A stretch of DNA of 64,000 bases, taken from positions 448,001 through 512,000 of the forward strand of contig CAVRZA010000011.1 of assembly GCA_963725665.1 (NCBI GenBank). The letters are read 5' to 3'. The position numbers and the translations under genes are program-made. Below the pieces are notes generated by a model that worked only from the letters and a program-made list of their open reading frames with translations, did no database searches and was not told the origin of the DNA. Positions 1 to 64,000 of this stretch are shown piece after piece; the first letter of the stretch is position 1, and each line of letters begins with the position of its first letter. This stretch comes from an uncultured Actinomycetes bacterium (GTDB lineage Bacteria; Actinomycetota; Thermoleophilia; UBA2241).

Positions 1-1
1 C

Positions 2-1129
2 GCCGTCGCTGAGGACGTCGCCGAAGAGGCTGTGGCGGAAGCCGTGCTGGCGGAGGACGTCGCCGAAGAGGCTGTGGCGGAAGCCGTGCTGGCGGAGGAC
101 GTCGCCGAAGAGGCCGTCGTGGAAGCCGCCGTCGCTGAGGAAGTCGCCGATGAGGCCGTGGCGGAAGCCGTGGTGGCCGACGAGATCGCGGTCGACGAGG
201 GTACCGCCGAGGCTGAGATGGTCGCTGAGGAGGCCGAAGCCGAAGCCGAAGAGGCCGTCGTGGAAGCCGCCGTCGCTGAGGAAGTCGCCCAAGAGGCTGT
301 AGTGGAGGCCGTGGTGGCGGAGGAAGTCGCCGATGAGGCCGTGGCCGAAGCCGTGGTGGCCGACGAGGTCGCCGAGGAGGCCGTCGCCGAGGCCGAGGTC
401 GCCGAGGACGTCGCCGAAGAGACCGTGACCGAGGCGGAGGAGAGCATCGGCGTGGCCGAGGAGGCCGTGTGGGCCGAAGCCGCCGAAGAGGCCGTCGCCG
501 AAGAGGCCGTCACCGAAGAAGCGGTTGCGGAGGAGGCGCTCGCCACAGAGGAAGCGGCTGTGGAGCCGGCGGCCGCGGCAGAGGTCGACGAAGAGGCCGT
601 GTCCGAGACGACTCCGATTGAGGAAGCCATAGCGTTTGGCGCTGCGGGCGCTGCACTGGCCGCTGAGGCGGCGATGGCAGAAGCCCCGGCCGCGGCCGAG
701 CACGCGCCGTGGAGGATCACTGAGCCGGCCGTCGAGGAGACCGTCGCAGAGGCTGAGGAAGCGGCCGAACCCGTCGCCGAAGAGGCCACTGCTTACGAAC
801 CCGCGGTCGAGGAGCCGGTCGCGGAAGAGCCGGTGGCGGAAGAGGCGCCGGCAGCGGTCGCCGAGGCTGAGGAAGTGGCCGAGCCGATTGCCGAGGAGGA
901 GGAGGCGGGCGCAACCACAGGAGGCATCGATCAGGCCGAGATGAGGCGTCGCATCGAGGAGACGCGCGCGCGCCTCAAGGCCAAGGCGTTCGACGCCATG
1001 ATGAGCGGGGAGTCCGCGCTCCTCTCGCGCGACACCGGAGAGAAGCCGGTCCCGCGCGCCGCCGACGTAGATGTCGAGCCCGAGATATCGAGCAGCCTCG
1101 ACGAGTCGCTCTCGCAGGAAGACTACTGA
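2..1129 (+). CDS. Acidic Ala/Glu/Val-rich low-complexity repeat protein (5' end outside the window) with a non-repetitive C-terminal helix
   Basis: Frame is open from base 2. Repeated AEEAVAEAV(L/V)AE(D/E)V units are followed by a unique tail IDQAEMRRRIEETRARLKAKAFDAMMSGESALL and a terminator. Confidence 0.75.
   Translation, partial: AVAEDVAEEAVAEAVLAEDVAEEAVAEAVLAEDVAEEAVVEAAVAEEVADEAVAEAVVADEIAVDEGTAEAEMVAEEAEAEAEEAVVEAAVAEEVAQEAVVEAVVAEEVADEAVAEAVVADEVAEEAVAEAEVAEDVAEETVTEAEESIGVAEEAVWAEAAEEAVAEEAVTEEAVAEEALATEEAAVEPAAAAEVDEEAVSETTPIEEAIAFGAAGAALAAEAAMAEAPAAAEHAPWRITEPAVEETVAEAEEAAEPVAEEATAYEPAVEEPVAEEPVAEEAPAAVAEAEEVAEPIAEEEEAGATTGGIDQAEMRRRIEETRARLKAKAFDAMMSGESALLSRDTGEKPVPRAADVDVEPEISSSLDESLSQEDY
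20..103 (+). repeat. 42-bp (14-codon) tandem repeat, degenerating downstream
   Basis: gccgaagaggctgtggcggaagccgtgctggcggaggacgtc occurs twice in tandem; degenerate copies continue to ~420. Confidence 0.8.
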
Positions 1130-1148
1130 TCTTGATCTCCCCAGCATG

Positions 1149-1195
1149 AGGCGGGCGGGGCGGCCTTGACGGCCGCCCCGCCCGCCTTTGTCTTT
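1149..1195 (+). terminator. Intrinsic terminator between convergent genes
   Basis: Perfect 17-bp stem aggcgggcggggcggcc / ggccgccccgcccgcct with a ttgac loop, followed by ttgtcttt. Confidence 0.85.
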
Positions 1196-1216
1196 GCCGA
1201 GCCCGCCCGACCTTCG

Positions 1217-3004
1217 TCAGCCCTGGCGATCCCCGTTCGACGGCTGCACCGTGACCGTGATGGCCGCGACGCCCTCTTCGAGGCGGTCGACGGGCTCATC
1301 GGGCGGCGGCGGCTCCTCTTGCGGAGGAGCCGCCGCCGCCTCATGAGCGCGCAGCGCCCCGGCCAGCATGAACGCCGCGGCGAGCAGGGCCATCGACGCC
1401 ACTGCCACGGGGACCGGAACGGTCCCGTTCTCGAGCAGGACGAAGAGGTACCACCACGACGAGAGACCGAGGTGGAGCTGTGCCGCGTACACGATGAGCA
1501 CCGCGGCGAACGCGGCGAAGCCGAGGCAGACGGGCAAGAGCGAGCGCTGCCACGCGCCTGGCCGGGCCAGCGGCCACAGGACGGCTGCCGGAAGGAACAG
1601 GATGAGCGAGAAGGGGTTCACGAGGAACGTGACCAGACCGGCGGCGAGGAGTACCAGATGGGCGACCAACACGACGTCCTCGCGTGGGACGGCTGCGCGC
1701 CGCAGGTAGCGGCGGTCCGCCACGAGGGCGTAGCGGTAGGCGATCGCGGCGAGGATGAGAAGGACGACTACGGGCAGGAGGCGCGGGTGCTGGGCGGCCA
1801 TCGATTCTGGCGAGATGGCCGTCGCGTGCCCGCCCGGTAGAAGGCCGAGGAAGTTCGCCGCATAAGCGATGACGAGGAGCGCAAGCCAAGGTGCGTAGCG
1901 GAAGGCGAAGTGCGTCCAGGCCGGTCCCAGTGACGCCCTGCGCCGGCGCGCTTGCGCGAACAAGTCGATCGTCGTGGCCGCGAGCGGAAGCGCCAAGGCG
2001 AGCAGCGTGAGCACGACCAGCCTTCCCGACAGGGTGCGGTAGCGGGAGAAGAAGACCGTGGTGCCGCTCCGCGAGAGGGGCGAGGTCGAGGCGTCGATGC
2101 TGGCGAGCAGCGCTTGGCTGCCTCGCCCGACCCGGGCCAGCGTCTCCGCCGAGAGGGTCGAGACGATGTCGAGTTGCGCCGGCGGCCGGCGGCCGGCGCG
2201 AGTGATCGAGATCGCCGGCGCGCCGGCCTCGACGAACGGTGCCTGGCTGCCGGATCCCACGGGGGCCGCCAGGCGCAGCACTTGCACGAGCGCGTGGGGC
2301 AGGGGCGCCGCGAGACCGCTGGCGCTGCTCTGTGACGACGAGGTGAGGATCCATGTCCACGGCGGCGCCACGCGCGGCGAGGCGCTCCATCCGTCGAGCG
2401 AGACTTTGGTCAGATCGGCGCGACCGACGCGGCGCAGCGCCAGGGCTCCGATGATGGGGAGGCCGGTGTGACGGGCGACGAACGACTTGGCCCCGAGGTT
2501 GCCGTAGGCGTCGCCGTCGGTCCAGAGGAAGAGCAGCTCGTGGGCGTGCGTGGTCAGCGTAAAGACACGGGCCAGCTCGAGCACCGTGGCCACGCCGGAG
2601 GCGTTGTCGTCGGCTCCCTGGCTGTCCAGCGGCGGTGAGTCGCGGTTGGCCAGCACGACGATGTCCCCGCGTGTCTTGCCCGGTGAGGTCGCCCAGACGT
2701 TCTGCAGCGCCACGCTGCGTCCGTCGATGACCCCGGTGAAGGTGTTGATGTGCGGTTGCAGGCCGAGCTGCTTCAAGTGCTCGACGAGCCAGATGGCGGA
2801 GCGCGCGTCGGCGTCGGAGCCGGGCGTGCGGCCAGGAAACTGCTGCGCCAGCGTCTGCGCGTCGACGAGGGCGCGCTCGCCGTCGAACGAGGTGGGCTGA
2901 TCGGAGAGACTGGGCACGACGGGCGAGTGCAGAAAGAGGAGCGTGAGCAGTGCGACGACCGCCGGCACGATCCAAGCGCTCCTGTAGATCCTCAGGTTCG
3001 GCAC
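1217..3004 (-). CDS. M28-family peptidase domain protein with multi-pass C-terminal membrane region
   Basis: GADDNASGVATVLELAR motif, N-terminal TM anchor and many C-terminal hydrophobic helices. Some Zn ligands look degenerate (ANRDS, TDGDA). Confidence 0.75.
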   Translation of the reverse strand: MPNLRIYRSAWIVPAVVALLTLLFLHSPVVPSLSDQPTSFDGERALVDAQTLAQQFPGRTPGSDADARSAIWLVEHLKQLGLQPHINTFTGVIDGRSVALQNVWATSPGKTRGDIVVLANRDSPPLDSQGADDNASGVATVLELARVFTLTTHAHELLFLWTDGDAYGNLGAKSFVARHTGLPIIGALALRRVGRADLTKVSLDGWSASPRVAPPWTWILTSSSQSSASGLAAPLPHALVQVLRLAAPVGSGSQAPFVEAGAPAISITRAGRRPPAQLDIVSTLSAETLARVGRGSQALLASIDASTSPLSRSGTTVFFSRYRTLSGRLVVLTLLALALPLAATTIDLFAQARRRRASLGPAWTHFAFRYAPWLALLVIAYAANFLGLLPGGHATAISPESMAAQHPRLLPVVVLLILAAIAYRYALVADRRYLRRAAVPREDVVLVAHLVLLAAGLVTFLVNPFSLILFLPAAVLWPLARPGAWQRSLLPVCLGFAAFAAVLIVYAAQLHLGLSSWWYLFVLLENGTVPVPVAVASMALLAAAFMLAGALRAHEAAAAPPQEEPPPPDEPVDRLEEGVAAITVTVQPSNGDRQG

Positions 3005-3206
3005 GGCCCCCCTTCCTACTCAAACCCCACAGCGAGAGTCCCGAGCCTTGGCGCCGGAAGCAGGCGCGTTGCATCCTACCAGAAGCGGCCGCATCGACGG
3101 CACCTCGGGGCGCCGGGCGATCGTCCTGAGCGCCGCACGAGGTCGCCCCGGCACTGTTGCCCGGGTGCGCGTGCGTTTCGCGACGAAGGCCATCGTCTAT
3201 CATGGG

Positions 3207-3902
3207 ATGGAGATGACCACACGTGTTCTGCTCGTCGAAGACGAGGCCCGCATCGCCGAGGTCGTGCAGCAGTACCTCGAGCGCGAGGGCTACATGGTGG
3301 TGTGGCGGGCGACGGGCGAGGAGGCGTTGGCCGACCTCGCCCGTCGCCCGCCCGACGCCGTCATCCTCGACCTCGGTCTGCCCGGCATCCCCGGGGAGGA
3401 GGTGTGCCGCAGGGTGCGCGAGAGCTCGGACGTCCCCATCCTCATGCTGACGGCGCGCGACGCCGAAGAGGACCTCGTCGCCGGGCTGGCCCTGGGCGCC
3501 GACGACTACCTGACGAAGCCCTTCAGCCCGCGCGAACTCGTGGCGCGTCTGCGGGCGCTGCTGCGCCGCGCGCAGGGCGCGGCCGCGCCGCAGGCCGACG
3601 TGCTCGAGCGCGCCGGCGGACGTCTCGTGATCGACGCCCCCCGCCGGCGCGTGACCCTCGACGACCGCGTCGTGACGCTGACGGAGTCGGAGTACCTCCT
3701 GCTGACGACGCTGGCACGCTTCCCCGGCCGCGTGTACACGCGCTTCGAGCTCATCGACAAGGTGCGCGGCTACGACTTCGAGGGCTACGAGCGCACGATC
3801 GACGCGCACGTGAAGAACCTGCGCAAGAAGCTCGGCGACGATCCCCGCGCTCCCCGGCTGATCGAGACCGTGTTCGGGCGCGGCTACCGTTTTGCGGAGT
3901 GA
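3207..3902 (+). CDS. OmpR/PhoB-family response regulator
   Basis: RVLLVEDE, ILDLGLP, LTA, GADDYLTKPF and winged-helix RTIDAHVKNLRKKL...IETVFGRGYRF. Start at ATG 3207 or 3213. Confidence 0.92.
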   Translation: MEMTTRVLLVEDEARIAEVVQQYLEREGYMVVWRATGEEALADLARRPPDAVILDLGLPGIPGEEVCRRVRESSDVPILMLTARDAEEDLVAGLALGADDYLTKPFSPRELVARLRALLRRAQGAAAPQADVLERAGGRLVIDAPRRRVTLDDRVVTLTESEYLLLTTLARFPGRVYTRFELIDKVRGYDFEGYERTIDAHVKNLRKKLGDDPRAPRLIETVFGRGYRFAE

Positions 3903-3926
3903 GGACCAGGCGGCCGTGAGCGTCTA

Positions 3927-5456
3927 TTGGGGACCGTTGTGAGATCGAGCCTCCGCTCCCGTCTCGCCCTGACGCATGCCGCGGTCGCGCTGGTGGCCAT
4001 CGTCGTCGTCGGCGTCACCGTCAACTTGGCCGTCTCACGCCGCTTCGACCAGTACGTGGCCGCGCAACAACGGTTGCGCGACCAAGCCGTGATCGAGCAG
4101 CTCGCGCAGACGTACGTGCCGGGGACGGGCTGGGACTCCCAGGCGATCTTCTCGGCCCAGCACCTGGCTGTGATGAACGACTTGGGCCTGCGCGTGTACG
4201 ACCCGTCGGGCAAGCTCCTGTTCGCCGTCGGCAGCGGCAACGGCATGATGGGCCAAGGGAGCCAGGGCGGCATGATGGGCCAGGGCGGCATGATGGGCCA
4301 GGGATCGAGTGCCCAGAGCGGGGCCGTAAGCGTCTACCGTCATCCGGTGGTGGTCAACGGGGCGACCGTGGCGCAGACCGAGGTCGTCCATCCTACCGGT
4401 GGCGTCGTGCCCCAGGATGCTGCCTACCGTCGCTCGCTCAACCTGTATCTCATCATCGCCGCTCTGATCGCGGGAGGCCTGGCGCTGGCGGTCAGCGTCC
4501 TCGTTTCGCGGCGAATCGCGCGCCCGGTGCTCGCTCTGACCGGCGCGGCTGCACAGCTCGAACGCGGCGACCTCGGCGTGCGCGTCCCGGCCGAGGGCGG
4601 CGACGAGGTCGCCGGTCTGGCTCACGCGTTCAACAGCATGGCGCAGGCGCTCTCGCGGCAGGAGGAGTGGCGGCGCACCATGACCGCCGACCTGGCTCAC
4701 GAGTTGCGCACGCCGCTGGCCACCATCCAGGCGAGGATCGAGGCGCTCGAGGACGGCGTGCTGCCGGCCACGCCCGAGAACCTCCGCGTGATCGGCGAGG
4801 AGGTCGAGCGGCTCGCGCGCCTGCTGGGCGAGCTCCGCAGCCTCAACGAAGTCGAGGCGGAGGGGTTCGTGCTGCGACGCGAGCCGCTCGACCTCGCCGA
4901 GGTAGCGCGCGACGCTGCGACGTCGGCCGACCCGGGCTTCGCGCGCAAGGGCGTGGAGCTGCGGGTCGCGGCGCAAGCGGTCGCGGTCGACGCCGACCGC
5001 GACCGCCTGCGCCAGGTGGTCGCCAACCTGCTCGACAACGCCCTGAAGTTCACGCCTGCGGGAGGCCACGTCGACCTGAGCGTCACGCCGGAGACTCCGC
5101 CGTCGCAGGGCCGGTCGGCGGTCGCGGGGGGCACGGTCGAACGGCGTGGCGACGGCGTCGCTGGGGGATACGCACTCCTCAGAGTGAGCGACGACGGTCC
5201 GGGCGTCGCGGCCGGCGATCTTCCGTACGTGTTCGAGCGCTTCTATCGTGCCGACGCGGCCAAGGGCACGCGCGGCGCCGGTCTCGGCCTCGCCATAGTC
5301 AAGCGGCTCGTCGACGCTCACGGCGGCACGGTCGAGGCCGCCGCCGGCGCCGCCGGCGGGGCCCTGTTCATCGTTCGCCTGCCGCTGCTCGCCGCGGCGG
5401 CGCCCGAACGGCTTGCCTCAGCGGTGGTGGGCTCCGAGGAGAGGACGGCAGGATGA
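3927..5456 (+). CDS. HAMP-domain sensor histidine kinase (BaeS-like)
   Basis: Two TM helices, HAMP, H-box AHELRTPL, N-box NLLDNALKF, G boxes DDGPG and GAGLGL. The exact start is uncertain. Confidence 0.92.
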   Translation: MGTVVRSSLRSRLALTHAAVALVAIVVVGVTVNLAVSRRFDQYVAAQQRLRDQAVIEQLAQTYVPGTGWDSQAIFSAQHLAVMNDLGLRVYDPSGKLLFAVGSGNGMMGQGSQGGMMGQGGMMGQGSSAQSGAVSVYRHPVVVNGATVAQTEVVHPTGGVVPQDAAYRRSLNLYLIIAALIAGGLALAVSVLVSRRIARPVLALTGAAAQLERGDLGVRVPAEGGDEVAGLAHAFNSMAQALSRQEEWRRTMTADLAHELRTPLATIQARIEALEDGVLPATPENLRVIGEEVERLARLLGELRSLNEVEAEGFVLRREPLDLAEVARDAATSADPGFARKGVELRVAAQAVAVDADRDRLRQVVANLLDNALKFTPAGGHVDLSVTPETPPSQGRSAVAGGTVERRGDGVAGGYALLRVSDDGPGVAAGDLPYVFERFYRADAAKGTRGAGLGLAIVKRLVDAHGGTVEAAAGAAGGALFIVRLPLLAAAAPERLASAVVGSEERTAG

Positions 5457-6418
5457 ACGACGCTCCGACGTGGACCGGCGTGCTGCACGCCGGCATCCAC
5501 GGCTTCTTGCGCTCCCCGGTCGTTCGTCCCGACACGGGCGAGCTTGCGGCCGCGAAGGCCACCCATGCCGTCTACGGCATCCCCTTCGACAGCACCACCC
5601 TCTACCGGACGGGGTCGATGCACGGGCCCAAGGCGGTGCGCGACGCCTCGGCGCAGTTCGTCTCCTACCACTACGACTACGACCTCGACCTGGCGGAGCA
5701 CATCCGGCTGGTCGATTGCGGCGACGCCGCCGCCGTGCCGGGCAACGCGGCGCGCACTCTCGCCCTCGCGCAGGTTGACCTCGAACAGATCCACGCGGCG
5801 GGCGCGATGCCGATCGTCCTCGGCGGCGAGCACACGGTGACCATCGCGGCCACGCGCGCCTTGGCGGCTCAGCGCCGCGGCGCGCTGGGTCTGGTCGTCT
5901 TCGACACGCACCTCGACACGGCCACCGACATCGGCGGCGAGGAGCTCACCTACTGCGCTCCCGTGTCGCGGACGCTCGACCTCGACGCCTTCGCGCCGGG
6001 CAACGCCACCATAGTCGGCGTGCACGGGCCGGCCAACCCGCGCGAGGAGCGCCGCTGGGCCGATGAGCACGGCGTGCGCGTGTTCTCCATCGCCGAGATC
6101 GAACGACGCGGCATCGTGGATGTCACGCGGGAGGCCATGGCGATCGCCTGGAAGGGCACGGGCGGCGTCTACGTCTCGATCGACATCGACTGCCTCGACG
6201 CCGCCTACAACCCCGGCGGTGCTCCGGAGCCGGGCGGGCTCACCAGCCGCGAGCTGTTCGCCGCCTTGCGCGAGGTGGCCGCCGCCGGCTACAGCGCCTT
6301 CGACGTCGTCGAGGTGGCGCCCCAGTACGACCCCGCCGGGATCACGGCGACCACGGCCTGCCGAGTGATCCTCGACCTGCTCGCCGCGGCGGTCGCAGGC
6401 CGCGCCGGCTCACTCTGA
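5453..6418 (+). CDS. Ureohydrolase (agmatinase/guanidino-hydrolase family)
   Basis: GIPFD, GPxAVR, GGEHT, DTHLD, SIDIDCLD, PEPGG and DVVEVAP motifs. ATGA overlap with the kinase stop. Confidence 0.88.
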   Translation: MNDAPTWTGVLHAGIHGFLRSPVVRPDTGELAAAKATHAVYGIPFDSTTLYRTGSMHGPKAVRDASAQFVSYHYDYDLDLAEHIRLVDCGDAAAVPGNAARTLALAQVDLEQIHAAGAMPIVLGGEHTVTIAATRALAAQRRGALGLVVFDTHLDTATDIGGEELTYCAPVSRTLDLDAFAPGNATIVGVHGPANPREERRWADEHGVRVFSIAEIERRGIVDVTREAMAIAWKGTGGVYVSIDIDCLDAAYNPGGAPEPGGLTSRELFAALREVAAAGYSAFDVVEVAPQYDPAGITATTACRVILDLLAAAVAGRAGSL

Positions 6419-6448
6419 TCGGCGGGTACAGCCGAGCACCTGGATGTG

Positions 6449-6466
6449 GTAGCATCAATATGCTAC
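6449..6466 (+). promoter_or_regulatory. Palindromic operator overlapping a -10-like hexamer of the toxin-antitoxin operon
   Basis: GTAGCAT-caat-ATGCTAC inverted repeat containing TAGCAT, just upstream of the GGAGG RBS (6481) of the antitoxin. Confidence 0.6.
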
Positions 6467-6489
6467 AGCCCTGCTTCACGGGAGGAACC

Positions 6490-6717
6490 ATGACTCGCGA
6501 ACTGAAGCTCCGCCAGGCCGGAGGCTCGATCAGCGCGACGCTACCCAAGGACATGGCCGAGCGGCTCCACCTCTCAGCCGGCGACACGGTGCTGGCTGTG
6601 GAGACCGAGCGCGGCATCCTGCTGACGCCCTACGACCCTGAGGTCGAGGAGGCGCTGGCCATCGCCAGCAGGGTCGCGGGCGCATACCGCAACGCCCTGC
6701 GCGAGCTTGCCAAGTAG
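6490..6717 (+). CDS. AbrB/MazE/SpoVT-family antitoxin (partner of Doc)
   Basis: KLRQAGGSISATLPKDMAERLHLSAGD AbrB fold and C-terminal YRNALRELAK typical of Doc-associated antidotes. GGAGG RBS. Confidence 0.88.
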   Translation: MTRELKLRQAGGSISATLPKDMAERLHLSAGDTVLAVETERGILLTPYDPEVEEALAIASRVAGAYRNALRELAK

Positions 6718-6777
6718 CCGGTGTCGGAGCAGACGATTCAATCTTGACCCCTTTGTGACGATTCAAAGTTGACCCCC

Positions 6778-7548
6778 CTACGTCGCCGGCGTCGTGACGA
6801 TGCCGGCCTTCTTCCTGTCCTTCAGGCGGTAGCTCTCGCCCTTGATGGTGATCGTGGTCGAGTGATGCAGCAGGCGATCGAGGATCGCGGTGGCGATCAC
6901 CGCGTCGCCGGAGAACACCTCGGCCCATTCGCCGTAGCTCTTGTTGGAGGTGAGGACGATGGAGCCGCGCTCGTAGCGGCGGCAGACGACCTCGAAGAAG
7001 AGCGCCGCCTGCTCGGCGTCCAGGGGCAAGAAGCCGACCTCGTCGACGATCAGCAGGCGCGGGTAGGTGAAGGCGGCCAGACGGCGCGTGAAGGTGCCCG
7101 CGCTGCGTGCCTCGGCCAGCGAGGCGACAGCTTGGCCGCCGTCGTGAACTTGACGGCGTAGCGGCGCTTGGCGGCCTCCAGGCCCAGGGCGATGGCGATG
7201 TGGCTCTTGCCCACGCCCGGCGGGCCCGAGGAGCACCACGTTCTGGGCGCGCTCGACGAAGGCGCAGCTCGCGAGCTCGGTCACCTGCTTGCGGTTGATC
7301 GAGGGCTGGAAGGCGAAGTCGAAGCCCTCGAGGGTCTTCTTGGCGGGGAAGCCCGCCAGACGCACGATGGTCTCTGCAGCGCGCCGGTCGGCGGCCCCGG
7401 CGCAGGCTGCCAGCAGCGCCTCGGTGAAGTCGGCGAACGACCACTCCTTGGCGGCCGCCTCCTCGGCGAAGGCGGGCAGGAGCGCCGGCAGGTCGGGCAG
7501 CTTCAGGCGCTCGGCGAGGTGGCAGATCCTCTCCTCGGCGAGGCTCAT
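6778..7548 (-). CDS. istB: IS21-family helper ATPase IstB (two compensating indels around Walker A)
   Basis: AGFPAKKTLEGFDF, Walker B LLIVDEVGFLP, SIVLTSNK, AILDRLLHH, GESYRLK. Walker A GVGKSH is read in a neighbouring frame (~7130-7220). Confidence 0.9.
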   Translation of the reverse strand: MSLAEERICHLAERLKLPDLPALLPAFAEEAAAKEWSFADFTEALLAACAGAADRRAAETIVRLAGFPAKKTLEGFDFAFQPSINRKQVTELASCAFVERAQNVVLLGPAGRGQEPHRHRPGPGGRQAPLRRQVHDGGQAVASLAEARSAGTFTRRLAAFTYPRLLIVDEVGFLPLDAEQAALFFEVVCRRYERGSIVLTSNKSYGEWAEVFSGDAVIATAILDRLLHHSTTITIKGESYRLKDRKKAGIVTTPAT

Positions 7549-7618
7549 CGGCAGGCCTCCTCGTAGACCGAGAGCGGCCGCTTGACGACGAGCGGCGCCT
7601 GCTCGAAGAGCGCGGGAG
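7545..7618 (-). pseudogene. istA: C-terminal remnant of IstA transposase
   Basis: ...PLVVKRPLSVYEEACR* resembles the IstA C-terminal VxxRxLxxY motif. Its stop overlaps the istB ATG (ATGA). Confidence 0.7.
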
Positions 7619-7619
7619 G

Positions 7620-8021
7620 GAGCCACGCTGGGTCGACCGCCTCGTCGTCGAGGCGGTGCAGTTCGACCTGATCCGCGAACACGGCGGCATGCCCGGGTTG
7701 GGCGACGAAAACGGCCTCGAGGCGGCTCTGGCACGGCCCCGGCAACGACGCGCCTACGAGCCTGAGGCCGATCTCGCTGAGCTGACCGCCGTGTACGGTC
7801 ACGGGTTGGCGGCAAGCCACCCGTTCCACGACGGAAACAAACGCATCGCGTTCGTGACCATGGCGGTCTTCCTTGGGTTGAACGGCTTCGAGGTCGCGGC
7901 GCCGGAGGCCGAGGTGGTCACGGTGATGCTGGCCCTGGCCGCCGGGGAGCTCGATGAGGATGGGCTTGCTGTCTGGCTCAGGTCGCGGATGATTGACGCG
8001 GCTGGTGGGGAGTCCGGCTAA
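7620..8021 (+). pseudogene. doc: Doc (death-on-curing, Fic-fold) toxin cut off from its start codon by the IS21 remnant
   Basis: EPRWVDRLVVEAVQFDLIREHGG N-terminus and HPFHDGNKR Fic/Doc motif. No start codon at 7620; an internal GTG lies at 7656. Confidence 0.8.
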
Positions 8022-8101
8022 CGACGGGGCTTTGAGCAGCGAGCGCTCACACCCGGTCTTGCTCAGGGCTTCTGCGAGTCTGCTCGAGCGCCTTGTCAGG
8101 C
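8016..8101 (-). other. attC recombination site (degenerate)
   Basis: Minus strand GCCTGAC-AAGGC-GCTCGAGCAGAC...GCTGCTCAAAGC-CCCGTC-GTTAGCC: R''/R' boxes with an imperfect palindrome, 86 bp. Confidence 0.7.
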
Positions 8102-8590
8102 GCGTCCAGAGCAGACTCTTGCGGCGACCAGACCATGCTGCAGTAGGCGAAGGGATCGCCGGATGGCGGCACCTTCGTGCCTGTGCCGGTGATCACGAAG
8201 CCCAGACTCCGATGAGCACCCCAGGGCGCGCACATTGGATTGACGCACGTTCAGGCAAATGGAGTCGCCAGGAAACGCCTGGTGGAACTGAGCGATGCCG
8301 AGTCGAATCGCCGCACTGCCGATGCCGTGCCCGAAATCGGAAGCGCTGGCGAGGAACACGCCGAGCACAGCTCTACCTTCCCCCGAGAGACGTTCAATCC
8401 AGACGGTCCCGACCTCGCGACCATCCTCGATCACGAGGAACCAGAAGAGACCAGAGCTAGGATCGTGGTGATCGGCAAGGTCGGCGATGGGACGCGTCCG
8501 GGACATGAACTCACTGCTGCCGATATCCGAGGCCCAGCGATCAATCGTCGCGAGGTCCTCAGGTGAAACCGGCTGAAGCGAGATGGACAT
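8047..8590 (-). CDS. GNAT-family N-acetyltransferase cassette gene (one extra base near 8215)
   Basis: FGHGIGSAAI acetyl-CoA motif and NVRQSNVRALGC. Removing one base restores YRSLGF, and the frame then runs into the attC (PDKALEQT). Confidence 0.75.
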
Positions 8591-8600
8591 CCTTGGAAAC

Positions 8601-8663
8601 CGCCAACGCCTGGCGCATGACCAGCGCCGCAAAGCGGCGTCTGGGTTCTTGCGCTTGTTGGGC
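8601..8663 (-). other. attC recombination site
   Basis: Minus strand GCCCAAC-AAGCG-CAAGAACCCAGACGCCGC-TTT-GCGGCGCTGGTCATGC-GCCAGGC-GTTGGCG, 63 bp, extrahelical A in CAG[A]C. Confidence 0.8.
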
Positions 8664-8684
8664 GGCTGCGCCGCGGCTTGCACG

Positions 8685-9041
8685 CTATCCCGCGACGTGT
8701 TGCACGCCGTGCCGCGACGCGAGCTCGAAGAAGCGCTGCGCCTCCGCGGCGTCGCCGATCGCCTCGTATGCGCCGCCGAGGCTCACGAGCAGCGAACCCA
8801 TGAACTCAGTCGAGCGGCAGTCGAGACGGGCGCGCTCGAGCGCGATGATGTGCCAGCGCAGAGCCTCGTCGGGATCCGGCTCGAGATGAGCGACGTAGTG
8901 CGCGGCGATCGCCGCGTCGTAGTCATCGGCACGGGCATCCCATGCTGCCAAGAACAGGGCGTGGGCATCGCCGATCCGACGCTCAAGCTCGGCCTGGGTG
9001 CCCTGCATGCAGAGCTGTGCGGTGCGGCTATCGAGATTCAC
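8685..9041 (-). CDS. Small TPR-like helical protein (cassette gene)
   Basis: LCMQG...LFLAAW...AAHYVAH...SLGGAYEAIGDAAEAQRFFELA helical-repeat pattern. The ORF fills the space between two attC sites. Confidence 0.7.
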   Translation of the reverse strand: MNLDSRTAQLCMQGTQAELERRIGDAHALFLAAWDARADDYDAAIAAHYVAHLEPDPDEALRWHIIALERARLDCRSTEFMGSLLVSLGGAYEAIGDAAEAQRFFELASRHGVQHVAG

Positions 9042-9078
9042 GCGCCAACGCCCCCCTCAGTCCGGCGACTACCATTCC

Positions 9079-9165
9079 GCCCAACGCTGGGCGCGTAACC
9101 TGCGAGCGCCGCAGCCCCGCTTTGCCGCGACGCTCTGGCGAGTCAGGTTGACGCGCTTGTTGGGC
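9079..9165 (-). other. attC recombination site (canonical)
   Basis: Minus strand GCCCAAC-AAGCG-CGT[C]AACCTG[A]C...GCAGGTTACG-CGCCCAGC-GTTGGGC: R''/R' complementary, L''/L' with both canonical extrahelical bases, 87 bp. Confidence 0.9.
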
Positions 9166-9195
9166 GCCGTTCGGTTCACGCGACCCACCTACGAC

Positions 9196-9708
9196 TCACC
9201 TCCCTGACGTCAGCATCCAAGGCGCGAAGAACTGGACAACGAACGCCACGATGAGCAGCCGAGACGCGGCTACGGCCGAGGCGAGGCGGCGGTCACTGCC
9301 AGCCGCCGCCCGCACCAAGGCGACGGCCGCGAGAGGATAGACGAGCGCAGCCGCGACCAGGACCGGGACGGCGAACTTGGGCATCAGCTCGGTGAGGCCG
9401 GTGCGGAACACCTGGCGCAGGATGACGAGTGCCCCGGCGACGAGCAGCGCGAGCCCGACGCCGCGCAGCAGGCGCGACACCCGCCGCATCGCGAACAGGC
9501 CGCACACGAGCAAAGCCACTGGTAGTGCGAAGAGCACCGCGATGCCAATGGCGTACTCCCACAGCGCCGTCTCCGACCCGGCAGCCCCGCCGGTGGGCTC
9601 TGCGGCCGCGACCGCTGCGGCGACGAGAGACGCCGCGGCCAACCCCGCAAGCGACGCCGCTACACGTCGCGGCCGGGAGCCGCCCTGACGAATCGCCCCG
9701 CTGCTCAT
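9196..9708 (-). CDS. Hypothetical multi-pass membrane protein (first cassette gene)
   Basis: Signal-like N-terminus plus about four hydrophobic helices, lying between the candidate attI and an attC. Start uncertain. Confidence 0.6.
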   Translation of the reverse strand: MSSGAIRQGGSRPRRVAASLAGLAAASLVAAAVAAAEPTGGAAGSETALWEYAIGIAVLFALPVALLVCGLFAMRRVSRLLRGVGLALLVAGALVILRQVFRTGLTELMPKFAVPVLVAAALVYPLAAVALVRAAAGSDRRLASAVAASRLLIVAFVVQFFAPWMLTSGR

Positions 9709-9757
9709 CCTGCCGTCCAACCGCGCTCCTTCGCCTAGCGGATGCGCTCGCCAGTGC

Positions 9758-9781
9758 GCCCAACAAGGATTAGACAGTCTG
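9758..9781 (-). other. Candidate attI site
   Basis: Minus strand CAGACTGTCTAATCCTT-GTTGGGC: a GTTRRRY core with no attC-type palindrome, complementary to R'' of the next attC (GCGCCCAAC). Confidence 0.55.
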
Positions 9782-9820
9782 CAGATGATGTTCGGCACAG
9801 ACTGTCCTTTTCTGCAGAAG

Positions 9821-9849
9821 ACCCTAGCACCAGCCTAGACGGGTGTCAT
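9821..9849 (-). promoter_or_regulatory. Candidate cassette promoter (Pc-like)
   Basis: Minus strand ATGACA-N17-TAGGGT with an extended TGn before the -10, pointing at the attI and cassettes. Confidence 0.55.
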
Positions 9850-9863
9850 GGGCAGTCTGTGAG

Positions 9864-9903
9864 AGACGGGCGGGGAAGGCCCTCCGGCCTTCCCCGCCCG
9901 TCT
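9864..9903 (-). terminator. Strong hairpin downstream of trpB2, insulating the cassette array
   Basis: Perfect 18-bp stem agacgggcggggaaggcc / ggccttccccgcccgtct with a 4-nt loop. Confidence 0.75.
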
Positions 9904-9996
9904 TCGTCCGGCGGCGAGCTGAACGAGCCGCCGCCCTGGGTCGTCTCGACTGCGCAACGGTCAGAGCGGCCGCTGCGCGCGCGGTCTGTCCGGCCC

Positions 9997-11355
9997 TTAC
10001 ACCTGCGGCACGTGCTCGAGCGCCTCCTTGATCGACGCGCCGGGGTGCTCGTAGTCCTCGAGACTGCCGTCGAGGTAGGACTCGTAGGCGCCGAGGTCGA
10101 GGAGGCCGTGCCCGGTCAGGTTGAAGAGGATGGTCTTGGCCTCGCCCTTGGCCGCCGCCTCCTTGGCCTCATCGACGGCCACCAGGATGGCGTGCGCCGA
10201 TTCCGGCGCCGGCACGATGCTCTCGGACTGTACGAAGAGCCGCGCCGCCTCGAAGACCCTGCTCTGAGGCACGGCGACCGCCTCCATCAGGCCAAGATGG
10301 TAGGCGTGGCTGATGAGCGGCGCCATGCCGTGGTAGCGCAGGCCGCCGGCGTGGATGCCGGCCGGCACGAAGTCGTGCCCCAACGTGTACATCTTGAGCA
10401 GCGGCGTCATCTGCGCCGTGTCGCCGAAGTCGTAGTCGAAGACGCCCTTCGTGAGCGACGGACAGGCCGTCGGCTCGACGCCAACGAAGCGCGTCTTGGT
10501 CTTGCCTGCGAGCTTCTCGCGCATGAAGGGAAAGGCGATGCCGGCGAAGCTCGAGCCGCCGCCGACGCAGCCGATGACCACGTCGGGGTAGGCGTCGGCG
10601 AGAGCGACCTGCTCGAGGGCCTCCTCGCCGATCACGGTCTGGTGCAGCAGCACGTGGTTCAACACGCTGCCGAGCGAGTACTTCGACCCCGGGTGCGTCA
10701 CGACGTCCTCGAGCGCCTCGGAGATGGCGATGCCGAGACTGCCGGCCGAGTCGGGGTGCTCCTCGAGGACCTTGCGACCGAACTCGGTGTGCTCGGTCGG
10801 GCTCGGGTAGATCTCGGCGCCGTAGAGCTGCATCATCACGCGGCGGTAGGGCTTCTGGGCGTAGCTCACCTTGACCATGTACACGGTGAGATCGATGCCG
10901 AAGATGTCGCAGGCCATCGCCAGGGCGCTGCCCCACTGGCCGGCGCCGGTCTCGGTGGCGATGCGCCCGACGCCGTCCTCCCTGTTGTAGTAGGCCTGCG
11001 CCACCGCGGTGTTCGACTTGTGCGAGCCCGACGGGCTCACGCCCTCGTACTTGTAGAAGATGCGCACGTTGTCGGGCAGGCCGAGCTTGCGCTCGAGGTG
11101 GGCGGCGCGGATCAGCGGCGTCGGTCTCCAGATGCCGTAGATGTCACGGACCTCGTCGGGGATGTCGATGAAGCGCTCCATCGACGCTTCCTGCATGATG
11201 AGGCCCATGGGGAATATCGGCGCCAGGTCGTCGGGGCCCGCCGGCTGCTTGGTCCCGGGGTGCAGCGGAGGCGCGGGCGCCTCGGGAAAGTCGGGCGCGA
11301 TGTTGTACCAGCGCCGGGGGATCCTCTCTTCGTCCAACGTGTACTTCTTCGTCAT
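9997..11355 (-). CDS. trpB: Tryptophan synthase beta chain, type 2 (TrpB2)
   Basis: [30 protein letters not shown] (PLP Lys), [39 protein letters not shown]. Confidence 0.95.
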
Positions 11356-11521
11356 GACGCACCTCCTCTCGGATCGGTCACTCTCGTCTGGTCTGGTCGT
11401 CTCTCGGTCGGGGCGCCGCAACCGCGGCATCGCGCTGTTGGCGGGCGAGGCATTGGGCTTGAGGTCCGGGACTGATAAGCGACGTCACGCGTCGCGTGAG
11501 GGGTGGTGAGGTATGGGCGCG

Positions 11522-11596
11522 CTAGGCGCGCCAGAGCCAGCGGCGGCCCGAGGCGAAGCGGCCGCCGTGAAGAGCGCTGGTGTCGTCCACCGCCAT
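11522..11596 (-). CDS. Putative Trp leader peptide MAVDDTSALHGGRFASGRRWLWRA
   Basis: 24-codon uORF ending in W-L-W-R-A, located between a promoter and trpB2. Confidence 0.55.
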   Translation of the reverse strand: MAVDDTSALHGGRFASGRRWLWRA

Positions 11597-11609
11597 CACA
11601 GTGGCGCGA

Positions 11610-11638
11610 AGCATACCCCGCCCGGGGAGCGAGCACAA
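11610..11638 (-). promoter_or_regulatory. Candidate promoter for the leader peptide and trpB2
   Basis: Minus strand TTGTGC-N17-TATGCT, 13 nt upstream of the uORF ATG. Confidence 0.5.
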
Positions 11639-11720
11639 CCGTCCGCGTCGCGAGGCGTCTCGCTCGGGGCGGACGAAGGGTACGGCGGCGGTCTCCTGTT
11701 CGGGGATCATGGGCTGCGCC

Positions 11721-13412
11721 TCAGTCGCTTGCCAGCTCAGCAGGAGGCTTGCCGACCGGCACGCGGACACCGTGTCCCGGCTCGATCCTCTCCTGCAGGG
11801 GATACGGCGAACCCGGGTAGCCGAAGAGGAAGCCTTGTCCGTAGGGGATCTCGAGCTGGCGTAGGACCGCAAGCTGCGCCTCGGTCTCGATGCCCTCGGC
11901 GATGAGGGCGATGCCGGCCTCGCTGGCGAAGTCGCGCAGCGTCTTGACCAGCTTCTGCTTGACGTGCGAGTCGTTCACGCCACGGATCAGGCTGATGTCG
12001 AGCTTGATGAAGTCGGGCTCCGCCTCCACCACCGTGCGCAGCCCCGAATACCCCGCCCCGGCGTCGTCGATGGCGATGCGAAAGCCGTGCTGCCTGAGGC
12101 GCGAGACGACGTCGCGGAACTGCTCGAAATCCTCGATGATGCTCTTCTCGGTGATCTCGATGACCGTCTTGGCGCGCAACGGCTCGGGGGTGGCCGCGAC
12201 GAACTCCTCGACGAAGAGGTCGCTCTTGCCGCGCATGAAGAGGCTCACCGGCTCCGTGTTGACGAAGCGCAGCAGCGCTTCGGGCAAGCTCGAACTGCTG
12301 CGTGAGGCCATCAAGCGGCAAAGGAGGTCGAGCTCCTGCACGCGGCCCTGGTCGCGCGCCACCTCGAACAGCATCTCGGGAGCGTGCAGCTCGCTGCTCT
12401 GCGGGCCGCGCGCGAGTACCTCGTAGCCAATGACCGTGTAGTCCTCGAGATCGACGATGGGTTGGTAGACGCAGCTGATCTGCTCCTCGGCCAGCACGCG
12501 GTCGAGCTCGTCGACGAGCAGTGTGTGGCTGGCGCTGCGCTCGTACTGGATGGCCTGCATGGCGTTCTCGATCGACTGCAAAAGAGCCCGTTTGAAGCGC
12601 ACCTTGGGCGACTGCGAGAGCGTGGAGAAGCCCACGTACAGCCTGACCTTCGCCAGCAGCTTCTGCTCGACCTCAGCCTCGAGCTGCTGCACGAGGTTCG
12701 CTTCGAGCCGCTCCTTGATGCGGCGCAGGTTCTCCTCGCTCACGCACTGCTGCTGGCGCGGCGCCGAGAGGACGACCAGGAAGGCGTTCCCGAGGCTCGA
12801 GATGGCGACGAACTCCTCCTCGCGCAGGAGGTTGCCCTTCGACTCCACGAGCTTCTGGCCCACGGTGCGGAAGACCTCGTCGCAGACCTCGAATCCCTGG
12901 ATCTGCTCCAGGCCGTAGACACCATCGAGGCTGATGTACAACAGGCCGAGCTCGGTGCGGTCGAAGAGCTGTCGCTGGATCTCGACCTGCACGTTGGCCA
13001 GCGTGGGCAGGCCGGTGATCTCGTCGTAGTGGACCGAGGCGTCGCGCAGCACGTCGCGCACCGTCTGCACGAGGTGCTCGACGCGGAAGGGCTTGGCGAT
13101 GAACGCCGACGCTCCCGAGCGGCTGGCCTCCATCATCGAGGCGAGCTGTGTCTTGGCGGTGAGGAAGACGACGGGGATGTCCTTGGTGTAGCCGAACTGC
13201 AGCTCGCGGCAGACCTCGTACCCGTCCATCCCCGGCATCATCACGTCGAGGAGGATCAGATGCGGGTGCTCGGTGAAGGCCAGCTCGAGGCCGTGCTCGC
13301 CGCTGTTGGCCGCGAGGACCTCGTAGCCCTGCGCCTCGAGGACGTCGCGGACCATGTTCGTGAGGTCGACGTGATCGTCGATGACGAGGATACGGATCTT
13401 GGTGTCGGCCAT
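11721..13412 (-). CDS. REC - degenerate GGDEF - EAL protein (probable c-di-GMP phosphodiesterase)
   Basis: Receiver ILVIDD/LLDVMMP/KPF; DEITGLP followed by no GGDEF motif; EAL domain YQPIV, EVLAR, EITE, DDAGAGYS, IKLD, AEGIET, QGF. Confidence 0.9.
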   Translation of the reverse strand: MADTKIRILVIDDHVDLTNMVRDVLEAQGYEVLAANSGEHGLELAFTEHPHLILLDVMMPGMDGYEVCRELQFGYTKDIPVVFLTAKTQLASMMEASRSGASAFIAKPFRVEHLVQTVRDVLRDASVHYDEITGLPTLANVQVEIQRQLFDRTELGLLYISLDGVYGLEQIQGFEVCDEVFRTVGQKLVESKGNLLREEEFVAISSLGNAFLVVLSAPRQQQCVSEENLRRIKERLEANLVQQLEAEVEQKLLAKVRLYVGFSTLSQSPKVRFKRALLQSIENAMQAIQYERSASHTLLVDELDRVLAEEQISCVYQPIVDLEDYTVIGYEVLARGPQSSELHAPEMLFEVARDQGRVQELDLLCRLMASRSSSSLPEALLRFVNTEPVSLFMRGKSDLFVEEFVAATPEPLRAKTVIEITEKSIIEDFEQFRDVVSRLRQHGFRIAIDDAGAGYSGLRTVVEAEPDFIKLDISLIRGVNDSHVKQKLVKTLRDFASEAGIALIAEGIETEAQLAVLRQLEIPYGQGFLFGYPGSPYPLQERIEPGHGVRVPVGKPPAELASD

Positions 13413-13725
13413 CGCCAGCGTCCTCCCTTCCGCGTATCCCCTATCGGCGGTCGCGCCGCTCGACATGAATCGTGCGCAGGTCCAGACGGGGTTCATCGTA
13501 GCGGTCCGTCGTCTGGATTGACAACGTTGCCGGCGCGAGGGGGTGCGGGATGGCGACGGGTGTGGCGCTGCACAGCGACGGGCGTGCGGTGGGCGTGGCG
13601 CCGGCGGAGAGTGCGGCGTGATGACGGTGCTGCAGTGCGGCATAATGGCGGGCGAGGCGGGCAGCACGTTGACGACGAGGTAGGCGGTGCGCCACGCCGC
13701 CAGGGACGCGAGAGGAGAGCCGCCG

Positions 13726-14670
13726 ATGAGCCAGCCACGCGAAGAACCCGAGGTGCCGCGCTTCGCTGGCATCGATACCTTCTTGCGTCTACCGTTCGAC
13801 CCGCAGGTGGGAGCAGCCGACGTCGCGTGCCTCGGTCTGCCCTTCGACGGCAGCGCCACCTACCGTCCCGGCGCCCGTTTCGGCCCCGCCGCCGTGCGCC
13901 GCGCCTCCGCGCGTCTGGCGGCGGCGAGGTATAACGCCGCGCAGCGCGTCGCCGTCTTCGACCGCCTGACGGCGGTCGACGCCGGCGACGCGCCGGTCAT
14001 GCCCAGCAGTGTCGAGCGTACGCTGCCCCTCCTCGAGGAGGCCGTCGCGCGCGTGCACGAGGCGGGGGCCGTGCCGCTCTGCCTGGGAGGCGACCACAGC
14101 GTGACCTTGGCCGAGCTGCGCGCCGCCGCGCAGCGGCACGGGCAGCTCGGCCTCGTGCTCTTCGACGCTCACCCCGAGACGTGGGACGAAGAGTACGGCG
14201 AGCGCTACGGCCACGGCACCTGGCTGGCCCGCGCACTCGAGGAGGAGCTCGTCGACGCGCGTCGCTCAACGCTGCTCGGCTTGCGCGCCGAGCTCGGCCT
14301 CGGCGATCTCGAGGATCTGCGCGAGCGGGGGTTCGCCGTCTACCCGTTCGACGACCTCATGGCGCTGGGCACGGGCGCGGTCGCCGGGGCTGTTGAGCAG
14401 GCGGGGGGCAAGGCATTCCTCTCGTTCGACATCGACTTCGTCGACCCGGCGTTTGCCCCCGGCACCGGCTGCTTTGAGGTGGGCGGCCCGACGTCGGCCC
14501 AGACGCTCGCCCTCGTGCGCGCCTGTCGCGGCCTCGACCTCGTCGGGGCCGACGTCGTCGAGGTGGCGCCCGACCTCGACCCCACGGACCTGACGGCGAC
14601 CCTTGCCGCGACCATCGCCTACGAGATCCTCACCCTGATCGCCGCCGAGCGCCCCGAGCGGGGGGCATAG
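13726..14670 (+). CDS. speB: Agmatinase-family ureohydrolase
   Basis: PRFAGIDTFLRLP, GLPFD, RPGARFGP, GGDHS, DAH, HGT, SFDIDFVDPAFAPGTG and DVVEVAP motifs. Confidence 0.85.
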   Translation: MSQPREEPEVPRFAGIDTFLRLPFDPQVGAADVACLGLPFDGSATYRPGARFGPAAVRRASARLAAARYNAAQRVAVFDRLTAVDAGDAPVMPSSVERTLPLLEEAVARVHEAGAVPLCLGGDHSVTLAELRAAAQRHGQLGLVLFDAHPETWDEEYGERYGHGTWLARALEEELVDARRSTLLGLRAELGLGDLEDLRERGFAVYPFDDLMALGTGAVAGAVEQAGGKAFLSFDIDFVDPAFAPGTGCFEVGGPTSAQTLALVRACRGLDLVGADVVEVAPDLDPTDLTATLAATIAYEILTLIAAERPERGA

Positions 14671-14783
14671 ACCGGGCGCGCGGAGAGGGCCCCGGGCTGG
14701 GGCGAGTAGATGGCTGCGTTGCGCAGCCAGGCTGGTCCCGAGCGGACGGCTCCGGCCGGACAGCGAGCGAGCTGGCGTAGGGT

Positions 14784-15665
14784 CTAGACGATGTCCTGCG
14801 CGCGGCGCCGGCGGTGGTCAAGCACGAACGCGACGACCATGCCCACGACCAGGCCGACCAGGAGGCCGGCGGCGGCGCTGAGCTTGAGGGGCGGCTCCTG
14901 CGCCTGAGAAGGCTGCACGGCAGGGGTCAGCAGCTTCGGCTGCTCGACCCCCTTGACGGTCTGCACCATGAGCTCGTTCAGGCGCTTGTCGCTCAGAAGC
15001 GGCTGACGCTGCGTGGCGGCGGCCTGCGCGATGGCCACGTAGGGCGTGCTGGCGAGGGACTTCTGGGCGTCGGTGCCCGGACCGCGGGCGATGGCGGCGA
15101 GCGCCCTCTGCGCCGCGGCCGACCGGGCGTCGAGCGTCGCCAGCTCGGCGTCATCCCGCTTGATCTGCTCCTGTAGCAGCGCGAGCTTGTCTTTGGCGAA
15201 ACCGGAGATGCGCTCGATGAGGATGCCGCCGAGCACGTTGGCCGCCTTGGCTGCCCGGGCGCCCTTGGCGTCGGTCACCGTGATGGTGATGAAGTTCACG
15301 GGGGAGGTCGTGCCCTTCACGGTCAGTGAGGGGGTGTTGACGACCAGGCCGTCGCGCAGGTTGCGCACCGTCTCACCGTCGCCGACCAACCTCGCCGCCT
15401 GCTTGAGGGTCGCCTCGCTAGTGACGATCTGCTGAGCCGCCTTGGGGTTGGAGTTCACTCCCGCGATGGCGTTGCCGTTGGCGTCGGTCGGCTGCCCGAG
15501 GTAGACGGAGCTCTGGGCGCTGTAGGTCTTCTCCTGCAAGAAGGTGATGCCGCCGGCCGCGATCGCGCCCACGGCCGCGCAGGCGATGAGCAGCCACCAG
15601 TAGCGCGCCAGAGTGCGCAGGTACGATTCCACGTCGACTTCCAGCTCGTCCTTGGCCACCGTCAC
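14784..15665 (-). CDS. Wzz/YveK-like polysaccharide chain-length regulator
   Basis: YLRTLARYWWLL TM1, YSAQSSV, coiled-coil loop, Pro-rich segment and GLLVGLVVG TM2. Confidence 0.75.
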   Translation of the reverse strand: MTVAKDELEVDVESYLRTLARYWWLLIACAAVGAIAAGGITFLQEKTYSAQSSVYLGQPTDANGNAIAGVNSNPKAAQQIVTSEATLKQAARLVGDGETVRNLRDGLVVNTPSLTVKGTTSPVNFITITVTDAKGARAAKAANVLGGILIERISGFAKDKLALLQEQIKRDDAELATLDARSAAAQRALAAIARGPGTDAQKSLASTPYVAIAQAAATQRQPLLSDKRLNELMVQTVKGVEQPKLLTPAVQPSQAQEPPLKLSAAAGLLVGLVVGMVVAFVLDHRRRRAQDIV

Positions 15666-16891
15666 CTCGTCTCGCGCGCCTCGTGCCCGTCCGCTTGGGG
15701 GGATCGCAGCGCGGCGCGGATCTCGTCCGCCCGCTCGGGCAGCGACAGTATACAGTCCGCTACTTGCTCGATTTGACGCTCACTCAGGGCACCGTAGATC
15801 GGCAGGGTGAGGACCTCGTCGCAGAGGGCGTCGGTCTCGGGAAGCCGCCGCTCGTAGCCTCGGCCGATGGCGGCGAAGGCCCTCATGCGGTGCGCGGGAG
15901 GCACGTAGTAGGCGCGCGTGGCGACGCCTTCGGCGTCGAGCGCGCGCGCCACCTCGTCGCGGTGCAGGCCGAACTCGGCGGCCCGGATGCGGATCGAGAA
16001 GTCCTTGTAGGAGGAGCGGTCGCCGAGCCTGATGCGCTGCAACGTGATGCCCGGCGCGCTTTCGAGGGCGCGGCGGTAGACGGCCGCCAGGCCGTTGCGC
16101 CGCCGCGCCTCGCCCTCGAGGAGCTCCAAGCTGGCCAGCCCGAACAGGGCGCCCATCTCGGAGAGGCGCGCGTTGAAGCCGGCGAAGGCGGGGTCGTAGT
16201 CGCCGGCGTTGCCGTACTCGCGGCCCGTCCTTAGGTGAGCCGCGAGCTCGTCGTCGCCGGTCGCCACGACCCCGCCTTCGCCCGTGACCAGCAGCTTGGT
16301 CGGCGACGTGCTGAAGATCTGGGCGAGACCGGCGCCGCCGACCGGATGGCCGTCGTGCAGGGCGCCGAAGCCGTGTGCGGCGTCGTAGACGACGGCCACC
16401 CCGCGGCGGCGCCCTATCCTCTCGAGCGCCTCCTGATCGGCGGGTGCGCCGAAGACGTGCACGGGCACGATGAGGCGCGTGCGCTCGTTCAGCCCCTCCT
16501 CGACGCTCTTCGGGTCGAGCGTCCAGGTCTCGGGGTCGATGTCGCAGAAGACCGGCGTCAAGCCGGCCCAGGCGGCTGCCGTGGCCGTCGCCATGAAGGT
16601 GAAGCTGGGCATGATCGCCTCGCCGCCGCGGAAGCGGTCGAAGACGAGCATGAGGCCGGCCGTGCACGACGAGACGGCGACGGCGTGGCGCACGCCCAGG
16701 TGCTCCGCCAGCCGCCGCTCGTACTCCTCGAGCGCCGGCCCCTTGGTGACCATGCCGCTGGCGAAGGCGTCGCGCAGGCCGGGCTCGAGCGCCTCGAGCG
16801 GCGGCAGCGTCGGCCGCAGCAAGCGCAGGCCGTCGGGGAAGGCGGGCAAGCCGCCGAGGATGGCGGGTGTGCGGGGAGTCATCTGGGACAT
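15662..16891 (-). CDS. DegT/DnrJ/EryC1/StrS sugar aminotransferase
   Basis: AVSSCTAGL, PSFTFMAT, PVHVFG, YDAAHGFG, STSPTK (PLP Lys) and GEGG motifs. Confidence 0.92.
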   Translation of the reverse strand: MSQMTPRTPAILGGLPAFPDGLRLLRPTLPPLEALEPGLRDAFASGMVTKGPALEEYERRLAEHLGVRHAVAVSSCTAGLMLVFDRFRGGEAIMPSFTFMATATAAAWAGLTPVFCDIDPETWTLDPKSVEEGLNERTRLIVPVHVFGAPADQEALERIGRRRGVAVVYDAAHGFGALHDGHPVGGAGLAQIFSTSPTKLLVTGEGGVVATGDDELAAHLRTGREYGNAGDYDPAFAGFNARLSEMGALFGLASLELLEGEARRRNGLAAVYRRALESAPGITLQRIRLGDRSSYKDFSIRIRAAEFGLHRDEVARALDAEGVATRAYYVPPAHRMRAFAAIGRGYERRLPETDALCDEVLTLPIYGALSERQIEQVADCILSLPERADEIRAALRSPQADGHEARETR

Positions 16892-16944
16892 CCTACCGTA
16901 GTCGGGGATTGCGCAGGAATCGAAACGAACAGGACCGCCTGACG

Positions 16945-17075
16945 CACGACGAGTGTGTTGCGCCCCGGCTTCGCGACCGACAACCCCGCCATGCTGGTTG
17001 CCTTGACGTAGAAGCGATAGCTCCCCTTGGGCAGGCGACAGATGAAGCTCGCCGAGACAACCTTGGCAGAAGAAG
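16945..17075 (-). pseudogene. Possible fragment of a C-terminal Ig-like domain of a secreted protein
   Basis: FICRLPKGSYRFYVKATSMAGLSVAKPGRNTLVVR resembles the GxYxFxVxATDxAG beta-sandwich ends. No full gene is present. Confidence 0.35.
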
Positions 17076-17214
17076 CAAGGAAGGTCGCCGTTCGTCGCCT
17101 GTCTTGGACCGAGTGGCGCACTCGATGACTTCGCTAACTCGGGCTGGCGCTGAGAGCCGAGGGCGTCTACGGAGCCTGGAAGGGATGCGGTGGGTTGGCC
17201 GGCCCTGTCTGGGC

Positions 17215-18309
17215 TCAATCCGAGGCGACGGCCGTCGGCAGCGGCGCCCGATAGGCCGGGAAGAACCCCGCGCGCGCCACCGGGCCGCGCGCTTCGCGCG
17301 CCGCGGTGGCGCGCGCGTAGGCCTCCTCGTCGTGCACGCGCTTGCCGATGCAGAAGCGTGCCCGCAGCGGCGAGAAGCCGGCCTTGAAGCGGAAGAGGTC
17401 GTCGTTGGCCTCGTACCCGCTGCCGAGGTGCAGGGCGCTGCAGCCCAGGCTGCAGCCCCACTTCATCGCCTCGAAGAAGAGCAGGTTGGTGGGCCGCAGC
17501 TCGAGGTACTCGGGGTCGGCGCCGCCGAGGTGGTAGTGCACGAACTCGGGGGAGCGCAGGAAGAGGCCGGCGGCGATCATCTTCTCGCCGTGGCGCACCG
17601 AGAGGAGGGACTGCATCGGGCCGAGCAGCTCCCGGATGTCTCTGAAGTAGCGCTCGCTGAATGAGTCCTCGAGCCCCCCGCCTCGCCGTTCCGCGGTATG
17701 CCGGTACAGCTCGACGAAGCTCTCGTAGGCGTCCTCGCTGGACTCCTGCTGGAAGGTCAAGTCGCTGCCCAGAGCGCGGCGTACATTGCGTCGCGTCGGC
17801 GGGCTGAGGGTCTTGAAGCGCTCTTCCTGCGAGCAGTCGAGACGACACCAGACGGTGGTGTTGACGGGCGAGCACTCGACGTAGTGCTGCATGGCGAGCT
17901 CGGTGTCGAGCAGTGGATGGAAGCGCACGAACTCGCTCACCACGCGGTTCTTGGCGCACCAGCGGTCGAAGGCGTGACGAAACGTCTCCATGGCATGCTC
18001 GTCGCCGCGTCGCTTGTGGACCAGTGCGCCGCCGTAGCCGAAGGGGGTGGTCACGTCGTGGTAGCCGGCGTACTCCTCGCCCAGGTGGGGGAGCGTGGTG
18101 AGCTCGCGCAGGACGAACGGGTAGAGCACGACGGTCTCGCCGTGTGAGAAGAGGGCGCCCATCGCCGTGCCCTCGCCGAGACGCTGGGAGAGCAGGAGGT
18201 AGGGACTGGTGAAGTAGACGTCGCGCAGGCGTGCGGGTAGTTGCGCGAGCGCCTCGTCCCACCGTGGCGCCGCCTCATCGAGGGCGATCACTTCGAATCC
18301 CACCGTCAC
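17215..18309 (-). CDS. FemAB-like GNAT protein of polysaccharide loci
   Basis: DVYFTSPY, DVTTPFGYGG, VSEFVRFHP, HYHLGG, LHLGSG and LFRFKAGF motifs. Confidence 0.85.
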   Translation of the reverse strand: MTVGFEVIALDEAAPRWDEALAQLPARLRDVYFTSPYLLLSQRLGEGTAMGALFSHGETVVLYPFVLRELTTLPHLGEEYAGYHDVTTPFGYGGALVHKRRGDEHAMETFRHAFDRWCAKNRVVSEFVRFHPLLDTELAMQHYVECSPVNTTVWCRLDCSQEERFKTLSPPTRRNVRRALGSDLTFQQESSEDAYESFVELYRHTAERRGGGLEDSFSERYFRDIRELLGPMQSLLSVRHGEKMIAAGLFLRSPEFVHYHLGGADPEYLELRPTNLLFFEAMKWGCSLGCSALHLGSGYEANDDLFRFKAGFSPLRARFCIGKRVHDEEAYARATAAREARGPVARAGFFPAYRAPLPTAVASD

Positions 18310-20300
18310 CCCTTTGCCGGAGAAACCGCCTGCGCGGCGTCTTCGGCCTCGAACCGCGCCGCGATGAGGTCTTCGATGAAGTCCTCACTCACGTCGTCGG
18401 TCGATCCTCGCCTCAGGAGCACGCTCGGCACCGTCTCGAGCACGATCTTGACGTCGTTCTTGAAGCTCAGGGTGGCGACGTAGTACTCGTCCCACCTGAG
18501 CATCTCGGAGCGCCGCAGCCGGTTGCGGCCGCGTATCGCCACCAGCCCGGTTATGCCCGGTTTGACGCGAAGGACACGTTCGTAGTGTTCGCGGTACTCG
18601 TCGACGACCAAGGACAGGTTCGGCCGCGGCCCCACCAGGCTCATGTCGCCCTTGAGGACGTTGAAGAGCTGCGGCAGCTCGTCGAGGCTGAAGGCGCGCA
18701 TCCAGCGGCCCGCCCACGTGATGCGCGCGTCGTTCTCCTCGAGGTAGTAGCCGGGCCCGTGCTGCACGGCGTCGGGGATCATGGTGCGGAACTTGTAGAT
18801 GAGGAAGGGCGCGCCGTCGCGGCCCACGCGCTCCTGGGTGAAGAGGACGGGCCTGCCGCTCGAGGCGTAGACGACGGCCGCCAGGCCAGTCAGCAGCGGC
18901 GCGGCCAGCAGGGTCGCGGCGCCGCCGGCGGCGAGATCGAAGAGGCGCTTGCCGCGGCGGCCGTAGAAGGAGTGCACGGCCGCCGCCTCGAGGGCCGCAC
19001 TCTCGGCGATCGTCGGGGCGCGGTCGGGCATGCGGAAGCGGGGCGGCGCCGCAGACAGTCCGTCCGTTAGGCCGGGCGCGGCCGCCTCTTCGAGCGTGGC
19101 CAGGAGCCGCTCAGCCATGGCGTCGCGGTCGAACTCGCGCTCGGCGAGGCGGCGCGCGTTGGCCCCCAGCCTTTTCACTGCCTCCGGCTCGTCTGCTAGA
19201 GCGGCCATCGCGGCGGCCAGCGCGAGGGGGTCGCCGGGCGGCGCGTAGAGACCCGTGCGCTCGTCCTCCGCCAGGCGGCGGAGCCAGCCGTCGACGTTGA
19301 CGATGACCGGCTTGCCGGCCGCGAGACCGTCGAAGAACTTGTTGGGCGAGTTCGCGCTGAAGACGGGAATGTCGGCGAAGAGGGTCAGCATGGCGTCGGC
19401 GGCGCCGACGATGCCCGCCAGGCGCTCCTTGGGCACGGGCGGGAGGAAGAGGATGTTGCGCAGGCCGAGCTCGCGCGCCTGGGCCTCGAGTCGCGCTCGC
19501 TCCGACCCGTCGCCGATCACGACCACCGCGACGCGCTCGTCCCCCAGGCGCGCGAGCTCGGCCGCCGCCTCGACGAGGCAGTCGAGGCCGTTGGCTCTGC
19601 CCACGGCGCCGGTGTAGAGGACGACGAACTTGTCCTGCAGGCCGTGCTCGGCGCGGAAGCCCTGGTCGACGTTCGTGGGCCGGAACAGGTCGAGATCGCT
19701 GGCGTTGGGGATGAAGACGATCTTCTTGTCGGGGACACCGTCGCAAAGCAGGGCCTCGCGGGAGCCTTCGCTGAGGACCACGACGCGTTCCGCTGCGTCG
19801 TAGAGGGTGCGCTCGAGGCGGCGCGCCGCGGCCACGGCGGCCGGGTTCTTGAGGGCGCCCATGGCGATGGGCACCGCCGGCCAGAGGTCGCGCAGCTCGA
19901 AGACGAAGGGCCGCCGGTGGCGGCGCGCCGCCAGCAGCCCGGGGATGCCGATGGTGAGCGGCGTCGAGGTGGCGAACACCACGTCGGGCCGGCGCGCGGT
20001 GAGGCCGGCCAGGCCGGCGGCCAGGGTGAAGGCGGCGAACGAGGCCAGGCGAACCGGGTACGGGAAGTGGTTGGAGTACGGGACGTTGACGATCACCAGG
20101 TCGATGCCCTCGACGGTGCGGCGGGCCACGAGGTGACCGGAGGCGAGACGCCCGGCGTCGCCCTGCAGCCGCGTCGTGTCGGCGGTGACCACGGTCACCT
20201 CGTGGCCCGCCGCGACGAGCCGTCGCGCGAGCTCGAAGGAGCGCGTCGCCGAGGCGCCCTCGCGGGTGGCGAAGTACTGGTGGAAGTAGAGGATCCTCAT
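18306..20300 (-). CDS. Fusion of a WbuB-like GT4 glycosyltransferase and an initiating phosphoglycosyl transferase
   Basis: MRILYFHQYF, FELRDLWP and NSPNKFFD (GT4), then in frame KRLFDL, YKFRTM and DELPQLFNVLKGDMSLVGPRP (Bac_transf). Confidence 0.85.
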   Translation of the reverse strand: MRILYFHQYFATREGASATRSFELARRLVAAGHEVTVVTADTTRLQGDAGRLASGHLVARRTVEGIDLVIVNVPYSNHFPYPVRLASFAAFTLAAGLAGLTARRPDVVFATSTPLTIGIPGLLAARRHRRPFVFELRDLWPAVPIAMGALKNPAAVAAARRLERTLYDAAERVVVLSEGSREALLCDGVPDKKIVFIPNASDLDLFRPTNVDQGFRAEHGLQDKFVVLYTGAVGRANGLDCLVEAAAELARLGDERVAVVVIGDGSERARLEAQARELGLRNILFLPPVPKERLAGIVGAADAMLTLFADIPVFSANSPNKFFDGLAAGKPVIVNVDGWLRRLAEDERTGLYAPPGDPLALAAAMAALADEPEAVKRLGANARRLAEREFDRDAMAERLLATLEEAAAPGLTDGLSAAPPRFRMPDRAPTIAESAALEAAAVHSFYGRRGKRLFDLAAGGAATLLAAPLLTGLAAVVYASSGRPVLFTQERVGRDGAPFLIYKFRTMIPDAVQHGPGYYLEENDARITWAGRWMRAFSLDELPQLFNVLKGDMSLVGPRPNLSLVVDEYREHYERVLRVKPGITGLVAIRGRNRLRRSEMLRWDEYYVATLSFKNDVKIVLETVPSVLLRRGSTDDVSEDFIEDLIAARFEAEDAAQAVSPAKG

Positions 20301-21462
20301 CGCCGGGCGCGCGGTCGGGGGCCGACGGCCCTGCGTCCGCAAGGAGCGCTTCGTAGAAGTCGAGCAGCCGACCCTCGATCGCCTCCCAGCAGTAGCGCTC
20401 GCGCACGGCCGCACGCCCGCGCCGCCCCATCGCGGCGGTGATCTCGCGGCGCTCGGCGAGCTCGAGGACGCCGGCGGCGTGGCCGACGACCGTGGCCGGA
20501 ACAACAAGGCCGCAGCGCTCCCCGCGTACGACGTCGCCTTGCCCCGGCAGGTCGGAGACCAGCGCCGCGAGGCCCGCGGCGAGGCCTTCGAAGACCTTGT
20601 TGGTCGAGATACGCCGCCGCCCGTAGACGTCGGCCGGCCAGGGCGACCAGACGACGTCGGCTGCCGCCAGGTGGCGCGGTACCTCGGTCGGCGGCACGCG
20701 CCCGAGCAGGGTCACGCAGCCTGACAGCTCGGCGACCTCGGCGCGCACGCGGCGCTCGTACTCGGCGTCGGGGAACGGTCCGCCCAGCGTGAGCGTCGCC
20801 CGGTCGCCGACCTCGCGCATCACCGCGAGCATCAGAGACACGCCGCGGCTTTCGGCGAGCGTGCCGATGTGGACGAGCCTGAGGCGGCCGTCGCCGACGG
20901 CGACGGCCGCCTCAGGCTCGTCGGCGAAGCGCGAGAAGCGGGGGTAGTTGGGCAGGACGGTGCGCAGGGCCGGCCGCTCGCCCCAGCCGGCGTACTGGTC
21001 CTCGAGCACGGCGACGACGCCGTCGGCGCGCGCGGCCAGGGTGCGCTCGGCGACGCCCACGGTCGCGGCCAGCGGCGGCCGCGCCAGGGCCGGCACGTAG
21101 TGCCTGGTCTTCACGGCGTCGGCGAGGTACTCGTGCATGTCGTAGACGAAGCGGCGTCCGAGGGCCTTGACCGCCGGCAGCAGCGTCAGGAGCTCGGAGT
21201 CGTGCACGTGCACGACGTCGGGCCGCGACTGGCGCACGGTGGAGAGGATGGCTGGGCCGTGCCGCCAGCGCTCGGCGCGCGGGCGCATCGGCAACCGGAG
21301 CAGTGTCACGCCGTCGCGCTCGCCGCCGTCGGCGCCGGGGGCGAGGTAGGCGACCTCGTAGCCGGCGGCGGCCAGCGAGCGGCACTCGCGCTCGAAGATG
21401 CGCGGGTCGTCGGGCCGGTGGACGACGGAGACGTGAAGGACGCGGACGGGGTCGCTGCTCAC
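20297..21462 (-). CDS. GT4 glycosyltransferase (native stop lost to a probable indel near 20310-20340)
   Basis: VVHRPDDPRIF, VYDMHEY, NKVFEGLAAGL and RYCWE motifs. The expected ATGA overlap with the next gene is one base out of frame. Confidence 0.8.
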
Positions 21463-21471
21463 GGGCCAGCG

Positions 21472-21480
21472 ATTATACCA
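21472..21480 (-). promoter_or_regulatory. Extended -10 promoter of a near-leaderless GT4 transcript
   Basis: Minus strand TGG-TATAAT about 10 nt upstream of the GTG at 21462. Confidence 0.55.
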
Positions 21481-21585
21481 CCGGGCCGGTCCGGGTCTGG
21501 TACGCTGAAGGTCAGACGGCGCCCGTCGACTGCTGGCGTGCGACGACGGGCGAGCGCAAGAGCGACGTCAGCCGAGGGAGAGAAG

Positions 21586-22271
21586 GTGACGGCTCAGCCG
21601 GGACCGAAGGTCGGGCAGCTGGAGAGCGCTGTGCGCGGCGGCGGCCTTGTGATCGTGGGGGCCGGCGGCTTCGCGCGTGAGGTGCACGCGCTGGTCAAGG
21701 ACCTGGTGCGCGCCGGCGACGCCTGGGAGGTGCTCGCCTTCCTCGGGCGTCCTCCGGACCCGATCGGCACGCAGCTGCACGGCCTGCCGCTGCTCGAGAC
21801 GCTGCCTGACGACCTGCGCGGGCGGGTCGCCGCCGGCGTGGCCGCCGTCGGCGACCCGCCGGCGCGGCGCCGCGAGGTCGAGGCGCGCACCGGCGAGGTG
21901 CCTGCGTGGGCCCCCTGGTCCACCCCACCGTCACCTTCGACCCCGACACCGTGCTCATCGGTCCCGGGAGCGTGATCTGCGCCGGCGTCAGCCTGACCGC
22001 AGACCTGACCCTGGGGCAACATGTCATCCTCAACCTGCACTGCACTATCGGGCACGACTGCGTGCTCGAGGACTACGTCGCCTTGATGCCCGGCTGTCAC
22101 ATCTCGGGCGGAGCGGCTCTGCGCGAGGGCGCCTACCTGGGCACCGGGGCCGTAGTGCTCCCGTCGATCGAGGTCGGCGCCGGCGCCGTCGTCGGCGCCG
22201 GCGCAGTAGTCACGCGCGACGTGCCGCCGGGCGCGACCGTCGCCGGCGTGCCGGCGCGCACCGTCGGCTGA
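21586..22271 (+). CDS. NeuD/PglD-family sugar acetyltransferase (frameshift near 21910)
   Basis: VIVGAGGFAREV, AVGDP, then in the next frame LVHP, IGHD hexapeptide repeats and VAGVPAR. Confidence 0.85.
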
Positions 22272-22341
22272 GCGTCGGCTGCCCGGTGGGCTAACGGTGC
22301 CGGCGCGCGCCGTCGGTTGACGGCTTCGGCGAACGGCGTCC

Positions 22342-23896
22342 TCAGGGACTGACGGCGGCGCGCCACTGCGCCACGACGTCGCCGGCCGAGGTCGCGACGC
22401 CACCGTTTGCCAGCGTCCACTCGATCAGATCCCAGTAGACCCGGCCGTAGCCGCGCGAGACCAGCGGGTCGAGGCGCGTGTTGTGCCAGAGGACGGCTGC
22501 GGCGCCGCCCACTTCGCGCACGGCGGCGAGGACTCGCTGCGCCGCGGCCCGGCCTTCGTCCACGGGCAGGTCGCGGTAGTGGCGGTCCTGCAGGGTGCCG
22601 TCCATGATGACCAGGGGCAGCTCCACGAGGTCGAGCGGCCTGTCCTCCGCGAGGGAATAGGGCCTGAAGGGGAACGACAGCCCGCAGCGCGGTCCTTCGC
22701 GAGCGCCGAACGCGATGCTGGAGTCGTAAGCGAGCCCCGCCGCCTCGAGCAGGGGTAGCGTCTCGTGGTAGAGGCAGCGCAGGTAGTGGAAGCGGATGCC
22801 CTCGACAACGCCCGCGGTCATCTCCTTCAGGCGCGACCTGTCCTCCGACAGGACGGCGAGGTCGACGCGGTCGCGCGAGTTGCCGTGCAGACCGGTCTCG
22901 CGTCCCGCGCTGGCGCAGCAGACGCAGGAGGGCCGGCAGCCGACGGTGGTAGTTCGCGGCGTCGACGCCGTCGAGGCGCTCGCGATGGCTGGCGATGACG
23001 AAGAAGGTGGAGTCGGCGCCGAGCCGGTCCTCGCGCTCGATGAGCGCGGGGAAGGTCCAGTAGGGGTCGGAACCGGCCGGCAGGTGGTCGGTCAAGGCGC
23101 GTAGCAGGCACTCGAGCTCCCAGCGCGCGGTGGCGAAGTCGCCGGCGCGGGTCTCGAGCGCGGCGCGACGCAGTGAGCCCGCGACGGCGCGCGCCGTCCA
23201 GCGCCGCAGGTGGTCGACGTCGTGGGTCAGGGCGATGGCGAAGGCGGCGTCGGCGGAGTGCGCGGCCGGGGCGCCTCCGCCGCGTGGGGCTGGCGTCGCC
23301 CCGCCATCGTGCGCGGCTGCGGCGGCGTTCGCCGCCGCGAAGGATCGCCCGGTCCTGGGCTTCCAGCGCGGAGGCGTGAGGTCGCGCGTTTGCGAGAGGA
23401 GGCGGCGCAACACGCGGACGTACCCGTCTAGCGGCGGGTCGGCCGCGTCGAGCGCCGCCTCCGTGGCGAAGAAGCTGAGCTCGTACGGGAAGCGCCCGTG
23501 CTGGTCGCGCTGCGGCCTGGTGTGTTCGTCCCAGGCGGCCAGGATGAGGAAAGCCGATGCCACGAGGTCGAAAGGCATGGCGAAGCCGGGGTCCGCGACT
23601 GGAAAGGCGCCGACGAGGGGGGCGGGCTCGTCGAAGCTCGTGAACGAGCCCGCCGGCACGTCGGCGCCGCCGGCAATCGCCGCCGCGGCCTCGGCCGAGA
23701 CCGGGATGGTCGGCACCCCGGCGACGGGCTGGGGCGCATACGCCAGGGAGGCGCCCTGCGAGAGCTCGCGGTCACGCACGACCTCCAGACGGCAGCCGGC
23801 CGCGTCGCAGAGCGTCCGCAGGACCCAGGCCGCTTTGCGCGCGAGATGGTCGGGGACGTCGACGAGCAGGCGCGCCGTCGGGCGTGGATCGCTCAC
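22342..23896 (-). CDS. Polysaccharide deacetylase-like protein, copy 1 (frameshift near 22912)
   Basis: FDLVASAFLILAAWDE, GRFPY, ALTHDVD, STFF, GLHG, RFHYLR, YDSS, ELPLVIMD and LWHN motifs. Confidence 0.82.
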
Positions 23897-23960
23897 CGCT
23901 CGACCCTTCTCGCTGCCGGTAGCTCGCTCACTGCCGGCTCCTCCGCGTCCGGCGGCCTGC

Positions 23961-25527
23961 TCACAGCTCGTCCTCGCCGGTGCGACGCCGCCAGCGGCGC
24001 GCGAGGGTGCCGGCGCTGCAGAGCAGCGCCCCCCGCTCGCGCGCCCAGTCCACCAGCGACCAGTACGCCTCGCCGTAGCCGCGCCCGACGTACGGGTGGA
24101 AGTGGTTGTGATGCCACAGGATGCTGACCCCGCCTCGCGAACGCTTGACGCGCTCGAGGACGGCCCGCGCGGCCGCGGCGGCCTGCTCGGGAGCGAGGGC
24201 GCGATACTTGGGCGCCAGCAGCGTGGTGTCCATCACGGCCAGCGGCAGCTCGAGGAGCGCCAGGGGCTCGTCCGTTCTGAGGTCGTAGGGATGGAAGGGG
24301 AACGCCGTGCCACAGCGGAAGCCCTCGTGCTCGGCGAAGGCGAGGCTTGTGTCGTAGGCGAAGCCGGCGCGCTCGAGGAGCGGCAGCGTCTCGTGGTAGA
24401 GGCAGCGCAGGTAGTGGTAGCGCATCCCCTCGACCGTGGTCGCGGCCTCTTCGGCGAGGCGGCCGCGGTCTTCGCCTGAGCGCCTCGAGGCCGAGGCGGT
24501 CGCGGTCGTTGCCGTGCAGGGCGATCTCGCGTTCGGCACGGCGCAGCAGGCGTAGCAGGTCGGGCAAGCGCCGGTGATAGACGGCCGGCGAGCTCCCGTC
24601 GAGGGGGTGGCTGTGGCTGGCGATGATGAAGAACGTCGAGTCGATGCCGAGGGCGTTCTCCCGCGCCAGCAGCTCGGGGAAGGTCCAGTAGGGGTCGACG
24701 CCGCGGGGCACGTCGCGCGTCGCGTGGTAGGCGAGCAGGCCGACCTCGAAGCGAGCCTGTGGCAGGTCGCCGGCCCTGAGCGCCCGGACGCCGCGCTTGC
24801 CGGCGGCCGGCCAGGCGCGCGGGATCCAGCGCGGCAGGCCGTCGACGTCGTGCGTCAGAGCGACGGCGAACGGGCTGCCGCCGTTGTCCCACACGGGCGG
24901 CTCGAGCGGCGGGCGATGCAGAGCCGCGAGGCGCTCGGCGATGATGCTGCCCAGCAGGCGCCCGTAGGCGTCGACGGCCGGCTCCTCGACGGCGAGCGCC
25001 GGGTTGGACGCGAAGACGCTGGCCGCGAAGGGAAAGCGGTCTTGCGCGTCGCGCGCGTCGCTCGTGTGCTCGTCCCAGCAGGCGAGCAGAAGGAAAGCGG
25101 AAGCGATGAGGTCGGCGGCGACGGCGAAGCCGGCGTCGCCGACCTCATCGCCACCCGCTCGCGCGCCGACGTCACCACGCCGCCTCGGGCCGCCATCGCC
25201 GCCCGCCCGCAAGCCACCAGCGTCGCCAGTGACGGGGAACGCCGCCACGAGCGTCTCGCCGCGCGCCTCGAGCGGCGCGAACGACCCCTCGGGCAGCGGT
25301 CTGTCGGCCGGGATGAGGTCGTGGGCCGCGCGTGAGGCGGGGATGGTCGGCACGCCGGGCACGGGTGCCGGCGCGTAGGCGAGCACGCAGCCGGGCGCCG
25401 CTGGGCGCTCGCGCACGAGACGTGCGCGAGCGCCCAGCGGCGCCAGCATCGTCTGCAGCGCCCAGGCAACCTTGGGGACCATGTGGTCGGGCACGTCGGC
25501 GAAGACGTCGAGCACGGGCGGCTTCAC
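23961..25527 (-). CDS. Polysaccharide deacetylase-like protein, copy 2 (frameshift near 24478)
   Basis: Same motif set as copy 1: ALTHDVD, STFF, ALHGN, RYHYLR, YDTS, ELPLAVMD, LWHH. Confidence 0.82.
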
Positions 25528-25530
25528 GTT

Positions 25531-26763
25531 CTAAAGCTCCACGTCTTCGCGCCGCGCCTCGCGCCGCCGCCGCAGACGCCGCCACACGAGGCGCGACCAG
25601 TGGGCCGTGTTGACGAGGCCGGGCAGCGGGTCGTCGAGGGCGAACACGCCGTCGACGCGCGTGGCGCCCAGCGAGCCCAACCACGACCCGGCGGTGAGCT
25701 CGCCGCGGCGAATCTCGAGGAGGCTGTCGGCGGTGTCCTTGAGGGTCAGGATCCAGCGCGCGCCGTCGCTCTGCGGTGGGCTCACCGACGGCTCGCCGAC
25801 GGCGTCGCGGTAGGCGGCCAGCGACAGGTTCACGCCGCAACGGGTGGCGAGCGTGTGCCAGAGCCAGTGGCGCGCGTTCACTTCCATGAGCTTATAGTGG
25901 CCGTCGCGTGGGTCGCGCTTGAACTCGACCTGCGAGACGCCGTGGAAGCGCAGCTCGGCGAGCAGGCGCACGGCCGCGTCGGCGAGGTCGGGGAGCCACA
26001 CGCTCTCGGCGAAACGGCTGGTCCCGAAGGTGCGCGGATGTTGCCGCAGCTTGCGCCCCGTGAACACGGCCAGGGGGTGTGACTCCGCGTCGAGGTAGGA
26101 GCCGACGGTGTACAGCTCGTCGTCCCCGCCGGGCACGATCTCCTGCAGCATCAGGGTGCCGCAGTCGTCCACGCGCCGGTAGACTTCGCTGAGCTCGTCG
26201 CGCGAGGGTATGACTAGCACGGGGCGGCCGAAGCGGCGCTTGAAGGCCAGGGAGGCCACGGGCTTGAAGATGGCGGGGAAGGTGGTGCGCGACGCCGCCT
26301 CCTCGAGGCTGGCGGCGTCGCGCACGAACTGGGTGGCCGGCGTGTCGACGCCGACGCGCCAGGCGGCGCGCAGCTGTTCCTCCTTGTCGGCAACCCAGCG
26401 CATCGTCTCCCAGCGCGCGAAAGGGATGCGGAACAGGGGCTCGAGACGCTCGGCGTGCCGCGACACGGCCCACACGTACTCATCGTGGGTGGGGAAGACG
26501 ACCGGCCGCTGGGGCAGCTCGCGTCCCAGCGCCTCGAGCCCGGCGACGAACTCCTCCTCGTCGTCGGCGGGGTCGGGCACGACGACGCCGGCGGCGTAGC
26601 GCGACATGAAGCCCAGAGCGCGCCGGTTGGGGTCGGCCGCCAGTACGGGTACGCCCTCGCGTCCCAGGTCGCGGATGACGCCGAGCCCGTTGGCGAACGA
26701 GCTCTGCAGCACGAGGGCCGGCGGGGTCGTGCGCGCCAACTCTATGAGGCGCTCGAACCTCAT
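25531..26763 (-). CDS. ATP-grasp carboxylate-amine ligase (D-aspartate ligase-like)
   Basis: NGLGVIRDLG, PTHDE, DK..., FPAIFKP, LQEIVPG, GRKLRQ, VEFKRDPRDG and EVNAR motifs. Confidence 0.85.
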   Translation of the reverse strand: MRFERLIELARTTPPALVLQSSFANGLGVIRDLGREGVPVLAADPNRRALGFMSRYAAGVVVPDPADDEEEFVAGLEALGRELPQRPVVFPTHDEYVWAVSRHAERLEPLFRIPFARWETMRWVADKEEQLRAAWRVGVDTPATQFVRDAASLEEAASRTTFPAIFKPVASLAFKRRFGRPVLVIPSRDELSEVYRRVDDCGTLMLQEIVPGGDDELYTVGSYLDAESHPLAVFTGRKLRQHPRTFGTSRFAESVWLPDLADAAVRLLAELRFHGVSQVEFKRDPRDGHYKLMEVNARHWLWHTLATRCGVNLSLAAYRDAVGEPSVSPPQSDGARWILTLKDTADSLLEIRRGELTAGSWLGSLGATRVDGVFALDDPLPGLVNTAHWSRLVWRRLRRRREARREDVEL

Positions 26764-28073
26764 GTCGAAGGCTCCGCAGCGTCGGGCACGATGGCGTCGC
26801 CCTCCGGCAGGGCGAGCGCACGGCGGTAGATGTCGAGCTGGCGCCGGGCGTTGGCCTGCCAGGTCAGGCCGGCGACCGCCGCGCGGCCGGCTGCGCCGAC
26901 GGCCGCGGCGGTCGCCGGCTCGGCGAGCAGGCGCGCAAAGAGCGCGGCGAGGGCCTCGTCGTCGTGAGCCGGCACGAGGAAGCCGCTGACGCCGTCCTCG
27001 ACGAAGTCCGCGAGGCCCTCGCCGTGGCAGCCCACGACGGGCGTGCCCTGCGACATCGCTTCGGCGTAAACGAGGCCGAACGCCTCGTCCACGCTGGGCA
27101 AGACGAACAGGTCGGCCGCCTTCATCAGGCCCAGCACCTCGGCGTGCTCGCGGCGTCCCACCAGGTGCACGTGCCGATCGATGTCGAGGCGGCGCGCCGT
27201 TTCCTGCAAGCGACCTACCAGAGGGCCGTCGCCGGCCACCACGTAGGCCGGCCGCTTCGCCACGGGCAGGCGGGCCAGGGCGCGCAAGACGGTCTCGTGA
27301 CCCTTTCGCTCGATCAGGTAGCCCACGGAGAGGACGAACGGACTGCCGCCGGGGATTCCGGCGGGCAAGAGCGATGATGTTTCGCCGGCCCGCCCGTCCG
27401 TCGGCCGAAGGCTCACGGGCGACTGGGCTTCCGGTGACCCGTCGCCGGGCGTATCGGCAACGTCATCGCTGCCGGCACGGCCATCCCTTGCGAAGCCGTT
27501 GAGGTTCACGTGGAGACGCTCAGGGGCGACGACGCCGTCGAGCGCGCGCGCCACTGCGCTAGACACGCAGACCACGGCCGCCGCGTTGCACAGCACGAGC
27601 GCCGTGGCGCGCGCGAGGGCGTCGCCGCCCCTGAGGTTGTGGTAGGCGTCGCGGCCGTGCACGGTCACTACGTAGGGCACGCCGAGGGCCGAAGCGAGCG
27701 CACGCGCCGCCGCCCCGTCGGGAACCGCCTGATGGGCGTGGATGAGGTCGATCCCGGCGCCGCGGAGCGCTGGCACGGACCGCCGCAAGGAGGCGTAGTA
27801 GAGGTCGCCGGCGTGCGACGCGAGGAACATGCCCGGCAGTACCGGCACGCGAGGGTACTCCACGAAGATGCCGTTGCGGACCGCGCGCGCGGGTGTCTCT
27901 CCCCTGCTGCGCATTCTCGGGACCGCCCACAGCACGCGCGGCGCGTACCCGGTCGGTGACAGCACCCGTACCCGCACGCCGAGAGCCGTCAGGGCTCTGG
28001 CTTGGTCCTCGACGAAGAGGTGCCGCTCATACCCCGGAGAGGGGTAGAGGTGCGAGACCACCAACACCTTCAT
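26760..28073 (-). CDS. GT4 glycosyltransferase (TuaC-like)
   Basis: KVLVVSHLYP, IHAH, VTVHGRD, RKG and EAFGLVYAEAM motifs. Confidence 0.88.
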   Translation of the reverse strand: MKVLVVSHLYPSPGYERHLFVEDQARALTALGVRVRVLSPTGYAPRVLWAVPRMRSRGETPARAVRNGIFVEYPRVPVLPGMFLASHAGDLYYASLRRSVPALRGAGIDLIHAHQAVPDGAAARALASALGVPYVVTVHGRDAYHNLRGGDALARATALVLCNAAAVVCVSSAVARALDGVVAPERLHVNLNGFARDGRAGSDDVADTPGDGSPEAQSPVSLRPTDGRAGETSSLLPAGIPGGSPFVLSVGYLIERKGHETVLRALARLPVAKRPAYVVAGDGPLVGRLQETARRLDIDRHVHLVGRREHAEVLGLMKAADLFVLPSVDEAFGLVYAEAMSQGTPVVGCHGEGLADFVEDGVSGFLVPAHDDEALAALFARLLAEPATAAAVGAAGRAAVAGLTWQANARRQLDIYRRALALPEGDAIVPDAAEPST

Positions 28074-29596
28074 GCCGCGGCCTCGCCGCGCAGATCCGGT
28101 AGCGCACGGTGTCCAGACTGCCCCTCCTCGAGCCGCTCGGCGCGCAGCACCACGGCGAGGCCAAGCCCGAAGAGGACCCACATGGGCGGGAAGTCGAACA
28201 CGGAGCTTGGTCCCCAGCAGCCGATCACGTAGCCGGCGACGGCGATCGAGGTCGCCGTCCCTAAGAAGCGCAGCTGGGGGTCGGCACTGTCGCGTCCGAT
28301 CCTCCACAGGGCGACGAACAGGCCTACGTAGAAGAGCAGGTAGAAGACAAGGCCGGGCAAGCCGCCGTCGACGAGGACCTCCATCCACCAGTTGTGGAGG
28401 TTCGCGAGCTCCCCGAGTCTATCGGGTTGCTGCTTTACCAGTCCTTCGGCGTTGCCCGGGCCCGCGCCGGCGAGGTCGTACTGCAGGGCCGCGTGCCATC
28501 CCGCCCGTAGAAGCGCGACCCGGGAGCCACCCGAGCCGCTTCCCGACTCCACCTGCTGGGTCACGACACTCAGCTGGAACTGGTCGAGAAGGTGAGACTG
28601 CGAGCTGTTGAAGGCGAGGAAGGCCAGCCCGGCGAGCAAGGCGACGCCGATGACCACGATGGCGCCGCGATGCCTCACCCTGCCGCGCGCGAAGAGCACG
28701 GCCATGACGAGGAGCGTCTCGAAGCCGATCGCCACGAGCGCCACACGCGACCCCGTGTGGAGCAGGGCGTAGGCGCTGAGGGCGAGCCCGAGCAGGGCGA
28801 GCGCCTGGAGCGACGCGCGTCGTGTGAGGAAGAGACCAACGAGGAGAAAGGGCAGACACATGGCGAGGTATGTGGCCAGGTCGTTGGGGTTGAAGAAGAA
28901 ACCCGTCGCGAAGCGGGCGATCCTTTGCCCTCCGTATGCCGAGCTTGGCAGGTGCAGTCCGAGCGTGCCCTCTGCAGTCGCGACGAGCAGGTTCAGCGCC
29001 AAGGCGATGCCGAGCACGACGAGCAGGGTGTGCAGGCGCTCACGGGTCGTGCCCCAGTAGGTCGTCGCGACGAGCACGACGACCATGAGCGCCAGCAGCG
29101 CCAGGTAGCGGAAGCCGGCCGTCTTGTCGGGCGCCCAGAGGAGGCTGAGCAGAAGCCAGCCGAGCCAGGCGGCCAGCCAGGCGATGAGGCTGAGCGGCGC
29201 GACACGCAGCCGCGGCCGCGCGAGCAGGGCCCACGTAAGGGTGCCGAAGATGAGAACGGCGACGAGCACGCGAAAGGCGAAGACCTGGCGCGCCTGGGGC
29301 AGGGCGACGGCAGGCCCGAGGAGTGCGGCGAGGACGACGAGCAGGGCGAGGAAGCGCAGAGCCCTGCGCAGCGGCAGACGCAGTAGGCGCCGTCCGGCGA
29401 CGAGGACGAGCGCGACGATGACGAAGAGCCCGAGGCCGAAAACGGTGCGTCGTGGGTGAACGTGCAACGACCAGACGATGAGCACGGTGGCCAGCGTGCC
29501 GGCGAGCAGCGCCAGTACCGTCGGCCACCTTGGGGCCCACCGGCTCCTTCCGCCGCCTGAGGCGGACGGCAGCTTACCAGGCACGGCTGGGCTCAC
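28070..29596 (-). CDS. O-antigen ligase/Wzy polymerase family (TuaE-like)
   Basis: About 12 TM helices with FFNPNDLA, TGSR, GAGPG and HNWWMEVL motifs. Confidence 0.8.
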   Translation of the reverse strand: MSPAVPGKLPSASGGGRSRWAPRWPTVLALLAGTLATVLIVWSLHVHPRRTVFGLGLFVIVALVLVAGRRLLRLPLRRALRFLALLVVLAALLGPAVALPQARQVFAFRVLVAVLIFGTLTWALLARPRLRVAPLSLIAWLAAWLGWLLLSLLWAPDKTAGFRYLALLALMVVVLVATTYWGTTRERLHTLLVVLGIALALNLLVATAEGTLGLHLPSSAYGGQRIARFATGFFFNPNDLATYLAMCLPFLLVGLFLTRRASLQALALLGLALSAYALLHTGSRVALVAIGFETLLVMAVLFARGRVRHRGAIVVIGVALLAGLAFLAFNSSQSHLLDQFQLSVVTQQVESGSGSGGSRVALLRAGWHAALQYDLAGAGPGNAEGLVKQQPDRLGELANLHNWWMEVLVDGGLPGLVFYLLFYVGLFVALWRIGRDSADPQLRFLGTATSIAVAGYVIGCWGPSSVFDFPPMWVLFGLGLAVVLRAERLEEGQSGHRALPDLRGEAAA

Positions 29597-30966
29597 GGGC
29601 CGGTTCCGCCCCGTCGGTCGCGCATCTCATCCAAGAGAGCCGCAAGCTCGCCGGTGAGGCGGCGGCCATCGTAGCGGGCCACTTTGTCGGGGGCGGGCGG
29701 CGCGATCGATCCCGATCGCGCCGCCCGCACGAACTCGGCCAGCCGCTCGGCCAGCGTCTCGTCCGGCATGAGCGACCGGCCTCCGCCGATGTCTGCCAGT
29801 AGCTGAGCGGCGGCGGATTCGGGCGACGTCAGGGCGACGATGGGGCGGTCGGCGGCTATGTACTCGAAGATCTTGGAGGTGAGCGACTCCGGGGCCACTC
29901 CCGGGATGAGGAGGAGCGCGTCGGCCGCGCGCTGGTAGCCACGCGCGACGGCGCGTGGTGCGAGGGGCTTCACCTGCACCCGGTCGGCGATCCCCAGCTC
30001 GGCGGCGCGCGCGTGCAGCAGCTGTCCCTCGACCCCGAGGAAGAGCGCCTTGACGTTGTGGGGCAGGTCAGCGAGCGCCTCTAAGAAGCGCATGACGTGC
30101 GGCACGCGTATCCCGTACAGGCGGCCGGTGTAGACGATCCAGAAGGACTCGCGAGGGAGCTCGATCGGGGCGACCTCCTCCTGGGGGTCGAAGCCGTTGG
30201 GGACGACGTGCACCGGCGGGGCCGCACCGGGGTAGCGCCGCCGCAGGTCCTCGGCGATCGGCTCGTTGATGGCGGTGGCGGTGGCGGCCTGCGCGAGAGC
30301 CAGTCGCTGAAGTGAGGAATGCGCCCAGCGGTGCAGTGGCGTCGGCGGCCGCATCGACTGAGGCACGGGCCACGGGTCACGGTAGTCGGCCAGCCAGGGC
30401 AGCCCGCTCTCGTACGCGAGCCGGGCGGCGATGAGGTGCGTGCTGGCGACGGGGAAGCTCGAGAAGATGGCATCGTAGCGCTCTTCGTGCAGCAGGCGCC
30501 GCCCCAGCATGATGCCGGGCAGGATCCAGCCTATGTACGGGTCGGGGACGAACAGCCAATCGTTGATGACTTCGCGGCGCAGCAGCCGGCGTGGCGGCCT
30601 TCCCGCGTTGGTGTGGGCCTCCGCCTGCGGCGGTCGCGAGGCGGCCTGGCCTTGATCGACCGTGTCGCCTCCTCCTCCGCCGCTACTCGCGGTGCGCCCG
30701 CCACGGCGAGCCTGAGAGGCTGTCGCGAGGAGTCTGCCACCGAACGCGTAGAGTCCGTGCGGTCTCGGTGCCGCCGCGCGCACGATGCGGACTCCCGGCG
30801 GGTCGGGCACCGGTCCGGTCAGGCGTGCTGAGAGCACCACGGGTTCCCAGCCGAACTCGGGAAGGTAGCGGATGAAGCGAAGCTGGCGCGCGTTGCCCCC
30901 GGTGGCGAGGGGCGGGAAGTAATTGGCCACCATCAGCACTCTGCAGGGCGGTCGCCGTTCGCTCAC
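29593..30966 (-). CDS. GT4 glycosyltransferase
   Basis: YFPP, PDPYIGW, ADYRDPW, PNGFD, YTG and KIFEY motifs. Confidence 0.88.
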   Translation of the reverse strand: MSERRPPCRVLMVANYFPPLATGGNARQLRFIRYLPEFGWEPVVLSARLTGPVPDPPGVRIVRAAAPRPHGLYAFGGRLLATASQARRGGRTASSGGGGGDTVDQGQAASRPPQAEAHTNAGRPPRRLLRREVINDWLFVPDPYIGWILPGIMLGRRLLHEERYDAIFSSFPVASTHLIAARLAYESGLPWLADYRDPWPVPQSMRPPTPLHRWAHSSLQRLALAQAATATAINEPIAEDLRRRYPGAAPPVHVVPNGFDPQEEVAPIELPRESFWIVYTGRLYGIRVPHVMRFLEALADLPHNVKALFLGVEGQLLHARAAELGIADRVQVKPLAPRAVARGYQRAADALLLIPGVAPESLTSKIFEYIAADRPIVALTSPESAAAQLLADIGGGRSLMPDETLAERLAEFVRAARSGSIAPPAPDKVARYDGRRLTGELAALLDEMRDRRGGTGP

Positions 30967-31086
30967 GAGCGACCCTGCCTGCGGCTACGTTGGATGTGAG
31001 GGTTCCGGCCGGTCACAAGCCGGGGATTCTACCATCAGGGGTGCTTGCCGGACGGGTGGGCAAGCGGGGGCTGCGGCCGGCGCTCG

Positions 31087-32898
31087 TCACGTCCCCAGTT
31101 CCTCCCCAGGACGTATGCCCAGCCGCTCGGCCGTCTCCACCTCCTGCTCCTCGGCGTCCCGCAGCTCGTCGAGCGTGAGCTCGGCGAGCTCCTCTTGGTC
31201 GGCACTCGTCGCGACCCCGGTTGGTGTCCGCTCCCGCTGCGCGTCCGGCTGCGCCGCCGCGGGGGTGGGCGCCGCCACCATCGGTCGCTCCGCCGCGGCA
31301 GCTGGTGTCGTCTCCGCGGCGGCCTTCTCGGCCTGAGGCAGCGGCCTGCGCTGCCGCGCTTCGCGCGCCAGACGCAAGGGGTGGAGAAGCTGCAGCGCGA
31401 TGCGCTTCAGCGCCGGCAGCTCGCCGGGCGTGAAGAAACGGAGCGCGAGCAGCGTGGCCGGGAAGAGCGCCAGCGCCGGCAGCTTGTAGAGCTGGTCTAG
31501 CGCGAGGGTGTCGATCGGCGCGTAGACGGATTCGCCGCTGACCTTCGCGATGAGCCAGGCCGCGACGAGGGTCGCGGCCGTCGCCGCCGAGATCTTGACC
31601 AGCCTCCCGAGCTCGTGGGAGATCCTGTAGTAGTGCTGTGACACGGCGCGCATCAGGAACGTCAGCACGGCGAACCCGATGAGCGTCGACCAGGCGGCGG
31701 CGATGTAGCCGTAGCGAGGGATGAAGACGATGTTCAGGCCGACGTTGAGAAGGGCGGCGGCGGTGACGGCCACTGGGATCAGGCGGTTCTTCTTCATCAC
31801 GTTGGCGCCCACCGCCATGATGTAGTACGCACCGAAGAAGAGTGTCGAGAAGGCCAGCACGAGGGTGGCCGGCCCCACCGACCAGTAGTCGGGTTTGCGC
31901 AGCAGCAGGCGCACCCACACCGGCATGAAGACGCCCAAGACGACGATGATGCTCACCGAGAGCAGACAGAAGTAGGTGAAGCCGCGGGCTACCAGCCGTT
32001 TGTGCCTGGGTGGGTCGTGCAACCAGGAGTAGTGCCACTGCGGCCAGGCCAAGCGGAACGAGTTCATGGCGAAGTACACCGGCTGGGCCAGCATGAAGGC
32101 GCTGCTGTAGAGACCCACCTGGACGATGTCGGTGAAGACACGCACGAAGTAGCGGTCCGAGTAGTTGAGCACATAGAACGCGACTGAGCCGAAGAGGCTC
32201 GCCGACGCGAAGGCGAGCATCTCCTTGAACAGCCGCCCATCCCAGAAGAGGTGGATGCGGCGCCAGTAGGTCGGTATGGCGACCACGTTGAGCGTGAACG
32301 ACGTGACGCAGACCGCGATGAGCACGCCGAGCACGCCCAGGTGGACCACCGTCACGAGCGCGACGGTGAGAGGGATCTGGATGAAGACGCGCACCAGCGT
32401 GAACCCCAGGAAGCGCCAGGGCCGATGGTCGAGACGGAAGAGCGTGAACGGCAGGTCGCTCCAGTTCACGAAGAACTCGTTGAGCAGCATCAGCTCGAAG
32501 TACACCGTGTAGCCGGGGCCGCCCATGATGACGCCCGAGAGCCAGGGCATGACGAGAGCCAGCGAGCCGAGGAAGAGGAACGGCCAGATGGTACTGACGT
32601 AGAACGTCAAGGTGATGATCCGGCTCCGGTGCTTCTCGGCGTGGTCGTCGAAGTAGAAGCGCGCGAAGGTCACGTCCCAGCCCAGCGTGACGAAGACGTC
32701 GATGAGCAGGCCGGTGGCCAGCACCATGGCGAGGATGCCGTAGTCGCGCGGCGTGAGGTACTGCGTGTAGATAGGCAGCAGGAAGAGCGCGAGGAACTTC
32801 TGGAGGATGCGCCCGCCGCCGTAGATGATGGAGTCGCCGAACAGGCTGGCGACGCCGAACTGCTTGCCGGAGGCGCGGCGCGCGGCGGTGTCCGTCAC
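31087..32898 (-). CDS. Wzx-type flippase
   Basis: LLPIYTQYLTPRDYG, DRYF and VGLYS motifs, about 14 TM helices and an acidic C-terminal tail. AGGAG RBS before GTG 32898. Confidence 0.85.
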   Translation of the reverse strand: MTDTAARRASGKQFGVASLFGDSIIYGGGRILQKFLALFLLPIYTQYLTPRDYGILAMVLATGLLIDVFVTLGWDVTFARFYFDDHAEKHRSRIITLTFYVSTIWPFLFLGSLALVMPWLSGVIMGGPGYTVYFELMLLNEFFVNWSDLPFTLFRLDHRPWRFLGFTLVRVFIQIPLTVALVTVVHLGVLGVLIAVCVTSFTLNVVAIPTYWRRIHLFWDGRLFKEMLAFASASLFGSVAFYVLNYSDRYFVRVFTDIVQVGLYSSAFMLAQPVYFAMNSFRLAWPQWHYSWLHDPPRHKRLVARGFTYFCLLSVSIIVVLGVFMPVWVRLLLRKPDYWSVGPATLVLAFSTLFFGAYYIMAVGANVMKKNRLIPVAVTAAALLNVGLNIVFIPRYGYIAAAWSTLIGFAVLTFLMRAVSQHYYRISHELGRLVKISAATAATLVAAWLIAKVSGESVYAPIDTLALDQLYKLPALALFPATLLALRFFTPGELPALKRIALQLLHPLRLAREARQRRPLPQAEKAAAETTPAAAAERPMVAAPTPAAAQPDAQRERTPTGVATSADQEELAELTLDELRDAEEQEVETAERLGIRPGEELGT

Positions 32899-33076
32899 GT
32901 GCTCCTGCTGCCGTGGGACTCGACGGTACTCACAAGCCCTGGATTGTAGCATCGGGGCCCAAGCGGGCCGGTCGGCCGTCTTGTAGTGTCAGCCCCACTG
33001 CGGCCTGGTCGGCCGTCGCGACACGTACGGTGCGGATCTTGCGGCGGCGACGTCCGCCCCGGCCTGTCTGGCGACC

Positions 33077-34225
33077 TCAGCCCGGACGGCGGTACGACTG
33101 CGGCAGCTCTTTGGGGAAGAGGTCGCCGTGGGCGATCTCGGCGGCGAGCTCTTCGGCCGCCAGTGGAGATGAGCCGCGGCGGCGTGCCCGCGCCATGACC
33201 TCACCTACACGCAGACCGGCCGTGTGCTGCTCGATCACGGGCGCGGGGACCAGCTCTCCGATGGTGCGCGCGGTGTGGCCGCCTCCCGGGTCTGACTCGG
33301 GGAAGACTCGCAACCCAGCATCCTCGAGGCCGCGTCGGTCGACCCTTCCGTTGTACACGACGACGGCGAGATGCGGGGCGAGCGCCGCCAGCTCGGCGGC
33401 CGAGATGACGGCGCTCGCCCCGACGAGCTCCGTCTCCGGCTGGGCCGTGAAGGTCAGCAGCGCGTCGAGCTCCGGCAGAAGGCGCCGCACCTCCGTGTCG
33501 CCCAGGCCGTCACCGACCTTCTCGGCGCCGCAGAGCGACACCCGGCCGGGTCCGTCGGGGCCGGCGACGAGCACGCGAGCGCCCATCTGGGCCAACACGC
33601 GCGCGACCTTGGGATAGACGATGCCGTCGGCGGCGAAGAGCAGGGTCGATCCGATGATCTCGACGCCCAAGCTGAGCAGGAACCAGGCGACGCGCAGCGC
33701 CGTGTAGCGGAAGAGGTCGATGCCGTCCTCGTCGACGCCGGCGATGGCGATACCGGTGCGCCGGCAGCCGACCGCGTCGACCTCCGTGGGCCGCCAGTCG
33801 GCCACGGCGAACATCAGGCTGACGACGGCCGTCTCGGGCAGCGAGCGGATCACGCTCTCGTCGATCGGCCGCACGCCGGCCAGGTTGGTGACGACGTCGA
33901 CCGTGGCCAGCGGCGCCTGAAGCTTGCTGCCGACGAAGCTCACCCGGTCCTGCACGCCGGCGAGGCGCGCCAGGTAGGCCGTCTGCTCTTGCGCCTCCTC
34001 GCGCGTGCCGAAATCGCTATCGCGCGCGACGGCGACCACGGCGGCGCCTGCCAGCGCCGCCACCGTCGCCGTCGCGCGGTAGTAGCCGGTGGCCGCCTCG
34101 GTGAGTACCGTCATGCCCTGCAGGTCGAGCTCATGGCGGGCGATGGCGCGCTCGGCCAGACGCACGACGTAAAGGCCGGGAAAGCGCCCGTCGCAGGCGA
34201 AGCGGCTGTCGCTGACGATGACCAT
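33077..34225 (-). CDS. Uncharacterised Rossmann-like protein associated with the polysaccharide locus
   Basis: VLTEAATGYY, ALAGA-VVAVARDSDFG, DVVTN-GVRPID and HTAGLRVGE segments. Good codon bias; function not recognised. Confidence 0.65.
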   Translation of the reverse strand: MVIVSDSRFACDGRFPGLYVVRLAERAIARHELDLQGMTVLTEAATGYYRATATVAALAGAAVVAVARDSDFGTREEAQEQTAYLARLAGVQDRVSFVGSKLQAPLATVDVVTNLAGVRPIDESVIRSLPETAVVSLMFAVADWRPTEVDAVGCRRTGIAIAGVDEDGIDLFRYTALRVAWFLLSLGVEIIGSTLLFAADGIVYPKVARVLAQMGARVLVAGPDGPGRVSLCGAEKVGDGLGDTEVRRLLPELDALLTFTAQPETELVGASAVISAAELAALAPHLAVVVYNGRVDRRGLEDAGLRVFPESDPGGGHTARTIGELVPAPVIEQHTAGLRVGEVMARARRRGSSPLAAEELAAEIAHGDLFPKELPQSYRRPG

Positions 34226-34530
34226 GGTCGCCGGACCGGCGGCGAGAGACGTCGCCCGTCAGAGCGCAGTATACCTGCATTCCACGGGCCCCCAGCTGCG
34301 GCGCCTACCGCTCAGAGCCGTTGGCGGACGGCGCTCGCCGCAGCCAAGCGGCGCGACTTGGAGCCGTGGCCCACCCGCATCGGAGCCGCCGCCCACCCGC
34401 CTCCCACTATGTTCTTCGTTCCCTATTCGTGCGGTATCATGGCTCTTCGCGACGAAGCAGGCTAATCCGCCGGGGCCCGTCCGTGAACGGGCGAGCGAGT
34501 GGCGCACCCGGCGTGGAGGGAGCGATCTCT

Positions 34531-35301
34531 GTGACCATCCGCCTCCTAGGATTGAACTTCAGCCCACGTTCGGGGAGCAACAGCGGTCTGCTGTTGCGGC
34601 GTTCATTGGAACGCCTCGGTGAAGCGTACCCGGGTGAGGTCGAGCACGAGGTCATCGATCTGCGCGACCTGCAGATCCTGCCGTGCAAGGCGTGCGACGT
34701 GTGCGGCAAGACGAAGGACGGGCGCTACATCGACTGCGTGCGTGTGCACGAGGACGACGCGCAGGGCGTCCTCGACGCCATGGTGGCGGCCGACGGCCTC
34801 CTCATCGGTACCCCCGTCTACTTCGGTCTGCCCTCGGACCTGTTCTCGAGGTTCATCATGCGCACGCGTCCGCTGCGGCATCAGGACTTTAGGCTCGCCA
34901 ATCGCCCGGTCGGAGTCATGGCCATCGCCGGACGCCGCTCGGGCGGCGCCGAGACGACCATCATGTCGGCTTGGCTGCCGTTCATCCGCAACGGCTGTCT
35001 CATCGTCGGCAACGGCGACGCCACGTGCCAGTTCGGCGCCATGGGCTGGGCCGGCAAGAGAGGCGACATCCTGACCGACGAGTGGGGCATGGAGCAGGGC
35101 TTCCAGGTGGCCGAGAGGGTGTTCACCGTGGCCAAGCTGATCCGGGCCGGCACGGACACGCTGGACTACGTTAACCTCATGCGCTTCTCCTACGAATCGG
35201 GCATGCGGCAGGTCCCGCCGGCAGCTGCGCCGGCGCCGCCCGCGGCCGAGGGTCGACGAGCCGACGTGCAGACATCCGACCTGATGGAGGACGCGCCATG
35301 A
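34531..35301 (+). CDS. Flavodoxin-fold iron-sulfur flavoprotein / NADPH-dependent FMN reductase family
   Basis: FSPRSGSNS, CKACDVC...C, DDAQ, GTPVYF, RSGGAE and D.WG motifs. Confidence 0.85.
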   Translation: MTIRLLGLNFSPRSGSNSGLLLRRSLERLGEAYPGEVEHEVIDLRDLQILPCKACDVCGKTKDGRYIDCVRVHEDDAQGVLDAMVAADGLLIGTPVYFGLPSDLFSRFIMRTRPLRHQDFRLANRPVGVMAIAGRRSGGAETTIMSAWLPFIRNGCLIVGNGDATCQFGAMGWAGKRGDILTDEWGMEQGFQVAERVFTVAKLIRAGTDTLDYVNLMRFSYESGMRQVPPAAAPAPPAAEGRRADVQTSDLMEDAP

Positions 35302-35549
35302 GCGATGCCGACGTGATCCTGGAGTTCATCCGTGACGAGCTGCTCGAAGACGACGTCGACATCGACGATGACACGTCCCTCTTTCGTGACCAGCTCCTCG
35401 ACTCGATGAACCTGACGTCGCTGATCGTCTTTCTCGAGCAGACCTTCGCTATCAAGATCAAGGCCATGGACATCGTGTACGAGAACCTCGACACGGTCGG
35501 GCACATGCTGGCCTTCATCGACCGTAAGCGGGCTGCGCAGCCCGCCTGA
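35298..35549 (+). CDS. Acyl carrier protein
   Basis: Acidic 83 aa with an LLDSM phosphopantetheine site and ENLDTV. ATGA overlap with the flavoprotein gene. Confidence 0.9.
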   Translation: MSDADVILEFIRDELLEDDVDIDDDTSLFRDQLLDSMNLTSLIVFLEQTFAIKIKAMDIVYENLDTVGHMLAFIDRKRAAQPA

Positions 35550-35589
35550 CGAAGGCCGGCGCGTGGGCGGGCGACGAAGAAGGTAGAAG

Positions 35590-35826
35590 ATGACCGAGAC
35601 GCTTGATCGGACGACCGCCGCGGCGCCCTCTGTTGCTATGCCCGCCGACGGGCAGGCGGCGCGCGCCGTCGACGACGTCGTCGAGCACGCGCGCCGCCTG
35701 CCGTCGGGCTGGTATGTGCTCGGGCTTGCCGTCCAGGTGTTCCTCTGGTTCCTGGTGTTCCTCGGTATCGCCGTGGCGATCGGCGTCGGCGGCCACCTGA
35801 CGGAGTTCCGCTACGTTGGTTTCTGA
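35590..35826 (+). CDS. DltX-like small single-pass membrane protein
   Basis: One TM helix and C-terminal FRYVGF, resembling the F-x-Y-x-x-F tail of DltX. Located within an ACP/MBOAT operon. Confidence 0.65.
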   Translation: MTETLDRTTAAAPSVAMPADGQAARAVDDVVEHARRLPSGWYVLGLAVQVFLWFLVFLGIAVAIGVGGHLTEFRYVGF

Positions 35827-35833
35827 GACGGGG

Positions 35834-37345
35834 GTGGAGACGACCGGAGCCCTCCGGCGCCTCCTGGTCGTGGCGCGTGAGGAACCCGGGCGCACGCTGC
35901 TCGTCAGTGACGAGTCGCGCTACACCTTCTCCTCCTTTGTTGGCCAGGCGGCCGCCGTCGTGACGCGCCTGCGCTGCAACGGCTTCGCCCGCGGCGACCG
36001 TGTGGCCCTGTACTTCGACGACTACGACGCCTTCTTCATCTCGATGGTCGGGGTATGGCTCGCCGGCGGGGTCGTCGTGCCTCTCAACACCACGCTCCCG
36101 TCTGACAGTGTCGAGGAGCTGGTCGCCAAGGCCAGTCCGGCCTTCCTGCTCACGACTCCGGCGGCGGACCCCCTGCCTTCGCTTGCTGCCGCTCGTCCGC
36201 GGCGGCTCGTCGTCGATCCGGCCATAGTGGCGCGGGACGGGTTGCCGACCGTCGCGGCGGCGTCGTTCACTCCCGTCGCTCCGTCGGAGCTCGCCGTCAT
36301 CATGTTCACGTCGGGCTCGACGGGAGTCCCGAAGGGCGTCATGCAGACCCTCGAGGGCGTGCTGGGCAACGCCGAGAGGGTCGCGCGTGAGCTCGAGCTC
36401 ACGGCGGACGATCGCATCTTCATCAACACGCCGCCGTATTTCACCAGCGGAATCTGCCACTTCCTCACTCTGTTGAGCGCCGGCGGCTCGCTCGTCGGAC
36501 GGCAGGGGTTCCGCTTCGGCGGCGGTCTGCTCACCGAGATGGAAGAGGCGGGCTGCACCGGGTTCGGGGGCGCTCCGGCGCACCTGGTGCGCGTCGTGGA
36601 TCCCCTGGAGGAGCCGGTCGAACCCGAGCTGCTGCGCTTCTGGGTGAGCTCGGGCGACCATCTGCCGGTGGCCACCATCGACAGGATGCGTGAGATGCTG
36701 CCCGGCGTTGCGCTGTACAACATGTACGGGCTGACCGAGGTGTCGGGGCGGCTGTGCATCCTGCCTCCGGCCGAGGTCGACCGCAGGCGCGACTCCGTGG
36801 GCCGGCCGATCGAGGGCATGCGCGCGAGCGCGCGGCGCGACGACGGCTCGCCGGCCTCGCCGGGCGAGGCCGGCGAGCTCTACGTCGAGGGCGACCTTCT
36901 GATGCAGGGCTACCTCGACGAGCCGCTGCTCACCGAAGAGGCTCTCACCGGTTGCGGCTTCCGCACCGGCGACGTCGGCCACGTCGATGACGACGGCTAC
37001 GTTTGGGTCACCGGGCGCAAGGACGACATCTTCAAGCGCGGCGGCGAGAAGGTCTCGGCCGTACACATCCAGCAGGCGATCGCGGCGACCGGCACCGTCG
37101 TCGACGCCGTCGTGCTGGCCCTCGACGACGAGCTTCTCGGCAAGGTGCCCGTCGCCTTCGTGGTGCCGGTCGCCCCGGAGTCGTTCACCGTGCGCGGGCT
37201 GATGAAGGAGCTCAAGAGACGGGTCCAACCGGCCTGGCTTCCGGCCCGCGTGGTCGTGCTCGCTGAGATCCCGCGGACGGGATCGGGTAAGGCCGTGCGC
37301 GCCAGGCTCCTGGAGCACGCAGAAGCGGCGGGGCCGCAGCGGTGA
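35834..37345 (+). CDS. Class I adenylate-forming enzyme (acyl-AMP/ACP ligase)
   Basis: FTSGSTGVPKGV, YGLTE, FRTGD, GRKDD and PRTGSGK motifs. Start uncertain (35816-35834). Confidence 0.9.
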   Translation: METTGALRRLLVVAREEPGRTLLVSDESRYTFSSFVGQAAAVVTRLRCNGFARGDRVALYFDDYDAFFISMVGVWLAGGVVVPLNTTLPSDSVEELVAKASPAFLLTTPAADPLPSLAAARPRRLVVDPAIVARDGLPTVAAASFTPVAPSELAVIMFTSGSTGVPKGVMQTLEGVLGNAERVARELELTADDRIFINTPPYFTSGICHFLTLLSAGGSLVGRQGFRFGGGLLTEMEEAGCTGFGGAPAHLVRVVDPLEEPVEPELLRFWVSSGDHLPVATIDRMREMLPGVALYNMYGLTEVSGRLCILPPAEVDRRRDSVGRPIEGMRASARRDDGSPASPGEAGELYVEGDLLMQGYLDEPLLTEEALTGCGFRTGDVGHVDDDGYVWVTGRKDDIFKRGGEKVSAVHIQQAIAATGTVVDAVVLALDDELLGKVPVAFVVPVAPESFTVRGLMKELKRRVQPAWLPARVVVLAEIPRTGSGKAVRARLLEHAEAAGPQR

Positions 37346-38625
37346 GGATCTACTTCACGCTCTACATCATCCCCGTGGTCGCCGTTGCGCTGCTGCTCTA
37401 CTGGGGCCCGTTGCGGGGCGAGAGGAGACGTCTGGCGCTCATCATCGTCACCTCGTTCGCCGTACTGGCGCTGCTGCACCCCGTCTTCGTGGTCGTCGTG
37501 CTCGGCCTGGCCTTCTTCACGCACCGCCTCGTGGAGTGGCGCAAGAACGGACGGCTGTCCGTGGGCCAGGTGCTCGTCATGGCGATCTCGCTGGCCGTCG
37601 TGGTGCTCGGCGTAGGCAAGTACGGACACGCGGGGGCACAGGCGCTCTGGGGCCAGAACGACTGGGTGGCACAGCACCTGCTGATGCCCCTGGGGATCAG
37701 CTACTTCGTCTTTCGTCTCCTGCAGTACGTCTTCGACCAGGTCCGCGGGGTCATCACCGAGAACTCCTTCTTCAAGCTGCTGGCCTTCCTGCTCTGGCTT
37801 CCGACCTTCCCCGCCGGTCCGCTCGAGACCTACCAGGGGTTCTACGGCAAGCGCAGCCTCTCGCCCGACCGAGAGCTGGTCTACGCGAGCATCAGGCGCA
37901 TCGTCTTGGGGTACTTCAAGAAGGCCTTCGTGATCGATCTCCTCTTCCCGATCATGTTCGGGAACCTCACGACGACCGTGCTGGCGCGCAACTACGCGCC
38001 GTCGTCCGAGCCGCCCCTGACGTCACTGGCCTTCGTGATCGTGATGTTCCTGCGCGCGTACCTCGACCTCTCTGCCTACACCGACCTCGCCATCGGTTTC
38101 TCGGGACTCTTCGGCTTCCGCATCATGGAGAACTTCCATCGGCCGCTGGTGCAGAAGAACCTCTCGGAGTTCTGGCAGAGCTACCACATCAGCCTGTCGA
38201 CCTGGTGCCGCAACAACGTGTACTTTCCCGTCTTCGGCCTCACCCGCAAGGCGTGGGTCGGGCTCTACGCCTCGATGCTGACCATGGGTCTCTGGCACTA
38301 CGTGAACCTGAACTGGACGTTCTGGGCGCTCTGGCACGCCTCGGGGCTCGTCGTGGTGTCGCGCTGGAAGCAGTACCAGAGGAGCCGGCGCAAGGCGAAG
38401 AAGCGGGCGCTGGCGGTCCCCGAGACGGCGCCGGTGAGCGTCGGCTCCTACCTGTTTGCACTCCCGGCGAGCAAGAAGATGGTGTTCTGGTGGCCCTACG
38501 TGGTCACCTTCCTCTACGTCTCGGTCGGGTACTCGTTCGCGGCGACCCATACGTTTGGCAAGGCCGTCACCGTCTTTGCGTGGTGCTTCTACGGACCGGC
38601 GCTGTGGCTCTTCCACCTCATCTAG
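37342..38625 (+). CDS. MBOAT acyltransferase (AlgI/DltB-like)
   Basis: PLGISYFVF, AGP, GYFKK, YLDLSAYTDLAIG, ENF..P, EFWQSYHISLSTW and MGLWH motifs. Confidence 0.9.
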   Translation: MRIYFTLYIIPVVAVALLLYWGPLRGERRRLALIIVTSFAVLALLHPVFVVVVLGLAFFTHRLVEWRKNGRLSVGQVLVMAISLAVVVLGVGKYGHAGAQALWGQNDWVAQHLLMPLGISYFVFRLLQYVFDQVRGVITENSFFKLLAFLLWLPTFPAGPLETYQGFYGKRSLSPDRELVYASIRRIVLGYFKKAFVIDLLFPIMFGNLTTTVLARNYAPSSEPPLTSLAFVIVMFLRAYLDLSAYTDLAIGFSGLFGFRIMENFHRPLVQKNLSEFWQSYHISLSTWCRNNVYFPVFGLTRKAWVGLYASMLTMGLWHYVNLNWTFWALWHASGLVVVSRWKQYQRSRRKAKKRALAVPETAPVSVGSYLFALPASKKMVFWWPYVVTFLYVSVGYSFAATHTFGKAVTVFAWCFYGPALWLFHLI

Positions 38626-38659
38626 GGCCTTGTCGGCGCACCGGCGCAGGGGTCAGCCC

Positions 38660-39754
38660 GTGAGCCGTCCCCGCCGAGCCGCCTTCAGGCGCGGACTGGT
38701 CTCCCTGCACCCACTGGTGCTGGTCGCGGCGCTGGCCATGCTCGTCCCTGCTCTCGGCGGGCTGCAATACGTCGTGACGGGCGGTCTCTACACCTCTCTG
38801 CCACTCGGTGTGCTCCTGCGCATGCCGCGCGATGACTACGTGAAGGCGTCCTACGATGCCACCATGCTCAAGCTGCACCCGCCCCGGGTCCCCGCGATCT
38901 ACGTCTTCGGCGGCTCCGCCGCACGAGAGGCGTTCACAAGCGATCGGGACCTCGAGGGGGAGATCGCCGCCGCCGGTGGTGGCCAGACGAACTTCAACGT
39001 GCTCGCGTCGAGCAACCAGACCTTCGCTGAGAGCCTCGCCGTGATCGACAATCTGCCGCCGTCGAGACGGGCGATCTGCGTCATCACCCTGAACCAGGTG
39101 CGCTTCGCCTACGATCCCGGCGTGGTCGAGGAGCAGCTGGCGGGCAAGCCCCTGCTGCTCGACAGTCCGAGTCTGCGCCGCTACGTGTTCGCGCGCTACC
39201 ACCGTGGGTTGACGACGCCTACGATCCTGCCGGGGATCCTGGACTTCATCAGCGGCTGGTTCGAGAAGCATCACGGCCAGTTGCTGCGCGGTCACCTGCC
39301 ACGGCTGCAGTACGTCCTTCACCGCTACCATCAGGGACACCAGGTGTCCGATCAGAGAAAGCGCGCCATGGTCGCCAAGTGGCTGCGGGACAAGGGTGGA
39401 CCCGGAGGGACCTTCGATCGGGACTTCCGCTACAACCTCGATCTGCTCGACGAGGCGGTCAAGGCGGCGCAGGCGAAGGGATTCACGGTGGTGTTGCTGG
39501 AGGTGCCGCTGAACCGGGACATCGTGGGCCACGCGTTCGACCGGGTGCAGGGGGTCTACCGTCCGGCCGTCGAGCAGCTCGCTCGTCGGCGCGGCGCCGG
39601 GTACTTGCGGGCGTTCTCAGAGAAGGGTCTGGTGAACCAGGACTTCCGCGACCTGTCCCACCTCGTCGAGTCCGGTCGCGCCAAGTACGATGCGGCCTTC
39701 GTGCGCGCCGTCGTGCCGTTGCTGCAACGCTTGCAGACGCAGCCCGCCGGCTGA
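38660..39754 (+). CDS. DltD/SGNH-like extracytoplasmic acyltransferase
   Basis: N-terminal TM anchor, FGGS nucleophile motif and C-terminal FRDLSHL (DxxH). Confidence 0.7.
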   Translation: MSRPRRAAFRRGLVSLHPLVLVAALAMLVPALGGLQYVVTGGLYTSLPLGVLLRMPRDDYVKASYDATMLKLHPPRVPAIYVFGGSAAREAFTSDRDLEGEIAAAGGGQTNFNVLASSNQTFAESLAVIDNLPPSRRAICVITLNQVRFAYDPGVVEEQLAGKPLLLDSPSLRRYVFARYHRGLTTPTILPGILDFISGWFEKHHGQLLRGHLPRLQYVLHRYHQGHQVSDQRKRAMVAKWLRDKGGPGGTFDRDFRYNLDLLDEAVKAAQAKGFTVVLLEVPLNRDIVGHAFDRVQGVYRPAVEQLARRRGAGYLRAFSEKGLVNQDFRDLSHLVESGRAKYDAAFVRAVVPLLQRLQTQPAG

Positions 39755-39880
39755 CGCGGCGGCTCGCCTCGCGCGCAGTCGCGCAGGGGGCGCCTGCGAG
39801 CCCCCGGGCCGCCGCGGGCCACTCACTCAGCGAGCCGGGCGGTGCTTCCTCCACAGACCGAGGAGGGCGTCGCAGATGCC

Positions 39881-40624
39881 TCAGCCGGTCCCGGGGGTGT
39901 ACGCCGGCGGAGCCAGGAAGGCATCGATGCGGCGCGCCAGCGAGCGTTCGTCGACCTCCAGCGCCTCGCCGTTGGGCACCCTCATCTCATGGAGGGCCTC
40001 GATGCCTCGTCCCTCGAGGAAAGCGCGCACGAGGCGTATCGATCCGCCGTGGGTGACGAGGAGGGCGACGCGGCGCGTCAGCGCCGCGTCGCGCAGCGCC
40101 TCGAGCACGCGGCGCTGTTGCGCGGCGAAGCTCTCACCGCCGGGGAAGGTGAAGGTCTCGGGGTGCTCCTTGTAGGCCCGCCAGCCCTCGGCGTCCTCGC
40201 GCATGATGTCGGCGAAGGCGCGCGACTCCCACGCCCCGCGGTCCGTCTCCGCCAGACGCTCATCGATGCGTAGCTCGATGCGGGGTGCCGGGGACCGCGC
40301 AGGCTTGCCACCGACCCTGGCGGAGTCGGCTGACGGCTGGGCCGCCTCGTCCTGTCGGTCCGCCGCGCGCTCGAGCTCGTCGCGCATGAGCTCGGCCGTC
40401 TCGCGGGCGCGTGAGAGGTGGCTCGTCACGATCAGCTCGATGCCGCGTCCGGCGAGCCGCCGGCCGAGCTCGTGCGCCTGCTCTCGCCCGCGCTCGTTGA
40501 GCGGCACGTCGGTCCAGCCCTGGCAGCGCACCGGCTCCAGGTTCCAGTCGGTCTCACCGTGACGCACAAGGTACACGACCGGCCTATCGGTCCGTGGTGT
40601 CTGTGCTCGAGTCTCCGCGCTCAC
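39881..40624 (-). CDS. Histidine phosphatase family protein
   Basis: RHGETDWN, SHLSRARETA, E.DRGAWE, PGGES and VTHGG motifs. Confidence 0.9.
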   Translation of the reverse strand: MSAETRAQTPRTDRPVVYLVRHGETDWNLEPVRCQGWTDVPLNERGREQAHELGRRLAGRGIELIVTSHLSRARETAELMRDELERAADRQDEAAQPSADSARVGGKPARSPAPRIELRIDERLAETDRGAWESRAFADIMREDAEGWRAYKEHPETFTFPGGESFAAQQRRVLEALRDAALTRRVALLVTHGGSIRLVRAFLEGRGIEALHEMRVPNGEALEVDERSLARRIDAFLAPPAYTPGTG

Positions 40625-40636
40625 GTCGCCCTGTTG

Positions 40637-41590
40637 TCAGGCATCCGGCGCGGGTAGCAGCGCGTGCAGGTTGCGGGCGATGATCGGGGGCGCGTAGTCG
40701 AGGCCACAAGCGGCGAGCTTCGCCCGCGTCTCGGGCGCCAGCGACGACGGCTCCGAAGCGGCCAGGATCGCCCCGCTCTCCGTCTCGTCGAAGAGCTGCG
40801 GCGGCTCGACGCGCAGGGTCACGGGCGCGTTCTCGGGGCAGACCTGCTGGCAACGCAGGCAGCCGACGGCGCAGGTGTGCCAGGCGGCGTCGACCCACTC
40901 GGGAAACGGCTCTTCGCTCTCGTTGACCGCGGTGAGGCAGCGATCGGCGTGAAGGACGAAGCGGTCGCTGGGGACGGCGCCGGTCGGACAGGCGTGCAGG
41001 CACGCCGTGCACCCGCCGCAGCGGCTCAGGCGCTGCGCCTCGAGGAAGACGGCGTCACAGGGGGGCGGCGCGTCGGTCACGCAGGCGGCGAGCTGCACGT
41101 AGCTGCCTAGGCCTTCCACGTAGGCGATGTTGTTGATGCCGTAGCGGGCCAGGCCCGCGGCCACGGCCACCGTCTTGAGCGGGACGCGGGCCTCCGCGGC
41201 GCGGCGGTCGTGATCGGCGAGAGCACCGGCGACGATGGCCGCGAAGCGCCGCGGCATCTCGTAGTAGCCGGCGTAGTGTGGTGGCACTACGAAGGTGTGC
41301 GCCGTCCCGTCCACGATCAGAGTGGCCTGGGTCACCGGGCGGGCGAGCGCTCCGACGACCACCGAGCGGGGCAGCGGCACGTCGCCGGGCAACTCGACGC
41401 GCACCGCCCTGGTGAGGTCGGCGGCGAACGTGGCCGGCAGGTCGGTCGCCTCGATGGCATGGGCGACGCGCGTGCCCGCGGGAATGAGGCGCTCGACGGC
41501 CACGGCTCGCCAGCGCCAGCCGTGGCCGTCGAGCGCCTCAGCGACCGCGTGCCACAGGTCGTCCGTGGGCTGCTGCCCCGCAGACACCAC
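40637..41590 (-). CDS. QueG-like 4Fe-4S double-cluster protein
   Basis: PLKTVAVAAGLARYGINN, CGGCTACLHACPTGA, RC and GCLRCQQVCP motifs. Confidence 0.75.
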   Translation of the reverse strand: MVSAGQQPTDDLWHAVAEALDGHGWRWRAVAVERLIPAGTRVAHAIEATDLPATFAADLTRAVRVELPGDVPLPRSVVVGALARPVTQATLIVDGTAHTFVVPPHYAGYYEMPRRFAAIVAGALADHDRRAAEARVPLKTVAVAAGLARYGINNIAYVEGLGSYVQLAACVTDAPPPCDAVFLEAQRLSRCGGCTACLHACPTGAVPSDRFVLHADRCLTAVNESEEPFPEWVDAAWHTCAVGCLRCQQVCPENAPVTLRVEPPQLFDETESGAILAASEPSSLAPETRAKLAACGLDYAPPIIARNLHALLPAPDA

Positions 41591-41601
41591 GCGGGACCCC
41601 C

Positions 41602-42354
41602 TCAGTGGAAGTCGAGGACGGTGTCGCCGCGGAGGCCGAGGCGCAGCGTCTCGACCGAGATGACCTCTTCGGGCGGGATGTTCCCCAGGTTCACGTTGCT
41701 GCCGAACTTCTTTATGAACCACGTCTGCTGCGGCCTGTTCGGCGCCTCGAAGAGAAGCTGCTCGGGTGGGATCTGGTGCACGATCTCGTCGACCAGGCCG
41801 CTCTTGACCTCACCGTCCGGGGTGTAGACCCCGACGGTGCCCGACTCGCGCCCCTCGGTGATGACCTTCCAGGCGCCGGCGTCGAGCTCGCGCTTGATCA
41901 AGTCGACCCATCTGTAGGGTGCGAGCACGACCTTGGCGTCCTTGCTGCCCACCTCGGAGAGGACCTTGAAGTCGCGCGCGAGCCGGCGGATCATGCCGAG
42001 CTTCTGCTCCTCTTCCATGGCGATGGTGCCGTCCGAGATCTCCACGTGCCCGACGCCGAGCTCGCTCACTGCGCGCACGTAGTCGTCGACGCGGTTCTGC
42101 CGTAGCGCGACCTCGAAGAGGGTGCCGCCGAAGCACACGGGGATGTCGTGCCTTTGATAGAGGAGGATCTTGTCGCGCAGGTTGTGGGTGATGTAGGAGG
42201 TCCCCCAGCCCAGCTTGACGATATCGACGTATGGCGCCGCGACGGCGACCAGGTCCTCGATCTGCGACGGGCCGAGGCCCTTGTCGAGGATGTGGGTGAG
42301 GCCACTCTCGCGCGGCTTTGCCGTGCGGTCCGGCAGCAAGAGAAAATCGAGCAT
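41602..42354 (-). CDS. comA: Phosphosulfolactate synthase
   Basis: KPRESGLTHILDKGL, KLGWGTS, GGTLFE, EISDG, SEVGSK, EGRESG, FEAP, NLGNI and ETLRLGLRGDT motifs. Confidence 0.93.
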   Translation of the reverse strand: MLDFLLLPDRTAKPRESGLTHILDKGLGPSQIEDLVAVAAPYVDIVKLGWGTSYITHNLRDKILLYQRHDIPVCFGGTLFEVALRQNRVDDYVRAVSELGVGHVEISDGTIAMEEEQKLGMIRRLARDFKVLSEVGSKDAKVVLAPYRWVDLIKRELDAGAWKVITEGRESGTVGVYTPDGEVKSGLVDEIVHQIPPEQLLFEAPNRPQQTWFIKKFGSNVNLGNIPPEEVISVETLRLGLRGDTVLDFH

Positions 42355-42565
42355 GGACGTCTCCGAGGCGCGGCTTACCGTCTGTAGGCGCCGGCTATCC
42401 TAGCAGATGAGCCCGCGTGGTCGTCCGGGCGAGCGTCGCGTGAACCCAGGGGTCCCTTCATGCGTCTCCCGCGATGAGTGGGGCGGCGGAGCGCGGGCGC
42501 GGGGATTGGCGAGGCGGCGGGCCGCGGTGCCCGTACGGAACGCCAGAACACGATGGAGGCAGACG

Positions 42566-43012
42566 ATGTCAGGCGGCGAGGAGTCAGAGGATCGCAAGCA
42601 CGCCCGCCGGGGCCGGCGGTGGCTCATCGTCGCAGCGCTCGCGGTGCTGGCGGCGAGCGCCCTCGTGGCGCTCGCCGCCTGGCCGCGAAGCGCTGTCCCC
42701 GGCGACTCCGGCGTGAGCGGGCTCGTCCAGTTGGGCCCGCTCACGCCGGTCGAGCAGGTCGCCGGCCCTCCGAATGAGCGACCCTACGAAGCCGCCGTGC
42801 GCGTCGTGCGGGCCGGCTCGGACGACATCGTGGCCTCGGCCCGCTCCGGCGCGAACGGCCGCTTCAGGGTGAACCTCGCGCCCGGCCGATACACGCTGAT
42901 CGCCACGTCGCGCGGGAACGGCAGGCTGCCTTACGCGGCCCCGGTCGACGTCACGGTCCTTGCGCATAACTTCGCCGACGTGACGATCCACTTCGACACC
43001 GGCATCCGCTGA
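42566..43012 (+). CDS. Membrane-anchored protein with a carboxypeptidase-regulatory-like beta domain
   Basis: TM helix followed by GVSGLV, SGANGRFRVNLAPGRYTL and C-terminal FDTGIR. Confidence 0.65.
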   Translation: MSGGEESEDRKHARRGRRWLIVAALAVLAASALVALAAWPRSAVPGDSGVSGLVQLGPLTPVEQVAGPPNERPYEAAVRVVRAGSDDIVASARSGANGRFRVNLAPGRYTLIATSRGNGRLPYAAPVDVTVLAHNFADVTIHFDTGIR

Positions 43013-43091
43013 TTCTCCGGTCGTCTAGAATGCTGATGCCGCATCGCGGGGCGGCGCAGAGCATGCGAAAGACGACGCGAAGGAGGCTTCC

Positions 43092-44186
43092 ATGTGCGCG
43101 CGCATCGACAGCACACCGAGCGCCGACGGCTATCGCATGCCGGGCGAGTTCGAACCGCATGTGGGCACCTGGATGCTCTGGCCGCAACGCCCCGACAACT
43201 GGCGCCTCGGCGGCAAGCCCGCACAGCGCGCTTTCGTCGTCGTGGCCAGGGCGATCTCACAGTTCGATCGAGTGACCATGGGCGTCAACCACGAGCAGTT
43301 CGAGAACGCGCGCAACCTCCTGCCGCCGCAGGTGCGCGTGGTCGAGATCTCCAACAACGACGCCTGGATGCGCGACATCGGGCCCAGCTTCGTCGTCGAC
43401 GACAGGGGCGGCGTGCGCGCCGTCGACTGGGTCTTCAACGCCTGGGGCGGTCTCTACGACGGCCTCTACTTCCCCTGGGACAAGGACGACCTGGTGCCGC
43501 GCAAGGTCTGCGAGATCGAAAGGATCGACCGCTACCGCGCCCCCTTCGTGCTCGAGGGCGGATCGATCCACGTCGACGGGGAAGGCACCGTCATCACGAC
43601 CGAGGAGTGCTTGCTCTCGCCGGGGCGCAACCCGAGCATGAGCAAGGACGAGATCGAGACGGGTCTGCGCGACTACCTCAGCGTCGAGAAGGTCGTGTGG
43701 CTCGGCCGGGGCTTCGACCCCGAGGAGACGACGGGGCACGTCGACGACGTCGCCTGCTACGTGCGCCCCGGTGTCGTCGCCATCGCCTGGACGGATGACC
43801 CCGAGGACTGGCGCTACGAGATCATGCGCGACAATCTCGAGCGCCTCGAGCTGGCGACCGACGCCCGCGGGCGGCGCCTGGAGATCGCGAAGCTGCCCTG
43901 CCCGACCGACGTCGTCATCACCGAGGACGAGGCGGCGGGGGTCGACGCAGTGGAAGGGACCATTCCGCGCCGGCCGGGCGACCGCATGCCGGCCACCTAC
44001 ATCAACTTCTACATCTGCAACGGCGGCGTCGTGATGCCGGTGTTCGACGATCCTCAGGATGAGACCGCGCAGGCGGCTTTGCAGCGGCTCTTCCCGGAGC
44101 GCACGGTCGTCACGGTGCCCGGGCGCGAGATCGTGCTCGCTGGCGGCAACGTGCACTGCATCACGCAGCAGCAGCCGCGCGCGTAG
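43092..44186 (+). CDS. aguA: Agmatine deiminase (canonical)
   Basis: [40 protein letters not shown] and [10 protein letters not shown] motifs. Confidence 0.92.
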
Positions 44187-44226
44187 TGGACCTGAGGGAC
44201 TGCGGCGACGATCGCTTTCGTGCGCC

Positions 44227-45027
44227 ATGAGTGAGCCCTCACGGGGTCTTCCCGTCGCCTCGCCGTGGTTCTCGGCCCGGCGTCTGCCCGGAGGCGTCAC
44301 GCCGCTGACCGAGCCCCACGTCCACGAGCTCCTGCGCGCCAACATCTGGCTCGTCGAGGGGCGCGAGCGCGATCTGGTCGTCGACGCCGGCAACGGCGTC
44401 GGCGACCTCCCGGCCGCGCTCGCGCCCCTCCGCTCGCACCCCGACAAGCCTCTGGTCGCGGTGCTCACGCACGCGCATCCCGATCATCAAGGAGACTTCT
44501 GGCGGTTCGAGGAGCGCCTGGCCCATCCTCTCGAGGCCAGCGAGCTCCAGCACCCCTCGATCGTGCGCACGCTGCTCGGCGCGGGCTATCCCCGGGAGGT
44601 GCACGACACCATGGCCGACGAGGGCCTCGCCCTGCCGGAGACCCTTGTCGACGCCGTGCCGTGGGCGGGGTTCGATCCCGCTTCGTTCACCCTCAAGACC
44701 TGCTCACCGACGAGTCTCATCGAGGAAGGCGACATCGTCGACCTGGGCGACAGGCGCTTGCGCGTCCTTCACCTGCCGGGCCACTCACCGGGTGGCGTCG
44801 GCCTCTTCGAGGAGGCGAGCGGTGTGCTGTTCTCGGGAGATGTCCTCTACGATGGGACGCTTCTCGACGATCTGCCCGGGGCGAACGTGCCGGACTACGT
44901 GCGCACGATGCGGCGGCTGCGCGAGCTTGCGGTCGTGACCGTGCATGCCGGCCACGAGGACAGCATCGGCCGGGTGCGGCTGATCGAGATCGCCGACGAC
45001 TACGTCACGAGGCGGGCGGCCGACTGA
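44227..45027 (+). CDS. MBL-fold metallo-hydrolase
   Basis: THAHPDH, PGHSPG, LFSGD and HAGH motifs. Confidence 0.88.
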   Translation: MSEPSRGLPVASPWFSARRLPGGVTPLTEPHVHELLRANIWLVEGRERDLVVDAGNGVGDLPAALAPLRSHPDKPLVAVLTHAHPDHQGDFWRFEERLAHPLEASELQHPSIVRTLLGAGYPREVHDTMADEGLALPETLVDAVPWAGFDPASFTLKTCSPTSLIEEGDIVDLGDRRLRVLHLPGHSPGGVGLFEEASGVLFSGDVLYDGTLLDDLPGANVPDYVRTMRRLRELAVVTVHAGHEDSIGRVRLIEIADDYVTRRAAD

Positions 45028-46081
45028 CTCGACCCACCGCCGGCACCTGCTGGGTGATGCAGTGGATGCCGCCGCCGCCGTAGCCGAGGACGGGGGTCGG
45101 CACACCGACGACCTCGCGATCGGGCGCGTTGCGGCGGAGCTCCTCGAGCGCTTCCAGGTCGGCTCCCGTCCCTCCCGTCGGGACGACCAGCGCCCCGTTG
45201 GCCTGGTAGAAGTTCATGTAGTCGGCGCCGATGCTCCTGCCCGCGACCGCGACCGCTCGCCCGGGCCGATCGAACTCGACGACCGCGAGCGGTCGGCCCC
45301 GCGCGTCGGTCGTCTCCAGCCGACGTCTGTTCTCCTGAAAGTTGTCGTAGTCGGGGTGCTCTCGGTCGTGGACCATCTGCAGTACGACGCGCGCGGGGCC
45401 GACGAAGGCGGCCACGCCGTCGACGTGGCCGTCCGTGTCGGGGTCGTACTCGGGTCCGTATCCCGACTTGAGCCAGACGACCTTCTCCACGCCGAGGAAG
45501 TCCTTGAGGCCCTGCTCGATCTGGTCCTTCGAGAGCTGTGGGTTGCGATTCGGGTTGAGCAGGCAGCTTTCGGTGGTGATGAGAGTCCCCTCCCCGTCGA
45601 CGGTGATCGCGCCGCCCTCGAGCACGAGCGGCGCGGCGTACCGCCGCACCCCGAGATGCTCGCAGAGACGGGAGCCGATCTCGGCGTCCTTCCCGTAGGG
45701 GAGGTACCTCTCGCCCCAGGAGTTGAAGAGGAAGTCGGCCGCGGCGAGCGCGCCCTCGGGGCCGAGGAGGAAGATGGGGCCGCTGTCGCGGGCCCAGGAG
45801 TCGTCGATGGGCAGCTCGACGACCTCGATGTTGTCGGAACCGCAGTAGGCGCGCGCGTCGCCGCCTTCGCCGCTGTCGGCGATCACCAGCACCGGCTCGA
45901 AGGCGGCGATGGCGCGCGCCACAGCGGCGTACGTCGCCTGAGCGAGCATGTAGTAGTCACCCCAGTACGCCCGCGAGCGCGTCGGCCAGCAGATCAGGCA
46001 ACGCTCGTGTGGCTCGAACTCCGCGGGCATCCGGAACCCGTCGCGAGCGGGTGAGCCCATCGTGGCCGCCTTCTCGCGCAT
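45005..46081 (-). CDS. Agmatine deiminase-family protein 2
   Basis: RMPAEF, DSWARD, LEGG, GHVD and GGIHCITQQ motifs. GGGGGAG RBS. Confidence 0.9.
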   Translation of the reverse strand: MREKAATMGSPARDGFRMPAEFEPHERCLICWPTRSRAYWGDYYMLAQATYAAVARAIAAFEPVLVIADSGEGGDARAYCGSDNIEVVELPIDDSWARDSGPIFLLGPEGALAAADFLFNSWGERYLPYGKDAEIGSRLCEHLGVRRYAAPLVLEGGAITVDGEGTLITTESCLLNPNRNPQLSKDQIEQGLKDFLGVEKVVWLKSGYGPEYDPDTDGHVDGVAAFVGPARVVLQMVHDREHPDYDNFQENRRRLETTDARGRPLAVVEFDRPGRAVAVAGRSIGADYMNFYQANGALVVPTGGTGADLEALEELRRNAPDREVVGVPTPVLGYGGGGIHCITQQVPAVGRVSRPPAS

Positions 46082-46276
46082 CGCGTCTCCCCCGTTCATC
46101 GCAACTCCCGCGATCATGTCTACCCACTTGCTTGCGCCGACGCGAGACCTGCGGCACCCGTCGTGCCGTCTCCCGGCGGCACAAGAGCGGGATCGGCAAC
46201 CAGTCTGCGCGTTGCGCCATGCCCTGTACGGCACGGCGCACACCACCTGGGGCGGAGCGCCTGTGCGGCGCCGTCC

Positions 46277-46330
46277 TTGACACCTCCCACCGGCGCGATA
46301 CTATGCGTCTTCAATTAATCAAGCAATTAA
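46277..46330 (+). promoter_or_regulatory. Promoter of the ABC/deiminase operon with a downstream AT-rich palindromic operator
   Basis: TTGACA (46277)-N16-TACTAT (46299), then TTAATcaagcaATTAA (46315-46330), conspicuous in GC-rich DNA. Confidence 0.65.
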
Positions 46331-46484
46331 GCCGCACGCTGCCGGCGGAGACGGGGGGAGTCTCGAGGGTGGGTCGCGCACAGGGGTTTGGAGCGCATCC
46401 CGCTGGAGCCGCCGGGCGTGTTGCACGCGTAGCGCTACCGTGCTGGACACCGACGCATGAGGCAAGGCGAAGAAGGGGGTCACG

Positions 46485-48134
46485 ATGGGGTCACCGTCAC
46501 GCGGAACACACGGAAGAGACGCGCGCCTGAGCCGGCCGCGACGGGTCGGGGCGGCCGTGGCGGTCGCGCTCGTCGCCGTCGTGCTCGGTTCGATCCTGGC
46601 GTCGTGCGGCGGCGGCGGCACGAGCAGCTCCCCGGGCGCCGGCACCGGCAGCGCCATCTTGCGCCTCGCCTCGTGGATGACCCTCACGACGTGGGACCCG
46701 CGCGCCAGCGCGGCCGATGAGCCACTCTATCTCGCGAACGTGTACGAGCCGCTGGTCTACGCCAACCCACCGGGCAGCGCCGAGCCCTTCACGCCCTGCC
46801 TGGCCACCTCCTGGAAGGTCTCGAAGGATGGGCTCACGTGGACGTTCCACCTGCGTCAGGGGGTCACGTTCCACGATGGCACACCTTTTACCTCGGCGGC
46901 CGTGAAGTACTCGCTCGAGGCTACGAAGAAGCTGGGCCTGGGGGCCGCGTACATGTGGTTCCCGATCACGAAGATCGCCACCCCCGACGACTACACGGTG
47001 AAGATCACCACCGAGTACGCGGCTCCGATCGATCGCTGTGCCAGCGCCATGTACGGCGCCTGGATCTTCAGCCCCAAGACGAAGGGCAAGAGTCAGAAGT
47101 GGTGGGATGCGCCCCACGAGGCCGGGACCGGCCCCTACACCCTCGTCTCCTACAAGCCCAACGAGGAGCTTGTCTTCCAGCGCTACACCGACTACTGGGG
47201 CGGCTGGAAACCGGGGCAGTTCCAGCAGGTGGTCGTGAAGCAGGTCGCCGAGTCGGCGACGCAGCGGCAGATGCTCGAGGCGGGCGAGGTCGACTTCGCC
47301 GACGGCCTCTCGCGCGACAGCGTGCCGGCGCTCGAGAACAACCCCGCCGTGAAGATCGTCAAGGAGCACAGCATCCAGAACGAGGTGCTGATGTTCAACA
47401 CGCAGCGCAAGCCCCTCGGCGACGTGAGGGTGCGCCAAGCTCTCTCCTACGCCCTTCCCTATGAGGACATCCTGCAGGCGGCGACCAACGGCTACGGTGA
47501 GGTCTCGCAAGGGCCCATCCCGCGCGACCTCTACCCGCACGACGCGAGCGTGGGCCAGTACACCTACGACCTGGCCAAGGCGAAGCAACTCCTTGCCGAC
47601 GCGGGCTATGCGGACGGCGGCTTCAAGCTCCAGATGACGTACGCCTCAGACGACGCCTACGGCTCGAAGTTCGCGCCCCTCGTGAAGGAGGCGCTGGCCA
47701 AGGTGGGGGTGTCCGTCGATCTGCAGCCGCTGCTCTTCGAGCAGCAGTGGGCCAAGGCGAAGGGGCCGGCCAAAGACCGCCAGGACCTCTTCGAGCTCGT
47801 TTGGTGGACCGGCTTCCCCGACGGCTACGACACGCTCTACTCGCTCTTCCACACCGAGGCCGACCCTTCGCAGCCCGTGTGGAACATGTCCTATTGGTCG
47901 AACAAGGACTACGACACGACGATCGACACCGCGTTCAGCGACGAGCCGACCGACGCCGCCAAGGCGCAGGATCTCTACAACCAGGCGCAGCAGATGCTCT
48001 ACGAGCAGGCGCCGGCGGCCTACCTGTTCGATCCCGACATGGTGTACGGCCTGAACCCGAGCCTGACGTTGCAGGCCAATGCCTTGAACGTCAACTACAC
48101 CTCGGTGTTCTTCTGGTATCAGGTCTCACTGTGA
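46485..48134 (+). CDS. ABC transporter substrate-binding lipoprotein (family 5, Dpp/Opp-like)
   Basis: Lipobox LASC, LATSW, FHLRQGVTFHDGTP, GTGPY and VRQAL motifs. Confidence 0.92.
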   Translation: MGSPSRGTHGRDARLSRPRRVGAAVAVALVAVVLGSILASCGGGGTSSSPGAGTGSAILRLASWMTLTTWDPRASAADEPLYLANVYEPLVYANPPGSAEPFTPCLATSWKVSKDGLTWTFHLRQGVTFHDGTPFTSAAVKYSLEATKKLGLGAAYMWFPITKIATPDDYTVKITTEYAAPIDRCASAMYGAWIFSPKTKGKSQKWWDAPHEAGTGPYTLVSYKPNEELVFQRYTDYWGGWKPGQFQQVVVKQVAESATQRQMLEAGEVDFADGLSRDSVPALENNPAVKIVKEHSIQNEVLMFNTQRKPLGDVRVRQALSYALPYEDILQAATNGYGEVSQGPIPRDLYPHDASVGQYTYDLAKAKQLLADAGYADGGFKLQMTYASDDAYGSKFAPLVKEALAKVGVSVDLQPLLFEQQWAKAKGPAKDRQDLFELVWWTGFPDGYDTLYSLFHTEADPSQPVWNMSYWSNKDYDTTIDTAFSDEPTDAAKAQDLYNQAQQMLYEQAPAAYLFDPDMVYGLNPSLTLQANALNVNYTSVFFWYQVSL

Positions 48135-48178
48135 GGCAGTGAGACCGAGCCGCACAGCGAGGCAGGAGTCGGCGATGA

Positions 48179-48237
48179 CGGGCGGAGGGCGGCGGGTCGC
48201 GGGCCGGAGAGGCCCGCGACCCGCCGCCCTCCGCCCG
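48179..48237. other. Long intercistronic hairpin after the substrate-binding protein gene
   Basis: Perfect 27-bp stem with a ggaga loop. A second 10-bp stem (48122-48146) covers the SBP stop codon. Confidence 0.75.
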
Positions 48238-48293
48238 CTCCCCCGCGGGACGCCGAGCGTCCGGGCCTGGGGGATGCGTGAGGTGACGCAGGG

Positions 48294-49318
48294 GTGAGCA
48301 TCCGCACCTATCTCGTTCGGCGCCTCGCGCTGCTCGTGCTGGTGCTGGTGGGCATCTCGCTCATCACCTTCTTGCTCGTGCGCGTGGTGCCCTCAGACCC
48401 GGCGGCCATCTACGCCGGCCCGCGCGCCCGCGCCGAGCAGATCGCGCAGGCGCGCCACATCCTCGGCCTCGACCGTCCGCTCTACGCAGCAGTACGGCAT
48501 CTACGTGCGCGACCTCACGCAGGGCGACTGGGGCACGTCGCTGCGCACCCGGCGACCGGTGCTCGGCGACATCCTGCACTTCCTGCCCTACTCGCTGCAG
48601 CTGATCTTCTTCTCTCTCCTCATCTCGGTGACCCTGGGCATCACCCTGGGAGCGCTCACGGCGCACATGAAGGGGAGATGGGTCGACCACGTGACGCGCG
48701 TCTTCGCCATCGGCGGCGTCTCGCTGCCCACCTTCTTCCTCGCCATCGTGCTGCAGATCATCTTCTTCCGCATGCTGGGGCTGCTGCCGGTCTCGGGCGA
48801 GCTCGACATCGCCGTCGCCCAGGCGCACCCGGTGACGCAGATAACCGGCATGACGGCGGTCGATGCCCTGATCACCGGCAACTTCGTGGCCTTCTTCAAC
48901 GCCATGCAGCATCTCATCCTGCCGGCGACTCACCCTGGCCGCCTTCTCGACCGGCGTCATCACCAGGATGACGCGCTCGGCGATGCTCGAGTCGATGGGC
49001 GCCGACTACATCCGCATGGCCAAGGCGATGGGCGTCTCGACGCGCTTCATCGTGCTGCGCTACGCGCTCAAGAACGCCATGGCGCCGGTGCTGACCGTCA
49101 TCGGCCTCGAGTTCGCCTACCTGCTCGTGGGCACGTTCTTCGTCGAGCGCATCTTCGCCCTGCCCGGTCTGGGGACGTACGCCACGACCTCGATGCTGAG
49201 CCTGGACTACCCGGCCATCATGGGCATCACCATCCTGCTCGCCCTGATCTACGTCGGTGTCAACCTCGTCGTCGACCTCGTGATCGCCAGGCTCGATCCC
49301 CGGGTCGTCCTGAGCTAG
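48294..49318 (+). CDS. ABC permease DppB/OppB-like (frameshifts near 48487 and 48928)
   Basis: YLVRRL, DPA, GLDRPL, GDWGTS, HLILPA, TRSAMLE, DYIRMAKAMG and ARLDPR pieces across three frames. Confidence 0.85.
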
Positions 49319-49327
49319 GAGGAGGGA

Positions 49328-50252
49328 GTGGCTACACCGGCACCGGTCAGCGCCGGCTCCACGGGCGTCTTCGCCGACTGGCGCGCCCGGCACGCGTCGT
49401 CACTCGCCGAGACGCGCCACAACGGGCGCGTGTTCTTGCGCGACAAGCTGGCCGTTATCGGCGTGGCTTGGATCGTCTTCATGATCGTCGTCGCGGTAGG
49501 GGCGCCCTGGATCGCGCCCTACCCCGACGAGGGCCGCGGCGCCTCGCACCTCGCCAGTCGCTTTCGAAGCGCCCAGCGCACAACACTGGTTCGGCACCGA
49601 CAACCTCGGCCGTGATGTGCTTTCCCGGGTCATCTTCGGCGCCCGCATACCGCTCATGATCTCGGCGGCGGTGGCCGCCGCCGTGCTGCTCATCGGCCCC
49701 CTGCTCGGGGCGCTGGCCGGCTACTTCGGCGGCTGGCCCGACGAGATCATCATGCGCGTCACCGACATCTTCTTGGCCTTCCCCGCCATCGTCCTCGCCA
49801 TGGCTTTCGTGGCCATCCTGGGCCCCAACTTGCGCAACCTGGCGATCGCCATCACCGTCACCTGGTGGCCGTGGTACACGCGCCTGGTGCGCGGCATGGC
49901 GGTCTCGCTGCGCGAGCGCCCCTACGTGGAAGCCGCCAAGACGATGGGCGTCAGGGATCCGGTCATCGTGCTGCGCCACATCCTGCCCAACGCCTTCGGT
50001 CCCGTCGTGGTGCAGATCACCCTCGACATCGGCACGGTGATCCTCGAGGTGGCCGGCCTCTCCTTCCTCGGCCTGGGCGCCAAACCGCCGACGCCCGAGT
50101 GGGGCCTCATGGTGAGCGAGGGCGTCGAGTACATCCTCGAGCAGTGGTGGATCAGCGTCTTTCCCGGGCTGGCCATCTTCCTGCTCGTGCTGGCCTTCAA
50201 TCTGGTCGGCGACGGCCTGCGCGACGTCCTCGACCCGCGCTCCAAGCGGTGA
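49328..50252 (+). CDS. ABC permease DppC/OppC-like (frameshift near 49560)
   Basis: APWIAPY, HWFGTDNLGRD, YVEAAK, RHILPN, LSFLGLG, PEWG and GDGLRDVLDP motifs. Confidence 0.87.
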
Positions 50253-50258
50253 GCGCGA

Positions 50259-51259
50259 GTGAGCGACCTGCTCGAGATCAGGGACCTGCATCTGCAGTTC
50301 AACAGCCTGCGCGGCACCGTGAAGGCGCTCGACGGCGTCAACCTCACAGTGCGCGAGGGCGAGATCATCGGTCTCGTCGGCGAGTCGGGCTGCGGCAAGA
50401 CCGTCACGGGGCTCTCTGTGCTGCGCCTGGTCGAGGGCTCGCAGGCGCAGGTCACGGGCGGTGCCATCCTGCTGCGCGGCGACGATCTCCTGGCAAAGAG
50501 CGAGCGCGAGATGGTGCAAGCTGCGCGGCCGCCTGGTGGCGATGGTCTTCCAGGACCCGCTGGCCTCCTTGAACCCGGTGTTCACCGTCGGCGCGCAGAT
50601 CGCGCGCGTCGTGCTGCAGCACAAGGGCGTCTCGGGCAAGGAGGCGCGCGAGGCGGCGCGCCGGGCACTGGCCACGGCCGGCCTGCCGCCCGACGATGAG
50701 ATCCTCGATAGCTACCCGCACCAGCTCTCCGGCGGCATGCGCCAGCGCGCCTGCATGGCCATGGCGCTCTCCTGCGATGCGCCGCTGCTCATCGCCGACG
50801 AGCCGACGACCGCCCTCGACGTGACGATCCAGGCGCAGATCCTGCGCCTGCTCCTCGACCTGCGCGAGCGGCTCGGCGTCGCCCAGGTGCTGATCACGCA
50901 CAACGTCGGGGTGGCGGCGCAGACCTGTGACCGCATCGCCGTCATGTACGCCGGCTCGATCGTCGAGCAGGGTACGGCGGCAGAGGTGCTCAAGCGGGCC
51001 CGGCATCCGTACACCATGGCCCTGTACGAGTGCCTGCCGCACGGCAAGTCGGCGGCCGAGCTGCACACCATCCCGGGCTCGGTCCCCGACCTGATCGACC
51101 CACCGAGCGGCTGTCGCTTTCACCCCCGCTGCGCTCGTGCGCTGGAGATCTGCGTCGACCGTGAAGCCTGAACCCACGCCGATAACGGGCGAGCACTGGG
51201 TGGCCTGTCACTGGGCCGCGGAGCAGCTGGCCGCGGGGAGGGAGACGTGGCCGTCGTGA
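50259..51259 (+). CDS. ABC ATPase DppD/OppD-like (frameshifts near 50519 and 51165)
   Basis: [37 protein letters not shown] and VACH motifs. Confidence 0.87.
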
Positions 51260-52257
51260 CGCCGCTCCTGCAGGTTGACGATCTCACGGTCCACTTCCGC
51301 GTGAAGAAGGGTCTGTCGAAGAGGTCGGCCGATGTCGTGCACGCCGCCGACGGCGTGTCGTTCGCTATCGAGGAGGGCGAGACCCTGGCGCTGGTGGGCG
51401 AGTCGGGCTCGGGCAAGACAACCGTCGCGCGGGCCATCCTGCGGCTGAACAAGCCGACCGGGGGCGGCATCGTCTTCGGCGGCCGCGACCTGGCGTCGCT
51501 GAAGCGCGGCGAGCGCCGCGGCGTGATGCGCGAGGCGCAGGTCGTCTTTCAGGATCCGTACTCCTCGCTGTCCCCGAGGATGACGGTGCACGACATCGTC
51601 GCCGAGCCGCTGCGCGCCCACGGCCACATGCGCGCGCAGGAGCTGGAGCAGCGTGTCCTGGCGTTGCTCGAGATGGTCGGCCTCGGCACGCAGCACCTCT
51701 GGCGCCGTCCGCACGAGTTCTCCGGCGGCCAGTGCCAGCGCATCGCCATCGCGCGTGCCCTGGCGCTGGAGCCCAAGCTGCTCATCCTCGACGAACCGAC
51801 CTCGGCGCTCGACGTCTCGGTCCAGGCGCGCATCCTCGTGCTGCTCGAGGAGATCCAGCAGCGTCTGGGACTCGCGTACCTGTTCATCGCCCACGACCTG
51901 GCCGTTGTGGAGGCGGTGGCCGACCGCGTGGCCGTCATGTACCTGGGTCGCCTCGTCGAGACGGGCCCCGCCAAGGCGGTGCTGCGCAGGCCGCGGCACC
52001 CCTATACCGTCGCGCTGCTGGGCAGCGTGCCCTCGCCCGACCCTGAGGAGCGCAGTGAGATGAAGGTGATCGGGGGAGAGGTGCCCAGCGCGGTGCGCGT
52101 GCCGTCCGGCTGCCGTTTTCACCCACGCTGCCCGTTCCGGATGGAGGTCTGCGACCGCGCGCAGCCGGAGCTGCACGCGTCTGCAGACGACCATCTGGTC
52201 GCCTGTCACCTGCCCGATGACTTCGACGTGACCGGAGAAGGAGGCGTGACGCCATGA
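51256..52257 (+). CDS. ABC ATPase DppF/OppF-like
   Basis: [33 protein letters not shown] and VACH motifs. GTGA overlap with the upstream ATPase. Confidence 0.92.
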   Translation: MTPLLQVDDLTVHFRVKKGLSKRSADVVHAADGVSFAIEEGETLALVGESGSGKTTVARAILRLNKPTGGGIVFGGRDLASLKRGERRGVMREAQVVFQDPYSSLSPRMTVHDIVAEPLRAHGHMRAQELEQRVLALLEMVGLGTQHLWRRPHEFSGGQCQRIAIARALALEPKLLILDEPTSALDVSVQARILVLLEEIQQRLGLAYLFIAHDLAVVEAVADRVAVMYLGRLVETGPAKAVLRRPRHPYTVALLGSVPSPDPEERSEMKVIGGEVPSAVRVPSGCRFHPRCPFRMEVCDRAQPELHASADDHLVACHLPDDFDVTGEGGVTP

Positions 52258-52841
52258 GTGCTCGTGACCGGCTGGTGAAGGCCGAGGAGAGCGTGCTGGC
52301 CGTCATCGACACGCAGCGTGAGTTCCTCGCGAAGCTGCCGCAGGGCGACGCCGAGCGTGTGGTCGAGCGCATCCGCTGGCTCGTCGGGGTCGCGCGGCTC
52401 CTCTCCATCCCCGTGGTCGTGAGCGAGGAGGAGCCGCACGCCAACGGTCCCACGGCGGAACGCATCGTCGAACGTCTCCCGGCCGGCACGCCACGGCTGG
52501 TGAAGCCGGTGTTTGACCTGACGGCGTGCCCCGAGATCGTGCGCGAGATCGAGGCGTCGGGCCGGCGCACTGTGGTCCTCGTGGGCCTCGAGACCGACGT
52601 CTGCGTCGCGCACTCGGCTCTCGGCCTGCTCGAGCTGGGCTACGCCGTGGCGGTCGTCGCCGACGCCACCGGCTCGCCCGGCGCGGCCCATCAGTTCGGC
52701 CTCGAGCGCATGCGCGACGCCGGCGTCGCCGTGCTCGGCGCGAAGAACCTCTACTACGAGTGGGTGCCCACGGTGGAGCGGGCGAACGACCTCGAGGAAG
52801 AGGTCCGGGCGCTCGGAGTGCCCGAGGGTGTGATCCTGTAG
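52254..52841 (+). CDS. Isochorismatase-family cysteine hydrolase
   Basis: AVIDTQ, K..F, GLETDVCV and VADA motifs. Confidence 0.85.
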   Translation: MSARDRLVKAEESVLAVIDTQREFLAKLPQGDAERVVERIRWLVGVARLLSIPVVVSEEEPHANGPTAERIVERLPAGTPRLVKPVFDLTACPEIVREIEASGRRTVVLVGLETDVCVAHSALGLLELGYAVAVVADATGSPGAAHQFGLERMRDAGVAVLGAKNLYYEWVPTVERANDLEEEVRALGVPEGVIL

Positions 52842-52936
52842 ATGCGCGCCTTCTCTCGCGACGTGGGCGCGCGGGCTGCGGCAGGCAGTGCCGGGGCCGG
52901 CGGTGGCGACGGCGCGCAGGGTAAGGAGGACGACTG

Positions 52937-53992
52937 ATGACGACATCTCCGGAGGCCGCGCCGACGCCGCGCGGCGAGGGCTTCAGCATGCCGGCCGAGT
53001 GGGCGCCCCACGACCGCTGCCTGATCTCGTGGCCGGCCGCGGCGCGGGAGTACTGGGGCGAGTTCTACCTGCTCGCCCAGGCGACGCACGCCGCCGTGGC
53101 GCGCGCGGTGGCGCGGTTCGAGCCGGTGCTCGTCATCGCCAATCCCGGCGAGAGCGGCAACGCGCGCAGCTATTGCGGCTCCGACGTCGAGGTGATCGAG
53201 CTGCCCATCGACGACTCCTGGATCCGCGACAACGGGCCCTACTTCCTGCTCGGCCCGGGCGGCGCGCGCGCCGTCGCCGACTTCCCCTTCAACTCGTGGG
53301 GCGAGAAGTACCTGCCCTACGACAAGGACGCACGCGTCACCGAGCTCCTTTGCGAGCACTTCGGCGTGCGCCGGTTCGCGGCACCCATGGTGCTCGAGGG
53401 CGGCGCCTTCACGGTCGACGGCGAGGGGACGCTGATAACGACCGAGAGCTGCCTGCTGCACCCGACGCGCAACCCCCACCTGAGCCGCGAGCGCCAGGAG
53501 GAGATCCTGCGCGACTACCTCGGCGCCGAGAAGGTCATCTGGCTCAAGGCCGGGCGAACCGAAGCGACAGACACCGACGGCCACGTCGACGGTGTCTGTC
53601 ACTTCGTCGCGCCCGGCCGAGTCATCCTGCACATGGTGCGCGAGCCCGATCACGTCGACTACGACAACTTCCAGGAGAACCGCAGGCGGCTTGGCGAGGC
53701 GACCGACGCCCGCGGGCGATCCATTGAGGTCCTCGAGATGGATCGCCGCACGATGACGGACATCGGCGGCAAGCACCTGACGGTGACCTATGTGAACTCT
53801 TACCAGGCCAACGGTGGGCTGGTCGTGCCGACGGCGGGCACGGCCTACGACGAGCACGCCCTCGAGCGGTTGCGTGAGATCTTCCCCGCGCGGGAGGTGG
53901 TCGGCGTGCCGACGCCGGTGCTCGCGTACGGCGGCGGCGGCATCCACTGCATCACCCAGCAGGTGCCGGCCGCGGAGGCGGCGAGCGCGTAG
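52937..53992 (+). CDS. Agmatine deiminase-family protein 3
   Basis: MPAEW, DSWIRD, LEGG, GHVD and GGIHCITQQ motifs. Confidence 0.9.
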   Translation: MTTSPEAAPTPRGEGFSMPAEWAPHDRCLISWPAAAREYWGEFYLLAQATHAAVARAVARFEPVLVIANPGESGNARSYCGSDVEVIELPIDDSWIRDNGPYFLLGPGGARAVADFPFNSWGEKYLPYDKDARVTELLCEHFGVRRFAAPMVLEGGAFTVDGEGTLITTESCLLHPTRNPHLSRERQEEILRDYLGAEKVIWLKAGRTEATDTDGHVDGVCHFVAPGRVILHMVREPDHVDYDNFQENRRRLGEATDARGRSIEVLEMDRRTMTDIGGKHLTVTYVNSYQANGGLVVPTAGTAYDEHALERLREIFPAREVVGVPTPVLAYGGGGIHCITQQVPAAEAASA

Positions 53993-54034
53993 TGGTGCGG
54001 CCCGCTGGAGACCGACGATCCGCAAGGGGAGAGG

Positions 54035-54793
54035 TTGGCTGACGCCGGCAGACAGTGGGCGGCGGAGGTGGGCGTCGAGCCCGCGCGGCGCGAGCTCGCG
54101 CCGACGGCCGAGCGCATCCTCAAGGCGGCGCGGAGAGTGCTTGTGAAGAAGGGCTACGCCGCCCTCACGATGCAGGAGATCGAGAAGGAGTCGGGCACGA
54201 ACCGTGCTCTCGTGCACTACTACTTCGGCAGCAAGGCCGGCCTGGTCGATGCGCTCGTCGAGACCCTGTTCGAGGATCCGGCCTTCGGGTACAGCGACGA
54301 GGTCATGCGGGCTCCCGAGGGTGAGCCGCGCCGCAGGGCGCTGCTCGCCTGGCTGCTGCGCATCGTCCGCGACCGTCGCTCCGCGCGTCTTCTCTACGAG
54401 CTGCTGCCGCACTTTCTGCGCTCGGCGAAGCTGCGCGCCCACGTCGCCGAGCTCTACGAGGCCTACCGCGAGTTCGACGGCCGCTGTCTCGCCTCGGGAG
54501 TCTCTAGCGTCGACCGGAGTGCCACGGAACGCCTGGGTGCGCTCAGCGTCGCCGTGGTCGAAGGGCTCGGGGTGCAGCTTGCCGTGGATCCACATGGCTT
54601 CGACGAAAGAGGCGCCTACGCCCTGTGGGAGGAGATGGTGGCCGCCTATCTCGAGCAGAAGGAGCGCGCGGCTCAGACGACCGGCGAGACCCACGGCAGT
54701 GGGATGCCGCTGGCTTGTGAGTCCGAGCGGCGCGCACGCCGCGCGCTGGCAGAGAAGCACGATGCAGAGCAGCGCGAAGGAGAGAAGGGATGA
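54035..54793 (+). CDS. TetR/AcrR-family regulator
   Basis: RILKAARRVLVKKGYAALTMQEIEKESGTNRALVHYYFGSK helix-turn-helix. Confidence 0.88.
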   Translation: MADAGRQWAAEVGVEPARRELAPTAERILKAARRVLVKKGYAALTMQEIEKESGTNRALVHYYFGSKAGLVDALVETLFEDPAFGYSDEVMRAPEGEPRRRALLAWLLRIVRDRRSARLLYELLPHFLRSAKLRAHVAELYEAYREFDGRCLASGVSSVDRSATERLGALSVAVVEGLGVQLAVDPHGFDERGAYALWEEMVAAYLEQKERAAQTTGETHGSGMPLACESERRARRALAEKHDAEQREGEKG

Positions 54794-55827
54794 TGCAGCG
54801 AGACGTGGGCCGTTCAGGTCGACTCCCCGGCTACGCGAAGTTTCGCGGGCGCCACTACCTCACCGATCAGGACTACACTCGGGAGGAGCTCCTCGAGCTG
54901 CTCGACCTCGCCGCCGCGCTCAAGTCACTCTGGCGCCGTCGCGTGCTCACGCCGTTTCTTCCCGGCAGGTCGCTGGCCATGATCTTCGAGCACCCGTCAA
55001 CGCGCACGCGCGTCAGTTTCGAGGCGGGTATGACGGAGCTCGGCGGCCACGCCCAGTACCTGCGTCCCGGTGAGATCCACCTGCCCGGGCGCGAGAGCAT
55101 CAAGGACACGGCCATCGTGCTCTCGCGCCTCTGCCACGCGATCATGGCGCGCACCGCGTATCACAGCTCCCTCATGGAGCTGGCCCGCTGGGCGACCGTG
55201 CCGGTCGTCAACGGCCTCACCGACGACTACGACCATCCGATCCAGTCGCTCACCGACGCCCTGACGATCCGGGAGACGGCCGGGCGCATCGAGGGCCTCA
55301 AGCTCGCCTTTCTGGGCAAGGTGAGCGATGCCATGGCGAGCTCCGTAGCGTTGACGTGCACGAAGCTCGGCATCGACGTCGTGCTCGCCGGCCCGGCGGA
55401 ACACCAGATGGCCCCCGAGATGCAGGCGCTGGCGCGCGCCAATTGCCTGCACAGCGGCGCCTCGCTCACGTTGACCGACGACCCCGTCGAGGCGGTCGCG
55501 GAGGCCGACTTCGTCTACACCGTCCTGTGGTGGTGGCTCGAAGAGGGGGAGGCGCGCGAGCAGCTGCGCCGTACCTACCGGCCGTTCCAGGTCAACGAGG
55601 AGCTGTGGGCGCAAGCGAAGCCGGGGGCGCGGTTCATGGACTGCCTGCCGGCGGTCCGCGGCGAGGAGGCCACGGACGCGATCATGGACGGCGAGATGTC
55701 GCTCTGCTTCGACCAGTCGGAGAACCGCAAGCACCTGCAGAAGGCGGTGCTGCTCGCCCTGATCGGCATCGACGGGCTGCCTGCCGACCCCGAGCTGCAC
55801 GACATCGGCCGGGCGCTGCTGACATGA
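54790..55827 (+). CDS. Ornithine/putrescine carbamoyltransferase-family protein (atypical active site)
   Basis: STRTRVSFE, ESIKDTA.VLSR, NG, HPIQ, CLPAVRGEE and ENR.H motifs. Confidence 0.88.
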   Translation: MMQRDVGRSGRLPGYAKFRGRHYLTDQDYTREELLELLDLAAALKSLWRRRVLTPFLPGRSLAMIFEHPSTRTRVSFEAGMTELGGHAQYLRPGEIHLPGRESIKDTAIVLSRLCHAIMARTAYHSSLMELARWATVPVVNGLTDDYDHPIQSLTDALTIRETAGRIEGLKLAFLGKVSDAMASSVALTCTKLGIDVVLAGPAEHQMAPEMQALARANCLHSGASLTLTDDPVEAVAEADFVYTVLWWWLEEGEAREQLRRTYRPFQVNEELWAQAKPGARFMDCLPAVRGEEATDAIMDGEMSLCFDQSENRKHLQKAVLLALIGIDGLPADPELHDIGRALLT

Positions 55828-55862
55828 GGGCCCAGGGGTGAGTCACGACGCAAGGAGTCGGC

Positions 55863-56963
55863 ATGGCATCTGAGATCGCAGCTGGCGGGGGCGCCGCCCC
55901 CAGGACTCCGCGTGCCGACGGCCTGCGGCTGCCGGCACGCTTCGTCGCACATCAGCAGACCCTGCTCTCCTGGCCCTGCCGGGAGGATGTCTTCGGACCG
56001 CTCATGGAACGGGCGCGCGAGGAGTGGGCTGAGGTGGCGCGCGCCATCGCCCGCTTCGAGCCGGTCACGGTGATCGCGCGCCCAGAGGCGGTCGCTGAGG
56101 TCGCGGCCCTCTGCGGCTCCCAGGTCGAAGTCCTGCCCCTGCCCCTTGACGACTCGTGGATCCGCGACAACGGCCCCATCTTCGTGGCCGACGAGAAGGG
56201 TGCCGCAGCCGTCGTCGGCTTCGGCTTCGACGGGTGGAACGAACAGTTCACGCCCTACGACCAAGACGCGCTCGTGCCGGAGCGTGTCGCGGAGGCGCTC
56301 GGGGCGCGGTTCTATCGTGCGCCGTTCGTCCTTGAGGGCGGCGCCTTCAACACCGACGGCGAAGGCACCTTGCTCACCACCGAGCAGTGCCTGCTGCACA
56401 ACCGCAACCTGGGCATGTCGCGCCGCGACTACGAGGCGGCGCTGCGCGAGTGGCTCGGCGTCGAGACGATCGTGTGGTTGCCCTTCGGTCTCGCCGAGGA
56501 CTCGGGTCCTCTTTCGACGGCGGGGCACGTCGACGACGTGGCGCAGTTCATCGGACCGGGCGTCGTGCTCGCCCAGACCGCGCCGCCGGGCAACCCGAAT
56601 CACACTCGCCTGCTCGAGAACCTCGAGGTGCTGCGCGAGGCCCGCGATGCCGCCGGCCGGCGGCTGCAGGTCGTCGAGATGGAGCTGCTGCCGTATGTGG
56701 CCGGAGTCGGGTCGGGCCTCGCGGTGAGGGCGCCGGGAGCCGACAAGCTCATGCCGGCGCCCTACGTGAACCTGGTGTTCGTGAACGGCGGCGTGCTGCT
56801 GCCCCGCGTCGACGCCCTCGGTGAGGGCGAGGCCTACCGGATCATCGGCGACCTGCTGCCGGGCCGCGAGGTGGTCGGTCTGCCCGTCGAGATGTCGGCC
56901 TTCGGCGGCGGCGGGCTCGGCTGCATCACGCAGCAGGTGCCCGCCGGCCGGATCCTGGGCTGA
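55863..56963 (+). CDS. Agmatine deiminase-family protein 4
   Basis: DSWIRD, LEGG, GHVD and GGGLGCITQQ motifs. Confidence 0.88.
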   Translation: MASEIAAGGGAAPRTPRADGLRLPARFVAHQQTLLSWPCREDVFGPLMERAREEWAEVARAIARFEPVTVIARPEAVAEVAALCGSQVEVLPLPLDDSWIRDNGPIFVADEKGAAAVVGFGFDGWNEQFTPYDQDALVPERVAEALGARFYRAPFVLEGGAFNTDGEGTLLTTEQCLLHNRNLGMSRRDYEAALREWLGVETIVWLPFGLAEDSGPLSTAGHVDDVAQFIGPGVVLAQTAPPGNPNHTRLLENLEVLREARDAAGRRLQVVEMELLPYVAGVGSGLAVRAPGADKLMPAPYVNLVFVNGGVLLPRVDALGEGEAYRIIGDLLPGREVVGLPVEMSAFGGGGLGCITQQVPAGRILG

Positions 56964-56967
56964 TACG

Positions 56968-58062
56968 GTGGCCCGCACGCTGACGTCCACGCCGCGCGCC
57001 GACGGCTTCCGCATGCCGGCGGAGTGGGAGCCGCACGCGGCCACGTGGCTGCTCTGGCCGCAGCGACCCGACGTCTGGCGGCAGGGCGGCAAGCCGGCGC
57101 AACGCGCCTTCGCTGAGCTGGCCGCGGCCGTCAGCCGCTTCGAGCCCGTGGCCGTGGGCGTCAACCACGACCAGTTCGAGAACGCCCGTCGCATGCTCCC
57201 CGCGCGGGTCCGCGTGCTCGAGGTGTCGAGCAACGACGCCTGGATGCGTGACTCAGGCCCGACCTTCGTGGTCGACGACCGCGGTGAGGTGCGCCTCGTC
57301 GACTGGCGCTTCAACGCCCACGGCTTCAGCCTGCCTGCCTGGGACAAGGACGACGCGGTCGCCGGCAAGATCGCCGAGATCGAGGGCGTCGACCGCTACC
57401 GTGCGCCGCTCGTCCTCGAGGGCGGATCGATCCACGTCGACGGCGAAGGGACGGTGCTCACCACGAGGGAGTGCCTGCTCAATCCCAACCGCAACCCCGA
57501 TCTTGCGCAGGAGCAGATCGAGGCGTTTCTCAAGGAGTACCTCGGGGCGAAAGTGGTGATCTGGCTGGATCGAGGCCTCGATCCGGACGTCACCTCTGGC
57601 CATGTGGACGACGTCGCCATGTTCGTTCGGCCGGGTGTCGTCGCCCTGGCGTGGGCCGACGATCGGCGCGACTGGCGTCACGAGATCATGGCCGAGAACC
57701 TGGAGATCCTGCGCGCGACGCGCGACGCGTGTGGCCGTGCGCTGGAGATCATCACGGTGCCGCTCCCGGCGGAGGTCGCGATCTCGGAGGAGGAGGCGTC
57801 CACCATCGACAGTGTAGAGGGCAGCCTGGCCCTTCCGGCCGGGTTCAAGCAGGCCGCCAGTTACATCAACTGCGTCCTCTGTAACGGAGGTCTGATCGTT
57901 CCGACCTTTGACGACCCGGCCGACGATGCGGCTGTCGCCGTTCTTCAGGGGCTCTTCTCCGATCGCCGGCTAGTGGCGCTGCCCGGCCGCGAGGTCGTGA
58001 TCGCCGGGGGCTGCTTCCACTGCGTGACGCAGCAGCAACCCGCCGGGCTGGAGCGACGGTGA
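56968..58062 (+). CDS. Agmatine deiminase-family protein 5
   Basis: DGFRMPAEW, WPQRPDVWR, DAWMRD, GHVD and GGCFHCVTQQ motifs. Confidence 0.9.
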   Translation: MARTLTSTPRADGFRMPAEWEPHAATWLLWPQRPDVWRQGGKPAQRAFAELAAAVSRFEPVAVGVNHDQFENARRMLPARVRVLEVSSNDAWMRDSGPTFVVDDRGEVRLVDWRFNAHGFSLPAWDKDDAVAGKIAEIEGVDRYRAPLVLEGGSIHVDGEGTVLTTRECLLNPNRNPDLAQEQIEAFLKEYLGAKVVIWLDRGLDPDVTSGHVDDVAMFVRPGVVALAWADDRRDWRHEIMAENLEILRATRDACGRALEIITVPLPAEVAISEEEASTIDSVEGSLALPAGFKQAASYINCVLCNGGLIVPTFDDPADDAAVAVLQGLFSDRRLVALPGREVVIAGGCFHCVTQQQPAGLERR

Positions 58063-58155
58063 GCGCCGTCGTCGCGCGACGACGGATCGCAGCTCAACGA
58101 ATAGTCGACGATCCTTCCGACAGGACCCGTCGCATCGACACGGGAAGGAGATGAG

Positions 58156-59037
58156 GTGGCCGGCACAGTGACGCTCGCGGCGACTCAGATGGCGTGTGGC
58201 TGGGAGCTTCCCGAGAACCTGGATCGTGCGGAGGGTCTGGTACGCCGGGCTGCGTCGCTCGGCGCACAGGTGGTGCTCCTCCAGGAGCTGTTTGAGACGC
58301 CCTACTTCCCGATCGGCCAGGACGCGCGGCACTTCGACCTTGCCCGTCCCTTCGCGGGCCACCCGACGGTCGAGCGCTTCAGGGCGCTGGCCGCCGAGCT
58401 CGGCGTGGTGCTGCCGGTGAGCTTCTTCGAGCGCGCGAACAACGCCTTCTTCAACGCTGTGGCTCTGGTCGACGCCGACGGCTCCGTGCTGGGCGTCTAC
58501 CGCAAGACGCACATCCCGCAGGCGCCCGGCTATCACGAGAAGTACTACTTCAGCCCCGGAGACACGGGGCCCACGGTCTGGAAGACGCGCTTCGGCCCGT
58601 TGGGCGTCGGCATCTGCTGGGACCAGTGGTTTCCCGAGAGCGCGCGCTGCATGGCGCTCATGGGGGCCGAGGTCCTGCTCTACCCGACGGCGATCGGCTC
58701 CGATCCTCCGGCCACCGACGGCCGATCTCGCGACGCCTGGCAGCGGGTGCAGCAGGGCCACGCCGCGGCCGACTTCATGCCCCTGGTGGCGTCGAACAGG
58801 ATCGGCATTGAGAGCGGCGGAGGCGCGAGCATCCGTTTCTACGGGTCCTCGTTCATCGCCGACCATACGGGCGCCGTGGTCGCTCAGGCGTCGGAGGACA
58901 CCGAGGAGGTCGTGACGGCCACCTTCGATCTCGACGCAGTGCGGTCCTACCGCGAACGCTGGTCCGTCTTCAGGGACCGCCGCCCCGAGCTCTACCACAC
59001 CCTTCTGACGCTGGGGGGAGAGACGGCCTCGACCTAG
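58156..59037 (+). CDS. aguB: N-carbamoylputrescine amidase
   Basis: Nitrilase triad motifs QELF, YRKTHIP and ICWDQWFPE, plus YPTAIGS and DRRPELY. Confidence 0.92.
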   Translation: MAGTVTLAATQMACGWELPENLDRAEGLVRRAASLGAQVVLLQELFETPYFPIGQDARHFDLARPFAGHPTVERFRALAAELGVVLPVSFFERANNAFFNAVALVDADGSVLGVYRKTHIPQAPGYHEKYYFSPGDTGPTVWKTRFGPLGVGICWDQWFPESARCMALMGAEVLLYPTAIGSDPPATDGRSRDAWQRVQQGHAAADFMPLVASNRIGIESGGGASIRFYGSSFIADHTGAVVAQASEDTEEVVTATFDLDAVRSYRERWSVFRDRRPELYHTLLTLGGETAST

Positions 59038-59110
59038 GTGCCCATGCGGGCGGCTGAAGGCGTGCCCGGGCAACGCGCCCGTCGTGTGCGGATGGCCGGC
59101 GAGAGTGGTT

Positions 59111-60013
59111 TCAGCTCAGCGTCTCGTACTGCTCGCCGAGGTACTCGAGGAAGGCCTGGACGGCCTTCGAGACGACCCTGGTGCGCGAATGCACGAAGTA
59201 GAAGTCGCGCTCGACGCGGAAGTCGTCGATGCGCACGACCGTCAGCGTCCCCTGCTCGACCTCGGTGCGCACGGCGAACTTGCTCAGGTAGCTCACGCCG
59301 GCTCCGGCCATCACAGCGTGCTTGGCCGACTCGTTGAGGCCCATCTCGAGGACGATGTTGAGGTCGCGCTCGGTGATGGAGCGCCGTTTGAGGTGCTCCT
59401 CCATCACCGAGCGTATGCCGGCTCCGCGCTGCTGCACGATGAGCGGCTCCTTGCGGAACTCCGCGAAGCTCACGTGCTCGCGCTTCGCCCAAGGGTGGTC
59501 GGGCGCGCAGATGATGACGATCTCGTCGCGGGCGAACGGGCGCACGGCGAGCTCTTTGCGATGCGAAAGAGCGCCGACGACCCCGACCTCGAGCTCTCGC
59601 GCTATGACCTCCTCGATGACGTCGTGCGTGTCCGTCACGCGCAGCGACACGCCGACCGCCGGGTGGCGCTCCTTGAAGCGCGTGATGAGCGCCGGCAGGA
59701 TGTGCTCGCCGGGTCCCGTCGAGGCGCCCACGCTGACGTGCCCGGCCATGAGGTCACCGAGGTTGGCGATCTCGACGCGCGCTTGGCCGACGAGGTCGAG
59801 GATGACCTTGGCGTGGTCGTAGAGCACCTTGCCCGCGTCGGTCGGCACGACGTCGCGACGGGAGCGATCGAGGAGCGTCGTCTGCAGGTCGCGCTCGAGC
59901 CCGCGGACCTGGAAGCTCGCCGCCGGCTGGGTGATGTCCATCTCCTCGGCGGCGAGGGAGAAGCTGCGCCGGTCCACGATACGGCAGAAAAGCTTGAGCT
60001 GACGCAGGTCCAT
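59111..60013 (-). CDS. LysR-family regulator (CysL/selenium-associated-like)
   Basis: MDLRQL...SFSLAA...ITQPAAS HTH, GASTGPGEHILP and GAGIR motifs. Confidence 0.9.
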   Translation of the reverse strand: MDLRQLKLFCRIVDRRSFSLAAEEMDITQPAASFQVRGLERDLQTTLLDRSRRDVVPTDAGKVLYDHAKVILDLVGQARVEIANLGDLMAGHVSVGASTGPGEHILPALITRFKERHPAVGVSLRVTDTHDVIEEVIARELEVGVVGALSHRKELAVRPFARDEIVIICAPDHPWAKREHVSFAEFRKEPLIVQQRGAGIRSVMEEHLKRRSITERDLNIVLEMGLNESAKHAVMAGAGVSYLSKFAVRTEVEQGTLTVVRIDDFRVERDFYFVHSRTRVVSKAVQAFLEYLGEQYETLS

Positions 60014-60056
60014 AAGCGGAGCTTATCAGAGAGATGAAGGCGTGAGCGCGGCGCCG

Positions 60057-60647
60057 CTACAGGTCGGCGGCCAGCTTGTCGAGCCGCGCCTGCGCCTCTT
60101 CTTTGACGTCGCGGTAGATGCTGGCGCCGTGGCAGTCCATGGCGACGACGAGAGGGCCGAAGTCCTTGACGCGGAACTTCCACAGGCACTCCGGCATGAG
60201 GTCCTCCCAGTAGACCTCTTCGATCTCCTCGATCTGCGTCGTCTCGAGGGCGGCGGCGCCGCCGGTGACGGCGAGGTAGCAGCCGCCGAACTCGCGCAGC
60301 ACGGGGATCGAGTCGGGCAGCAGCCCCGCTTTGCCGATGATGGCGCGCACCCCGTAGTCACGCATGAGGCCCCGGGTGAAGCGGTCCATGCGCGTGCTCG
60401 TCGTAGTACCGATGCTGACCTTCTCGTAGCGGCCATCGGCGAGCTGGCGCACGCCGGGCGCCGTGTGGAGGAGCGCCGCCCCGGTCAGGTCCAGGGGCGG
60501 CTCGACTCCCTCGTCGAAGATGCGGATCTGGGTGGCGTCGCGAATGCCGATGATGTGCCCGTCGAGGCGCAGCTTCTGGCCGACACGCAGCTCACGCAGC
60601 GCGTCGAGATCGTCGAGCGGGAAGCGGACTCTCGTCTCCTCGGCCAC
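60057..60647 (-). CDS. Fe-S hydro-lyase (fumarate/tartrate type) beta subunit
   Basis: LRVG, RDA, GTTTSTRM, IIGKAG, GGAA and GPLVVAMD.HG motifs. Confidence 0.9.
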   Translation of the reverse strand: MAEETRVRFPLDDLDALRELRVGQKLRLDGHIIGIRDATQIRIFDEGVEPPLDLTGAALLHTAPGVRQLADGRYEKVSIGTTTSTRMDRFTRGLMRDYGVRAIIGKAGLLPDSIPVLREFGGCYLAVTGGAAALETTQIEEIEEVYWEDLMPECLWKFRVKDFGPLVVAMDCHGASIYRDVKEEAQARLDKLAADL

Positions 60648-60656
60648 GGCGAGCTC

Positions 60657-61544
60657 CTAGAAACCCACGTCGAGCGCGCCGTCGGCGCGCACCCAGGCGC
60701 TCATGCGCCGAGCGGCCCAGCACTGAAAATTGACGGCCACCGGGTTCTGCGTGATGTGCGTGTGGGCGTTCTCGATGTTCACGGCAAGCACGGTGTTGTC
60801 GCCGCCCAGGCCCATCGGCCCGATGCCGAGTTGGTTGGCTGCCTCGAAGAGCTCGACCTCGAGCTCGTGGATGGCCGGGTCGGGGTTGGGCACGTCGATG
60901 GGGCGGAAGATGGCCTTCTTGGCGAGGGTGGTGACGAGGTCGCTAGTGCCGCCCAGGCCGACCCCCATGATGGTCGGCGGGCACGGGTTGGCGCCGGCGT
61001 CGACGACGCACTGCAGCACGAACTCTTTGACCGCCTTCACGCCCTGCGCCGGGGTCAGCATCCTCATGAAGCTCTGGTTCTCGGAGCCCGAGCCTTTGGG
61101 GACGATCGTGATCTTGAGCCCGTCGCCGGGCACGAAGTCGTAGTGCATCACAGGCAGGTGTGCTCCGGTGTTGGTCCCCGTGTGCTCGCGCGTGATCGTG
61201 TGCACGGAGTTGCTGCGCAGCGGGTGCTCTTTGGTCGCTCGCTCGGTGCCGGTGCGGATCGCGCGCGTGACCAGCGCCAGGTTCAGCGGGCAGTCCTCTC
61301 CGACCTCGAGCCAGTACACGACGGTGCCGGTATCCTGGCAGACGAGCATGTCGTGCTCGCCGGCGACGCCGATGTTCTTGAGGATGATGTCGAGGACCTC
61401 TTGCCCGTTGGGGTGGGTCTCGCGTCGGCGCGCGCGCTCGAGGGCGGCGGTCACGTCGGGCGGGATCGTCTTGAGCGAGTCGATGTAGAGGCGCTTGGCG
61501 GCCTCCTCGATGGCGCTGTAGACGTCGCTCTGAAGCTCTCGCAC
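60657..61544 (-). CDS. Fe-S hydro-lyase (fumarate/tartrate type) alpha subunit
   Basis: CQDTG, KGSGSEN, NPCPP, GIGPMGLGG and QCWAAR motifs. Confidence 0.92.
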   Translation of the reverse strand: MRELQSDVYSAIEEAAKRLYIDSLKTIPPDVTAALERARRRETHPNGQEVLDIILKNIGVAGEHDMLVCQDTGTVVYWLEVGEDCPLNLALVTRAIRTGTERATKEHPLRSNSVHTITREHTGTNTGAHLPVMHYDFVPGDGLKITIVPKGSGSENQSFMRMLTPAQGVKAVKEFVLQCVVDAGANPCPPTIMGVGLGGTSDLVTTLAKKAIFRPIDVPNPDPAIHELEVELFEAANQLGIGPMGLGGDNTVLAVNIENAHTHITQNPVAVNFQCWAARRMSAWVRADGALDVGF

Positions 61545-61599
61545 CGGGGTCCTTCCTGCGGGCGTCAACGCGATACCTTACCCCGGCCGCGGGGCGGAG

Positions 61600-63210
61600 T
61601 CACGCCGGTGTGCGTGCCGCCGTTTCCTCGCTCGGCGAAGGGGTCGAAGAGGGCGCGACGGCTGCCGGCTGTTCCTCCGGCTCCTCGTCGGAGCGCCGCC
61701 CCACCACGTAGGTGAGGGCCATCGACATGGCCATGATCGTCCAGAGGTACGGGTCCTCGAAGAAGGCGGCGTAGAAGAGGCTGTGCACGGTGATCGCCAG
61801 GACGACGGCCATGAACCCCGCTTGCAGGAGGCGCAGGCGACGGTCTTCGTTGAGCGCCGCGGACCGCATGGCCGTGGCGAAGTAGACGGCGAGGAGGGCG
61901 ATGTAGGCGGCGATGCCGACTAGGCCCTCCTCGGCAAGCACCGTCACCGGGGTCGTGTGGTTCTCGCTGAGGGCGGTGCCGGCCCGGCGCAGGCGGTAGT
62001 CGGGGTAGGCGAGCGGGAAGCCGCCGAGGCCCACACCGCCGAGGGGGTAGTCTCTGAACATGCGCCAGCCGGCGTCGATGAGGTAGACGCGCCCCCCGGT
62101 GAGCTTGTTCCAGCCGTACGTGGTGCCGATCAGGGCCTCGAGCCTGCGGTAGTGGCGCGCGCGTTCGAGGGCGTAGAGGCCGCCGGCGACCAGCAGCACC
62201 GTGGCCAGCACGGCAATCGTCCCCCTCTTTCTGCCCAGCCACAGCCACTCGAACAAGATCGCGGCGGCGCCGAGGGCGACCCAGCTCGAGCGCGAGAAAG
62301 TGACGAAGAGGGCGGCGGCGGCGAGGGTGGCCACCGCCAGTAGCGCCGCTCGCCGCCGCCGCTCGAGCGGCAACAGGGCCGAGACCAGCGCGAGCACGAT
62401 CACGGCGACGAGGAACCGTCCGAACATGTTCGGATCCCAAAACAGAGCGTTGACGCGGAAGGAGTGCTCGAGCTGGTACTCGTGCAGGATCGTGGCCCGG
62501 TCGAAGAACACGGTACGCGTGGCGTACTGGATCAGGCCCAGCAGCGCGAGCACGCCGCCCCAGCCGATGATCACGACGACGACCCTCTTCAAGTCGGCCA
62601 GCGAGCGCACGTAGCGGTAGACGAGGTAGTAGACGACGGCGAACGGCAGGAAGAAGGCCAGCATCTCGACCAGCGCGGCGGCGTAGGCGGTCGCGTGGGG
62701 CGCGTACGAGAGGCCGGTCCACATTGCGGTGACGCCCGCCACCGCGGTGACGACGGCGAGAGCGATACGCGCCGGGTCGCGCGCGAACCAGGCGTAGAGG
62801 TGCAGCCGGTCGCGGACGACGACCTCGGCGATGGCCACGCTCAGCGTGAGGATGTAGAGCGGCACGAGCAGGTACGAAGGCGAGCCTCCCGTCGGTACGG
62901 GGATCCGCAGCGGCATGACGATGACCATCGCCGGGATGGAGAGGAGCGGGTAGCGCCAGACGAGCCACGTCACGGCGGCGAGTAGCGCCAGGCCGACGAG
63001 GCCGCCACCGGCGAGAAGCGTGACGTGGCTCGCGAAACCGCCGTGGCTCTTGCTGACGACCGGCAGGGCGGAGGCGACGAGGAGGGCGAACAAGCCCAGC
63101 ATGGCGGCGAACAGCCACGCCCTCCAACGGCGTACGCCGCAGAAGAGCGGCAGGAACGTGGCAAGGAGACCGAGCAGACTGATCTTGGCGAGAAGCAGCG
63201 AGCCCGGCAT
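61600..63210 (-). CDS. O-antigen ligase family membrane protein
   Basis: Multi-TM with DPN, TFSRSSW, GVGLGGF and HTTPVTVLAEEG motifs. Confidence 0.82.
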   Translation of the reverse strand: MPGSLLLAKISLLGLLATFLPLFCGVRRWRAWLFAAMLGLFALLVASALPVVSKSHGGFASHVTLLAGGGLVGLALLAAVTWLVWRYPLLSIPAMVIVMPLRIPVPTGGSPSYLLVPLYILTLSVAIAEVVVRDRLHLYAWFARDPARIALAVVTAVAGVTAMWTGLSYAPHATAYAAALVEMLAFFLPFAVVYYLVYRYVRSLADLKRVVVVIIGWGGVLALLGLIQYATRTVFFDRATILHEYQLEHSFRVNALFWDPNMFGRFLVAVIVLALVSALLPLERRRRAALLAVATLAAAALFVTFSRSSWVALGAAAILFEWLWLGRKRGTIAVLATVLLVAGGLYALERARHYRRLEALIGTTYGWNKLTGGRVYLIDAGWRMFRDYPLGGVGLGGFPLAYPDYRLRRAGTALSENHTTPVTVLAEEGLVGIAAYIALLAVYFATAMRSAALNEDRRLRLLQAGFMAVVLAITVHSLFYAAFFEDPYLWTIMAMSMALTYVVGRRSDEEPEEQPAAVAPSSTPSPSEETAARTPA

Positions 63211-63216
63211 CGACGC

Positions 63217-64000
63217 CTAGCGCGAGGCGGCGGGACTGTCCGGCGAGGCCGATCCGGCGGCGTCTCCGGGTGTGCTGGCTCCGGCAACTTGTGCGACCCC
63301 GGGCATGACCGCGGTGGTGCGCGACAGAGGCGGCGCCGGCGCGACGAGGCCCTGGGCGATCCGGCGGGCCTGGTCGATGGCGCCGCCGCGCAGCGCGCCA
63401 CGCAGGCGGTCCAGCTCGCGCTCGAGCTGGTCGAGGGCCAACGGTGTCCGCATGGCGCGCGTGATCTTGGGGTGGACGGTGACGCCCACCTCCTCGCCGT
63501 CGTTGAACAGCTTCTCGTGCAGCTTCTCGCCGGAGCGCAGACCGACGATCTGGATCTCGATGTCGCGGTCCGGCTCGAAGCCCGAGAGGCGGATCATCTC
63601 GCGCGCGAGATCGACGATGCGCATGGGTTCGCCCATGTCGAGGACGAAGATCTCGCCTCCGCGGCCCAGGGCGCCGGCCTGGAGCACGAGCCGCGCGGCC
63701 TCAGGGATGGTCATGAAGAAGCGCGTCATGCGCTCGTCGGTCACCGTCACCGGTCCCCCGGCGGCGATCTGTCGCTTGAAGATCGGCACGACGCTGCCGC
63801 TGGAGCCGAGCACGTTGCCGAAGCGCACGCTCATGAACTTCGTCTGCCGGTTGCAGCTGGCCACGCTCTCGATGATGCGTTCGCCGAGAGCTTTGGAGAG
63901 TCCCATGACGGTGCTGGCCTCGACGGCCTTGTCCGTGGAGATGTTCACGAAGCGCTGCACCCCGTGCGCCGCCGCGGCACGGGCGAGCGTGTAAGTGGCG
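63217..64000 (-). CDS. CapD/PglF-type nucleotide-sugar 4,6-dehydratase, C-terminal part (5' end outside the window)
   Basis: ISTDKAV, VMGLSK, VRFGNVLGSSGSV, TRFFMTIPEA, LDMGEP and GEKLHE motifs. Confidence 0.92.
   Translation of the reverse strand, partial: ATYTLARAAAAHGVQRFVNISTDKAVEASTVMGLSKALGERIIESVASCNRQTKFMSVRFGNVLGSSGSVVPIFKRQIAAGGPVTVTDERMTRFFMTIPEAARLVLQAGALGRGGEIFVLDMGEPMRIVDLAREMIRLSGFEPDRDIEIQIVGLRSGEKLHEKLFNDGEEVGVTVHPKITRAMRTPLALDQLERELDRLRGALRGGAIDQARRIAQGLVAPAPPLSRTTAVMPGVAQVAGASTPGDAAGSASPDSPAASR

Follow-up and report, generated by a model that had tools for sequence, protein, structure and literature searches.

A cassette array with attC-type sites and an attI-like leader in an uncultured Thermoleophilia genome without an integron integrase gene

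The minus strand of positions 9865–8016 is likely to be an integron platform whose integrase gene has been lost or never stood beside it. The region lies in a 64-kb window (the whole stretch of DNA that was analysed, 64,000 nucleotides) and comprises, in this order, a leader, a membrane-protein cassette, a TPR-like cassette and a GNAT cassette. Three attC-type sites, one at the end of each cassette, are all situated within 1.15 kb. The strings and coordinates quoted by the first-pass annotation, which was made from the letters of the sequence, are all present on the minus strand. That annotation regarded the host as apparently actinomycete, and the best matches of the TrpB2 protein together with synteny place it in the actinobacterial class Thermoleophilia. 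The habitat of the host is soil or sediment. The elements of the array are the following.

9758–9865, minus strand: leader of about 108 bp ending in GTTGGGC, attI region and putative cassette promoter
9764–9758, minus strand: R box of the predicted attI, GTTGGGC (string verified at this position), predicted crossover after G9764
9085–9763, minus strand: cassette 1, ORF 9708–9196 and attC1
9165–9079, minus strand: attC1, R'' GCCCAAC and R' GTTGGGC
8608–9084, minus strand: cassette 2, ORF 9041–8685 (118 aa) and attC2
8663–8601, minus strand: attC2, R'' GCCCAAC and R' GTTGGCG
8023–8607, minus strand: cassette 3, GNAT acetyltransferase ORF from 8590 and attC3
8101–8016, minus strand: attC3, degenerate, R'' GCCTGAC and R' GTTAGCC

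The ORF of cassette 1 encodes a predicted membrane protein of 170 aa, for which no family was found: Pfam returned only a sub-threshold match to DUF998 and NCBIfam none. The product of cassette 2 is weakly TPR-like (Pfam TPR_12, E 2e-4, under the cut-off). The product of cassette 3 matches the GNAT family PF13302 in Pfam with an E value of 1e-5. Its reading frame is split by one extra base at about 8214; read through past this base, it ends at 8047, within attC3. The base is missing in one metagenome contig from each of four runs. A paralogue of this gene, with approximately 51% identity (tblastx, two frames), is the first cassette of the array at C4 of the host genome.

Sites of the attC type have the consensus ends RYYYAAC and GTTRRRY and are expected to carry bulged, extrahelical bases. 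The first-pass annotation had each gene followed by a palindrome of this anatomy, which is correct for attC1 and attC2, both canonical hairpins, and only partly so for the degenerate attC3. The attC1 hairpin is built of an R box, a spacer and an L box and has two bulges of one base each, separated by 6 bp; the first-pass annotation had noticed both extrahelical bases of the site at 9079. Its bottom strand folds with –29.1 kcal/mol and a z of –2.48, which 4 of 200 shuffles matched, and its top strand with a z of –3.47 (0/200). The fold of attC2 is like that of attC1 (bottom strand z –4.06, 0/200 shuffles as good). For attC3 no R''/R' hairpin was obtained, and its z values of –1.37 and –0.66 were equalled by 19 and 47 of 200 shuffles.

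A covariance model, R1, was built from six sites of the host genome, including the three described here. Run with filters off on the whole 64-kb window, it gave 97.8 bits for attC1, 77.7 for attC3 and 55.5 for attC2, and the best of the 58 other matches reached 15.9 bits; coming from seed sites, these scores demonstrate specificity, not independence. Beyond the seeds, 41 sites with E ≤ 0.001 were found across 211 kb. In relatives, such non-seed sites lie on the strand of the integrase gene and directly 3′ of it (12 in G012, 8 in G048, 6 in G019 and 4 in G021). In the consensus of the 47 sites, a spacer separates an R helix of 8 bp from a bulged L helix of 12 bp. Pairing is seen in 86.5% of the cells, against 25–33% with slid partner columns; compensatory changes occur in 18 of 24 pairs and the observed values were reached by 0/500 shuffles, in an alignment that was fitted to the model and thus favours structure. 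An Rfam scan of 7400–10100 gave only sub-threshold hairpin matches, Rfam itself having no attC family. One of its hits, a 30-bit match to Chloroflexi-1 at 9853–9930 (cut-off 80), was rejected; it is the terminator hairpin of trpB2.

The sites also bear the mark of their insertion. Cassette 1 starts with GTTGGGCGC and its own R'' is GCGCCCAAC; cassette 2 starts with GTTGGGCGG and its own R'' is CCGCCCAAC. The cassette-specific complementarity proposed by the first-pass annotation is borne out for both. The R'' of attC1 is complementary to the five bases following the GTT of the leader at 5/5 positions, and in cassette 2 the match is 5/5 with its own start, against 3/5 with the downstream half-site. 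Cassette 3 leaves no such footprint, the own-start complementarity of attC3 being only 2/5. Across 32 cassettes, R'' is fully complementary (5/5) to the own start in 21 and to the downstream half-site in only 2; the own start scores better than the downstream half-site in 24, the two tie in 4 and the downstream half-site scores better in 4, while comparing all against all gives a mean of 2.8 of 5. Ordinary intergenic repeats or terminators with a chance resemblance to attC are a hardly credible explanation of the palindromes. Such a reading could draw on the shuffle results for attC3 and on the naive RYYYAAC...GTTRRRY scan, which yields 34 candidates on each strand of the window, recovers only attC1 of the three sites and is too noisy for use. 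It is contradicted by the clustering of R1 matches 3′ of the integrase gene in relatives, by the covariation of the sites, by the excess of own-start over downstream matches and by a window background that does not exceed 15.9 bits. We propose instead that the three cassettes would have been inserted as circles by an IntI-type tyrosine recombinase cutting between G and TT.

The leader in front of cassette 1 contains the following elements, upstream of the R box already listed.

9860–9851, minus strand: box 1, ACAGACTGCC
9829–9821, minus strand: TGn followed by TAGGGT, extended –10-like element
9819–9810, minus strand: palindrome TTCTGCAGAA
9806–9797, minus strand: inverted box 2
9781–9772, minus strand: box 3

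By sequence homology, the leader corresponds to the attI of relatives that adjoins intI. The same element is located directly 3′ of intI and on the same strand in G021, G039, G048, G012, G052, G030 and G036; altogether, at least seven relatives with a full-length IntI match have it in this place, and two more (G055 and G007) with a partial match. The attI called by the first-pass annotation is backed by its counterpart in relatives, by the 5/5 match to the first cassette and by a contig break at 9762. In 6 of 11 platforms, including those at C11 and C2 of the host genome, the first cassette matches the GTT+5 bases of the leader at 5/5 positions; the remaining five score 4, 4, 4, 3 and 3. A cassette promoter, Pc, had also been called in this region. 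A scan for sigma-70 consensus promoters found no site, and Pc is plausible only as the conserved TGnTAnnnT element at 9829–9821. This element is kept in 10 of 11 aligned leaders; across the 11, T46, G47, A50 and T54 do not vary and T49 hardly varies. The leader would thus combine an attI recombination site with a cassette promoter, probably of the extended –10 type, and past recombination at this particular attI is the event we infer.

Two further loci of the host genome consist of a leader and an array. Near-copies of the leader are found at C2:226913–227016 and at C4, where it is split by an IS110-family element inserted between ...GGTGCT and AGGGTC...; the leaders at C11 and C2 are uninterrupted. 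The possibility that the leader is itself the end of an IS110-family element, comparable to the IS1111-attC elements, was considered and rejected: the element at C4 is single-copy and sits inside the leader. Across the family, leaders were detected in 59 of 89 genomes and are often multi-copy, G024 having 17 matches and G482 15. Leader copies far outnumber IntI family-wide, and the leader may for this reason have a role beyond that of attI. This distribution is also what would be expected if the leader were a mobile promoter or 5′-leader module of another, hitherto undescribed cassette system that only secondarily came to stand beside integron sites and did not serve as the attI. The leader copies of G024, a genome without IntI and with few attC matches, precede genes and partly have no terminal GTT, which fits the same idea. 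We consider it improbable. The leader ends at GTT, followed by five bases complementary to the first R'' in the six platforms above; metagenome contigs break at 9762; the canonical place beside intI is occupied in at least seven genomes; and in the host genome the leader core is found only at the three array heads. An attI-type leader is thus the preferred reading.

No integrase gene accompanies these leaders in the host genome, whose assembly comprises 12 contigs and is 97.5% complete. The absence reported by the first-pass annotation extends to the whole genome: the best TIGR02249 match reaches 85.9 bits, the cut-off being 265, and tblastn with the IntI proteins of five relatives returned Xer-like genes only. 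Neither an intI gene nor a partial copy or remnant is present anywhere in the assembly, contig ends included. IntI above the cut-off was detected in 32 of 60 genomes of the same family and in 33 of all 101 genomes searched. The scores are 415–489 bits in 31 of these 33 genomes; in the other two, G056 (285 bits) and G020 (335.6 bits summed), the cut-off is exceeded by a split or partial match. The IntI of G039 aligns end to end with IntI4 (PDB 2a3v; E 9e-91), including the IntI-specific insertion, and on such profile and structure matches the recombinases of the relatives are classed as true integron integrases. One and the same strand carries intI, attI and every attC site of the relatives, with attI immediately 3′ of the stop codon of intI. 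That like attC-type sites form arrays adjoining bona fide IntI genes speaks for the genuine cassette platform that had been suggested for this locus. In an even sample of the phylum, IntI was found in 23 of 401 genomes, or in 21 of 399 without the unpublished G177 and G238.

Loss of the gene is common in the family, since 28 of the 60 genomes have no IntI over the cut-off and several (G013, G033, G056 and G060) carry broken copies. Orphan leaders are accompanied by 3′ remnants of intI that range from over 100 nt to none, and these remnants currently favour deletion over copying of a Pc–attI module. It is unlikely that an integrase gene was missed in a gap of the assembly or sits on a contig outside the bin, with the array acting as an active satellite served in trans. 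The assembly is indeed incomplete, and repeats such as attC frequently break assemblies; attC1 and attC2 are intact, as is the R box of attI; and relatives including G021, G048, G012 and G039 pair one IntI-linked leader with 2–5 others elsewhere. This reading has against it that partial copies are found neither at contig ends nor elsewhere, and that loss is frequent in the family. We infer that intI was lost from the host genome rather than missed in assembly. As no IntI is encoded, the array would now be static, barring an integrase provided by another source. A distributed integron can be put forward tentatively, as a possibility that falls well short of the main reading. Here one IntI or none would serve several promoter–attI satellites per genome, each capturing cassettes, an approximately 110-bp Pc–attI module would have been copied around the chromosome, and the host would carry three loaded satellites after loss of the integrase.

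Comparison with related genomes shows that the locus is variable. In L031 and L033, trpB2 and the downstream genes are present without the block of about 5457–9885 between them, which identifies the block as an insertion. Metagenome contigs show the leader, as well as the GNAT and doc cassettes, in other contexts. The contigs break at 9762 in the leader and at 8604/8605/8601 and 8023/8013 at the ends of cassette 3, and these breaks coincide with the predicted G|TT points. This evidence consists of single short contigs with at least 90% identity from four runs; in the index of sequencing runs, the highest share of sampled words in any run was 0.21. Joints of excised forms were not seen in the four runs, but as these are contigs, this has no bearing on excision. 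A common distal end, which would mark a larger element, was not found among the four arrays of the host genome; they share only the leader, attC and GNAT.

Beyond cassette 3, the three cassettes are followed by a doc toxin–antitoxin block, which is a decayed fourth cassette.

6460–8021, plus strand: decayed doc toxin–antitoxin cassette, in reverse orientation
6460–6717, plus strand: doc-partner antitoxin, TIGR02609 doc_partner, 54.2 bits against a cut-off of 55.9
6778–7548, minus strand: IS21-family remnant with IstB only (IstB_IS21, E 1.6e-66), between antitoxin and Doc
7656–8021, plus strand: Doc toxin, TIGR01550 DOC_P1, 64.9 bits, profile positions 15–121 of 122

The toxin is short of about 14 N-terminal residues. 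No attC closes this cassette, as no R1 match was found below 8012. A contig from run X2 covers 7944–8023 and is unlike the window beyond. The TTA in the R' box of attC3 is the complement of the Doc stop codon.

Several known systems resemble the array in part. Loot et al. in 2024 reportedly described cassettes inserted at genomic attG sites; such insertions are similar in that the cassettes are outside a complete integron, whereas the first cassette here abuts an attI-type leader and not a random genomic site. The IntI of G039 aligns with VchIntIA (IntI4) of the Vibrio cholerae superintegron over 309/315 matched residues. A protein of that type is not encoded in the host genome, and the attC sites of the present group are 63–115 nt long, GC-rich and lineage-specific. 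Clusters of attC sites lacking an integron-integrase are known as CALINs, as the term is introduced by Cury et al. 2016 (PMC4889954) and Neron et al. 2022 (10.1101/2022.02.28.482270). Going by these definitions, the array is CALIN-like in that two or more attC sites of the same orientation occur within a few kb, the cassettes are single genes without promoters of their own, and IntI is absent both from the vicinity and from the genome. Unlike CALINs, which are identified by attC alone, it has kept an attI and promoter-like leader, and the host genome has three such heads. Chromosomal integrons in which intI and the cassettes share a strand are termed "inverted integrase" integrons in PMC13323075, citing Boucher et al. 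2007. The relatives share with them the common strand of intI, attI and attC and the position of attI just 3′ of the intI stop codon; the differences are the Thermoleophilia host and the missing intI in the window. The elements would form a family of lineage-specific integrons of an uncultured Thermoleophilia family, of which complete members have co-directional intI, attI and cassettes.

Survey figures for complete genomes given by Neron et al. 2022 (10.1101/2022.02.28.482270) list zero complete integrons in Actinobacteria, and a permafrost study of 2026 (PMC13323075) speaks of a "virtual absence" of integrons in Actinomycetota. In the literature searched for integrons of Thermoleophilia, Actinomycetota or Actinobacteriota, which lay outside subscription journals and supplementary files, these elements were not described. 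The first-pass annotation considered integrons barely described in this lineage, and this stands as far as description is concerned; the lineage itself is not integron-poor. With IntI in 32 of 60 genomes of the same family, the novelty concerns what has been described and not rarity inside this family. If the interpretation is true, the supposed incompatibility of integrons with Gram-positive, high-GC hosts would be a sampling artefact of cultured genomes, and the lineage-specific attC and attI sites would provide a means of testing integron recombination in Actinobacteria.

The window array is a genuine integron cassette array in which attI is present and the integrase IntI is absent. It is headed by a leader, and the three short genes downstream of the leader are all co-oriented on the minus strand. 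The first-pass annotation had described three same-strand genes, each followed by an attC-like palindrome, and all the strings quoted for them were found in place.

Features of the window array, its flanks and the other arrays of the source genome G000 (C1, C2, C4: contigs)
9997-11430, minus strand: TrpB2-like PALP enzyme gene (Pfam PALP, E 4.5e-44)
9899-9868, minus strand: GC-rich hairpin closing the TrpB2-like gene (from the sequence)
9865-9758, minus strand: leader, about 108 bp, 3′ end GTTGGGC (from the sequence)
before attC1, minus strand: cassette 1 gene, membrane protein, 170 aa, no Pfam family
9165-9079, minus strand: attC1, after the membrane-protein gene
before attC2, minus strand: cassette 2 gene, weak TPR-like protein, 118 aa (Pfam)
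8663-8601, minus strand: attC2, after the TPR-like gene
before attC3, minus strand: cassette 3 gene, GNAT acetyltransferase (PF13302, E 1e-5)
8101-8016, minus strand: attC3, after the GNAT gene
7656-8021, plus strand: Doc toxin gene, 5′-truncated, about 14 N-terminal residues missing (TIGR01550, 64.9 bits)
6778-7548, minus strand: IstB gene, IS21-family remnant without IstA, between the doc-partner antitoxin and doc
C4:339823-342930: leader, GNAT paralogue and at least three further attC-type sites
C4, 342358-342860: RelB/YoeB-like pair within the C4 array
C2:227017-228065: leader and two cassettes
C1:72940-73676 and C1:545231-545325: leaderless attC pairs

A naive motif scan of the window was noisy (34 candidates per strand), so a site alignment and a covariance model were used instead. 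Six G000 sites (three in the window, two on C1 and one on C2) were aligned, and the covariance model R1 was built from their RNAalifold consensus, which is of attC type with 24 pairs. With filters off, R1 recovers in the window only the three sites, all of them seeds, at 97.8, 77.7 and 55.5 bits; none of the 58 other matches exceeds 15.9 bits. Non-seed sites at the C2 and C4 loci, searched in the same way, score 24-35 bits against 16.9 bits for the next best match. In an alignment of 47 sites (41 non-seed) fitted to R1, 86.5% of cells pair, compared with 25-33% when partners are slid; compensatory changes occur in 18 of the 24 pairs, and 0/500 shuffles of this model-fitted alignment reach the observed values. 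The sites were also folded as single-stranded DNA and compared with 200 shuffles each. The attC anatomy claimed for all three sites is borne out for attC1 and attC2, which form the expected hairpin of R box, unpaired spacer and L box carrying two one-base bulges spaced by 6 bp (z-scores -2.5 to -4.1; 0-4/200 shuffles equally good), but not for attC3, where this hairpin is not formed (z -1.4 and -0.7; 19 and 47 of 200 shuffles equally good).

Cassette-specific complementarity, claimed as the footprint of IntI-mediated circle insertion, was assessed in 32 cassettes with a detected upstream neighbour by comparing the five R″ bases beyond AAC. In 21/32 cassettes R″ is complementary at all five positions to the start of the same cassette (the upstream R′ half), and in 2/32 to the downstream R′ half; the upstream score is higher in 24 cassettes, equal in four and lower in four, with an all-against-all mean of 2.8/5. 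The footprint is thus present across the set. Cassette 2 of the window scores 5/5 upstream versus 3/5 downstream, in cassette 1 the two are told apart only at the sixth base, and cassette 3 fails (2/5 versus 4/5). In a contig of the public metagenome run X3, the GNAT cassette is preceded by a different attC, and the junction has one extra base relative to the window, immediately 3′ of the R′ box GTT. Since this reading is the one predicted by the cassette's own R″, the window may carry a one-base difference at this junction.

The absence of an integrase holds across the G000 assembly: the best match to the IntI profile TIGR02249 scores 85.9 bits, below the cut-off of 265, and tblastn with the IntI proteins of five relatives returned only Xer-like genes. 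A search of 101 genomes, G000 among them, found IntI above the cut-off in 33; 32 of these belong to the 60 same-family relatives and one to another family of the class. Thirty-one score 415-489 bits, and the remaining two, G056 (285 bits) and G020 (335.6 bits summed), are split or partial matches. One relative's IntI, a protein absent from G000, aligns end to end with Vibrio IntI4 (PDB 2a3v; E 9e-91; TIGR02249 472 bits). Arrays detected by R1 lie directly downstream of the relatives' IntI, all on its strand, with 12 sites in G012, eight in G048, six in G019 and four in G021.

The leader is the attI region, as had been claimed. In seven relatives (G021, G039, G048, G012, G052, G030 and G036) its homologues directly follow intI on its 3′ side and on its strand, which is the layout of "inverted integrase" integrons; in G007 they adjoin a partial IntI match, and in G055 a fragment of IntI. 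Of 11 platforms, six (the window array and C2 among them) show 5/5 complementarity between the first-cassette R″ and the five bases 3′ of the leader GTT, three show 4/5 and two 3/5. The 4/5 of C4 comes from comparison with a later site, as R1 missed the GNAT cassette's own; read by eye, that site gives 5/5. At window 9829-9821 the motif T-G-n-(T)-A-n-n-n-T, shaped like an extended -10 element, is invariant across 11 aligned leaders. A scan with an E. coli-type promoter consensus returned no site. Judged from the conserved element, the putative promoter Pc is plausible.

Variability of the locus among relatives was confirmed. The block at about 5457-9885 is absent from two related MAG loci, L031 and L033 (TrpB2 identity 79% and 71%), with synteny kept on both sides. 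Contigs of four public metagenome runs (at least 90% identity) place portions of the region in different surroundings. Their similarity to the window breaks off at 9762, the attI crossover, in X3 and X7; within the attC2 R′ box, at 8604/8605/8601, again in X3 and X7; within the attC3 R′ box, at 8023/8013, in X2 and X3; and at the left border of the leader (9855-9865). As the evidence consists of single short contigs, it is suggestive, not conclusive. No excision joints were seen in the contigs of these runs, and contigs cannot establish their absence.

The GNAT frame of the window is split by base 8214. This base is missing in one contig of each of the four runs, including an otherwise identical X1 contig, and the alignment with the C4 paralogue spans both frames. 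The extra base is therefore probably an assembly error or else a strain variant, and does not speak for decay of the cassette.

Beyond attC3, the stop codon of doc is the complement of TTA in the attC3 R′ box, and the partner antitoxin scores 54.2 bits with TIGR02609, just under the cut-off of 55.9. The R1 search of the window found no attC closing this segment. We read the pair as a putative decayed, reverse-oriented toxin-antitoxin cassette. An arginase-family gene (5453-6418, plus strand), which overlaps the stop of a histidine-kinase gene, also lies inside the block absent from L031 and L033.

The actinomycete host is supported by the TrpB2 gene, whose best matches come from MAGs with Thermoleophilia (81, 74 and 71%) or "uncultured Actinomycetes" (79%) in the title, followed by Chloroflexota at 67% or less. 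Synteny with two of these MAGs spans several genes, and the window sits on a 671-kb contig. In two surveys, complete integrons are reported absent from Actinobacteria in RefSeq (Neron et al. 2022, preprint, 10.1101/2022.02.28.482270) and integrons virtually absent from Actinomycetota among permafrost MAGs (PMC13323075). IntI is nonetheless frequent in the host family (32/60 genomes). In an even sampling of the phylum (401 genomes) it exceeds the curated cut-off in 23 (21/399 without the unpublished G177 and G238), concentrated in a few families such as f17 (6/10) and f19 (7/21). A search of openly accessible main texts on Actinomycetota or Thermoleophilia integrons found no published account of these elements. 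Integrons can thus be called barely described in this lineage, but in the host family IntI is not rare.

Near-copies of the leader occur in G000 at C2:226913-227016 and on C4, and the three copies have mutually unrelated genes on their upstream side. A single-copy IS110-family element (DEDD transposase; C4:338290-339747, about 7290-8747 of locus L011) interrupts the C4 leader inside the putative extended -10, with ...GGTGCT on one side and AGGGTC... on the other; CT flanks the junction on both sides. A leader sequence model was run on 89 family genomes, with 39 candidates scored per genome. It matches in at least 59 of them, often several times (at least 17 in G024, 15 in G482 and four in G000), and leader copies are far more numerous than IntI genes in the family. 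Behind each orphan leader of G021, G048, G049, G005 and G000 stand at least two co-oriented attC sites. Such leaders may have arisen by copying of the leader module. The intI 3′ remnants beside them are very unequal, from more than 100 nt down to none, which favours repeated deletion of intI with promoter and attI retained. In G024, which has no IntI, most leaders have no attC array behind them and some have no terminal GTT; they look like a promoter module outliving its recombination sites. Some G024 matches (e.g. L112 4316-5457, L110, L111 and L113-L116) stand in tandem about 1 kb apart, directly 5′ of genes and with few or no attC. The window array is a known kind of element found in an under-described lineage.

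Follow-up and report, generated by a model that had tools for sequence, protein, structure and literature searches.

The DltXABCD system of Bacillota, which acts on teichoic acids, comprises five roles: a ligase, an acyl carrier protein (ACP), an MBOAT protein without a fused shuttle motif, a microprotein with an FxYxxF motif and an SGNH transferase. Its mechanism is summarized in PMC12148441, which gives FxYxxF as the defining motif of DltX and the tyrosine as the acyl carrier. According to the same paper, the MBOAT protein of PatA/PatB and AlgI/AlgJ/AlgX works with an SGNH protein outside the cytoplasm, and these systems, too, rely on an acyl-Tyr shuttle motif. Their donor is acyl-CoA, neither a ligase nor a carrier protein takes part, and the motif is fused to the MBOAT protein.

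An operon of an uncultured actinobacterium appears to have the five Dlt roles in common with DltXABCD. It differs from that system in its ligase, which is distinct from DltA and has no Asp to bind an amino group, and in its order F-C-X-A-B-D, with a four-cysteine (Cys4) flavoprotein added. BLASTP at E<=10 found no similarity of the ACP to L. oris DltC or of the SGNH protein to L. oris DltD. The loci carry one to five SGNH paralogues, with further copies elsewhere in the genome, and a search of the 97.5%-complete host genome for a TagF-type polymerase (PF04464) found none. In contrast to PatA/PatB and AlgI/AlgJ/AlgX, a separate microprotein bears the shuttle motif, and a carrier protein would serve as donor. 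The operon likely encodes a Dlt-type, carrier-protein-fed transmembrane acyl relay, with an acid that is probably not an alpha-amino acid and with the flavoprotein as an accessory. It would thus probably attach an acid other than D-alanine to the cell surface. This reading rests on gene content, conservation, motifs, folds and a modelled contact, from which we infer the chemical steps, the substrate, the acceptor and the role of the flavoprotein. No published description of the operon family was found in the literature.

Layout and distribution of the operon

The window, a 64,000-nucleotide stretch of DNA, comes from a metagenome-assembled genome with an estimated contamination of 5%. A preliminary description of the window had reported six tightly coupled genes at 34531-39754, translational coupling of the flavoprotein to the ACP, and divergence from a Wzx/Wzy locus. 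All six genes are on the plus strand at those coordinates, the stop of the flavoprotein gene overlaps the ACP start (ATGA), and minus-strand glycan genes are present upstream (Table 1). The stop and start of the ANL and MBOAT genes also overlap (GTGA). The ANL enzyme has two candidate starts, giving either an 11-nt overlap with the microprotein gene (TTG 35816) or a 7-nt gap (GTG 35834). The remaining junctions, ACP/microprotein and MBOAT/SGNH, are gaps of 40 and 34 nt. The open reading frame of the SGNH gene extends over 38456-39754, and the GTG at 38660, behind AGGGG, is the probable real start. The promoter is presumably in the divergent intergenic region, where a search for a sigma-70-like site found none and no Rfam family matched.

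Table 1. Genes and intergenic region at the operon, in window coordinates.
Feature	Position	Strand	Remarks
GT1/GT4	26760-28388	-	upstream of operon
Wzy_C	28070-29596	-	upstream of operon
GT4	29593-30966	-	upstream of operon
Wzx-type Polysacc_synt	31087-32952	-	upstream of operon
Gene of no assigned function, 382 aa	33077-34225	-	upstream of operon
Divergent intergenic region	34226..34530		between minus-strand gene 33077-34225 and flavoprotein start
Flavoprotein	34531-35301	+	GTG start downstream of GGAGGGAG; Pfam FMN_red PF03358, E 1.8e-20
Carrier protein (ACP)	35298-35549	+	PP-binding PF00550, E 2.5e-8
DltX-like microprotein, 78 aa	35590-35826	+	C-terminal FRYVGF
ANL enzyme	35816-37345	+	AMP-binding PF00501, E 2.9e-64; AMP-binding_C PF13193
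DltB-like MBOAT	37342-38625	+	PF03062, E 5.1e-14
DltD-like SGNH protein, 364 aa	38660-39754	+	GGS ... DxxH

The gene set is found in 20 of 24 genomes of one uncultured Thermoleophilia family and in none of 16 genomes of sister families; in a phylum-wide sample of 400 genomes it is confined to this one family. Among family genomes searched by tblastn (n=12), the ACP, microprotein, ANL enzyme and MBOAT are each present in 12/12, and the flavoprotein and the D-like protein in 11/12. A larger set consists of the 59 loci, out of 77 of Thermoleophilia type, with at least 5.5 kb upstream; this set shares members with the 12 genomes, and its loci are related to one another rather than independent samples. 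They contain the ACP and ANL enzyme (59 each), the microprotein (58, with that of the 59th locus visible as an ORF), the flavoprotein (57) and the D-like protein (56). The gene grouping is far above chance. The same order recurs in the 12 fetched relatives and in nearly all of the 59 loci. The flavoprotein and the small ORF, on whose conservation the preliminary description had staked its reading, are kept in homologous operons.

Orthologous ligases also occur in Bdellovibrionota (L104, L101) and in a Christensenellaceae MAG (L096), with 42% and 47% identity and the same pocket/A4 motif, NTPPY[FY]TSG. A Bdellovibrionales locus encodes an ACP and a D-like protein along with a microprotein whose C-terminus is FRYEGF. 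In L104 unrelated genes interrupt the set. The L096 MBOAT carries FIYHLFG at its own C-terminus, and TctABC transporter genes separate the ACP from the ligase. The flavoprotein is absent from all three loci.

A candidate transmembrane acyl relay

By analogy with the Dlt system, the ANL enzyme would adenylate a carboxylic acid in the cytoplasm and load it as a thioester onto the phosphopantetheine arm of the operon ACP. The DltB-like MBOAT would then move the acyl group across the membrane to Tyr75 in the FRYVGF motif of the microprotein, and the microprotein would pass it on to the anchored SGNH protein at the outer face, with Ser86 as the receiving residue. In the last step the SGNH protein would esterify an envelope polymer. 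The hallmarks of an MBOAT-SGNH relay are present in the operon: MBOAT histidines of catalytic type, an SGNH partner and a Tyr shuttle motif.

The ACP has the phosphopantetheine site LLDSM, with the DS conserved, and is 56-75% identical among relatives (12/12). Its NCBIfam matches are weak, at 39 bits for OlsHI-ACP and 31.5 and 19.8 bits for the DltC models (cut-offs 68 and 52). The microprotein consists of a variable N-terminus, one transmembrane helix and a C-terminal LTEFRYVGF. Searches of Pfam and NCBIfam with it returned no match, and a family of 558 metagenomic members (E<=0.001) is entirely unnamed. FRYVGF conforms to FxYxxF, the acyl-shuttle motif of DltX, and is located at the very C-terminus. 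An ORF for the microprotein is present in 12/12 loci, ending in FRYVGF in 11 and in FRYVRF in one; 14 sequences, one of them from Bdellovibrionales, all have F73, R74, Y75 and F78.

DltB (TIGR04091) is the sole NCBIfam match of the MBOAT, at 132.5 bits with a cut-off of 375, and identity to L. oris DltB is 29.6% over 274 aa (E 1e-26). H282, H319 and H332 do not vary among 13 sequences, and a fused C-terminal FxYxxF motif was found in 0/44 operon MBOATs.

The SGNH protein has an N-terminal membrane anchor followed by the SGNH domain, which is predicted to be extracytoplasmic from its anchor helices and positive-inside residues. G85, S86, D331 and H334 show no variation across 94 sequences. The AF2 model (pLDDT 95.2, pTM 0.92) matches DltD at all of Foldseek ranks 1-7, with E of 1.4e-5 to 5.5e-4 and low TM scores of 0.33-0.42. 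By VIA, small SGNH esterases rank above DltD in Z: TesA gives Z 16.3 with 167 aa aligned, and DltD 6o93 gives Z 14.3 with the longest alignment, 269 aa, at rmsd 4.8. Pfam DltD (PF04914) has no match anywhere in the genome.

The preliminary description had held that the locus mirrors DltC/X/A/B/D and had called for modelling of the peptide/MBOAT/DltD-like complex. The first is upheld by the FxYxxF microprotein, the MBOAT without a fused motif and the SGNH protein that best matches DltD in Foldseek. In the complex model of the MBOAT, the SGNH protein and microprotein residues 36-78, the microprotein is placed between the MBOAT and the SGNH anchor, its helix contacting MBOAT 185-200 and SGNH anchor helix 5-32; this predicted ternary contact would be the same as in DltXABCD. 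The model scored 0.86, compared with 0.52 for the best of three controls, a value still obtained with the MBOAT swapped out. At least 69% of contacts were common to the runs, and partner pLDDT was at least 70. The score mark is reached by 58/80 solved complexes and 2/110 mismatched pairs, a calibration unlike the present run with its three chains and custom alignments. Because solved and modelled Dlt complexes exist, the high score could stem simply from resemblance to them.

The same genome encodes a second MBOAT, ending in FLYFQF at its C-terminus, which is of the PatA/PatB and AlgI/AlgJ/AlgX type.

The Cys4 flavoprotein

The flavoprotein is predicted to be an Isf-like, cytoplasmic FMN oxidoreductase. 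It shares the FMN_red flavodoxin-like fold with Isf, WrbA/PnpB and FLR (7d38), carries a CxxCxxCx10C loop, and has a predicted fold that is WrbA/PnpB-like. Its best solved sequence match is the flavone ene-reductase FLR (7d38), a weak similarity (E 9.9e-8 over 110 residues) in which the Cys motif of FLR aligns with the compact Cys motif after strand 2. In the Isf type a compact four-Cys motif binds a 4Fe-4S cluster, and the conserved four Cys of the flavoprotein may be of this kind. C52, C55, C58 and C69 are each retained in at least 98% of 29 distinct orthologues; in the model the loop is of low confidence (pLDDT 62-69). The accessible part of PMC7862272 records no Isf, WrbA/PnpB or FLR enzyme beside a carrier protein.

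Within the family the flavoprotein is present in 19/24 genomes, being missing from exactly the four without an MBOAT orthologue and from one more; in genomes of other families it is found in 0/16. Its presence thus follows that of the MBOAT orthologue over 40 genomes with a single exception, G012 (95% complete), which has the operon and in which no flavoprotein orthologue was found anywhere in the genome at E<=1e-30. Together with the ACP the flavoprotein is the most conserved of the set (62-76% identity), and its next-best paralogue in the genome is 33% identical. The flavoprotein is a genuine lineage-specific member of the operon, probably accessory to the relay rather than part of it. Its reaction is most likely a two-electron reduction, of ene or quinone type, of the acid or acyl-carrier.

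The preliminary description had suggested a redox-tailored acyl group. Speaking against this as a core feature of the operon, G012 and the operons of Bdellovibrionota and Christensenellaceae do without the flavoprotein, the last two sharing the ligase pocket motif, so redox tailoring is at most a candidate role. It is conceivable, if rather unlikely, that the Cys4 flavoprotein reduces a non-amino acyl group in the cytoplasm and that this group is then attached as an ester to a wall or membrane glycopolymer of this Thermoleophilia family. Candidate precursors would then include alpha,beta-unsaturated, quinone-type and dicarboxylic acids, and the reduction could precede export with either the free acid or the carrier-bound form as its target. 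If true, no earlier Dlt-type relay would have had a redox tailoring step on its pathway, and the operon would found a broader class, spanning several phyla, of envelope acylation systems that are fed by a ligase and depend on DltX.

Alternatively, the relay is real and the flavoprotein is a co-transcribed passenger, a general redox or oxidative-stress protein of Isf or WrbA type. Isf proteins of anaerobes detoxify O2 and H2O2, the fold and closest families are those of generic quinone/FMN reductases, and the ligase motif is unaltered in G012 and the relatives in two other phyla that have no flavoprotein. Against this count its conservation, the highest of the set alongside that of the ACP, its position within the cluster despite changes in gene order, its close tracking of the MBOAT, its distant closest paralogue and the overlap of its stop with the ACP start. 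A passenger role is rather unlikely.

The activated acid and its acceptor

The ANL core motifs A3 (TSGTTGxPKG), A5 (YGxTE), A8 (GRxDD..GGE) and A10 (PxTxxGK) are present and conserved in the ligase. Its best NCBIfam families are acyl-CoA-ligase types, both below cut-off: PRK06187 (248 bits, cut-off 476) and TIGR03098 (243 bits). The A4 motif is NTPPYFTSGICHF. The segment PPYFTSG, described beforehand as lacking Asp, is free of Asp and Glu and is kept in 14/14 aligned operon-type ligases. Thr210 occupies the Asp position of the FD motif (HMMER against LgrA; MAFFT against EntF), and Ser211 that of the FDxS motif (MAFFT against DltA). The absence of Asp counts against an alpha-amino acid, while other modes of binding an amine can be envisaged. 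The activated acid is most likely neither D-alanine nor any alpha-amino acid.

An identity of the ligase with DltA was rejected. The DltA model TIGR01734 gives 118.3 bits, far below its cut-off of 559.85, and the Asp is replaced by Thr/Ser. The operon ligases form a single clade (SH-aLRT 95) separate from DltA+EntF (94), so the ligase does not cluster with DltA, as the preliminary description had expected; a topology with DltA constrained to lie inside the clade is worse by 11 lnL units (AU p 0.041, marginal), in a quick tree with only six outside references on very long, saturated branches. Elsewhere in the genome a TIGR01734 search found no alternative DltA candidate.

The acid could instead be a long-chain fatty acid, put on a membrane lipid, lipoglycan anchor or protein rather than a small acid on a glycan. 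The best NCBIfam model of the ligase is a long-chain-fatty-acid--CoA ligase subfamily, orthologues are labelled 'long-chain acyl-CoA synthetase' in the sources, by Z the SGNH protein matches TesA-type lipid esterases best, and an MMPL gene adjoins one stand-alone D-like paralogue. However, the score is so far below cut-off that these names are generic, the PxxH His of FadD, MenE and CaiC is replaced by Phe, and the MBOAT is DltB-like, a type that would handle a small acyl group. A fatty acid is improbable.

Ordinary D-alanylation or another aminoacylation, by a ligase diverged past recognition that holds the amino group with non-canonical residues, is very improbable: the Dlt architecture, the DltB match of the MBOAT, 205 bits to the amino-acid adenylation model TIGR01733 (cut-off 317), LgrA adenylation domains as top PDB sequence matches (a score that sums two domains) and the marginal AU test speak for it, but against it are the DltA score, the A4 segment without an acidic residue, an A8 motif (RGGEKVS) of acyl-CoA-ligase/aryl rather than NRPS/DltA type, the 26% identity to L. 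oris DltA with CaiC, FadD and EntF equally distant, and the search for a TagF-type polymerase, which found none.

For the favored relay of a non-amino acid, a glycopolymer of the wall or membrane is the probable acceptor, rather than a classical teichoic acid. Glycan genes adjoin the operon here, and the neighbouring Wzx/Wzy glycan is at most a candidate acceptor. The Wzx/Wzy neighbourhood is not conserved in relatives, many of which have the operon adjoining PMT_2 and LPG_synthase_TM genes. The genome encodes two LCP ligases.

Gene organization and the adenylating ligase

The operon works like the Dlt system and is a variant of it for which no published description was found; literature searches gave only Dlt and PatAB papers. 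It occurs outside the Bacillota, and the acid that its ligase activates is not taken to be D-alanine, the enzyme being distinct from DltA. Given that a carrier protein and a microprotein here accompany a non-DltA ligase outside the Bacillota, the Dlt relay looks like a general chassis able to export other acids. For a lineage that is abundant in soil and sediment but uncultured, the operon gives a defined gene set for a putative modification of the envelope. Its members are a ligase, a carrier, a 78-aa microprotein in which a single Tyr would be critical, and an SGNH protein in which a single Ser would be.

The preliminary description had presented a dlt-like operon with an acyl group that is probably not D-alanine, and its account of the operon was correct at every point that could be checked here. 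Six ORFs are closely packed on the + strand of the window (34531-39754), with the flavoprotein stop overlapping the start of the carrier protein (ATGA) and the ligase stop overlapping the start of the MBOAT gene (GTGA). The flavoprotein starts at GTG 34531, preceded by GGAGGGAG. The most likely start of the last gene is GTG 38660, which follows AGGGG and lies 34 nt past the MBOAT stop; from there the protein has 364 aa and an N-terminal hydrophobic anchor. A consensus scan of window 34100-40000 found no promoter or terminator. Rfam had no match at E<=1 in the upstream region (34150-34600), which therefore offers no riboswitch clue to the substrate. Downstream of the operon lie genes for a phosphosulfolactate synthase of the ComA type and for two agmatine-deiminase-like proteins.

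Features of the operon, its surroundings and related loci (window positions unless a locus is named; matches are from Pfam and NCBIfam scans)
Feature	Position	Strand	Match or remark
Flavoprotein	34531-35301	+	FMN_red, E 1.8e-20
Carrier protein	35298-35549	+	PP-binding, E 2.5e-8
78-aa ORF ending FRYVGF	35590-35826	+	no family match
ANL adenylating enzyme	35816-37345	+	AMP-binding, E 2.9e-64, and AMP-binding_C
MBOAT	37342-38625	+	sole NCBIfam match DltB TIGR04091, 132.5 bits (cut-off 375)
Final protein	38456-39754 (ORF)	+	no family match
382-aa gene	33077-34225	-	no Pfam family; weak Rossmann/SDR-like and 2-Hacid_dh-like leads only
ATP-grasp-like protein	25531-26763	-	weak CPSase_L_D2 and ATPgrasp_Ter matches
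ComA-type and two PAD_porph genes (listed jointly)	41602-42354, 43092-44186, 45005-45949	-, +, -
Second MBOAT, same genome, contig C8	L124:6296-7693	-	AlgI-like, 465 aa
404-aa protein beside second MBOAT	L124:7704-8918	-	no Pfam match
Stand-alone SGNH paralogue, contig C1	L121:8593-9795	-
Stand-alone SGNH paralogue, contig C6	L122:8208-9278	-
Stand-alone SGNH paralogue, contig C1	L123:7619-8617	+
Flavoprotein copies, relative G014	L021:10320-10994, L021:13196-13873
Christensenellaceae locus	L096:9001-16201
Bdellovibrionota locus	L104:3666-9819

The operon ligase is not DltA. It scored 118 bits against the DltA equivalog model (cut-off 560), and the genome holds no better DltA candidate. The best NCBIfam models were acyl-CoA-ligase families (PRK06187, 248 bits; TIGR03098, 243 bits), all far under their cut-offs. 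In pairwise comparison the ligase is 26% identical to L. oris DltA, 25% to both CaiC and FadD, and 29% to the adenylation part of EntF; identity is 47% to a Christensenellaceae ligase and 42% to a Bdellovibrionales ligase. It thus falls outside DltA by the equivalog model, and it also lacks the Asp characteristic of DltA. At the A4 segment, where amino-acid activators have the Asp of the FD motif, DltA, EntF and LgrA carry FD, and FadD, MenE and CaiC carry the His of PxxH. All 14 operon ligases read NTPPY[FY]TSG[ILV][CS]HF. This motif differs from both, so the ligase pocket matches neither that of amino-acid activators nor that of ordinary CoA ligases. In a quick tree the 14 operon ligases formed one clade (SH-aLRT 95) and DltA grouped with EntF (94). 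Forcing DltA into the operon-ligase clade cost 11 log-likelihood units (AU p 0.041). That result is marginal, and the tree contains just six references, on saturated branches.

Microprotein, MBOAT and SGNH protein

The microprotein is real and DltX-like. Its ORF occupies the same position in 12 of 12 loci and has a variable N-terminus and one hydrophobic helix, followed by a C-terminal LTEFRYVGF that is invariant except for FRYVRF in one locus. Across 14 sequences, one of them from a Bdellovibrionales MAG (FRYEGF), F73, R74, Y75 and F78 do not vary. The operon microprotein carries the DltX motif. Of 8000 candidates scored, at least 558, all metagenomic, belong to the family at E<=0.001. Every one of them is unnamed and lacks a Pfam domain, and domain libraries miss the family.

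In DltX, FXYXXF is described as the motif that shuttles the acyl group, which is carried by its Tyr, and MBOAT pathways other than Dlt are described as having the motif fused to the MBOAT, with neither microprotein nor carrier protein (PMC12148441). The operon differs from such pathways in having a DltX-like microprotein as well as a carrier protein. None of 44 operon MBOATs has a fused shuttle motif at its C-terminus. The second MBOAT of the genome ends PSPFLYFQF, a fused FxYxxF shuttle motif as in PatA/AlgI-type enzymes, and the 404-aa protein encoded beside it may be its SGNH partner.

G85, S86, D331 and H334 of the last protein are invariant in 94 distinct sequences. Its AlphaFold model is confident (pLDDT 95.2, pTM 0.92), and DltD entries occupy Foldseek ranks 1-7 (E 1.4e-5 to 5.5e-4) with low TM-scores of 0.33-0.42. 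VIA-align gave Z 16.3 over 167 residues with TesA-type SGNH esterases, and Z 14.3 with DltD 6o93, the longest alignment (269 residues, rmsd 4.8). A sequence link to DltD was found neither with PF04914 across the genome nor by BLASTP nor by a PDB profile search, which returned just two chance-level matches. The last protein is therefore an SGNH protein, and kinship with DltD is suggested only by its architecture.

Structural studies of Dlt complexes reportedly exist. A complex of the MBOAT, the SGNH protein and microprotein residues 36-78 was modeled with a score of 0.86; the best control, in which the MBOAT was replaced, still scored 0.52. In the calibration, 58 of 80 solved complexes attained the mark applied to the score, as did 2 of 110 mismatched pairs; this job departs from that calibration in having three chains and custom alignments. 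At least 69% of contacts were common to the runs, partner pLDDT was at least 70, and the microprotein helix was placed between MBOAT residues 185-200 and the SGNH anchor helix (5-32). The passing score shows likeness to Dlt, not binding.

A probable accessory flavoprotein

The first gene encodes a flavodoxin-like FMN_red protein. Each of C52, C55, C58 and C69 is conserved in 98% or more of the 29 distinct orthologues, a four-Cys pattern that fits the compact Cys motif of Isf-type iron-sulfur flavoproteins. The nearest folds are the quinone reductases PnpB and WrbA (model pLDDT 77.6), and an atlas search returned generic FMN_red clusters only. Among proteins of solved structure, the closest in sequence is FLR, a flavone ene-reductase (7d38; E 9.9e-8 over ~110 residues); Fe-S terms were not found in the accessible portion of the FLR paper (PMC7862272).

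The flavoprotein is tied to the operon, because it is 62-76% identical among relatives, remains in the cluster where gene order changes, is missing from exactly those four family genomes that lack an MBOAT orthologue, and occurs in none of the 16 sister-family genomes. It is also dispensable for the operon architecture: G012, a 95% complete genome of the same family, has the operon and no flavoprotein orthologue at E<=1e-30, and the Bdellovibrionota and Christensenellaceae relatives keep the ligase motif without a flavoprotein. Since it is operon-linked yet dispensable for the architecture, it is taken to add an accessory step peculiar to the lineage, in which the acid or the acyl-carrier may undergo an ene- or quinone-type reduction. 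No other part of the explanation is as weak as this one. The relative G014 carries the flavoprotein gene twice in the vicinity of the operon; tblastn matched the copy closer to the operon in three pieces, and that copy may be frameshifted.

Distribution, possible acceptor and related loci

The relatives, every one a MAG, come from soils, peat, sediments and anaerobic reactors. MBOAT orthologues of 55-60% identity are present in 20 of 24 same-family genomes, and the MBOAT matches in 16 genomes of six sister families are only ~30% identical and AlgI-like. When 400 further genomes were sampled evenly from the phylum, the sole family member among them was the only one with a match at E<=1e-40. By tblastn, 12 fetched genomes all contain the carrier protein, microprotein, ligase and MBOAT; 11 contain the flavoprotein, and 11 have the last gene in one to five copies. 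A collection scan gave 80 loci, 77 of the Thermoleophilia operon type, and the 59 in which the sequence extends 5.5 kb or more beyond the MBOAT on its upstream side were counted: the flavoprotein is present in 57, the carrier protein in 59, the microprotein in 58, the ligase in 59 and the last gene in 56. The microprotein ORF is present in the 59th locus too. These loci include the 12 fetched genomes and are close kin, and the counts show retention inside one lineage, not independent events. Two contigs of one MAG titled Armatimonadota (L086, L098) bear a typical Thermoleophilia-type operon at 55-57% identity, which probably reflects misbinning and not a transferred operon. An MBOAT on a Leptolinea plasmid (H1) has no dlt-like neighbors.

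A TagF-type polymerase (PF04464) was not found in the 97.5%-complete genome, which encodes two LCP ligases. Divergently upstream of the operon lie the 382-aa gene, which has no assigned function, and then Wzx-type, GT4, Wzy_C and GT1 genes. This Wzx/Wzy locus adjoins the operon in the window and not in relatives; the genes found repeatedly upstream in those are PMT_2 (GT-C) and LPG_synthase_TM. The neighborhood is not conserved, since the other loci gave no tblastn match to the Wzx, GT4 or 382-aa protein of the window. The Wzx/Wzy glycan is no more than a possible acceptor. The ATP-grasp-like protein encoded within this locus may be a ligase that puts an amino acid or acid on the glycan. The 382-aa gene does not adjoin the operon in relatives and matched unnamed clusters only in an atlas search. 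Outside the operon the genome has three stand-alone SGNH paralogues, one adjoining glmM and glmS and another close to genes for an MMPL transporter and a mechanosensitive channel. Such a number of paralogues would be in keeping with more than one acceptor or position.

Related loci occur in other phyla. Two Bdellovibrionota MAGs (L104 and L101) have a split set without a flavoprotein, consisting of the microprotein (FRYEGF), carrier protein, DltD-like protein, two inserted genes, one of them of the Glyoxalase family, the ligase and a short MBOAT of 323 aa. The MBOAT of the Christensenellaceae locus ends FIYHLFG, a fused shuttle motif plus one residue. Between the carrier protein and the 47%-identical ligase of that locus lie TctA, TctB and TctC transporter genes and a LysR regulator, and the TctABC genes hint at an imported carboxylate as the substrate.
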